29,235 nucleotides of DNA, from positions 1-29,235 of the forward strand of contig JAPLDX010000064.1 in assembly GCA_026391215.1 (NCBI GenBank), in the 5' to 3' direction. Shown in pieces: positions 1-29,235 of this stretch; the stretch's first letter is position 1, and every line of letters starts with the position of its first letter. The notes beneath the pieces are model-generated. The model had not been told where the DNA came from. It saw only the letters and a program-made list of their open reading frames with translations, and made no database searches. A program made the translations under genes and the position numbers. The DNA comes from Bacteroidia bacterium (lineage in GTDB: Bacteria > Bacteroidota > Bacteroidia > Bacteroidales > VadinHA17).

Positions 1-779
1 GTGCCATATGCAACAAAAAGATAATCTGCATCTTCACACTGAAACTCCTCATAACGGACCTCCTTTTCCTTTATCTCGTTGTATTTAGCCACCAGCTTCT
101 GGTTAAATACTTCCTGTGCATTCGGATCAAGGTCGAGTGAAGTAATAATATTTCTTTCCCTTGTCGGAGGTTTCCCTGTAGTAGCCCATTCCGGGACTGT
201 TTTCGATCTTTCCTTCTGTGGGCTCAGCCAAACTTTTTCCATCATCTGGCCTATTGCACCATCTGAAAGGATCATTGCAGGGTTACGGTATTTAAATGCA
301 AGCTCAAATGCAAGATCAACAAAATCGGCCATCTCCTGAACTGAAGCCGGGGCCAGGACTATCAGGTGATAATCTCCGTGACCACCTCCTTTTACTGCCT
401 GGAAATAATCCGATTGTGCGGGCTGTATTGTTCCTAGTCCTGGTCCGCCTCTTACCACATTTACAATAAGGCAGGGGAGCTCAGCTCCTGCAATATAGGT
501 AATGCCTTCCTGCTTCAGGCTTATCCCCGGAGAGGAGGAAGATGTCATTACTCTTTTCCCGCATGCTGCACCTCCATATACCATATTTATTGCAGCGATT
601 TCGCTTTCGGCCTGCAGGACAACCATTCCAGTTGTTTTCATGGGATTTGCCTCCATAAGATACTCCAGTATCTCACTCTGCGGAGTGATCGGATAGCCGA
701 AATAACCATCAGTACCGGCACGGATTGCAGCTTCTGCAATCGCTTCATTGCCTTTCATCAGTCTTAATTCCTTTTCCAT
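1..779 (-). CDS. vorB: 2-oxoacid:ferredoxin oxidoreductase alpha subunit (VorB/KorA-like), 3'-partial, runs off left edge
   Basis: Not in the ORF track; translated by hand from ATG at 779: MEKELRLMKGNEAIAEAAIRAGTDGYFGYPITPQSEILEY, later QAESEIAAINMVYG, TSSSPGISLKQEG, RGGPGLGTIQPAQSDY. These are hallmark OFOR alpha motifs (YPITP). Confidence 0.9.
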   Translation of the reverse strand, partial: MEKELRLMKGNEAIAEAAIRAGTDGYFGYPITPQSEILEYLMEANPMKTTGMVVLQAESEIAAINMVYGGAACGKRVMTSSSSPGISLKQEGITYIAGAELPCLIVNVVRGGPGLGTIQPAQSDYFQAVKGGGHGDYHLIVLAPASVQEMADFVDLAFELAFKYRNPAMILSDGAIGQMMEKVWLSPQKERSKTVPEWATTGKPPTRERNIITSLDLDPNAQEVFNQKLVAKYNEIKEKEVRYEEFQCEDADYLFVAYG

Positions 780-786
780 TACCAGG

Positions 787-1011
787 TTATATTTTTGTTT
801 TATAAACAGTTATCACGCCATCTGGACAAACAATTGCGCAGTTGGCACAACCTATGCACGTGTCGGGATTTGCAGGATAAGCATAGAAATAACCTTTATG
901 GTTGACTTCCTTTGCCATGGCAATTGTTCCAGTTGGGCACGATACCATGCATACCTCGCATCCCTTGCATCTTTCAATGTTAACTACTATACTTCCTCTG
1001 ATCTTTGCCAT
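787..1011 (-). CDS. 2x[4Fe-4S] ferredoxin, OFOR delta-type subunit
   Basis: CKGCEVCMVSCP and CIGCANCAIVCP motifs; directly upstream of OFOR alpha. Confidence 0.92.
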   Translation of the reverse strand: MAKIRGSIVVNIERCKGCEVCMVSCPTGTIAMAKEVNHKGYFYAYPANPDTCIGCANCAIVCPDGVITVYKTKI

Positions 1012-1015
1012 AATA

Positions 1016-2341
1016 TTAATTATTATTTGCTATCGGATGATCTTCATTAAACTTCTTCAGACGTTTATCAAGGTCTGTAAACTGCTTCTTCTGTACCATA
1101 GAAACGCAAGCCCTCAAACCTTCCCTGTCACTGCCTGTAATATCAAGTGATATAGCGCTTATGCCATAATGAAGAAGCTTTGCAAGCAATTCTTTACCTG
1201 TCATTCCGGGATAGGAAATCGTAAAATAAAATCCGTCAGCGAGAGGGTTATCCAGGTCCTTGTCATAGACTATTTTGAAACCGTTCGCTATAAACATCTT
1301 TTTCATTGCAGCAGCTTTCTCACCATACTCTTTCACATCATCCCTATACCTGTAAGTTCCGTCATTTACAGCTTTTAACAAGGCTGCCATTCCATACTGT
1401 GCCGAATGAGTAACACCCGCCGATAGACCATATAATGCCCCAAAAATAACTGAATATCCGAACTTATCTGATGAATAATATCGCCGCAAATCAGGATATG
1501 AACGGTTAAAAAGATGGTCGGATATTGCCATTATCCCTATACGCTGACCAGCATAGCTGAAAATCTTTGAACTGGAAATAAGCAGAATATAATCATCAGT
1601 ATAATGCCCCACTGACGGCTGATATGGAGGCTGCCCCGGTACTGAATAATCCTTTCTGAAATCCATTCCGAAGTAGGCCAGATCCTCAATGACTATGACA
1701 CCGTACTTGCGGCATAACTCGCCAATAATTGACAGCTCGTCCTCATTAAGACATATCCATGAAGGATTATTTGGATTTGAATAAAGCAGTGATGAGATCT
1801 TTCCTGTCTTCAGGTATGATTCAAGCTTTGCCCTGAGCTTTTTCCCCCTGTAATTATAGACATCAAACGAATGGTAATCGTGTCCCAGCATTCTTACCTG
1901 CTGCTTCTGGACCGGGAAACCAGGATCGATGAAAAGTGTCCCTTCCTTTGTCCTGTCGTTCCTGTTGGCAACGAGGAAGCTTACCATCCCTCCCATCATT
2001 GATCCTACTGTTGGTATGCATCCTTCCTGCCTGATATCAAGGTTCAGAAACAATTTGATGAATCTTGAGGTCTCTTTCTTTAGTGAAGGAATTCCTGAAA
2101 TATCCGGGTAAAGAGAGGCCACCCCTTTCTTCAGGGCATCTATTTCAGCCTCAATGCCTATTTCAGGTGCAGGCAATCCGGGTACTCCCATTTCCATCCT
2201 GACAAAATTCATCCCGGTTGCTTTTTCAATAAGGTTCACCAGGTGGGTTATTTCCCGTATTGAAGCGGATCCTGGTCCGGGGAGTCCGCTCTTTTTAATC
2301 AGATCATTTATTAATTCATCAGAAATTGGTATCTTATTCAT
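1016..2341 (-). CDS. PLP-dependent aminotransferase class I/II
   Basis: SNPNNPS, EDLAY and SSSKIFSYAGQRIG (PLP lysine) motifs; 441 aa. Confidence 0.9.
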   Translation of the reverse strand: MNKIPISDELINDLIKKSGLPGPGSASIREITHLVNLIEKATGMNFVRMEMGVPGLPAPEIGIEAEIDALKKGVASLYPDISGIPSLKKETSRFIKLFLNLDIRQEGCIPTVGSMMGGMVSFLVANRNDRTKEGTLFIDPGFPVQKQQVRMLGHDYHSFDVYNYRGKKLRAKLESYLKTGKISSLLYSNPNNPSWICLNEDELSIIGELCRKYGVIVIEDLAYFGMDFRKDYSVPGQPPYQPSVGHYTDDYILLISSSKIFSYAGQRIGIMAISDHLFNRSYPDLRRYYSSDKFGYSVIFGALYGLSAGVTHSAQYGMAALLKAVNDGTYRYRDDVKEYGEKAAAMKKMFIANGFKIVYDKDLDNPLADGFYFTISYPGMTGKELLAKLLHYGISAISLDITGSDREGLRACVSMVQKKQFTDLDKRLKKFNEDHPIANNN

Positions 2342-2393
2342 AATAAACTCAAATCAAAATATTTTGTTTTTTAAGTGTAATGAGTACACTTAA

Positions 2394-4466
2394 TCAAATC
2401 TTCTTTACTTGTTTTTCAATTCTTATCCTTGCATCAACCACTGTTATTGATTCCATGCTTCCGATCAGTGGATTCAGATCCATTTCCTTTATCTCGGTAG
2501 CAAACCTCAATATGCTTGACAGCCTGACGATTATTTCAGCAAATTTCTGTTCATTTATCCCTGTCTTGCCACGCGTTCCTTTAATTATCCTGTAGCTCCT
2601 GAGGCTTCGTATCATCGAATTGGCTTCATTGAAAGTGAGCGGTGCAAGTCCTGATGACACATCGCCGAGAACTTCAACGAAAATACCTCCAAGACCACAA
2701 AGTATTATATGTCCGAATTTTGGCTCATATTTAGCGCCAATGAAAAGCTCGGTGCCGGCGATCATCTCCTGGATCAGGACAGCCCTGACGCCTTTTATCT
2801 TCATCATCCTGTTGAATTCAGCCCTGAGATGGGTCCCTGATTTAATATTCAGCGTCACGCCTCCGACATCTGACTTATGGACAGGACCCACTACTTTCAG
2901 GGCAAGAGGAAATCCCATTTTATCAGACAATGATGCAAGCTCTCTTTTGTTACTGACCACAGCTTCTTTTACCAGAGGTATCCTGGCGGCATTCAGAAGC
3001 TGCTGAATTATATCAGGTTCCAGGTAACCATCAGGTGCATCATCAATTATCTTCCGGATAAGGGGTACATCAATATCCTTAAGGAATATCTTTTCTTCTG
3101 CAGGATATGGTGTGTTTGAAATTTTAGTAAGTGCCCTTCCCAGGACAACCTCATCGGGGAAGTTTACATGCCCCTTATTAAGAAAATATTCAAGTTCTGT
3201 ATGAGAGCTGGCTACAGAGGGGAGGATCGGAAACAATGGTTTTTCACACTCCTGGATCTTCCTGTGCATGAGCTCATAGATCTCAGTCATATCATTCAGT
3301 CCATTACTCCCGAATATGACGGTCATACCGTCGATATTAGGCATCTGCTTATCAACGTATTCAATTACCTTGTCGAGCTGTTCATTTGTTGCTGTTGCAA
3401 TGAGGTCGATCGGGTTATCAGCTGAAGCTCCCGGATTCATCATAGCAATCAGTTTGTCATGATGTTCCCCGGTTATTCTTGGGATATTCATGCCGCCTGC
3501 CGCCAGGGCATCCGTAAGCATGACCGCTGGTCCCCCAGCATGTGTGATTATTGCTATGTTCCTTCCTTTCAGATATTTATGAAAGAATACTGATACCACA
3601 GTTGTAAGTTCTTCCCTGCCTGCACACCTTACTATTCCTGCCTTGCGAAAAAGGGCTTCAACAGCTGAATCAGATGACGCAAGCGCTCCGGTGTGCGATG
3701 AAGCTGCCCTGATCCCTGCTTCACTTGTACCTGCCTTAATAGCTGCAATCCTGCATCCTTTTCTTATAAGGGAAGAGGCATGATGCAGCAGCTTGTCAGG
3801 TTCCCTGATGCTTTCAACATAGATCAGCTTTATCAATGAGCTGACTGCGGGATTAAAAGTACTATCCCAGTATTCCAGGACCTCCTCGACACCTGTCTGG
3901 GCACTGTTCCCGACAGAAAATACACTGGAGAAGTTTACTCCTTTCGGAATAGCAGACTCAAAAATAAATACAGCAGTTGCTCCGGAGCCTGAGACGAAAT
4001 CACAGCCTCTGCTATTAAGTCCCGGAACAGGCGTTGTGAAAATTCCGTTGTACGATTGTGTTATGACACCTATACAATTTGGTCCGATCAGGCTGCCTCC
4101 TGCATTGCTGATAAGGTCCGCTATATCTTTCTCAAGCTTTCTTCCTTCTTCACCGGCTTCACTGAATCCGGCTGAAATAATAATGAAAGCCTTTGTGTTC
4201 TTTTGTTTGATGAGCACCTCTACGACCGGAAGGCAGTATTTTGCCTGTATTGCAAGTATTGCAAGATCTGTGGGTGGAATATCCTTAATGTCACGGTACG
4301 ATTTCTTACCCTGAATTATATCCTGCTTTGGGTTTACTGCATAAAGCTCCCCCGTGAACTTCCCGTCAATTATATTTTTCAGGATTTTCCCGCCCGGCTT
4401 TAGAAGATCTTCAGATCCCCCGACAACAACTATGCTGTCTGGATGTATAAGCTTATCGTTCAACAT
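2394..4466 (-). CDS. ADP-forming acetate/acyl-CoA ligase, fused alpha-beta
   Basis: CoA-binding N-terminus, ISAGFSE, GPNCIG, AASSHTGALA (phospho-His), NPIDL; C-terminal ATP-grasp with HKSDVGGV and EMDLNPL. Confidence 0.92.
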   Translation of the reverse strand: MLNDKLIHPDSIVVVGGSEDLLKPGGKILKNIIDGKFTGELYAVNPKQDIIQGKKSYRDIKDIPPTDLAILAIQAKYCLPVVEVLIKQKNTKAFIIISAGFSEAGEEGRKLEKDIADLISNAGGSLIGPNCIGVITQSYNGIFTTPVPGLNSRGCDFVSGSGATAVFIFESAIPKGVNFSSVFSVGNSAQTGVEEVLEYWDSTFNPAVSSLIKLIYVESIREPDKLLHHASSLIRKGCRIAAIKAGTSEAGIRAASSHTGALASSDSAVEALFRKAGIVRCAGREELTTVVSVFFHKYLKGRNIAIITHAGGPAVMLTDALAAGGMNIPRITGEHHDKLIAMMNPGASADNPIDLIATATNEQLDKVIEYVDKQMPNIDGMTVIFGSNGLNDMTEIYELMHRKIQECEKPLFPILPSVASSHTELEYFLNKGHVNFPDEVVLGRALTKISNTPYPAEEKIFLKDIDVPLIRKIIDDAPDGYLEPDIIQQLLNAARIPLVKEAVVSNKRELASLSDKMGFPLALKVVGPVHKSDVGGVTLNIKSGTHLRAEFNRMMKIKGVRAVLIQEMIAGTELFIGAKYEPKFGHIILCGLGGIFVEVLGDVSSGLAPLTFNEANSMIRSLRSYRIIKGTRGKTGINEQKFAEIIVRLSSILRFATEIKEMDLNPLIGSMESITVVDARIRIEKQVKKI

Positions 4467-4606
4467 TTTAGGAGAAACATGCCCAGAATTAACAGCAAAG
4501 CAATATAATAAAAATAAATGTCACAAAACAGGAAACATTTCATATATAACAACCAGTTCATACCTGATAGTTCTTTTGTTATCTTTACAACCCGATTTTA
4601 GACAGA

Positions 4607-5728
4607 ATGGACATATCGATAAAAGAATTGTTTACCAGGGAGAATTTTTCAAAAAATGATCTTATAAGGCTTCTTCAGGTTGAAGGAGAAGAACGTACTC
4701 TTCTGTTTCAGAAATCGGCAGAAATAAAAGAAAAATATATCGGCAATAAAGTATGGTTCAGGGGACTTATTGAATTCTCCAATATATGCGGCAAGGATTG
4801 CCTTTATTGCGGCATCAGGAAAGGCAATAAAAATCTCGTCCGCTATAATCTTACTGACGATGAGATACTTGCAGCTGCAAAGTTTGCCAATGAAAATCGA
4901 TACGGGTCGATAGCGCTTCAGTCGGGAGAACTGGAAAGCCCGGCTGTAGCTGACAGGATCGAGAACCTTCTTCATAAAATAAAAGAATTATCGTATGGTA
5001 AACTTGGCATCACACTTTCAGTTGGTGAACAGAAGCCGGAAGTGTACCTGAGATGGTTTGATGCAGGGGCGCACAGGTATCTTTTACGGGTTGAATCAAC
5101 AAACAAAGAGCTGTACGGTAAGATCCATCCAAAAAATGAAAAACATGATTTTCAAAGAAGGCTCGACTGCCTTAAGAGCCTTCAGTATATTGGCTATCAA
5201 ACGGGTACAGGTGTAATGATAGGGCTGCCATTCCAGACACTGGAAGATCTTGCCGGCGACCTCCTCTTCATGAAGAATTTCGATATTGATATGTGTGGTA
5301 TGGGTCCTTATATTGAGCATGCAGATACCCCGCTGATTCAGCATGCGGATAAGTTGCTACCCCTTAATGAGAGGTTTGACCTGACGCTGAAAATGATCGC
5401 CATAATAAGAATCATGATGAAGGACATTAATATTGTTGCTGCAACTGCCCTGCAGGCAATTGATCCTATCGGCAGGGAAAAAGCGATCAAAATTGGCGCC
5501 AATATAATTATGCCGAATATCACTCCCGGAAGATACCGTGACAGTTACAGGCTGTACGATAACAAGCCATGCACTGATGATTCAGCTGAAGATTGTCAGA
5601 GCTGTCTTGAAGCCAGAGTCTCACTTGCTGATGCAGAAGTTATTTATGGGGAATGGGGAGATTCAAAGCATTATGATGAAAGGCGCAAAGGCTTAACGGT
5701 ACAACGGCGCAACGGCAAGAAGAAATAA
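4607..5728 (+). CDS. hydE: [FeFe]-hydrogenase H-cluster maturase HydE (radical SAM)
   Basis: RGLIEFSNICGKDCLYCG (CX3CX2C), GTGVMIGLP, GANIIMPN, YDNKPC-X7-C-X2-C auxiliary cluster; next to hydG. Confidence 0.93.
   Translation: MDISIKELFTRENFSKNDLIRLLQVEGEERTLLFQKSAEIKEKYIGNKVWFRGLIEFSNICGKDCLYCGIRKGNKNLVRYNLTDDEILAAAKFANENRYGSIALQSGELESPAVADRIENLLHKIKELSYGKLGITLSVGEQKPEVYLRWFDAGAHRYLLRVESTNKELYGKIHPKNEKHDFQRRLDCLKSLQYIGYQTGTGVMIGLPFQTLEDLAGDLLFMKNFDIDMCGMGPYIEHADTPLIQHADKLLPLNERFDLTLKMIAIIRIMMKDINIVAATALQAIDPIGREKAIKIGANIIMPNITPGRYRDSYRLYDNKPCTDDSAEDCQSCLEARVSLADAEVIYGEWGDSKHYDERRKGLTVQRRNGKKK
5681..5720 (+). repeat. Degenerate 8-bp tandem repeat (~5 units) in the last codons of hydE
   Basis: aggcgcaa aggcttaa cggtacaa cggcgcaa cggcaaga. 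Confidence 0.55.
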
Positions 5729-5737
5729 AATACCGCT

Positions 5738-5760
5738 GGCGCGGATTTATAATCCGTGCC
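5738..5760. terminator. GC-rich hairpin between convergent genes; likely bidirectional terminator or REP-like element
   Basis: ggcgcggatt-tat-aatccgtgcc: 10-bp stem with one G-U/mismatch. No clear U-tract. Confidence 0.55.
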
Positions 5761-5767
5761 CTATGAG

Positions 5768-6292
5768 TTAGAACACCATCTTACGAACATGCACTTGTTT
5801 TAATGCTCTCAAATCCCTTTCAAGATGTTCGCGCTGTTTTTTGTCACCTGTTAATTCCAGGATAATCAATCCGGCAGATTCTCCGAAAAACATCTCATTG
5901 ACTCCCATGCGTGTCCGGATATAACAGCCATAGATTGTCAATAGCTTCTGGACAGACTTTATCACCTCAGGTTTCTGATCAACCAGGATCCCAAGTATTT
6001 CCATTTCGCCTGCGGCTGATTCCTTTTCAGTCTTTGCTTTACCGCCCGTAAATACCATTTCACGGATCTCAACTCCTCCTATTTCTCCCAGATCTGAAAT
6101 AAGCTTCTTCGAATGTGCGGGATCGCTGCTCAGATGAAGTATGATAATTGCTTCCCTGCTGCATACATTATCCGTGACCTCATGAAATCCCAGGCGGGTT
6201 GTTATTACTCCTGCATGCCTGGAGAGAATCCCCTGGGTAAGACCTGCTTCTTTTATGCGGTCAATGATCTTAATTCCAAGTACTTTAATCAT
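5768..6292 (-). CDS. TM1266-like (iron-only hydrogenase system putative regulator) protein with two tandem ACT-like domains
   Basis: Two homologous halves (VLGIKI..ITTRLGFHEV..IIILHL and ILGILV..IRTRMGVNEM..LIILEL); 5 nt downstream of hydG, a typical context for this family. Confidence 0.7.
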   Translation of the reverse strand: MIKVLGIKIIDRIKEAGLTQGILSRHAGVITTRLGFHEVTDNVCSREAIIILHLSSDPAHSKKLISDLGEIGGVEIREMVFTGGKAKTEKESAAGEMEILGILVDQKPEVIKSVQKLLTIYGCYIRTRMGVNEMFFGESAGLIILELTGDKKQREHLERDLRALKQVHVRKMVF

Positions 6293-6297
6293 ATTGT

Positions 6298-7722
6298 TTA
6301 AAAATATAAATCTCTTTCGCCGTTTTTTATTCTTTCTATCTTCTCCTTCGTATTCTTTGCCACTCCCTCATCAAGCTTGGCCAGGTTCTTTTCAATTACC
6401 TTCCATCCTTTTTCTACAACGGTTCCCTCAGCATAATCACAGATATATTCTGAAAGAGTGAGTATTGCATTGGGTGTGCAGAACCGTTTGATGAATCCAG
6501 GGACAGAAAACTCCATGAAATGCTCACCTGTTCTTCCCATCCTGTAACATGAGGTACAGAACGAAGGCAGATAATCATTTGTCAGCAGTTCATCGATGAC
6601 CTCAGCAAGCGACCTTGGATCATTTATCTTGAATTGCTCACGGTTAAGGTTCTGAGCCTCATTCTTTGATTCAGCATATGATCCCAGCTCCAGTTTTGTA
6701 CCGCCATCTATCTGGGATACACCGTATTGCATAACTTCCCTTCTTACATCCGGAGCCTCTCTGGCTGTTAATATAAGTCCTGTATATGGAACTGCAAGCC
6801 TTAATATGGCTACCAGCTTTTTAAAATCTTCATCGCTTGTCTGGTATTGTCCGTTGATATTCAGGCTTAGAGCGTCTTTAATTCTGGGAAATGATATTGT
6901 ATGCGGACCTACATCATAACATGCCTCAAGGTGATTGGTATGACGGACAAGTCCCAACACCTCAAATCTCCAGTCATAAAGTCCGAAAAGAGCTCCGATC
7001 CCTACATCATCAATACCTGCCTCCTGGGCTCTGTCAAGAGCTGTGACTCTCCATTCATAGTCTCTTTTCTTTCCGCCGAGATGATACCATTTATAAGCCT
7101 CCGGGTGATATGTTTCCTGGAATATCTGATAGGTGCCTATACCTGATTCACCGACAGTTCTGAATCCATCAATATCGAGGGGCGCTGCATTTATATTGAC
7201 CCTTCGTATTTCGCCATGGCCTTTTTTCACACCATAAACTGTCTTGACCGTATGTGCAATATACTCAGGCGAATAGTCGGGATGTTCTCCATATACCAGT
7301 ATTAGCCTCTTCTGCCCGTTATCTTCAAGAGCCTCGACTTCCTTTATTATTTCCTTATCTGTAAGAGTCTTCCTTACAGCACCTTTATTTGAGGTCCTGA
7401 ATCCGCAATACTGGCAATTGTTGGTACATCTGTTTCCTACATATAGCGGTGCAAAAAGCACGATCCTGTTTCCATAAACTTTTTCTTTCAGCTCTTTTGC
7501 TCCCTGTTTGATCTCATCTGCCAGGTCAGTTCCGGCTGAATTAACAAGGATGGCTGTCTCTTTCATTGTCAGCCTCTGTTTATCAAGCGACTTTGAGATA
7601 ACTTCCCTTACCCTCTGCTTGTCAGGTTTTGTGTTGTTAATAAAATCCCATATCTCCTGAGGATCGATGAATGGCTTCATTCGCTGATCAGGGACTTTTA
7701 GTTTTTCAGGCGAGAACCGCAT
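6298..7722 (-). CDS. hydG: [FeFe]-hydrogenase H-cluster maturase HydG (radical SAM)
   Basis: LFAPLYVGNRCTNNCQYCGF, FQETYH, GPHTISFPR and a C-terminal CX2CX22C (CTSC...RFC). Confidence 0.96.
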   Translation of the reverse strand: MRFSPEKLKVPDQRMKPFIDPQEIWDFINNTKPDKQRVREVISKSLDKQRLTMKETAILVNSAGTDLADEIKQGAKELKEKVYGNRIVLFAPLYVGNRCTNNCQYCGFRTSNKGAVRKTLTDKEIIKEVEALEDNGQKRLILVYGEHPDYSPEYIAHTVKTVYGVKKGHGEIRRVNINAAPLDIDGFRTVGESGIGTYQIFQETYHPEAYKWYHLGGKKRDYEWRVTALDRAQEAGIDDVGIGALFGLYDWRFEVLGLVRHTNHLEACYDVGPHTISFPRIKDALSLNINGQYQTSDEDFKKLVAILRLAVPYTGLILTAREAPDVRREVMQYGVSQIDGGTKLELGSYAESKNEAQNLNREQFKINDPRSLAEVIDELLTNDYLPSFCTSCYRMGRTGEHFMEFSVPGFIKRFCTPNAILTLSEYICDYAEGTVVEKGWKVIEKNLAKLDEGVAKNTKEKIERIKNGERDLYF

Positions 7723-7746
7723 TGAATAACAGTATTATATAAGTTA

Positions 7747-7754
7747 CAAAGATA
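7747..7754 (-). promoter_or_regulatory. Bacteroidota sigma-A -7 element for hydG
   Basis: Minus-strand TATCTTTG matches TAnnTTTG, about 25 nt upstream of the hydG ATG. Confidence 0.65.
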
Positions 7755-7786
7755 GACAGAAAACATGTTTTAAATGATGACCCTTA

Positions 7787-8698
7787 TCAATATATCAGGT
7801 CTATTATCTCTTCTTTTGCAGAATCAATCCTGGTACGGGTTTTAGGATCTGACAAGCTTAGCGAGCCATGTATCTTCTTATGGAACAACAGGATAGAATC
7901 TTCTCCAACAAAAGCTTCAGGATCTTCAAAAATGTGAACCATCACTTCTGAAGTCCCTTTATTTTCATCCAGGATCAGAATCATTCCTTTTGAGTTAGAG
8001 CTTCCTGAAGTTACAGAAACTGCATATATGCCAGGAGATGGAAGAAGCTTGCACTCCTCGGTTATTGGTATTCTCTTGAATTCCGACAGATCCTGAAAAG
8101 TGTGATTCTCTGGCTTTCCCATAATAATGTAATAGTGATCAAGGTAAGCATTTGCCCTTTGAATATAACCTTCACTTATAGCCTTCCGGATTTTTGTTGA
8201 GCTGACTGTTTCGTGCTGCACTTCCTGTTCCGGAATCTCTTCTGCTTCAAAATTATATTTTGCTCTCCACCCCCAAAGCTGCCTATAATCTCCTTCCTGA
8301 TTGAATCCGAAGTGATGATTAAAGCCTACAACGACAACTCTGGCATGAAGAATATCATGAAGCAATTCCCTAACAAACTGTTCGCTGGTTATCCTTGAGA
8401 ATTCCTTTGTAAACCTGACTATAATTAAATTATCGAGGCCGGCTTTCCTCAGAAGCTCAAGCTTTTCCTCCTGTGAATTGATAAGCTTAAGACCTTTGCC
8501 TGCAGTCTCAGGATAAAGAACTTTTCTCGGATGAGGATCAAAAGTTATCAGGACCGATTCACCATTATTCTTTTCAGCCAGCATCCGCAACCGATTTAGT
8601 ATTGTTTTGTGACCAATGTGGACTCCGTCGAAAGATCCGGTTGTCACAACAGGATTCCTTATCCCTTTTACGTCTTCAAATCCTCTGAAAATCTTCAT
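7787..8698 (-). CDS. ribF: RibF-family FAD synthetase (FMN adenylyltransferase) with degenerate riboflavin-kinase domain
   Basis: GSFDGVHIGH, TFDPHP and VSSTKIR are intact. The C-domain lacks the GRxxGFPTAN, NxGxRPT and IExH motifs. Confidence 0.85.
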   Translation of the reverse strand: MKIFRGFEDVKGIRNPVVTTGSFDGVHIGHKTILNRLRMLAEKNNGESVLITFDPHPRKVLYPETAGKGLKLINSQEEKLELLRKAGLDNLIIVRFTKEFSRITSEQFVRELLHDILHARVVVVGFNHHFGFNQEGDYRQLWGWRAKYNFEAEEIPEQEVQHETVSSTKIRKAISEGYIQRANAYLDHYYIIMGKPENHTFQDLSEFKRIPITEECKLLPSPGIYAVSVTSGSSNSKGMILILDENKGTSEVMVHIFEDPEAFVGEDSILLFHKKIHGSLSLSDPKTRTRIDSAKEEIIDLIY

Positions 8699-8713
8699 GT
8701 TGCAATAAAGATG

Positions 8714-9337
8714 CTAGATAGTGTTCTCCTTTACGAAATATGCCACTTTTTCTATAGAGGTTATCATATCATATTCCTCAAGAAATACCCATGACGGAAC
8801 ATTAAGCGGTATGGTCGTATAATTCAGTATCCCCTTAATTCCGAACCGTACAACCTCTTCCGCGATCTCCTTTGCATAATCAGCAGGCACAGTCAGAATA
8901 GCTATCCGGATATCAAACTCCTTAATTATTTTCTCCATTTCATCGTGGTGAGAGCACCTGACTCCTGAGACCACCTTGCTGACTTTCTGCGGATCGGTAT
9001 CGAATGATGCCACAAGGTTAAGCTGTGATCTCTTTCCCTTGAAATAACCGGCAACTGCCCTTCCAAGGTTTCCTATACCTATGATGGCTACATTAATACT
9101 CTTTGGTGAATCAATAATGTTGCCGATTGTATCAATCAGTTCCTTTATATCATAACCCTTTCTCTGAACTGATGAATAACCTATCAGCATCAGGTCACGC
9201 CTGACCTGCACTGCTGTTATCTGCAGACGTGCAGCCAGATCATGAGAAAAGATGAAATTCTTCTTTTCATTCAGGCACTCAAGCAATGTTCTCCTGTACT
9301 CGCTGAGTCTCTCTACGGTTTTTCCCGGCAGTTTCAT
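8714..9337 (-). CDS. rex: Redox-sensing transcriptional repressor Rex
   Basis: TVERLSEY, QVRRDL and GY wHTH; IGIGNLGRA Rossmann fold; 207 aa. Overlaps the upstream gene by 4 nt. Confidence 0.95.
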   Translation of the reverse strand: MKLPGKTVERLSEYRRTLLECLNEKKNFIFSHDLAARLQITAVQVRRDLMLIGYSSVQRKGYDIKELIDTIGNIIDSPKSINVAIIGIGNLGRAVAGYFKGKRSQLNLVASFDTDPQKVSKVVSGVRCSHHDEMEKIIKEFDIRIAILTVPADYAKEIAEEVVRFGIKGILNYTTIPLNVPSWVFLEEYDMITSIEKVAYFVKENTI

Positions 9338-10479
9338 ATTATTTCAGGTAATGGTTGTGCGTTTTTTGGTAATATGACAATGAATTTAGTACCCACATCA
9401 GGTGTACTTTCCACCTTTATCTCACCATGGTACAATTCGATCACTTTTCTTACAATTGATAATCCGAGACCGCTCCCCGAGATATTCTTTGTCCGTTCGT
9501 TTTTTACCCTCATAAAATCCTTGAACAGGTTCTCTCTGTCTTCCGGAGAGATTCCTATTCCTGTATCGGAGAAAGTCAGAATTACTTCATTATCAGTACT
9601 GTCAATACTGATTTCAGCGTTGCCTCCAAACCTGTTGTACTTGACAGCATTTGATATCAGGTTATTAAAGATAATTTCCATGTCTTCAGGATCAGCCATA
9701 AACAATGAATCGTTCCTGACGTCAAGATTTATGCTCACCTCCATTTGTATGGCATAAGGCTGAACAGTGATTATTGCGTCCTTTGCGACTTCAGCAAGAT
9801 CAACTTTCTGAATCTTCTCATCTTTTCTTTCAAGACGGATCTTGGTGAAATCAAGCAGATCCATTATGAGGTTTCTCATGCCCTGTATCCTCTGAAGGGA
9901 TCTGTCGATCTGATTTGCATAGTCATCAATTTTATCGCCTGCCTGTTTCTCATGCATCATCCTGAGGTATCCTTCCAGTGCATTTAATGGAGCTTTCAGC
10001 TCATGTGAAAGAACTGAAAGAAACTGAGACCTGATCTTTTTCCCGTCCTCGGCCAGTTTATTAGTGACTTTTTTAAGGTAAAGCTGCTTGGATATGTTTT
10101 CAACGCTTGACTTAAGCTCCTGTGGTGTGAATGGCTTGGGAATAAAATCTGTTGCGCCATCCCTGGTAGCCTTGATGGCCACATCCAGAGATGCATAGGA
10201 TGTGATCATGGCAGTCGCTATATCATATTTCTTTTCCCGTATATACTCCAGCACCTCTACACCCTGCATCCCGGGTAATTTATTATCAAGAAGAAGTATA
10301 TCTGGTTTGTCTTTGTCAATGATGCTGATCCCTTCCTCTCCTGAAGCGGCAGTCATCACTTCAAATGTATAATCCTCATCCATGAAAGGATATGTAACAT
10401 GGAAGTTTCCCAGTATCCTGGTTACACCCGACCTTATCCCTGGTTCATCATCAATAACAAGCACCTTTAAAACAGCCAT
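9334..10479 (-). CDS. Hybrid receiver-histidine kinase (REC-HisKA-HATPase), cytoplasmic, no sensor domain
   Basis: VIDDE, LLDNKLP, FIPKPF; H-box SHELKAPL; N-box NLISNAVKY; DTGIGI; GSGLGL. Confidence 0.93.
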   Translation of the reverse strand: MAVLKVLVIDDEPGIRSGVTRILGNFHVTYPFMDEDYTFEVMTAASGEEGISIIDKDKPDILLLDNKLPGMQGVEVLEYIREKKYDIATAMITSYASLDVAIKATRDGATDFIPKPFTPQELKSSVENISKQLYLKKVTNKLAEDGKKIRSQFLSVLSHELKAPLNALEGYLRMMHEKQAGDKIDDYANQIDRSLQRIQGMRNLIMDLLDFTKIRLERKDEKIQKVDLAEVAKDAIITVQPYAIQMEVSINLDVRNDSLFMADPEDMEIIFNNLISNAVKYNRFGGNAEISIDSTDNEVILTFSDTGIGISPEDRENLFKDFMRVKNERTKNISGSGLGLSIVRKVIELYHGEIKVESTPDVGTKFIVILPKNAQPLPEII

Positions 10480-10480
10480 G

Positions 10481-10876
10481 TCAGATCTTTAATAGTTTCA
10501 TTATTTCCTGGTCGAGCTGTTCAGCCCTGATACCTTTCTCAAGATACCTGTCAGCCCTTATCCATGATTTTTCCATCCCGGAGTCAAGGCTGAAGGACAT
10601 TCCTGTCTCGCGCGATACTGCAGTTGCAAGGATCACCGGCACATCCGGATACAATTTCTTGATCTTGTAACACAGTATAAATCCGCTGTCATCGGTTTCC
10701 ATCATAAGATCAAATATCGCCAGGTCGGGCTTAAACTTAGTTATTATTGATTCCGCCTCTGCCTGGCTCTCCGCCGTAATTGTCTTATAGCCTGCCTTTC
10801 CCAGGTTAAACACCGTCTGGAAAAGATAATCAGGATCATCATCGGCCACCAAAATCGTGTAATCGCTCTTCTTCAT
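10481..10876 (-). CDS. Single-domain response regulator (receiver only)
   Basis: VADDD, IFDLMM (phospho-Asp), LATA, LEKG; 131 aa with no output domain. Confidence 0.9.
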   Translation of the reverse strand: MKKSDYTILVADDDPDYLFQTVFNLGKAGYKTITAESQAEAESIITKFKPDLAIFDLMMETDDSGFILCYKIKKLYPDVPVILATAVSRETGMSFSLDSGMEKSWIRADRYLEKGIRAEQLDQEIMKLLKI

Positions 10877-10933
10877 TGTATTGCAAATATCTGATAATTC
10901 ATTTTACTTATTCTGATCTGTAAATTACTTAAT

Positions 10934-10999
10934 GTCATGCAAGTCGTGCAAGTCGTGCAAGTCGTGCAAGTCGTGCAGGTCGAACAAGGTTTGCATGAC
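10934..10999. repeat. 9-bp tandem repeat (6 units, GTCRTGCAA) closed by an inverted copy
   Basis: gtcatgcaa, 3x gtcgtgcaa, gtcgtgcag, gtcgaacaa (10934-10987); ttgcatgac at 10991-10999 is the reverse complement of unit 1. Confidence 0.9.
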
Positions 11000-11000
11000 C

Positions 11001-12962
11001 TTATTCTTTTCTTCTTGGCAACACAATCTTAAAACTCGTTCCTGTCTTCCCTTTTGCCGGATCCGTATTGGACTCGACAGTTATCTGTCCTTTATGCATC
11101 TTCACAACACCATAGGCCGTAGCCAGTCCCAGTCCGGTGCCAAATCCCACGCCCTTGGTCGTGAAGAATGGTTCAAACATCTTAGCCTTATCCTTTTCTT
11201 TAATACCTGTACCTGAATCACTTACAGTAATGATTACATCGCTCAGGGTATCTTCGAGCAATATATTTATTTCTCCCCCTCCAGGCATTGCTTCAAATGC
11301 ATTCTTAACAAGATTATTAAGCACCTGCATCATCTGTTCCAGATCGAGCATTGCTTCAGGATTGGTTGTTTTATCGATAATTTTTATACTCACATTGTCA
11401 GGAACGATCAGGCTCTCCAGGCTTTGATTTACCATTTCCCTGATATTTACCAGCTGATGGTTAACCTGGTTTTTCCTGGCAAAATTCAGCAGTCCTGCCA
11501 CAATTTTCTTGCAACGCCCTGCCTGCTCCACAATTAGTCTCAGATCTTCCCTGACGGGATCACCGTCCTTACTTTCATCCAGTAAAATATTGCTATACAT
11601 GATAACTACCCCCAGAGGATTATTGAGCTCATGAGCAATACCTGCAGAAAGCTGGCCCATGTGTGCAAGCTTCTCAGATTGTTTAAGAGCCTGCTTCATT
11701 TCTCTGAGTTTCTCATTGGAGAGTGCAAGGTCGTTGACTGATCTATGGAGTTTTTCAATGGTATATGGAAGGCACATCTCCACTTCAGCAAGTCCTTTTT
11801 TTATGGCAACCGCATGTTCAACACAGCTTTCATAGCCGCATGCACCACAGTCAAGCTGATCTTTTTTTGTAATCTTGCCCATCGATATAAGCACCTCTTC
11901 AACATCTTGTTCTTCCAATACCAGTACCCGGTGATCATCAGCTTTATGATGAACCGAAAGATCGATGGAAGAAAACTCATTGAATGCCTGCTGCCAGGCA
12001 TTATGGTCTTCTTGCTGCATCTTGCCATTTGCATAGCTGCTGATCAGAGTTCTCCTGTTGTACTGTTTCCCGTTTTTTGAAAGACCCGGCCCCATAATGC
12101 ATCCTTCACAGCAAAGAAGCTCCACATGCTGTTTCTTTATAAGTCCTGCTTCAAACTCTTTCAGCGCCTCCTGGAAATCGATCCTTCCTTCAGCGGCAAT
12201 AATATTTCCAGTTATTGCGTCGTCGTTTATATTTGCAGCCTGCAACAGTCCCCTCGTGACAGGGAATATTGCTCCTCGCCGGCCGGCCGGAGGATCAAAA
12301 TCTGAAGGCTGGCTGTTTGCAGCAGAAATACCCAGGTTTGAGAAGAGTTCTCTCAATTCAACAAAGGTGATTGCCTCATCCACCTCACTGCTCTCAGCTT
12401 TTTTTGCAACACACGGACCGATGAAAACTACTTTTGTATCCTTTCCGTATTTTTCATGCATAACCTTGCTCATGGCAACCATTGGCGATACAACAGGAAT
12501 CAGGTTATCAGCAAGTCCGGGATGGTAGAATTTTACATAATTGACTATTGACGGACAATCAGATGAAATGTAGTATTCTTTACTTTCAGCTATAAGCTTT
12601 TTGTATTTTTCAGCAACAAGATCAGCTCCAAAAGAGACTTCAGATACGTATTTAAAGCCAATTGATCTTATCATTCCAACCAAAGATCTGTGATCACGGA
12701 TATCGTAAAACTCTGCGGGGAAACTTGGTGCCAGTATTGCAGCAACTTTTGGTTCATTTTTAATCAGGGTCAATACCCTATCGGTCGTATGAAGAAACAC
12801 TTTTGCACCCTGGCTGCAGACTTTTGTGCAGTTGCCGCAGGCAATGCATCTCTCATCTATCACCTCAGCCTGTCCTCCGACTATACGGATAGCCTTGGCA
12901 GGGCATTCCCTGACGCAGGTGTAGCATGTTCGGCAAAGTTCCTTTATTGTATATACCAGCAT
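11001..12962 (-). CDS. Sensory [FeFe]-hydrogenase-like domain fused to histidine kinase (group C type)
   Basis: Two CxxCxxCxxxC motifs, LAPSF, SSDCP, GPCVAKKAE, CCEGCIMGPG, FeS domain DCGACGYESC, coiled coil, AHELNNP, NLVKNA, DSGTGI, PFFTTK, GTGLGL. Confidence 0.9.
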   Translation of the reverse strand: MLVYTIKELCRTCYTCVRECPAKAIRIVGGQAEVIDERCIACGNCTKVCSQGAKVFLHTTDRVLTLIKNEPKVAAILAPSFPAEFYDIRDHRSLVGMIRSIGFKYVSEVSFGADLVAEKYKKLIAESKEYYISSDCPSIVNYVKFYHPGLADNLIPVVSPMVAMSKVMHEKYGKDTKVVFIGPCVAKKAESSEVDEAITFVELRELFSNLGISAANSQPSDFDPPAGRRGAIFPVTRGLLQAANINDDAITGNIIAAEGRIDFQEALKEFEAGLIKKQHVELLCCEGCIMGPGLSKNGKQYNRRTLISSYANGKMQQEDHNAWQQAFNEFSSIDLSVHHKADDHRVLVLEEQDVEEVLISMGKITKKDQLDCGACGYESCVEHAVAIKKGLAEVEMCLPYTIEKLHRSVNDLALSNEKLREMKQALKQSEKLAHMGQLSAGIAHELNNPLGVVIMYSNILLDESKDGDPVREDLRLIVEQAGRCKKIVAGLLNFARKNQVNHQLVNIREMVNQSLESLIVPDNVSIKIIDKTTNPEAMLDLEQMMQVLNNLVKNAFEAMPGGGEINILLEDTLSDVIITVSDSGTGIKEKDKAKMFEPFFTTKGVGFGTGLGLATAYGVVKMHKGQITVESNTDPAKGKTGTSFKIVLPRRKE

Positions 12963-12968
12963 ATCTTT

Positions 12969-14690
12969 TTATAAAAGAACATTTCTCTTCTCAAAATGAG
13001 TATAAAAGATCTTCTTATCTGATATCTCCTTGTTTTCCTTAATTAGCTTTTCATACAGGTTTCGAAGCACCGGTGATTTGCAGGGTAGGCTGACAGCATC
13101 CGATTCATCAGCCTGGTAGATCATTTTAGCCCTGCTCTTCTTTTCATCCTTTGATCCGTTGAATGTAAGACCGGCTCCGTTAATGCATCCTCCGGGACAG
13201 GTCATGACCTCGATAAGGTCATATCTCTTCCCTGCAGCCTGTGATGCTTTCAGTTTTTCAAGCCCTTTCAGTCCATCTACAACTGCGACATTGATTTCAA
13301 TCTCTCCAATGCTGAATGAGGCTTCCCTGAATGAGTTGCCTGACCGTAGTTTTTTGAACAACTGTCTCTCAGCTTCAGTTTTTGATATCCTGAACCAGGC
13401 TGATCTTATCACTCCCTCTGCCAGTCCACCTGATACTTCAGCTATTGCAGATACGGAGCTTCTTCCTTCCATTGGCTCGTCAGCCGGTTCCTGGTCAGCA
13501 TTTGTGACGTCAATCCCATATAGCCTGATAAGCCTTGCAAGCTCCCTTATTGTGAGGACTGCATCAACATCGCTGATCCCCTTCCTCATCATTCCATCAC
13601 GCCGTGCTTCAAATTTCATTGCAGTGCATGGTGTGACAGAAACAGAAAATATTTTTTCAGGTTTGACTGCTGATTGTCCGGCAACCAGAGTTTTTATTAG
13701 CACGCCCGTTATCTGCTGTGGTGATTTTATTGTTGACAGATCAGGGATTACCGAAGGCATAAACTGTTCTGCATATTTAACCCAGGCAGGGCAGGCTGTA
13801 ATATATAAAGGCTTATCTGCCTTATTTTCAATTCTCTCCATAAGCTGATCTGTAAGCTCGGATATACAGATATCAGTTCCTGTGCCGGTGTTAAAGACCT
13901 TATCGAATCCGATCTTCCTCAATACTGAATTAATGATCCTGTCAAAATCCCTGTTGTACCTGATGCCCAATTCTTCGGCAATCCCCACAGGGACAAGAGG
14001 TGAATACTGTATAACCTTAAGTATCTCCGGTTTGTTCAGGTATTCCTGTACTTCAGTAATATTGTGCTTCTCATGCAGTGCTGCCGTAGGACAAACAACA
14101 ACGCACTGTCCGCAGTGAATGCAGCTCGAGAAATTAAAGTCACGGTCCATAGCTGGCCCGACATGTGTTGACTTGCCTTTATTGATAAAGTCGATAGATG
14201 TGGAAGTGATTATTTCCTCGCATACCCTTATACACCTGCCGCATAATATACATTTTGAAAGCTCCCTGACTATTGCCGGGCTTGACTGATCGAGGCGTGG
14301 TTTGATCTTTTTTGAACGTATTCGTCTCTCACTTATGTTAAGTTCTTCTGCAAGCCGCTGCAGCTCACAATCAAGGTTTCGGTCGCAGTAAAGGCAGTCA
14401 TCAGGATGGTTTGAAAGAAGAAGCTCAACTATAGTTTTTCTTGCAGTAATAACTCTTGGTGAATGCGTCTTGATCTTCATCCATTCCTCTACAGGCTGTG
14501 AACAGGCAGTGACCAGTCTGTCGCGGCCTTCAACCTCCACAACACACATCCTGCAGGCGCCGGTAGGTGTAAAATCCTTCATCCGGCAAAGGGTTGGAAT
14601 GATGATCCCGTTGCGGTTAAGTGCCGAAAGGATAGTTTCTCCTTTTTCAGCTCTGATCTTTTTATTATTTACCTGTATTGTAAAAACCAT
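12969..14690 (-). CDS. hydA: HydA/HndD-like subunit of trimeric NADH-linked [FeFe]-hydrogenase with degenerate H-cluster pocket
   Basis: The 2Fe-2S, His-ligated 4Fe-4S (HPDDCLYC..C) and 2x4Fe-4S motifs are intact. H-domain motifs read ITACPAW, TPCTAMKFE and EVMTCPGGCINGAG. Confidence 0.85.
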   Translation of the reverse strand: MVFTIQVNNKKIRAEKGETILSALNRNGIIIPTLCRMKDFTPTGACRMCVVEVEGRDRLVTACSQPVEEWMKIKTHSPRVITARKTIVELLLSNHPDDCLYCDRNLDCELQRLAEELNISERRIRSKKIKPRLDQSSPAIVRELSKCILCGRCIRVCEEIITSTSIDFINKGKSTHVGPAMDRDFNFSSCIHCGQCVVVCPTAALHEKHNITEVQEYLNKPEILKVIQYSPLVPVGIAEELGIRYNRDFDRIINSVLRKIGFDKVFNTGTGTDICISELTDQLMERIENKADKPLYITACPAWVKYAEQFMPSVIPDLSTIKSPQQITGVLIKTLVAGQSAVKPEKIFSVSVTPCTAMKFEARRDGMMRKGISDVDAVLTIRELARLIRLYGIDVTNADQEPADEPMEGRSSVSAIAEVSGGLAEGVIRSAWFRISKTEAERQLFKKLRSGNSFREASFSIGEIEINVAVVDGLKGLEKLKASQAAGKRYDLIEVMTCPGGCINGAGLTFNGSKDEKKSRAKMIYQADESDAVSLPCKSPVLRNLYEKLIKENKEISDKKIFYTHFEKRNVLL

Positions 14691-14695
14691 GGCCG

Positions 14696-16630
14696 CTATT
14701 TGACTGTTATCGCGCTGAACTTACAAATATCAAAGCATATCCCGCATCCTGTACATTTCTCTTCGACAATGAAAAACGGCTGCAGCCTGGTCCCGTAAAT
14801 TGCATTGACAGGACATTTTGATGCACATGCCGTGCACCCTGTACATTTGTCGACATCTATTGAAAATGTTCTCAGGCCTCTGCAGATATTTGCCCTGCAT
14901 TTTCTGTCAAAAATATGTTCCTCGAATTCCTCCCTGAAATTCTTCAGTGCACTAAGGAAAGGATTTGGAGCGGTCTGTCCCAGTCCGCATAGCGATGTAT
15001 CCTTCATTACTGAGGCAATGCTCTCCAGCTGCATTACACCTTTAAAGCGTTCGAGGGTGGTTCCTGAATCCTCATTCAGGGGTTTCTTTATTATACTTTC
15101 AAGTATCTCAAGCATTCTTCCTGTTCCTTCACGGCAGGGAATGCATTTTCCGCAGCTCTCATTACGCATGAATTCCATATAGTACCTTACCAGGTCGACC
15201 ATGCATGTATTTTCATCTATAATGACAAATCCGCCTGCACCCATGCCAATACCCTTTGCCTTCATGACATCAAAATCGATAGTCATATCCAGGTTATCAC
15301 GAGTGATGAACGAACCGGATACGCCTCCCACCTGGATGGCCTTGAATTCTTTTCCTTCCTTTATACCGTCTGCTATGTCTTCAAGTATTGTTCGTACTGA
15401 GGTTCCCATTTCAACTTCCACCACTCCCGACATGCGTCCTTTTCCTGCTATTGCAAAAATTTTTGTTCCGGGACTGTTCTCAGTACCTAGAGTGCGGAAC
15501 CATTCAGGACCATTCTGCATAATCACCGGCACATTCATAAGAGTCTCCACATTATTTATCACAGTCGGTTTGCTGAATAATCCTGATGTTGTCGGGAATG
15601 GAGGTTTAAGCTGGGGCATTCCCCTTCTGCCTTCAATGGTGTTGATCAGTGCTGTTTCCTCTCCGCAAACAAAAGCGCCTGGTTCCTTTCGAATTACAAT
15701 ATCCAGATTGTAACCGCTTGAAAATATGTTATGTCCGAGAAGTCCGAATTCTCTTGCCTTGTTAATGGCAAGCTGAATTATTTGCCTGGCATGCTCTGAT
15801 CCTTTCCTGAAGAATATAATTGCATTTGAAGCTCCTATGGCGTAAGATGCTATGGCTATACCTTCGATAAGCCTGAAAGGATCGCTTTCAAGAAGTGTCC
15901 TGTCGGTAAATGCTCCGGGATCACTCTCTTTAGCGTTGCATATCAGGTAACGGGAAGTTGAGCTGGTATTAAGCGCCTGTTTCCATTTAAGGCCTGTAAG
16001 ATAGCCTCCTCCGCTCCTTCCTCGCAGCCCGCTTCTCTCAATAATATCACATACTTCTTCAAAAGTATAGTGTCGTATAGCTTTAGCAAATGCCCGGAAT
16101 CCGTTACGGGCTATGTATTCAACAATGCTCTCAGGATCATAGCATCCGCAATTATTCATTACGATCTTCTTTTGCCGGGCGAAAAAAGGCATCTCTTCAA
16201 TAAAAGGTATTCCCGACCACATCTCAAATCCGTGGCTCCCTTGCTGTCCTGCAAGGTCATCTTCATTGATATCATTATGAAAAACGCCATTCAGCAGCAG
16301 CTCAACTTTTTCTTCTGTAATATTTCTGAAATAAAGCTTGTTTTTACCAGGAAGATGGATGCAGACCAGGGGTTCAAAGTTAGCAGGACCGAGGCAGCCA
16401 ACTTTTATCAAACTGGCTTTCAAAGCATTATCATCAATATATGCTTGTATTACTGACCTTGTTTTTTCATATCCGGCAATTATGCTGCTTGTTCCGGAAG
16501 ATATATAGATGACAGGAAATCCTGTTTTCTCACGCCTCACCTCCTGAAGAACCTTTTCAGTTTCTGCAGGCAAGGTGTCTGATTCGAACAGGAGTACCTT
16601 CTCAATCATGAATTTCTTCAAATCATCCAT
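14696..16630 (-). CDS. hydB: HydB/NuoF-like flavoprotein subunit (divergent)
   Basis: GLRGRSGGG, FVCGEETAL, NNVETL, ESCGKCIPCREG, SLCGLGQTAPNP and C-terminal 2x4Fe-4S. Confidence 0.88.
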   Translation of the reverse strand: MDDLKKFMIEKVLLFESDTLPAETEKVLQEVRREKTGFPVIYISSGTSSIIAGYEKTRSVIQAYIDDNALKASLIKVGCLGPANFEPLVCIHLPGKNKLYFRNITEEKVELLLNGVFHNDINEDDLAGQQGSHGFEMWSGIPFIEEMPFFARQKKIVMNNCGCYDPESIVEYIARNGFRAFAKAIRHYTFEEVCDIIERSGLRGRSGGGYLTGLKWKQALNTSSTSRYLICNAKESDPGAFTDRTLLESDPFRLIEGIAIASYAIGASNAIIFFRKGSEHARQIIQLAINKAREFGLLGHNIFSSGYNLDIVIRKEPGAFVCGEETALINTIEGRRGMPQLKPPFPTTSGLFSKPTVINNVETLMNVPVIMQNGPEWFRTLGTENSPGTKIFAIAGKGRMSGVVEVEMGTSVRTILEDIADGIKEGKEFKAIQVGGVSGSFITRDNLDMTIDFDVMKAKGIGMGAGGFVIIDENTCMVDLVRYYMEFMRNESCGKCIPCREGTGRMLEILESIIKKPLNEDSGTTLERFKGVMQLESIASVMKDTSLCGLGQTAPNPFLSALKNFREEFEEHIFDRKCRANICRGLRTFSIDVDKCTGCTACASKCPVNAIYGTRLQPFFIVEEKCTGCGICFDICKFSAITVK

Positions 16631-17110
16631 CTATTCATTTTCAATTATATACCTGAGCTTCTTAATGAGCTCCGGCAACTGATCTGCTTTAATATGTGTG
16701 TGATACTCCCCGTTGACGCTTATTACCGGACCATGATTACAGCCCCCCATGCATGTTTCAATTTCATAGCTGAAAATTCCGTCCCTGCCCGTCTGCCCCG
16801 GATCCAGCCCGGTTTCTTCCATGATCTTATTGATGACATACTGTGATCCATTAAGGAAGCATGATGTGCCGTTGCAAATTTTAATCTGAACTTTTCCTGC
16901 AGGTAAAAATCTGAACTGATCATAAAAGGTTGCAAGCCCGTAGATCTTTGTAGTGCTCAATCCCACAAAGCTGCCTGCCCTGATAATAGCCTCCTCAGAT
17001 AAATAACCACTGTCATCCTGTATCTCCTGGAGCATTGGAATAAGATCCTCCCTTCTGCCAGGTTTGTACTTTTTAAGTATTAAATCGATCTTTGTACTCA
17101 TCAGTACCAT
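16631..17110 (-). CDS. hydC: HydC/NuoE-like 2Fe-2S subunit (start at 17110 or 17101 rather than 17137)
   Basis: LIPMLQEIQ, IYGLATFY, CNGTSC...CMGGC. A promoter element at 17125-17132 lies inside the longer ORF-track call. Confidence 0.88.
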   Translation of the reverse strand: MVLMSTKIDLILKKYKPGRREDLIPMLQEIQDDSGYLSEEAIIRAGSFVGLSTTKIYGLATFYDQFRFLPAGKVQIKICNGTSCFLNGSQYVINKIMEETGLDPGQTGRDGIFSYEIETCMGGCNHGPVISVNGEYHTHIKADQLPELIKKLRYIIENE

Positions 17111-17124
17111 AGAAATATAATACA

Positions 17125-17132
17125 CAAATATA
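17125..17132 (-). promoter_or_regulatory. Bacteroidota -7 promoter element for the hydCBA operon
   Basis: Minus-strand TATATTTG matches TAnnTTTG. Confidence 0.65.
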
Positions 17133-17141
17133 TTCAATTTA

Positions 17142-17159
17142 TTGTTATAAAATAAACAT
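17142..17159. promoter_or_regulatory. Degenerate second Rex-like operator
   Basis: TTGTTAT-AAAA-TAAACAT, overlapping the perfect site by one base. Confidence 0.45.
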
Positions 17160-17176
17160 TGTTAATTTATTAACAA
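17159..17176. promoter_or_regulatory. Rex operator (perfect palindrome)
   Basis: TTGTTAA-TTTA-TTAACAA matches the TTGTTAA-N4-TTAACAA Rex box; rex lies in the downstream operon. Confidence 0.8.
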
Positions 17177-17352
17177 TAAAATATTAAAAAATAGTATTGT
17201 TATTGAACAAGCTATTTAATTGTAAAACAGCCCGTTACTGAAATATAGACAAAATAATGCCTAATAATTTGCCTCATTCACACTTGACGTCATCTATTTA
17301 ATTCTATGAATTTTACGTCCTCCAGGCATGATTGCCGCATGAAAATAATTAC

Positions 17353-17360
17353 TACTTTTG
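17353..17360 (+). promoter_or_regulatory. Bacteroidota -7 promoter element for the hfs-like operon
   Basis: TACTTTTG matches TAnnTTTG, about 31 nt upstream of the ATG at 17392. Confidence 0.65.
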
Positions 17361-17366
17361 AGGTTG

Positions 17367-17384
17367 TTGTTTATTTATAAACAG
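17367..17384. promoter_or_regulatory. Rex-like operator over the predicted start site of the hfs-like operon
   Basis: TTGTTTA-TTTA-TAAACAG: 7-4-7 near-palindrome with the same TTTA spacer as the perfect site. Confidence 0.65.
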
Positions 17385-17391
17385 TAAAGAG

Positions 17392-17646
17392 ATGACCAGG
17401 GAAGTCGAAATGCACATCTGTCTGGGCAGTTCCTGCTTTTCAAGGGGCAATAAGGAAGTTGTAATGTTCATCAGGGATTACCTGAAGAAGAACCATCTTG
17501 AAGACAAGGTTATTTTCAAAGGGGCCAGGTGCATGGGAAATTGCAGCAAGGGTCCTAACCTCAGGATTGATGACAGGATTGAAGAGGAAGTCACTATTGC
17601 AAGAATTGAAGAGATCCTTGAACGGGAATTGGCCAGATTGAAATAA
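17392..17646 (+). CDS. Thioredoxin-like [2Fe-2S] ferredoxin (HfsA-like)
   Basis: ICLGSSCF...CMGNCSKGP; 84 aa; precedes the PAS hydrogenase. Confidence 0.88.
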   Translation: MTREVEMHICLGSSCFSRGNKEVVMFIRDYLKKNHLEDKVIFKGARCMGNCSKGPNLRIDDRIEEEVTIARIEEILERELARLK

Positions 17647-17664
17647 CGTAATACAGGGACGAGA

Positions 17665-19545
17665 ATGAGCAAAACAAAGCCTGTTTTATATATAAATGAT
17701 TCCAAATGCAGGAATTCATATTCATGTGTCCGGGTATGTCCGGTAAACGCGATTGAGGTTAAGACACAGAAGCCCCATCCCACAATTATTCCGGAAAGAT
17801 GTATCGGGTGCGGATTATGCTATATTTCCTGCTCACCGCGTGCCATTGAATTCCGGGATTCAAAGGAAGAGGTCAGGGCATTACTTTCCTCTGACAGAAA
17901 AAAGGTAGCCCTGATTGAGCCAAGTATTGCGTCTGAATTTGACGATATTACCGACTACAGAAAATTCGTGGCAATGATCCGCACACTGGGATTTGATTAT
18001 GTGCATGAGGTTTCATTTGGCGTAGATCTGATCGCATCAAAATATGCCGATCTTTTCAGCACCTCGGAAGGCAAGTATTATATTACTGCCAACTGCCCTT
18101 CAATAGTCAAGCTCATAGAAAAATTCCATCCGGAACTGGTTCCTAATCTTGCTCCCCTTATTTCGCCAATGATTGCAACTGCAATGGTAGTCAGGAAGTT
18201 ATACGGACCTGAATCAGCTGTTATCCAGATCGGGCCATGTATAGATGCAAAAGATGAGGTGATGCTGTATGAATCCGGAAAGCTTATTGACGGAGTTCTT
18301 ACCTTCATTGAATTACGCCAGCTTTTTGATGAATCCGGGATACAGGAGAAGCTTGTTAAAATGTCGGAGTTCGATCCCCCGTTCGGATACTGGGGCGCTC
18401 TCTATCCGGTGCCGGCTGGAATAATACAGGCAGGAGGAATTAAGCGCGATATGGTATCCAGCAAGGTGATCACCGCATCAGGCAAGGAGGATATACTTGA
18501 AGCCATTAATGATTACGATAAATTCATTGACACCATACATCACCACTTTAACCTTTTCTTCTGTCACGGATGCCTTCTGGGTCCGGGAATGGAGCAGCAG
18601 AGGGAAAGGTTCAGGAGAAGAGCCCTTGTAAGCCGTTATACTGAAAAAAGGATTGGCACCCTCGATAAAGAGCTTTGGCAGAAGAACATGGACAAATGGC
18701 TAAAACTTGATTTTTCCAGAGGCTTCAAACCTGATGACCAGAGGATCCCTGAACCGCCTCCTGAAGCAATCAATGAAGTTCTGAAGATAGTCGGGAAACA
18801 GGATCCTGACGATGAGCTTGATTGCGGAGCATGCGGATATATGTCATGCCATGATTTTGCCTCCACAGTCGCCAAAGGGCTTGCCATTCCGGAAATGTGC
18901 CATACCTTTAACCTCCGGAACAAACAGGAGTATATTGAAACCCTAAGGCAGACAAACAGGAAGCTGGCCGAGACAAAAAAAGCTTTGAAAGAATCAGAGG
19001 AGATTGCGCTGAGGGAGAAAGAGATCGCACAGAGCGCTTCCGACATGATGAACAACATGCTCGAAAAACTTCCGATAGGTGTTGTGATTGTAGATAACAA
19101 CCTGAAAATACTTCATTCAAACCTGAGCTTTATTAATATTATCGGAGAGGATGCCAGGGCAATTTCGGAAGTTATACCGGGACTAGCCGGAGCGGATATT
19201 AAAACGCTTATCCCTTTCAATATTTATAACATGTTCACCTTTGTCATCAAAGAAAATGAACCTGTTGTAAGCAAGGATGTCCACCTGGAGGACAGAATGC
19301 TCAATATTTCGATCTTCCCCATCAAGAAAAATAAGATGTGCGGTGCCGTGATAAGGGATCTCTATTCTCCTGAAGTACAGGGAGAAGAGGTGACAAACCG
19401 GGTCAGCGAGGTAATTGAGAAGAACCTGGAGATGGTTCAGAAAATAGGTTTCCTTCTTGGCGAGGGAGCATCCGAAACAGAACAGATGCTTAACTCTATA
19501 ATTGAATCATACAAGAAAAGGGCCGATAAAAAAAACGGCATATAA
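17665..19545 (+). CDS. PAS-domain sensory [FeFe]-hydrogenase-like protein (HydS/HfsB-like)
   Basis: N-terminal ferredoxin motifs, TANCP, GPCIDAKDE, FCHGCLLGPG, DCGACGYMSC, coiled coil, PAS-like LPIGVVIVDNNLKILHSN. Confidence 0.88.
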   Translation: MSKTKPVLYINDSKCRNSYSCVRVCPVNAIEVKTQKPHPTIIPERCIGCGLCYISCSPRAIEFRDSKEEVRALLSSDRKKVALIEPSIASEFDDITDYRKFVAMIRTLGFDYVHEVSFGVDLIASKYADLFSTSEGKYYITANCPSIVKLIEKFHPELVPNLAPLISPMIATAMVVRKLYGPESAVIQIGPCIDAKDEVMLYESGKLIDGVLTFIELRQLFDESGIQEKLVKMSEFDPPFGYWGALYPVPAGIIQAGGIKRDMVSSKVITASGKEDILEAINDYDKFIDTIHHHFNLFFCHGCLLGPGMEQQRERFRRRALVSRYTEKRIGTLDKELWQKNMDKWLKLDFSRGFKPDDQRIPEPPPEAINEVLKIVGKQDPDDELDCGACGYMSCHDFASTVAKGLAIPEMCHTFNLRNKQEYIETLRQTNRKLAETKKALKESEEIALREKEIAQSASDMMNNMLEKLPIGVVIVDNNLKILHSNLSFINIIGEDARAISEVIPGLAGADIKTLIPFNIYNMFTFVIKENEPVVSKDVHLEDRMLNISIFPIKKNKMCGAVIRDLYSPEVQGEEVTNRVSEVIEKNLEMVQKIGFLLGEGASETEQMLNSIIESYKKRADKKNGI

Positions 19546-19555
19546 CAAGCATTAA

Positions 19556-20740
19556 TTGAAAAAGGACTTTTATATAGAAGTAAACAGCCATCAGAGAAAC
19601 CACGATGGAGAGAGAATCTCCGGTGACGTATTTCTTTACAGGTATATAAAGGAAGAGGACAGAGTAATTGCGGTACTATCGGATGGCATGGGTCATGGTG
19701 TAAAGGCAAATATACTTGCTACCCTGACGTCGACAATGGCCCTTAATTTCACAAGCGAACATAAGGAAGTTGACCGGATTGCGGAAATAATTATGAATAC
19801 CCTCCCTGTCTGCAGCGAACGGAAAATAAGCTATTCAACATTTACAATTATTGATATAGACAGCAGCGGACGGGTAAATATCCTCGAATATGATAATCCT
19901 CCGACAATAGTCCTTAGAGGCAACCAGCAATTTGATCCATCATGGAAGAAAGTAGTTCTTGAAAAGGGCAAGCACTCAGGTAAAATACTGAAAACCTGCA
20001 CGTTCATGCCGGAAAAAGAAGACAGAATAGTAGTCTGCTCCGATGGAGTGGCTCAGAGCGGAATGGGCAGTGAGGCTTTCCCGTTTGGCTGGGAAAGGGA
20101 TAATGTAGCTACCTATGCTGCCGCTCTTGTAAACAGCGAAGCATCGATTTCGGCTGTTATGCTTGCAGGGAAGATTGTCTCCATGGCTCATAAGAACGAT
20201 GCATACAAGGCAAAAGATGATATAAGCTGTGCAATAATCTACTTTCGTGATCCACGTAAATTGCTGATATGCACAGGTCCCCCCTATGAAAAGGACAAGG
20301 ATAAGGAGCTTGCCGCAAAAGTGAAGGATTATAAGGGAAAAGTTATCCTGTGCGGAGGCACGACAGCAGATATATTGGCCAGGGAGCTGAACAGAAAAAT
20401 TGTAGACGAGCTGATATTTGAAGATCCTGAGCTGCCGCCCGAAAGTTTCCTTGAAGGTATTGACCTTGTTACTGAAGGAATACTGACCCTGCAAAAGGTA
20501 AATGAGATACTTAAGACCTACAACAACAGCACCAGGCTTGGAAAAGGTCCTGCCGACAAGATAGTTAAGCTGCTGATGGAAAGTGATGAGATACATTTTA
20601 TCATCGGGACCCGTATCAACATTGCCCATCAGGATCCGAACCTTCCGGTTGAACTGGAAATACGAAGGACCGTGGTAAAACGTATTGCAAGGCTTCTTGA
20701 GGAAAAATGGCTCAAGAACGTAACCTTTGAATATATTTAA
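19556..20740 (+). CDS. SpoIIE/PP2C-family Ser/Thr phosphatase (HfsC-like), TTG start
   Basis: SGDVF, LSDGMGHG, YSTFTI, CSDGV, DDIS and a C-terminal CGGTTA/LVTEGILTL domain typical of hydS-associated phosphatases. Confidence 0.9.
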   Translation: MKKDFYIEVNSHQRNHDGERISGDVFLYRYIKEEDRVIAVLSDGMGHGVKANILATLTSTMALNFTSEHKEVDRIAEIIMNTLPVCSERKISYSTFTIIDIDSSGRVNILEYDNPPTIVLRGNQQFDPSWKKVVLEKGKHSGKILKTCTFMPEKEDRIVVCSDGVAQSGMGSEAFPFGWERDNVATYAAALVNSEASISAVMLAGKIVSMAHKNDAYKAKDDISCAIIYFRDPRKLLICTGPPYEKDKDKELAAKVKDYKGKVILCGGTTADILARELNRKIVDELIFEDPELPPESFLEGIDLVTEGILTLQKVNEILKTYNNSTRLGKGPADKIVKLLMESDEIHFIIGTRINIAHQDPNLPVELEIRRTVVKRIARLLEEKWLKNVTFEYI

Positions 20741-20773
20741 TCAAAGACAATTTGAAAATTGAAGTTATAAGCT

Positions 20774-21205
20774 TCAGAATTTAGTTTTCAGATATTCATT
20801 TACTCTCTTGAACAAGTGCGGCTGTATGTCGGGATAGGTAAGATCTTCAGGAAGTTGATCCGTCATTATCCTTTCTGCTATTTCTGAATTGTCAGGGAGT
20901 GCACCAATTTTATCAACTTCAGCAAGAAAGAGCCTGCCATAACCGATATTCCCGTCTTTTTCAACCGAATATGTTGCCACACAGTCAAGATTGAATTCCA
21001 CTGCTCCTGTCTCTTCAATCAATTCCCTGCCTGCAGCAACAGAAGGAGATTCATTTTTCTCGATGTGTCCTCCCGGAATTTCCCAGGTAGAGCGTTCATG
21101 GTGCCTTACAAAAATCCATTTGTCAGCATATCGTGCCGCGATCACCGAATACATTAGCCCTTCTGAAGGTTCAAAAAGAATATCATGAAAATTGACTATT
21201 GTCAT
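20774..21205 (-). CDS. NUDIX hydrolase
   Basis: Nudix box GGHIEKNESPSVAAGRELIEETG. Confidence 0.92.
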   Translation of the reverse strand: MTIVNFHDILFEPSEGLMYSVIAARYADKWIFVRHHERSTWEIPGGHIEKNESPSVAAGRELIEETGAVEFNLDCVATYSVEKDGNIGYGRLFLAEVDKIGALPDNSEIAERIMTDQLPEDLTYPDIQPHLFKRVNEYLKTKF

Positions 21206-21286
21206 TCATTCTATTGTAAACAGTTGCGAATGTAAGAATAATCATATAAACATAAATGAGTATTTTTACATCCTGATCTGCGATGA

Positions 21287-22468
21287 ATGGTATTTATTAT
21301 AGTCCTCATACTTCTTGAAATCCTGACCATCCTGGTCCTGAAGGATCACTTTTATAAATCATCCAGGCCGAAATTCTGGTTGTCACTTTTAATACATGTT
21401 TCCCTGAGCATCTGGTTATGGCTTGTCATATTCAAGAATATATTTTACAACGGCATTTTTGACACTCCTGGGAATATCAGGCTTCACATGGCTATGACAG
21501 GGTTGATAGCCGCAACAGCAATTCCAAGGATGGTGATATGCCTGCTTCATTATACCGGCAAACTGTTCAGGATCAGGAAAGGAGGGCACCACAGGTGGTT
21601 AACATGGTCAGGGCTAATAGTCTCCTGTATCATCCTTGTTGTGATAGCGCTCGGTACTTTTATTGGAAAATTCAACTTTAAAACAGAAGAAGTCACTATA
21701 AAGATCAAAGGAACAGATAGGGAGCCTGACACTCTCAGGATCGTGCAAATATCTGATCTTCATCTTGCCGGATTTGACAAACACCTCAATCGTCTCCAGG
21801 AGGTAATTGATGAAGTTAACAGGTTCTCTCCTGACCTGATAATCAATACGGGGGATTTTATAAGCTACGGCTGGCATGAATTTGACAGGTGTGATACGAT
21901 ACTGGCAAAGGCCAGAAGCAGGTATGGGAATTTTGCCATTCTTGGGAATCATGATATGGGAACCTACTTACCTGAAGCATCAGACGAGGACAGAAAAGCT
22001 GTTGCAGTCAGAGTGAATGAGCTGGCAACTGCCTCCGGGTATGATGTACTGAATGATGAACATGTTATTGTAAATATAAGAGACACCCGGACTGCAATTA
22101 TCGGTGTGGAAACTTATGGCAGGCATCCTGATATCATTCATGGTGACCTTAAGAAAGCAATGGAAGGACTTGACAGTGTTGATCTGAAGATTTTGTTGTG
22201 CCATGATCCTAACCAGTGGCGGCAGGATGTGACAGGAAAGACTGATATAGACCTCACCCTGGCAGGTCATACTCATGGCATGCAGATTGGAATTGTTACA
22301 AGAAAATTCAGATGGAGTCCCTCAAAGTACTTTTATCATGAATGGAACGGACTGTTCCGGGAGGGGGATCAGTACCTGTATGTAAATCGCGGTCTTGGTG
22401 TGATGGCAATACCTTTCAGAATATGGATGCCACCGGAAATAACGGTGCTTACCTTTGTGATGGAATAA
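21287..22468 (+). CDS. Membrane-anchored metallophosphoesterase (YkuE/YaeI-like)
   Basis: Hydrophobic N-terminal helices; DLH, GD, GNHD, CHDP and GHTHG motifs. Confidence 0.92.
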   Translation: MVFIIVLILLEILTILVLKDHFYKSSRPKFWLSLLIHVSLSIWLWLVIFKNIFYNGIFDTPGNIRLHMAMTGLIAATAIPRMVICLLHYTGKLFRIRKGGHHRWLTWSGLIVSCIILVVIALGTFIGKFNFKTEEVTIKIKGTDREPDTLRIVQISDLHLAGFDKHLNRLQEVIDEVNRFSPDLIINTGDFISYGWHEFDRCDTILAKARSRYGNFAILGNHDMGTYLPEASDEDRKAVAVRVNELATASGYDVLNDEHVIVNIRDTRTAIIGVETYGRHPDIIHGDLKKAMEGLDSVDLKILLCHDPNQWRQDVTGKTDIDLTLAGHTHGMQIGIVTRKFRWSPSKYFYHEWNGLFREGDQYLYVNRGLGVMAIPFRIWMPPEITVLTFVME

Positions 22469-22522
22469 ATATTTTCATTTTTACCCTATTGACATTAATA
22501 ATACCAGGTTTATACCCGATAA

Positions 22523-23197
22523 ATGGAGATAAAATATAAAATAGTTTTTTCCCGCAGAAGATCGATAAGCATAACAGTGAGTCCCGATGAAGGCGTTGTT
22601 GTAAGGGCACCATATAGGGCATCCCATAAAACTATCGATAAGTTTGTAAATGAAAAGGCCGGCTGGATAAAAAAACAGACAGAAAGTTTCTCTTCCCTCA
22701 CCAGGATCAATAAGGATAAGAAATATACCGATGAAGAGCTTCATCTCTTTATGGGAAGAGAATATACATTAAAGATATTTCAGTCATCACAAGCATCTGT
22801 ATATCTGCGCAATAATGCAATTGAGGTTAGTACCGATGGTACGGAAGGCAAGGTTAAAATCCTTCTTGAAAGGTGGTACATGACGGAAGCTGCGAAGATC
22901 ATTACCGTAAAAATGAATGAGATAATAAGCAGGTACAGAGACTATATGTTCTCTCCTTCGGATCTGGTCGTCAGGAAGCTGAAAAGCAGGTGGGGAAGCT
23001 GTACTTCAAAAGGCAAAGTCACCATTAGTTCCGAGCTGGTAAAGCTTGACGAACGGTTTACTGAATATGTGATAATCCATGAACTGTGTCATCTGATATA
23101 CCACAATCATGGAAAGGAGTTCTATAAACTGCTAGGAGAATTATTCCCTGAATATAAATCAGTGAGAAAGAATCTCAGAAAGTACATCACCAAATAA
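22523..23197 (+). CDS. YgjP/DUF45 (M48-like) zinc metallohydrolase
   Basis: RRRSISI, SRWGSC, YVIIHELCHL..NH (HExxH). Confidence 0.9.
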   Translation: MEIKYKIVFSRRRSISITVSPDEGVVVRAPYRASHKTIDKFVNEKAGWIKKQTESFSSLTRINKDKKYTDEELHLFMGREYTLKIFQSSQASVYLRNNAIEVSTDGTEGKVKILLERWYMTEAAKIITVKMNEIISRYRDYMFSPSDLVVRKLKSRWGSCTSKGKVTISSELVKLDERFTEYVIIHELCHLIYHNHGKEFYKLLGELFPEYKSVRKNLRKYITK

Positions 23198-23221
23198 AAA
23201 ATTAACCACTGAGTGACACGG

Positions 23222-23251
23222 GCCTTCGTCCCGAGTACTCGGGACTCAGGC
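23222..23251. repeat. Perfect 18-bp palindrome within a REP-like extragenic element between convergent genes
   Basis: gtcccgagtactcgggac (23228-23245) flanked by gcct..aggc. Confidence 0.7.
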
Positions 23252-23277
23252 TAACACGGAGTTACACTGTGAAAAAG

Positions 23278-24681
23278 CTATAAAATATTATATTCCTGTC
23301 CCTTTGCCGGGATTTCGATATTCTTAAAACCTTCTTTTATTAGTTCTGCAGCATATTTTTTCTGGGTTTCATATTCCCCGTGTACAATAAAGGTTTCTTC
23401 AATAGATCTCTTTTCCTGGCAGCCAAGAAATGCAATCATTTCCTTGTAATCGCCATGACCGGAAAATGATTCTATTTTTCTGATGTCAGCATTTACCTTG
23501 TAAACAGTGCCGTGTATTGAGACTTCTTTAGCGCCTGCAAGAATACGGGCGCCCAAGGTTGCCGGAGAACAGTAACCGACAGCAAGTACCGTATTTCTCG
23601 GGTCTGAGATATTATTTGCAAGATGATGTTTAACGCGGCCCGCTTCCATCATGCCCGATGCTGAAATTATCACACAAGGCAGCTTGGAATCATTAAGTTT
23701 CTTTGAGTCTTCCACCTTTGTTATATAAAAGAGGTTTTGAAAACCGAAAGGATCGATATCATCACGCAGCAATTGCTGGAATTCCTCATTAAAGCATTCT
23801 GAATGAACGCGGAAAACCGATGTTGCATTTACTGCAAGTGGGGAATCAACGTAAATATCAACTCTCGGGAGTTTTCCCTGGTTAAAGAAACTGTTCAGGG
23901 CATAAACAATTTCCTGTGTGCGTCCGACGCTGAAGGCCGGTATGATAAGCTTCCCTCTTTTTTCCACACAGGTATGTATAAGTACTTTAAGCAGCTCATC
24001 TTCTGCAACCAGGTTATCATCATGCAACCTGTCTCCATATGTAGACTCTGTTATGAGTATATCGGCTTGAGGGAACGGTTCAGGCGAAGCAAGTATCCTG
24101 TCGAAAGGTCTTCCGATATCACCGGTGCAGGCAATCCTTTTGATCTGTCCTTTTTCAATGATCTGAAGATTAGCAGCCCCGCTACCAAGCATATGCCCGG
24201 TGCTGGTAAATCTTACCTTAATATTTTCATCTATCCTGAAGTTCATTTTACCGGGAACCCCTATAAAAAGATTCATGCAAGCAACTGCATCTTTCTGTGT
24301 ATATATCGGAGTCACCAGAGGGAGTTCCTTTTTTGCCCTTCTTTTGTTGAAAGTATAAGTATCATGTTCCTGTATGAAGCCTGAATCGGAAAGCATTATT
24401 GCACAGAGATCGCGGGTTGCACTAGTACAGATCACGGAACCCCTGAAGCCTCGTTTGAACATATAGGGAATAAGTCCGGAATGATCAATATGTGCATGAG
24501 TGAGTACAATATGATCAATTGTCTCAGGTTCGAATCCAAGCTCCCTGTTCATACTGTCGGTCTCAAGTCCCTTACCCTGAAACATACCGCAGTCAAGAAG
24601 TATCCTTTTTCCAAGATCAGTGGTTATAAGGTGTTTACTGCCGGTGACTTCCCTTGCAGCACCAAGAAATTTAATATTCAT
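23278..24681 (-). CDS. MBL-fold metallo-hydrolase, beta-CASP RNA-processing family
   Basis: GAAREVTGS, DCGMFQG, THAHIDHSG, GHMLGS, ESTYG, SASGM, FSGHGD, VHGE. Confidence 0.93.
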   Translation of the reverse strand: MNIKFLGAAREVTGSKHLITTDLGKRILLDCGMFQGKGLETDSMNRELGFEPETIDHIVLTHAHIDHSGLIPYMFKRGFRGSVICTSATRDLCAIMLSDSGFIQEHDTYTFNKRRAKKELPLVTPIYTQKDAVACMNLFIGVPGKMNFRIDENIKVRFTSTGHMLGSGAANLQIIEKGQIKRIACTGDIGRPFDRILASPEPFPQADILITESTYGDRLHDDNLVAEDELLKVLIHTCVEKRGKLIIPAFSVGRTQEIVYALNSFFNQGKLPRVDIYVDSPLAVNATSVFRVHSECFNEEFQQLLRDDIDPFGFQNLFYITKVEDSKKLNDSKLPCVIISASGMMEAGRVKHHLANNISDPRNTVLAVGYCSPATLGARILAGAKEVSIHGTVYKVNADIRKIESFSGHGDYKEMIAFLGCQEKRSIEETFIVHGEYETQKKYAAELIKEGFKNIEIPAKGQEYNIL

Positions 24682-24717
24682 TATAATTTAGTTTGACCTA
24701 AAGATAGCGATTTGACC

Positions 24718-27700
24718 TCAAATCCTTACTCCGATTATTGTAATATCATCTATCTGAGCGAGCGAACCTTGCCATTTTGCCAGTTCTGTTTCAAGGATAT
24801 TTTGTTGTTCTATCATTGGCCTGTAATAGATATCTGCAAGCAGTTTCTTGAGATTTGCTTTTTTGTATTTAGCGCCTTCAGGGCCTCCGAACTGGTCGGT
24901 AAATCCATCTGAGAAGATGTAAACCACATCCCCTTTGTTCACATTGATGACGTAATTTGTAAATGGGATCTCTTCTCCGTAATAGATACCTATAGGCATC
25001 CTGTTGGCCTTGTATTCTTTAAGCTCTCCATTCTGTGAAATCAGCAAAGGATTGTATGCGCCGGCAAACTGCATTGTCTGTTTGTTCTTGTTAAGAATGC
25101 AGAATGAAATGTCCATTCCGTCTGCAGCTTCTCCTTCCTTTCCTGTCTGATGCAGCGATTTCATAATTTTATTGCGAAGGAGATTGAGCACTTTGTTTGC
25201 CTGGAGGTTTTTGTTATTGGAAATAATCTCATTGAGAGTTGAAATTCCAAGTGTGCTCATAAAAGCTCCGGGAACACCATGTCCTGTACAATCACCAACT
25301 GTAAAGAAAACAGATTTATCATCTTCGCCGATCCAGTAGAAATCACCGCTGACAATATCCCTTGGTTTGTAGAAAATGAAATGATCTGAGAAAATGTTCT
25401 TGAAAATATCTTCCACAGGAAGCATTGCAAGCTGTATCCTGCTTGCATATTCAATGCTTGAAGTAATCTCTTCTTTCTGTGCCTCAATTTCAGCAGTCCT
25501 TTCCTTAACCTTTTCTTCAAGTATCCTGTTTGCATTATGGAGCTGCCTTTCCCTGAAACGGACTACAAGTATTATCAGGAATAAGAGCAACATTCCGATA
25601 AGAATATAAAAGAACGCTGTCTGGGTGAAGGGAGCTTTGATAGTGAAATTAACAGATTGGGATTCACCTATATTTCCCCAAAGATCCTTGGCCCTTACCT
25701 GCAGGGTGTAATCACCGGGTTTTGATATCGGCTTTTCATAATGCGTTCTTACTGACCATGTTGACCAGTCGGACATCTGTTTGTTTATAAAATACTGATA
25801 CTGAGTAGTACTTTGTTTCAAATAGCCGGGTGCTATGATGTCAAAAATTATTACATCGTCGCCACGCTGAAATTTTATATCGGTAAGGTTAAAGCTTGTT
25901 CCTCTTTCGTTAGAGATATGTTTTATCAGAACATCAATGGCCGGAGATATTTCTGCAGATCTTTTCCGGTCAATCCCAAACAGTTTGTTGTTGCCGCTGA
26001 CCACCCAGAGATTATCTCTTTCCGATATGACAGATACCACGTCATCAAACAATTTGAGAAGTGATAATTCGCTGTCTTCTATTTCGGATTCTGAAGAATT
26101 TGATGTCCATTCACCTTCATATCTGATAACCGGAAAATTGGATAATGGTATAATAAGATTTATTTCTTCTGCCGGAATATCCTTCCCTTTTCCAAAAACA
26201 TCGAATCCGTCTGATCTTTCATTATAAAAATATATACCGGATTCTGAATACAGGAATATTGTATCATTTATAAGATCAACAGTATAACGCTGTGGAAATT
26301 CATTCATGACATTATATGAAGAATACTTCAGTCCCCCTTCCATATCTACGCGGTAGGCCGTATTATCCCCTCCCATCCACAAGGTCTTATTGTCCTTCAT
26401 TACAATTGAATAGACCGTATTAATAAACTGAGGATCTATTGCTTCAGTCAGCCATTTGCCATTCAGATATTTCACAGCGAAATAACCGTCATTGGCACCT
26501 ATGAAATATTTGTTATTTTCAGGCTGCCAGCTGATAAAATTGATATACCTGTTATCGGCAATTATTACGGCTTTGTGATTATTGATCACAAACAAACCCC
26601 TGTTGGTTGAAGCCAGGAGCCCGCCGGGAGTTGAGACAATCTGCCGGCATTTTTCATTTAGTCCCTCAACCTTTTTATAAATGTAGTTTATTGATTTGAG
26701 CCGGCTTATTGTTTTACGTGTAACCTGTGTTGCCGTTGTAGCCGGTTTCGCTGCAGCTTTTTCAGTTTTTGATTGTTGCTGCTGACCTGTTTTTTTGCCG
26801 AATATTTTGGTAAATATGTTCTTCCTGCCTCCCTGTTGTTCCTGTGGAGACTTTGAGGTTTGCGTGCCGGATAATGATGAAGTAGCGGCTACTTTGCTCT
26901 TCGAATTAATTTGCACCTCATCGTAGCTCTTAACTTCCGTAAGGTAAAATACACCCTCGCTTGTTGCCACATAAAGCTCATTATTATACTTCAATGCAGA
27001 AGTAAGGTTTCCTTTAAGTCCGGGGTATATTGAGAAGTTGCCTACAGGAAGACGGAGATCCGCTCTTGTAAGCCCGTACTGATGTGAAAGCCATATGCCT
27101 CCTGAATTATCTGATCCGATGGCATAAACCTCATCATCCGGCAGTTCGTTCTGGTTATTGATTGTAAAAAGAACCTTGCCTGAAAGTTTTTCAACAACAA
27201 GTGCACCTCCGTCAAGAGTAGAAAATGCATAGGCAGTATCACCCAATGCAATTCCTTCCGACAAAATATTGCCTTTAAGATATCCGTCATCTTTGATCTG
27301 GTATTCAGAATATTTCATTCCGTCAAAGAGTGACAGGTTACCGTTGCTCAGGCCTACCAGAACCAACGCTTGTTTGTAGGGCAGTGAAAAAAGAACATCG
27401 ACCTGTTCAGTCAGATAGCCGGTGACAATTGGAAAAAGAGTATCGCTTTCAAGCCTGTGAAGACCTTTACCCAACACATTTATATAGGTACTCTTTGGCG
27501 TTACGAACATCCCGGTAAAAAGATCGTTGGGTTTGGATTTTACGCGAAGCTCCAGACTGTTCGTTTTAAGATTATAGCGATCGGCAGCCTGTTCACTGTA
27601 AAACCAGGCCAGCGAATCACTGAAAATAATTTTTGTTATTATTCCTATTCCGGAAGAATCGCCTGACAAAGAGACATAATCATATGATCCGGTCAGGTCC

Positions 27701-27999
27701 TTGGTAAGGTAACCGTAATTATTATCTCCTCCAATGTATATCTTTCCATCAGCAATATTCTTCTGCATCGCATAAGGAATTACTGGGATCCTGACAGCCA
27801 TCCAGTCCTGCCCGTCAAAAGCAAGAATACCTTTACGGTATGCGAAGAGCATTATCCCATTCTCATCCTGGCAGATTGCCCAGCTCTGGTTTTCAACATT
27901 CCGGCTTTCAGCATAATGGGTAAGAAGCGGAGATCCCTGTTGTGCAAACAACGCTGAAAGAGAAGTAATAAATATTATAAGAGAAACTATCCTTTTCAT
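24718..27999 (-). CDS. Membrane sensor phosphatase: signal peptide, beta-propeller, Y_Y_Y domain, TM helix, SpoIIE/PP2C domain
   Basis: MKRIVSLIIF.. signal; propeller-like repeats; QYQY..PGDYTLQVRAKD; TM FFYILIGMLLLFLIILVV; VSGDFYW, GDCTGHGVPGA, FSDGF, DDIT. Confidence 0.9.
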   Translation of the reverse strand: MKRIVSLIIFITSLSALFAQQGSPLLTHYAESRNVENQSWAICQDENGIMLFAYRKGILAFDGQDWMAVRIPVIPYAMQKNIADGKIYIGGDNNYGYLTKDLTGSYDYVSLSGDSSGIGIITKIIFSDSLAWFYSEQAADRYNLKTNSLELRVKSKPNDLFTGMFVTPKSTYINVLGKGLHRLESDTLFPIVTGYLTEQVDVLFSLPYKQALVLVGLSNGNLSLFDGMKYSEYQIKDDGYLKGNILSEGIALGDTAYAFSTLDGGALVVEKLSGKVLFTINNQNELPDDEVYAIGSDNSGGIWLSHQYGLTRADLRLPVGNFSIYPGLKGNLTSALKYNNELYVATSEGVFYLTEVKSYDEVQINSKSKVAATSSLSGTQTSKSPQEQQGGRKNIFTKIFGKKTGQQQQSKTEKAAAKPATTATQVTRKTISRLKSINYIYKKVEGLNEKCRQIVSTPGGLLASTNRGLFVINNHKAVIIADNRYINFISWQPENNKYFIGANDGYFAVKYLNGKWLTEAIDPQFINTVYSIVMKDNKTLWMGGDNTAYRVDMEGGLKYSSYNVMNEFPQRYTVDLINDTIFLYSESGIYFYNERSDGFDVFGKGKDIPAEEINLIIPLSNFPVIRYEGEWTSNSSESEIEDSELSLLKLFDDVVSVISERDNLWVVSGNNKLFGIDRKRSAEISPAIDVLIKHISNERGTSFNLTDIKFQRGDDVIIFDIIAPGYLKQSTTQYQYFINKQMSDWSTWSVRTHYEKPISKPGDYTLQVRAKDLWGNIGESQSVNFTIKAPFTQTAFFYILIGMLLLFLIILVVRFRERQLHNANRILEEKVKERTAEIEAQKEEITSSIEYASRIQLAMLPVEDIFKNIFSDHFIFYKPRDIVSGDFYWIGEDDKSVFFTVGDCTGHGVPGAFMSTLGISTLNEIISNNKNLQANKVLNLLRNKIMKSLHQTGKEGEAADGMDISFCILNKNKQTMQFAGAYNPLLISQNGELKEYKANRMPIGIYYGEEIPFTNYVINVNKGDVVYIFSDGFTDQFGGPEGAKYKKANLKKLLADIYYRPMIEQQNILETELAKWQGSLAQIDDITIIGVRI

Positions 28000-28079
28000 A
28001 ATAAAAATTTTCTGAATTCTCTCCTTTAATTATCAGGAAGCTAAAAATAGATAAAATTTTCAAATAAATGCATGCCTTG

Positions 28080-29235
28080 TCACTTAACAATAATACTCAG
28101 TATCATTACTCCAATTAATCCGGAAATACCTATTGATGTTTCCATTATAGTCCAGGATCTCAGAGTATCTTTGATGCTTAGATTAAAATATTCTTTAAAG
28201 AGCCAGAATCCGCCATCGTTCACATGACCAAGCATGAGACTCCCCGAACCAATCGCAAGTACCATCAGCTCAGGACTTACACCGGTAGCGGAGATCAATG
28301 GCAGGACAATACCGGCTGCTATATAATTACTTACACCACTGTCGACCAGGACTTGCTTCAGGGCCCCTGCACCGGCAATAAGCAGCATGATCACTGTTAA
28401 GCTTACAACAGAATGAGTTAGTGATTTCATAATATCACCTATCTTCCTTCCCCTGGCTAATCCGAGTGTATATGTAGCAAACAGGACAGAAGCAAGCATG
28501 GCAATGACAGGATTCCCAATATATCCGACCACTTTTTTTGCCTCACTTCCATCTGTCAGGAAGAAACCGATAATTGTTGAGATGCCGATCAAAAGAACTG
28601 GTAACAGGGCAGAAAAGAAACTGATCCAGAAGCCTGGCATCTCTTCATCCTTCAGAGGTTTACTACTAATGAATTCTTTTAGAGGCTTAGCGTCTATTCT
28701 ACTGAGAGCTCTTGATAAAATCGGTCCTGATATGATAATTGCAGGAATAGCGACAATTATTCCGTAGATCATTGTTTTTCCAAAATCTGCCTGAAACATT
28801 GCTGTAATAGCCGTAGGGGCCGGATGCGGAGGCAGATAGCCATGAGTTACTGAAAGAGCAGCAAGCATTGGCAAGCCTACGTAAAGAAGTGGGAGACGGG
28901 TTGAGGCTGCAACAGTAAATACAAGCGGGATCATGATGAAAAAAGCCACATCATAGAACAGGGAAATGCCAACAATAAAACCGGTCAACATCAGAGCCCA
29001 TTGGATATGTTTTGTTCCGAAGGCCTGAACAAGTTTTTCAGTAATTCTCTGGGCCGCTCCGCTCTCTGATACCAGCTTACCCAACATGGCTCCTAAACTA
29101 AGGATCATTATGATAAAGCCCATTGTATTGCCTATACCTTTTTCAATTGAGATGACAGCTTCGCTGATAGTCATTCCTTCTGCAATGGCAACTAAAAGGG
29201 AAACAATTACAAAGGATATGAAGGAATCGAATTTA
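28080..29235 (-). CDS. GntP-family gluconate:H+ symporter, 5'-partial, with apparent internal in-frame deletion
   Basis: LGAMLGKL..SGAA, THGYLPPHPAP, HVNDGGFW and TLRSWT motifs. The frame stays open to the window end (..KFDSFISFVIVSLLVAIAEGM). Confidence 0.85.
   Translation of the reverse strand, partial: KFDSFISFVIVSLLVAIAEGMTISEAVISIEKGIGNTMGFIIMILSLGAMLGKLVSESGAAQRITEKLVQAFGTKHIQWALMLTGFIVGISLFYDVAFFIMIPLVFTVAASTRLPLLYVGLPMLAALSVTHGYLPPHPAPTAITAMFQADFGKTMIYGIIVAIPAIIISGPILSRALSRIDAKPLKEFISSKPLKDEEMPGFWISFFSALLPVLLIGISTIIGFFLTDGSEAKKVVGYIGNPVIAMLASVLFATYTLGLARGRKIGDIMKSLTHSVVSLTVIMLLIAGAGALKQVLVDSGVSNYIAAGIVLPLISATGVSPELMVLAIGSGSLMLGHVNDGGFWLFKEYFNLSIKDTLRSWTIMETSIGISGLIGVMILSIIVK

Follow-up and report, generated by a model that had tools for sequence, protein, structure and literature searches.

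A widespread Bacteroidales hydrogenase-regulatory island and its non-canonical HydABC

Results

Gene content and order of the island

The window (the whole stretch of 29,235 nt of Bacteroidia DNA that we analysed) holds a tightly packed minus-strand operon, hydC-hydB-hydA-[H-domain histidine kinase]-REC-[REC-kinase]-rex-ribF, facing a divergent plus-strand arm with genes for a 2Fe-2S protein, an H-domain protein with a weak PAS match, and a PP2C phosphatase (Table 1). This order had been proposed in a first-pass annotation made from the sequence alone, and our gene calls and Pfam domains bear it out. The gaps from hydC to ribF are 0, 5, 6, 124, 1, -4 (an overlap), and 15 nt, which matches the earlier description of spacers of at most 15 nt apart from one repeat-bearing gap of 124 nt. 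That long gap, between the kinase and REC genes, contains a 9-nt unit repeated in tandem about five times; across 66 orthologous loci it ranges from 4 to 561 nt, and a tandem of at least three copies occurs in 11 of them. The gene ribF is syntenic in most orthologous loci. Genes for the maturases HydE and HydG adjoin the island, and the third maturase, HydF, is encoded on another contig of the genome (C109). The proposed regulatory hub is present, comprising Rex, a His/Asp relay, and the PP2C arm. The presumed PAS-hydrogenase is indeed an H-domain protein, but its match to PAS_10 is weak (E=0.0033), reaching 18.5 bits where the cut-off is 22.1. Residues 229-394 of the PP2C protein, its C-terminal 166 aa, matched no Pfam family.

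Table 1. Features of the island and its flanks, in window coordinates.
Feature	Position	Strand	Evidence or remark
hydE, H-cluster maturase	4607..5728	+	NCBIfam TIGR03956, 348 bits (cut-off 254.6)
TM1266/CPF_0552-like putative hydrogenase-system regulator	5768..6292	-	Pfam PF21699; NCBIfam NF052672, 134 bits (cut-off 85)
hydG, H-cluster maturase	6298..7722	-	NCBIfam TIGR03955, 491 bits (cut-off 312)
ribF, riboflavin kinase/FAD synthetase	7787..8698	-	Pfam PF06574
rex, NADH/NAD+-sensing repressor	8714..9337	-	Pfam; NCBIfam NF003995, 200.7 bits (cut-off 126)
REC-HisKA-HATPase hybrid kinase, 381 aa	9334..10479	-	Pfam
Stand-alone receiver (REC), 131 aa	10481..10876	-	Pfam PF00072
Spacer, 124 nt, with 9-nt tandem repeat	10877..11000	-	Sequence
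hydS-HK, 2x[4Fe-4S] + H-domain + Cx2Cx4Cx16C cluster + HisKA/HATPase, 653 aa	11001..12962	-	Pfam
hydA, M3-type [FeFe]-hydrogenase-like subunit, 573 aa	12969..14690	-	Pfam; alignment to 8a6t_A, 7q4v_A, CpI
hydB, NuoF-like FMN/NADH subunit + C-terminal 2x[4Fe-4S], 644 aa	14696..16630	-	Pfam; PDB HydB-type chains
hydC, NuoE-like thioredoxin-type [2Fe-2S] subunit, 168 aa	16631..17137	-	Pfam PF01257, E=3e-40
Rex-type operator, 3-mismatch copy abutting the perfect one	17142-17159	.	Pattern scan
Rex-type operator, perfect, TTGTTAATTTATTAACAA	17159-17176	.	Pattern scan
Rex-like degenerate palindrome immediately preceding the 2Fe-2S gene	17367..17384	.	3 mismatches, weak alone
HfsA-like small thioredoxin-type [2Fe-2S] protein, 84 aa	17392..17646	+	Pfam PF01257, E=3e-10
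hydS-PAS, 2x[4Fe-4S] + H-domain + Cx2Cx4C..C cluster + weak PAS, 626 aa	17665..19545	+	Pfam
PP2C/SpoIIE-type phosphatase	19556..20740	+	Pfam PF07228

Rex-type boxes at the divergent promoter

The perfect box, 22 nt upstream of hydC, has the form TTGTTAA-N4-TTAACAA, which we take to be the Rex operator consensus. The 29 kb contain three boxes where 2.68 are expected, which is chance level, yet all three fall within the 254 nt between the divergent arms. A perfect match is found at only two places in the entire 3.39-Mb genome, and a box with at most two mismatches is present in 66/66 orthologous spacers, compared with 0/66 for a control pattern. The alternative consensus TTGTGAA-N6-TTCACAA has no match in the divergent spacer and chance-level matches elsewhere. 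Rex boxes had initially been assigned to both promoters; the hydC side has the perfect copy, and the 2Fe-2S side has a weak candidate with three mismatches. Rex boxes also occur upstream of an operon on contig C117, which encodes a second, canonical HydABC. With a Rex protein above its family cut-off and a conserved palindromic putative operator at the promoter, the island is a predicted member of the Rex regulon.

The HydA pocket is altered and HydB has lost cluster ligands

The window HydA has the M3 domain order (2Fe-2S, NuoG-type 4Fe-4S, 2x4Fe-4S, H-domain, and small-subunit-like tail) and aligns over its full length to 8a6t_A (E=8e-125). Its motifs, placed by alignment to solved HydA1/CpI and given here in CpI numbering, read ITACPAW for L1 where the canonical form is TSCCPxW, and TPCTAMKFE for L2 where the canonical form is MPCxxKKxE. 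The proton-path residues E279 and E282 are replaced by Leu and Gln, and EVMTCPGGC is retained. The altered residues are L279, Q282, A299, T353, M358, A417, and E418. All four H-cluster cysteines (C300, C355, C499, and C503) are present in this protein and in 121/121 island HydAs. Against curated models the window HydA scores 578.2 bits for NF040763 (A6), under the 765 cut-off, and 352.2 bits for TIGR02512 (group A), under the cut-off of 405.95; the two canonical HydA paralogues of the same genome pass both, at 893-904 and 527-531 bits, respectively.

These changes resemble those of sensory hydrogenases. Cys299 and the group A proton path are absent, and position 353 carries a small/hydroxyl residue, as expected of a group C/D pocket; the architecture is not of that kind, since the protein is without an M2-type N-terminus, a C-terminal Cx2Cx4Cx16C cluster, and a PAS/signalling domain. 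It has also lost K358, presumably the hydrogen-bond partner of the distal CN ligand. In the portions of the literature available to us, group C/D enzymes often have Ala for C299 and Gly, Ser, or Thr for M353, with E279, E282, and S319 altered or missing (PMC10055695, PMC8163306); they keep K358 (PMC10055695), bind the H-cluster, and turn over slowly (PMC10055695, PMC8163306).

The altered pocket is itself conserved. Among 81 HydA orthologues, position 299 is Ala in 75 and Cys in none, M358 is found in all 81, and E418 in 80; there is almost no variation at the [2Fe]-facing residues Q325, M497, and P324 or at the new [2Fe]-facing M358 and E418. Invariant positions make up 72% of a 25-position pocket list, which was compiled in part from general background on CpI and includes the cluster ligands, versus 35.5% of H-domain columns. 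The new pocket residues A299, T353, M358, A417, and E418 have become fixed in the window's family under strong purifying selection.

HydB and HydC have the core of a Bfu-type BC pair: a NuoF-like FMN domain with a 4Fe-4S site and C-terminal 2x[4Fe-4S], and a NuoE-like [2Fe-2S] subunit. HydB aligns with HydB-type chains in the PDB (E=4e-168) and retains ESCGKCIPCREG and SLCGLGQ. Judged against syntenic orthologues and the genome's own paralogues, it has no N-terminal [2Fe-2S] cysteines and its flavin pocket is changed (GRSGGGYLTG; CNAKESDPG), with Asp replaced by Lys in the NADE motif. The Cys positions of HydC are conserved among orthologues. The earlier description of hydAB as degenerate is apt insofar as both subunits have lost residues that fast group A catalysis requires.

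Two further H-domain proteins are of the putative sensory kind

The H-domain kinase carries SSDCP and GPCVAKK (D299 and G353, with K358 kept), and hydS-PAS carries TANCP and GPCIDAK (N299 and G353); motif conservation was checked in 66 rows. All three H-domain proteins depart from the canonical motif set, as the first reading had stated and the motif alignment confirms. In the kinase, H444 and the C-terminal C372, C375, C380, and C397 are invariant alignment columns. The kinase has the group C/D architecture (Cx2Cx4Cx16C plus HisKA/HATPase), and so does hydS-PAS, but with a weak PAS. Co-folding HydA with kinase residues 1-420 gave a score of 0.01 (mark, 0.32), which weighs neither way on binding. 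Because a sequence search returned no solved sensory HydS structure, residue E252 of TamHydS was placed through the primers and text of PMC10407848 alone.

The island is widespread and its non-canonical HydA is derived

We found the same gene order in about 80 close loci, in 20 loci of other families, and in metagenome contigs. The first-pass annotation considered the arrangement a candidate new system; the same island occurs across many Bacteroidales families, and HydABC beside group C sensory hydrogenases has already been published. It had also named canonical motifs in syntenic orthologues as evidence against its reading, and among 120 sampled Bacteroidales genomes, 58 carry a fully canonical island HydA, so the non-canonical state is derived. 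Judged by sequence and synteny, the island is not new as a kind, and the non-canonical HydA is one lineage's derived version of a widespread Bacteroidales island.

Canonical hydABC sets elsewhere in the genome, which the first-pass annotation had thought worth seeking, lie on contigs C98 and C117. A C117-type HydA (E<=1e-200) accompanies 61/63 non-canonical island HydAs versus 3/58 canonical ones, and where the island HydA is the sole M3-type HydA (25 genomes), it is canonical in 24. HydA trees, built by FastTree only, group all 63 non-canonical rows with three canonical ones in one 66-row clade (SH-like support 100), within which the loss of C299 requires at least 17 changes. As the association between divergence and redundancy traces to this single clade, it is not independent evidence; an independent-pairs test of non-canonical state against a further HydA gave p=1 with four pairs only. 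In this derived clade, in genomes that also own a C117-type HydABC, HydA is without the group A proton pathway and second-sphere residues, and HydB is without the N-terminal [2Fe-2S] ligands and has a changed flavin pocket. The replacement residues differ across families: position 299 carries S, N, L, A, H, V, E, or Y, and position 358 carries R, K, A, G, or S. Constraint at these positions therefore appears relaxed rather than redirected. A further 64 sampled genomes carry the C117-type enzyme with no island HydA among the 120 fetched, and the island is wholly absent from one genome of the same genus (G245).

The divergent HydABC is under purifying selection

The dN/dS ratios are 0.040 for HydA, 0.033 for HydB, and 0.052 for HydC, compared with 0.033 for HydG. 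An uninterrupted, full-length HydA frame is present in each of the 80 close loci, and identity is kept at 75-92% where flanking genes show 45-70%. HydABC is not decaying, because dN/dS is 0.03-0.05, the four cysteines are kept in 121/121 proteins, and the altered pocket is fixed over 81 orthologues. Lineage-specific decay, which the first-pass annotation had proposed checking by dN/dS, is rejected on the low ratios and on a pocket more conserved than the remaining H-domain.

Relation to known systems

The island HydABC shares three subunits and the same domain order with electron-bifurcating HydABC (A3/'A6'; structures from T. kivui, A. woodii, and T. maritima), and its HydA likewise has all Fe-S and H-cluster cysteines. 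It differs in that HydA is without the C299 relay, E279, E282, M353, and K358, and HydB is without the N-terminal [2Fe-2S] cysteines and has Lys for Asp in NADE. With the putative group C/D sensory enzymes TmHydS and TamHydS, as far as these are described in the accessible parts of PMC10055695 and PMC8163306, HydA shares the same kinds of pocket change, and the island's two other H-domain proteins belong to the sensory kind; in contrast to them, HydA is an M3 protein with HydB/HydC partners and has no C-terminal four-Cys cluster, PAS, kinase, or K358. Regulatory neighbours have been described for other sensory hydrogenases (excerpts of PMC8163306 and PMC8924675).

The BfuABC plus 'BfuT' clusters of Hydrogenedentota (sub-types IV and V) place an A3 HydABC beside C3 hydrogenases with PAS/histidine-kinase domains (PMC11406978). 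In the passages of that paper at hand, BfuA motifs are generally conserved (xTSCxPxW, MPCxAKK), unlike those of the window HydA, and its supplementary figures S5 and S7 might hold variants. In HylABC, the formate dehydrogenase module, a HydA homologue is no longer a hydrogenase and still sits in a HydBC-type complex; as presented in excerpts of PMC6085437, HylA is without L1-L3 conservation, whereas the window HydA keeps four cysteines and most of L3.

Likened by description, HfsABC(D) of Thermoanaerobacterium and the HydS cluster of Ruminococcus albus encode a small Fe-S protein, a PAS-type hydrogenase, and a PP2C together. The R. albus cluster presumably also includes Rex and a kinase/phosphatase. 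To these Firmicutes systems the island adds a His/Asp relay and a diverged HydABC. TsHfsB and RaHydS are credited with a sensory role in work cited by PMC8924675. Our literature search, which covered the main texts of openly available papers, returned no description of an island like this whose group A3-type HydA has a sensory-like pocket.

Discussion

Possible roles of the island HydABC

The ancestral island would have been an ordinary electron-bifurcating HydABC operon joined to an H-cluster histidine kinase, a REC/REC-kinase relay, Rex, and RibF, often opposite a divergent 2Fe-2S/PAS-hydrogenase/PP2C arm. We put at roughly even odds (about 0.5) that the present HydABC is a retuned, low-turnover, sensor-grade paralogue beside its regulators, with the two canonical HydABC sets on C117 and C98 doing the bulk of H2 turnover. 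HydA would still bind an H-cluster and, by analogy with group C/D sensory enzymes with like substitutions, may turn over slowly. The complex, co-expressed with the sensors, would in that case have a regulatory or redox-poising function at low flux and would not be the bulk H2 producer. The Rex made by the island would repress the island, and probably the C117 operon too, until NADH rises. More broadly, the island hydrogenase probably does a slow or regulatory job now. Against the retuned-sensor reading, K358->M could mean that the [2Fe] subcluster is unbound, and the conserved E418 could equally mark a rewired proton path in a fully working enzyme.

The latter option, in which HydABC is a fully working bifurcating or confurcating isoenzyme with a proton path rewired through, e.g., E418, a different affinity, bias, or tolerance, and use upon Rex derepression, is possible though on balance doubtful. 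Every cluster ligand is kept, the new-state pocket is strongly conserved at a dN/dS of 0.04, maturase genes adjoin, and TamHydS, itself without the group A pathway, interconverts H+ and H2 via an alternative Glu path (parts of PMC8163306 and PMC10407848). That Glu, however, appears from the primers and text of PMC10407848 to correspond to CpI V423, which is Leu in the window; K358 is gone, characterised enzymes with such pockets are slow, and the divergence is nearly confined to genomes with a co-existing canonical HydABC. To the view that HydABC is a relic heading for loss after a newer hydrogenase took over we give hardly any weight: long branches within the derived clade, the 64 sampled genomes with the C117-type enzyme and no island HydA among those fetched, and the same-genus genome lacking the island fit it, but the selection data already contradict it, with dN/dS of 0.03-0.05 in all three subunits, full-length open HydA frames in all 80 close loci, identity well above that of the flanks (75-92% vs 45-70%), and a fixed pocket.

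The first-pass annotation favoured a non-H2 'wire', in which a HydA without the [2Fe] subcluster, Fe-S only and HylA-like, belongs to a Bfu-type NADH/ferredoxin module that passes redox information or electrons to the kinase. K358->M, C299->A, and F417->A would fit this, as would the scores under the curated hydrogenase cut-offs (578 vs 765 and 352 vs 406 bits), the precedent of HylA as an H-cluster-free HydA-like scaffold (excerpts of PMC6085437), and a kinase gene 6 nt away in conserved adjacency. Islands with a fully canonical HydA show this adjacency as well, which makes it uninformative about a wire in particular. In what PMC6085437 reports in those excerpts, L1-L3 conservation is absent from HylA, whereas the window HydA has all four cysteines; two relatives that do lack ligand cysteines (P0083 and P0124) look HylA-type, and the [2Fe]-facing positions are nearly invariant, which is unexpected for an empty cavity. 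A HylA-like identity is rejected, as all four ligand cysteines and EVMxCxGGC are kept, and the conserved pocket argues for a cofactor still bound; we consider the wire unlikely. Similarly improbable, in our estimate, is that HydABC serves as a three-input redox comparator, whose slow H-cluster, retuned flavin, and Fe-S chain would equilibrate with H2, NADH/NAD+, and ferredoxin, and whose redox state the C-terminal [4Fe-4S] of the kinase would read by electron exchange or contact. If this were true, the cell would sense the driving force for confurcating H2 production, not H2 alone, and the graded island variants would record a group A catalytic hydrogenase turning into a sensor.

Implications for hydrogenase function and surveys

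In a phylum whose hydrogenase regulation is little studied, the island links hydrogenase genes with NADH sensing by Rex, a pair of H-cluster sensors, and both a His/Asp relay and a PP2C arm. Within one syntenic HydA it offers a natural series, from canonical through loss of E279 and C299D to loss of C299 and K358, with which the contributions of second-sphere residues to turnover, bias, and H2 affinity could be dissected, and which bears on how sensory hydrogenases may arise from catalytic ones. Homology-based surveys would probably score island HydAs as H2-producing bifurcating enzymes. The public records of island proteins are named 'iron-only hydrogenase group A' or as generic domain proteins, and all 80 of the closest loci lie in metagenome bins of uncultured Bacteroidales/Bacteroidota, several of them labelled fen or lake-sediment; given these group A names and uncultured sources, counts of H2-evolving capacity may be overstated.

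Organization of the hydrogenase island

Gene calling by ORF listing with Pfam and NCBIfam scans recovered the tight operon and divergent arm described in the first-pass annotation, with intergenic gaps of 0, 5, 6, 124, 1, -4, and 15 nt from hydC through ribF. The PAS-hydrogenase placed by that annotation in the divergent arm has an H-domain and a weak PAS match that falls under the cut-off (18.5 bits). The 124-nt kinase-REC gap (10877-11000) contains a 9-nt tandem repeat that is without conservation; among 66 orthologous loci this spacer spans 4-561 nt, and tandem repeats of at least three copies occur in 11.

Genes of the island and its surroundings in the window (ORF listing with Pfam/NCBIfam scans)
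Feature	Position	Strand
hydC	16631-17137	minus
hydB	14696-16630	minus
hydA	12969-14690	minus
H-domain + FeS + HisKA/HATPase kinase	11001-12962	minus
REC	10481-10876	minus
REC-HisKA-HATPase	9334-10479	minus
rex	8714-9337	minus
ribF	7787-8698	minus
hydG	6298-7722	minus
TM1266/CPF_0552-like gene	5768-6292	minus
hydE	4607-5728	plus (opposite to hydG)
small 2Fe-2S protein	17392-17646	divergent from hydC
second H-domain protein (third H-domain of island)	17665-19545	divergent from hydC
PP2C	19556-20740	divergent from hydC
POR_N (2-oxoacid:ferredoxin oxidoreductase N-terminal part)	3-779	minus
class I/II aminotransferase	1016-2341	minus
ADP-forming acyl-CoA synthetase-like (CoA_binding_2 + Succ_CoA_lig + ATP-grasp_5)	2394-4466	minus
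Reg_prop/Y_Y_Y sensor repeats + C-terminal SpoIIE/PP2C	24718-27999	minus

The POR_N and aminotransferase genes near hydE, together with the acyl-CoA synthetase-like gene beside it, look like an amino-acid/2-oxoacid fermentation set that would yield reduced ferredoxin. The 1093-aa protein with sensor repeats adds another PP2C-type signalling protein to the window, 4 kb from the island.

Substituted pocket residues in HydA and HydB

We aligned the window HydA to the solved T. kivui HydA1 (E=8e-125), A. woodii HydA1, and CpI, whose numbering is used here. Relative to CpI, the window HydA carries E279L, E282Q, C299A, M353T, K358M, F417A, and G418E, and it keeps C300, C355, C499, C503, S319, P324, Q325, and M497. 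The island kinase has Asp at 299 and retains K358, the Cx2Cx4Cx16C cysteines, and the phospho-accepting His; the third H-domain protein has Asn at 299. The canonical motif set is thus missing from all three (A299, D299, and N299), as first proposed. HydB matches bifurcating HydB-type chains (E=4e-168), but two cysteines of its N-terminal [2Fe-2S] site are gone, and it reads GRSGGGYLTG in place of the GRGGAGFPTG of relatives and CNAKESDPG in place of their CNADEGDPG. The window HydA fails both the NCBIfam "group A6" model (578 bits against a cut-off of 765) and the group A model (352 against 406). In public records, the island proteins are labelled "iron-only hydrogenase group A" or given generic domain names.

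Scanning species-representative genomes gave 421 relatives. The best 80 of these, all from uncultured Bacteroidales/Bacteroidota bins, have HydA 75-92% identical, and nearly all of their loci with enough contig keep the whole gene order. Across these 80 loci, island proteins are 75-92% identical and flanking genes 45-70%. Counted over 81 rows (the window plus these 80), residue 299 is mostly Ala (75 rows, with Val in 4 and Thr and Ser in 1 each), residue 353 is Thr (75) or Ser (6), residue 358 is always Met, and residue 418 is Glu in 80; the four H-cluster ligand cysteines are kept in all 81. Pairwise NG86 dN/dS for pairs with at least 88% amino-acid identity, at a dS of about 1 and so near saturation, is 0.040 for HydA, 0.033 for HydB, and 0.052 for HydC, with HydG alike (0.033). 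Around the CpI H-cluster, 72% of 25 positions, a list that takes in the ligand cysteines themselves, show no variation, compared with 35.5% of H-domain columns overall. These two measures rule out a decaying gene. In the window's family, strong purifying selection acts on the new HydA pocket, which is fixed.

Canonical islands across the order

We sampled 301 genomes evenly across families of the order, and 208 had a HydA-like match at E<=1e-60. The best 120 places (977 to 439 bits) were taken; at least four lower-scoring rows (G032, G261, G018, and G173), possibly island copies too, were excluded. Twenty of the 120 loci, viewed with 20 kb of context, share the identical hydC-hydB-hydA-kinase-REC-REC-kinase-rex-ribF order, most of them with the PP2C arm, and metagenome contigs likewise carry this gene order. 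The island HydA is fully canonical (E279, E282, C299, M353, and K358) in 58 of the 120 genomes; 30 retain C299 with changes elsewhere, 8 have C299D, and 24 carry neither Cys nor Asp at 299 (S 10, N 5, L 2, A 2, H 2, V, E, Y), this last class carrying R, K, A, G, or S at 358. The unusual HydA state is therefore derived. HydB changes accompany those in HydA: the N-terminal cysteines are absent from many derived loci and the NADE Asp is variable, while the D-to-K change and the GRSGGGY loop are limited to the clade of the window's family. NCBIfam scores fall stepwise, from 833-760 bits in canonical island HydAs through 752 in a C299D type to 692-559 in the most diverged.

We built a FastTree of 121 island HydAs and placed its root at the two canonical paralogues of the window's genome. 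The island family forms a single clade (support 100), made up of a canonical grade and a single derived clade (66 rows, support 100). Every one of the 63 non-canonical rows, the window among them and the other 62 from the 120 fetched, falls in the derived clade together with three canonical ones, and within it the loss of C299 requires at least 17 changes.

Canonical paralogues in the same genomes

The window's genome encodes five H-domains, two of them outside the window and both in canonical HydABC sets, so that the search for canonical hydABC elsewhere was positive. The set on contig C117 has a HydB of 597 aa and a HydA with TSCCPGW/MPCLAKKYE; that on contig C98 has a short HydB of 386 aa (L006 8039-9199) and a HydA with TSCSPGW/MPCTAKKYE, the former, its L1 motif, also occurring in active A. 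woodii HydA1. Both HydAs pass the "group A6" model (893 and 904 bits against 765), and HydF is encoded on contig C109. The C98 HydB has neither the N-terminal domain nor the C-terminal 2x[4Fe-4S] domain, and this set may be a non-bifurcating NADH-linked hydrogenase. G125, a genome of the window's genus, also carries all five H-domains; the 98%-complete G245, of that genus too, has a single one, of C98 type, and neither an island nor a C117-type enzyme was found in it.

Of the 63 genomes whose island HydA is non-canonical, 61 hold a C117-type HydA orthologue (E<=1e-200, 64-86% identical), compared with 3 of the 58 whose island HydA is canonical; these three are the canonical rows of the derived clade. 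The island HydA is the sole M3-type HydA in 25 genomes (at most four candidates scored in each), and is canonical in 24 of them. Because nearly all of this association traces to one clade, it represents one evolutionary event rather than many; an independent-pairs test yielded just 4 pairs and had no power. At four loci from other families (L094, L173, L185, and L187), a canonical C117-type hydB-hydA-hydC operon with TSCCP and MPC(L/V)AKK(Y/F)E lies directly past the PP2C gene.

A perfect Rex-type box, TTGTTAATTTATTAACAA, lies 22 nt upstream of hydC in the 254-nt divergent spacer, which holds two further copies with 3 mismatches each. The consensus is one we take from clostridial Rex work. The perfect box occurs in just two places genome-wide, and sites with at most one mismatch number 13, against 2 for a control pattern. 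Two adjoining Rex-like boxes with 2 and 3 mismatches (L007 6396-6430) precede the first gene of the canonical C117 hydB-hydA-hydC operon by about 80-110 nt; none were found upstream of the C98 operon. Rex is also part of the R. albus hydrogenase cluster.

Possible roles of the diverged HydABC

As a unit, the island is old and widespread in Bacteroidales, and its HydABC is normally canonical; catalysis-linked residues have been lost from its HydA and HydB in genomes that also own the C117-type enzyme. The first-pass annotation had read this HydABC as a non-H2-evolving redox wire to the kinase and named canonical motifs in syntenic orthologues as an outcome that would refute this; such orthologues exist in 58 of the 120 genomes. 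Its account of the motifs stands, and its interpretation finds partial support. A wire is possible, but the idea has no specific support; hydA adjoins the kinase identically in islands with canonical HydA.

By analogy with group C/D sensory enzymes, which PMC10055695, PMC8163306, and PMC10407848 describe as having the same kinds of change, a bound cluster, and slow turnover, the window HydA would retain an H-cluster and turn over slowly. It would then have a low-flux, regulatory or poising role beside the sensors, with bulk H2 handled by the C117 and C98 enzymes. K358M speaks against this reading; sensory enzymes reportedly keep the H-bonding residues. A rewired proton path, which would likewise count against it, is possible. 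E418 is new and conserved, and the Glu used by TamHydS falls at CpI V423, a position occupied by Leu in the window.

Several papers describe related systems. In Hydrogenedentota, A3 HydABC genes similarly sit beside group C hydrogenases that bear a PAS or kinase domain (PMC11406978). PMC8163306 and PMC8924675 cover the regulatory neighbours that sensory hydrogenases have and the roles of RaHydS and TsHfsB as sensors. HylA is a HydA homologue without cluster motifs (PMC6085437), and the Bfu family is set out in PMC9304861. The low activity and minimal transcription of the B. thetaiotaomicron group A3 catalytic subunit (PMC12578642) may be relevant to the island HydA, if that protein belongs to its family. 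In the main texts searched, we found no report of an island of this kind whose group A3-type HydA carries a sensory-like pocket. The island is of value chiefly as a natural series running from catalytic to sensor-like HydA and as a warning for hydrogenase surveys.

Of the 116 full-length proteins that went into the tree from among the 150 best library representatives, 61 deviate from the canonical L1/L2/ligand pattern (P0010-P0037 and others). Some 30 M3-type HydA-like clusters lack C299 and K358 but keep the four cysteines. A few library proteins (P0083 and P0124) lack these cysteines and may be HylA-like. The top-scoring library match, P0007, is a giant multi-H-domain protein of 4122 residues with seven stretches matching the H-domain region.

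Follow-up and report, generated by a model that had tools for sequence, protein, structure and literature searches.

HydA homologues that lack the H cluster or its lysine have precedents in the literature, namely, HylA, the HydA of NiFe-HydABCSL, and NARF. HylA belongs to the electron-bifurcating formate dehydrogenase HylABC-FdhF2 of Clostridium/Gottschalkia acidurici, lacks L1 to L3, and is encoded with NuoF- and NuoE-like subunits (PMC6085437); in the available parts of the sources, it is presumed to pass electrons only (PMC6085437, PMC9304861). For the NiFe-HydABCSL complex of Acetomicrobium mobile (PDB 7t2r/7t30), a [4Fe-4S] cluster is said to replace the H cluster of HydA (PMC9304861), and this subunit is described as carrying electrons between the BfuBC core and the real catalytic site. 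In the catalytic enzymes, as laid out in the accessible text of PMC10147833, the diiron cavity is formed by A230, P231, S232, P354, F417, and V423, the distal CN is contacted by K358, P324, and Q325, and the proton path runs through R286, E282, S319, E279, and C299. Sensory HydS proteins also keep the residues that hydrogen bond to [2Fe] and are described, in the extracts available, as varying only at C299, M353, and M497 (PMC10055695).

The window, a stretch of 29,235 nucleotides from a Bacteroidales genome, encodes a HydA-like subunit (here HydA*) for which we favor, with moderate confidence, the role of a diiron-less electron transfer subunit in a diverged HydABC/Bfu-type complex. Its ORF lies on the minus strand, a detail absent from the earlier note on this DNA, and is intact, as that note had stated, starting with ATG and encoding 573 residues with no internal stop. 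One [2Fe-2S] and three [4Fe-4S] motifs in the N-terminal part are followed by the H-domain, and Pfam reports Fer2_4, NADH-G_4Fe-4S_3, and Fer4 as well as PF02906 (Fe_hyd_lg_C; 229 bits, residues 226 to 506) but no C-terminal signaling domain (FeS/PAS or kinase), whereas the neighboring HydS-HK and HydS2 have PF04060. A phmmer search against PDB chains gave end-to-end matches, with T. kivui HydA1 as the best (8a6t_A, E value of 8e-125), as well as A. woodii HydA1 (7q4v_A, 3.2e-110), the CpI chains (about 1e-102 to 1e-103), and T. maritima HydA (7p5h_A, 2.8e-99). Scores against curated NCBIfam models fall below their cutoffs (TIGR02512, 352 versus 406; NF040763, 578 versus 765; NF040762, 434 versus 900).

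Table 1. Features of the HydA* locus, with positions counted from the first letter of the window
Feature	Position	Strand	Basis and remarks
HydE maturase	4607..5728	+	348 bits, cutoff 255
TM1266-like putative iron-only hydrogenase system regulator	5768..6292	-	domain evidence
HydG maturase	6298..7722	-	491 bits, cutoff 312
RibF-type FAD synthetase/riboflavin kinase	7787..8698	-	domain and synteny
Rex redox-sensing repressor	8714..9337	-	domain and synteny; 57/57 loci with enough flank
Hybrid receiver-histidine kinase (RR-HK)	9334..10479	-	domain and synteny
Response regulator receiver (RR), stand-alone	10481..10876	-	domain and synteny
HydS-HK	11001..12962	-	two Fer4, H-domain keeping K358 and F417, FeS domain, HisKA, HATPase
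HydA* (HydA-like subunit)	12969..14690	-	573 aa; domain searches, alignment, residue check
HydB-like (NuoF-type) flavoprotein	14696..16630	-	644 aa; domain and alignment evidence
HydC-like (NuoE-type) [2Fe-2S] subunit	16631..17137	-	four cysteines all kept
Perfect palindrome TTGTTAATTTATTAACAA, likely Rex operator	17159..17176	.	22 nt upstream of hydC start
HydS2, sensor-like H-domain protein	17665..19545	+	divergently transcribed; Ala at the K358 position
PP2C/SpoIIE-type phosphatase, paired with HydS2	19556..20740	+	domain and synteny

The motifs that the earlier note had quoted were each found exactly as given in a scripted check of the alignment, and alignment to CpI agrees with its central observation that every Fe-S ligand is kept while residues of the diiron site and the proton path are selectively lost. 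The four cubane ligands (C300, C355, C498, and C502) are all present, as are the ligands of the accessory clusters (C35/46/49/63, H95/C99/C102/C108, C147/150/153/157, and C190/193/196/200). Relative to catalytic enzymes, the replaced residues are C299 (now A299), M353 (T353), K358 (M358), E279 (L279), E282 (Q282), F417 (A417), G418 (E418), and S/A232 (L232); residues 230 to 232 read S230-P231-L232, with Ser in place of A230, and L423-A424 occupy positions 423 and 424. L1 is ITACPAW (I297-T298-A299-C300-P301) rather than TSCCPxW and lacks the relay residue Cys299, L2 is TPCTAMKFE (T353-P354-C355, M358-K359, and E361) rather than MPCxxKxxE, and the L3 region keeps E494, M496, C498, and C502 with GAGLT instead of GGGQP. 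Retained residues are R286, S319, Q325, P231, M496, K359, and E361, and the proton path (L279, Q282, and A299) is gone except for S319 and R286.

A shifted register that would hide the Lys, Cys, or Phe is excluded, since the alignment to CpI runs without a gap from CpI 206 to 409, where the numbering of HydA* is that of the CpI chain; K359, separately conserved in canonical and variant proteins, also contradicts such a shift. Beyond a single 1-residue gap, the CpI number is the HydA* number plus 1, and M496, C498, and C502 of HydA* correspond to CpI M497, C499, and C503. The substituted residues take these positions in the gap-free alignment to solved HydA structures.

Homologues hold the same substitutions. 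Among 121 sequences (the target and its best 120 clusters, 79 to 96% identical), the four cubane cysteines, E418, and A506 are invariant and position 279 is always hydrophobic, while M358 occurs in 120, T353 in 117, A417 in 115, and A299 in 112, with Cys never found at position 299. This pattern is not due to chance, and the strong conservation of the pocket within its own family, including the invariant E418, could mean that the pocket is not empty but forms a new ligand site. Two comparisons gave dN/dS values of 0.043 (dS 0.94) and 0.048 (dS 1.45), in keeping with the earlier proposal that the gene is under selection, here strong and purifying, and HydB is constrained to the same degree (0.054 and 0.050). 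It is extremely improbable that HydA* is a functionless, decaying hydrogenase relic, as might be thought from its lost catalytic residues and from the two canonical HydAs encoded elsewhere in the genome; decay is contradicted by the fixed residues in the 121 sequences, the dN/dS of about 0.045, the intact ORF, the invariant Fe-S cysteines, the conserved synteny, and the finding of relatives in species-level genomes, where 421 of the 448 stretches scanned encode one.

The rebuilding of the diiron cavity and proton path suggests that HydA* most likely lacks the [2Fe] cofactor and would neither make nor split H2. Alternatively, HydA* might still bind the diiron subsite in an unusual pocket and act in a HydABC complex as a hydrogenase that is slow or senses H2. 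C299A and M353T/S are typical of sensory HydS in the extracts available, and C299A and M353T alone, as sensory-type changes, are compatible with a bound [2Fe]; moreover, M496, P231, Q325, and the four cysteines remain in place, HydG and HydE are encoded in the locus, two sensor-type genes flank the operon, and the pocket is highly conserved in the family. We nevertheless consider a bound diiron site unlikely, because K358, S232, A230, F417, and G418 are all replaced while sensory enzymes, as far as the accessible descriptions go, keep the residues that stabilize [2Fe], and because so little of the proton path is left. Knoerzer et al. (2012) reportedly found that substitution of K358 abolished [2Fe] incorporation.

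The wider surroundings of the family also argue against a retained diiron site. Among 131 nearby representatives at 50% identity with residues at five key positions, K358 is missing in 41, of which 40 keep C355, C498, and C502 (34 of them C300 as well) and 37 keep K359, while only 4 have C299. Position 358 in this degenerate clade is A, R, M, E, L, S, G, H, N, Y, Q, or C, and such variety fits poorly with a conserved ligand contact. Mean entropy over 22 pocket positions rises from 0.28 bits in 49 canonical sequences to 1.93 bits in 35 of the degenerate clade, while that of the 19 Fe-S cysteines is 0.10 and 0.03, respectively. The relaxation is not specific to the pocket, as other canonically invariant H-domain positions gained 1.33 bits versus 1.74 bits for the pocket (Mann-Whitney, P = 0.13). 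The trees group the variants in a single degenerate clade (SH-aLRT 95) and join to it, as sister (SH-aLRT 93), a canonical group with the same operon. The gene order recurs in nine loci of sister genera, where HydA is fully canonical, and the derived pocket is common to five further loci. HydA* is a bacterial M3-type HydA paralogue whose nearest relatives are the canonical HydAs that occupy the same operon slot in sister genera. The literature that was searched contains no description of this Bacteroidales HydA clade without K358, and the supplements of PMC9304861 and PMC11406978 could include such sequences.

The maturase genes may link HydA* to the assembly of a diiron site, given that HydG and HydE lie in the locus and HydG comes after the operon at 34 of 52 loci, but they are sufficiently accounted for by the canonical hydrogenases that the genome encodes elsewhere. 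A 95%-complete genome (G230), from a family of only two genomes, encodes an intact variant HydA but lacks a canonical HydA, and none of HydE, HydF, and HydG scores above cutoff there; this is no more than compatible with the diiron-less reading. However, the complete genomes G311 and G166, as well as G075, have canonical HydA pockets and yet no HydE, HydF, or HydG, so the absence of maturases does not discriminate between the readings and was dropped as evidence.

The partners encoded upstream have diverged along with HydA*. In HydB, the clusters B1, B3, and B4 and the B2/Zn site still have their ligands, with the cysteines 493/496/499/548, 596 to 606, and 626 to 636 present in 10 of 10 variant-operon HydBs, and the four C1 cysteines of HydC are likewise found in 10 of 10 variant operons. 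The N-terminal thioredoxin-like [2Fe-2S] (B5) cysteines of HydB are missing, as is the Cys of GGPSGGC (F441); the N-terminal Cys columns are filled in 0, 6, 0, and 5 of 10 variant operons versus 6 to 8 of 8 canonical ones, and 28 of 231 canonically invariant HydB positions are changed. Its GRSGGGY/NA[KR]ES motif is altered. HydB has thus co-diverged with HydA* while keeping a minimal bifurcating core. According to the parts of PMC11829005 available, the cluster set kept in this HydB and HydC constitutes the minimal bifurcating site, and B5 is dispensable in Csac Nfn. Features of the Bfu (HydABC) type are present in the form of a BfuB with an FMN domain and B1, B3, and B4, a BfuC with C1, and a BfuA with N-terminal [2Fe-2S] and [4Fe-4S] clusters, but the six BfuBC clusters that would include the N-terminal [2Fe-2S] B5 are incomplete.

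In the electron transfer role that we favor, HydA* and the NuoF- and NuoE-like proteins would form a Bfu-type flavo-iron-sulfur complex. The electron wire of HydA* appears complete, with one [2Fe-2S] cluster, three accessory [4Fe-4S] clusters, and the H-domain cubane, whereas the diiron cavity and its proton path appear to have been rebuilt. HydA* would then probably link an NAD(H)/ferredoxin core (FMN, B1, C1, B3, and B4) to a further partner or acceptor. No third-substrate oxidoreductase or catalytic partner is encoded in the conserved neighborhood, where HydS-HK has the only H-domain with K358. It could be argued that HydA* plays the part of HylA in an electron-bifurcating formate dehydrogenase of the HylABC-FdhF2 kind, as HylA is also a HydA homologue without L1 to L3 that is encoded with NuoF- and NuoE-like subunits. 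This is very improbable and was rejected, since the genome, 98.9% complete, has no match to the molybdopterin oxidoreductase domain PF00384, whereas 11 of 14 control genomes do, and no molybdopterin oxidoreductase or formate dehydrogenase gene lies in the conserved neighborhood.

The operon is syntenic across dozens of uncultured Bacteroidales. Variant loci encode HydB in 72 of 72 cases, HydC in 69 of 70, HydS-HK in 64 of 68, RR in 62 of 64, RR-HK in 59 of 62, Rex in 57 of 57, and HydS2 in 61 of 64. Gaps of 0 to 124 nt and this synteny define the operon structure, as predicted sigma-70 promoters (29 versus 26.9 expected) and terminators (11 versus 10.5) between 5400 and 17800 occur at chance frequency. 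The palindrome upstream of hydC is likely a Rex operator; 55 of 82 loci have a TTGTNA-N6-TNACAA motif ahead of hydC, and this positional conservation alone supports the site, because Rex-like sites are at chance level across the window (2 found versus 2.73 expected). The Rex protein encoded in the operon appears to switch its expression, which would rise at high NADH.

These neighbors also raise the possibility that HydA*, HydB, and HydC serve as a nonmetabolic redox-input module of a signaling system composed of HydS-HK, the receivers, Rex, HydS2, and the PP2C phosphatase, reporting the NAD(H)/ferredoxin state and possibly docking to the sensor kinase. Besides the synteny, it is supported by the position of HydS-HK, of the histidine kinase-linked sensory type, 6 nt downstream of HydA*, by the G311 copy, which adjoins two canonical HydABC operons, and by the HydS2 and the additional canonical "873-type" HydA that, among the genomes listed, always accompany the variant. 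Add-on subunits that feed a catalytically empty HydA also have a precedent. We hold such a module to be decidedly unlikely, since 4 of 68 loci and the G230 genome have HydA*BC without HydS-HK, and sister genera pair HydS-HK with a canonical HydA, so that the adjacency may reflect operon regulation only. Also rather unlikely is the bolder idea that a whole clade of Bacteroidales "bifurcating hydrogenases" has turned into a catalytically H2-blind look-alike that equilibrates with NAD(H)/ferredoxin and provides the redox-reference half of an H2/redox signaling device, whose other members would be the adjacent H-cluster sensor kinase, the receivers, Rex, and HydS2 with its phosphatase; if true, the sensor would gauge how strongly thermodynamics drives the cell's real hydrogenases. 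Equally bold is the alternative that an exposed H-domain cubane and the invariant Glu418 perform new chemistry on a small substrate.

Gene surveys count [FeFe] hydrogenases by their H-domain. The prediction of the earlier note that automated annotation would miscall HydA* as a group A enzyme holds in part, as JGI names its relatives "iron-only hydrogenase group A" or HndD, but NCBI calls them "2Fe-2S iron-sulfur cluster-binding protein" or [quoted passage not shown] and the curated NCBIfam cutoffs are not reached. Hydrogenase gene counts for environmental Bacteroidales may be inflated, and should the clade prove unable to make H2, estimates of how much H2 uncultured Bacteroidales of sediments, peat, soils, and digesters could produce would be too high. 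For enzymologists, canonical HydA, remodeled HydA, and co-diverged HydBs in one operon slot of one bacterial family form a natural series that can show which residues a diiron site needs and how a HydABC core behaves without one. HydA* would add to the Bfu family a case without an evident third substrate, and its locus prompts one to ask how such complexes connect with H2 sensing and Rex.

Compared with known systems, HydA* shares with canonical group A3 HydA (T. kivui, A. woodii, and T. maritima) its best matches, domain order, and operon partners, but its diiron pocket and proton path are replaced, its curated scores are below cutoff, and its HydB has lost the N-terminal [2Fe-2S] ligands. 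Sensory HydS proteins (groups C/D; TmHydS and TamHydS), as described in the accessible text, likewise have no Cys299, a small residue at position 353, and an association with kinases or phosphatases; in contrast to HydA*, they bind [2Fe] and keep the residues that hold it, whereas HydA* lacks K358, S232, A230, F417, and G418, has M3 architecture without a C-terminal signaling domain, and has HydB and HydC as operon partners. The earlier note had called the protein Nar1-like, and this is apt as an analogy only: Nar1/NARF (CIAO3) proteins are H-domain relatives that have lost an H2-linked function and kept Fe-S cysteines, according to the parts of the sources available (PMC8924675, PMC6085437), but they are eukaryotic, act in cytosolic Fe-S assembly, and, compared by context, have no NuoE- or NuoF-like partners, while the relatives of HydA* are bacterial HydABC-type HydAs.

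Closer precedents are HylA and the HydA of NiFe-HydABCSL. HylA resembles HydA* by its description as a HydA homologue without L1 to L3 and with NuoF- and NuoE-like partners; set against that description, HydA* strictly keeps the four cubane cysteines, comes from Bacteroidales rather than Firmicutes, belongs to a genome without a formate dehydrogenase or molybdopterin enzyme, and has a sensor kinase, receivers, and Rex in place of the catalytic partner in HylABC-FdhF2. Among PDB chains, the window's HydB matches the HydB of NiFe-HydABCSL best (E value of 3.9e-168), but the catalytic HydS and HydL of that complex are not encoded at the HydA* locus, and its HydA (7t2r_A) matches only residues 3 to 205 of HydA*, having no H-domain by sequence in its C-terminal part, where HydA* has a full one. 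By analogy, HydA* is most likely closer in kind to HylA or the HydA of NiFe-HydABCSL than to Nar1.

The intact 573-aa open reading frame of HydA*, the HydA-like protein of the window, encodes the cluster and hydrogenase domains tabulated below and a small-subunit-like tail that Pfam recognizes weakly (20.8 bits, cut-off 24). It scores below every curated NCBI cut-off (NF040763, 578 against 765; NF040762, 434 against 900; TIGR02512, 352 against 406), and despite this the curated models clearly point to a HydA relative. phmmer searches of PDB sequences gave end-to-end alignments with T. kivui HydA1 (8e-125), A. woodii HydA1 (3.2e-110), CpI (about 1e-102 to 1e-103), and T. maritima HydA (2.8e-99). 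The CpI alignment is gap-free over residues 206 to 409, so the two numberings coincide there (past a later one-residue gap, CpI runs one ahead), and K359 is separately conserved in variant proteins and in canonical ones, which keep the diiron-pocket residues; a shifted register of the Lys, Cys, and Phe positions is thereby excluded.

A residue script returned S230-P231-L232, L279, Q282, R286, I297-T298-A299-C300-P301, S319, T353-P354-C355, M358-K359, E361, A417-E418, L423-A424, and M496, C498, and C502 followed by GAGLT, with all four cubane cysteines and every accessory-cluster ligand retained, which bears out the earlier note's list of pocket substitutions beside kept Fe-S cysteines. The excerpt of PMC10147833 gives K358, P324, and Q325 as distal cyanide contacts, A230, P231, S232, P354, F417, and V423 as diiron cavity residues, and R286, E282, S319, E279, and C299 as the proton path; by the roles in that excerpt, K358 is lost, along with the larger part of both the cavity and the proton path. 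We infer that HydA* lacks the [2Fe] subsite.

A word-indexed search with HydA* scored 7998 candidates, of which the best 120 clusters are 79 to 96% identical and 570 to 573 aa long. Across the 121-sequence family alignment the four cubane cysteines are invariant, as are E418 and A506 (121 each), and the substitutions are themselves conserved: M358 in 120, T353 in 117, A417 in 115, and A299 in 112 (the rest I, V, or S), with only I, L, or V at residue 279. The dN/dS of HydA* against two close orthologues was 0.043 (dS 0.94) and 0.048 (dS 1.45), that of HydB was 0.054 and 0.050, and the remaining operon genes were similar. A one-genome-per-species scan found relatives in 421 of 448 matched stretches, the best 80 of the 421 all coming from uncultured Bacteroidales, Rikenellaceae, or Bacteroidota MAGs. 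Judged from these sequences, HydA* is a member of a conserved family, and drift is ruled out. The best reading, which we consider moderately probable, is that HydA* would be a HydA under selection, with its Fe-S clusters retained and its diiron site gone. Of the earlier proposal of a Nar1-like, [4Fe-4S]-only pseudo-hydrogenase under selection, the core idea of a selected, Fe-S-keeping HydA is retained as this reading, and the Nar1 frame gives way to the HydABC/Bfu family, which is the proper one.

Between 49 canonical and 35 degenerate-clade sequences, mean entropy rises from 0.28 to 1.93 bits at 22 pocket positions and from 1.79 to 2.44 bits over the H-domain, and that of the 19 Fe-S cysteines is 0.10 and 0.03 bits, respectively. 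Positions 272, 299, 358, 417, 418, and 423, invariant in canonical proteins, fall at the 58th to 97th variability percentile in the degenerate clade. Other canonically invariant H-domain positions relax by 1.33 bits versus 1.74 bits for the pocket (p = 0.13), a near-equal relaxation by which the loss of constraint is domain-wide, extending beyond the 22 listed positions.

Five H-domain genes occur in the source genome (3.39 Mb, 98.9% complete): HydA* (231 bits), two sensor-like genes, and, on other contigs and each adjoining NuoF-like genes, two HydAs that are canonical throughout (332 and 319 bits). A canonical HydA of this genome (L001:832-2613, contig C98) has TSCSP, with Ser at the cubane-ligand C300 position, as does A. 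woodii HydA1; S300 occurs in 16 of 90 K358-bearing representatives, and such a variant is described in the excerpt of PMC11406978. H-domain genes occur in 39 of 61 same-family genomes, and every variant-bearing genome among those listed in this set also has a canonical HydA. Nine sister-genus genomes share the order HydC-HydB-HydA-HydS-HK-RR-RR-HK with a HydA of 572 to 575 aa that is canonical at all positions checked, and five further genomes have the derived pocket (S230; hydrophobic or Ala 279; H or A 299; T or S 353; A or M 358; T or A 417; mostly E418). In G339, the canonical operon HydA and HydG (C21:59228-60083 and 64090-65391) are each interrupted by one TGA, which could reflect decay, sequencing error, or recoding.

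An exhaustive search of 50%-identity representatives gave 995 bits (75% identity) for the representative of the HydA* family itself, with a sharp fall from there to 519 bits; the top match was P0122, a protein of 4122 aa in which seven stretches are HydA-like (1003 bits, 30% identity). Of 150 representatives listed, 2 were dropped for length and 148 aligned, 131 of them with residues at 300, 355, 358, 498, and 502. K358 is absent in 41 of the 131; among these, C355, C498, and C502 persist together in 40, with C300 as well in 34, and K359 in 37, and C299 remains in only 4, M353 in 4, F417 in 5, and E279 in 6. Named members of three K358-less clusters are Bacteroidales MAGs. In two unrooted trees (FastTree, 126 rows; IQ-TREE mixture model, 46 rows), the Bacteroidales variants form a single clade (100) nested among degenerate-pocket proteins only (SH-aLRT 95), whose sister is a canonical same-operon group (93). 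Since all outgroups are canonical, the direction would be from canonical to degenerate. Four degenerate representatives (P0155, P0212, P0161, and P0196) are placed among canonical HydAs outside the main clade, suggesting independent events; the pocket was probably lost more than once.

The hydA* gene is the third of a closely packed minus-strand series whose neighborhood recurs widely.

Features of HydA* and its neighborhood, with recurrence among 80 related loci (each gene scored only where the flank was long enough)
Feature	Position	Strand	Loci
[2Fe-2S] domain (Pfam)	HydA* residues 3-77		
NuoG-type [4Fe-4S] motif (Pfam)	HydA* residues 84-123		
Double [4Fe-4S] ferredoxin domain (Pfam)	HydA* residues 140-205		
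[FeFe]-hydrogenase H-domain (Pfam, 229 bits)	HydA* residues 226-506		
hydE	4607-5728	opposite to hydA* series	
TM1266-like gene	5768-6292	-	
hydG	6298-7722	-	34/52
ribF	7787-8698	-	52/54
rex	8714-9337	-	57/57
Receiver-kinase hybrid (RR-HK)	9334-10479	-	59/62
Receiver (RR)	10481-10876	-	62/64
H-domain histidine kinase (HydS-HK)	11001-12962	-	64/68
hydA*	12969-14690	-	
hydB-like, second of series	14696-16630	-	72/72
hydC-like, first of series	16631-17137	-	69/70
Second sensor-like H-domain gene (HydS2)	17665-19545	+	61/64
HydS2 and PP2C phosphatase	17665-20740	divergent from hydA* series	PP2C 60/63

Upstream of hydC, at a distance of 22 nt, is a perfect palindrome, TTGTTAATTTATTAACAA, with two mismatches to the Rex consensus. 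Of 82 loci analyzed, 55 have the pattern TTGTNA-N6-TNACAA shortly before hydC, as do none of the seven canonical-operon loci (L086-L093); across the whole window, Rex-like patterns showed no excess over chance, and scans for promoters and terminators gave chance-level counts. HydS-HK (SSDCP, GPCVAKKAE, GAIFPV) retains K358 and F417, as known sensory enzymes do. The phosphatase-linked HydS2 (TANCP in L1, GPCIDAKDE, GALYPV) has Ala at the K358 position, a residue HydA* also lacks, and may likewise be without a diiron site. In the closest relative (L006, HydA* 92% identical), HydS-HK, RR, RR-HK, and RibF are absent from the locus, and Rex, HydG, and the TM1266-like gene directly follow HydA*. Genome G230 (L118 and L119; contigs C62 and C160) has the order HydB-HydA*-RR-RR-HK without a HydS-HK gene; at another site its HydB directly adjoins HydC, where a canonical HydA is present in genomes G311 and G166, and tblastn found no HydA remnant.

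G230 has a variant HydA* and no maturases, and the same absence accompanies canonical HydAs in G311, G166, and G075, so that it does not discriminate between the two. All three are Bacteroidales genomes, complete or nearly so, whose HydA genes have diiron pockets that are canonical throughout (G311:C1, L114 and L115; G166:C1, L116; G075), and searches of them for HydE, HydF, and HydG gave no match. When two match lists were crossed by eye, a HydG match at E <= 1e-60 was lacking in 28 of 225 H-domain-positive genomes (completeness at least 90% in all).

The partner subunits are altered as well. All 10 variant-operon HydC sequences have the four cysteines, and HydB retains the NuoF-type cluster B1 (C493, C496, C499, and C548), both C-terminal clusters, and, mapped on the A. 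mobile chain, the B2/Zn ligands (C476 = Cys438, the His, C578 = Cys531, and C583 = Cys536). HydB has lost the cysteines of its thioredoxin-like [2Fe-2S] domain at the N-terminus (columns 0/10, 6/10, 0/10, and 5/10, versus 6 to 8 of 8 in canonical operons), and the otherwise universal GGPSGGC motif has lost its Cys, now F441. Of 231 canonically invariant HydB positions, 28 differ in at least eight of nine variant sequences, including GRGGGGF to GRSGGGY and NADEGDPGAFM to NA[KR]ESDPGAFT (NAKESDPGAFT in the window), which we take to be flavin- and nicotinamide-site motifs. According to the excerpt of PMC11829005, the B subunit of C. saccharolyticus NfnABC, which bifurcates, contains no clusters other than B1, B3, and B4, and the minimal site consists of B1-FMN-C1. 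The core of the variant HydBC could therefore still be functional.

This Bacteroidales clade was not described in the main-text literature searched, and in the excerpted review PMC8924675 eukaryotic NARF is the sole homologue listed as having lost its H2 function. A HylABC-type formate dehydrogenase fails as a reading, as the genome is without any molybdopterin enzyme. In contrast to sensory HydS, which according to the excerpt of PMC10055695 retains the [2Fe]-stabilizing residues and varies only at C299, M353, and M497, HydA* is changed far more extensively. Architectures similar to HydA* are already known: HylA is a HydA homologue without the conserved L1, L2, and L3 motifs (excerpt of PMC6085437), and in the HydA of NiFe-HydABCSL [quoted passage not shown] (excerpt of PMC9304861), so that there are two precedents for subunits that derive from HydA but have no H cluster.
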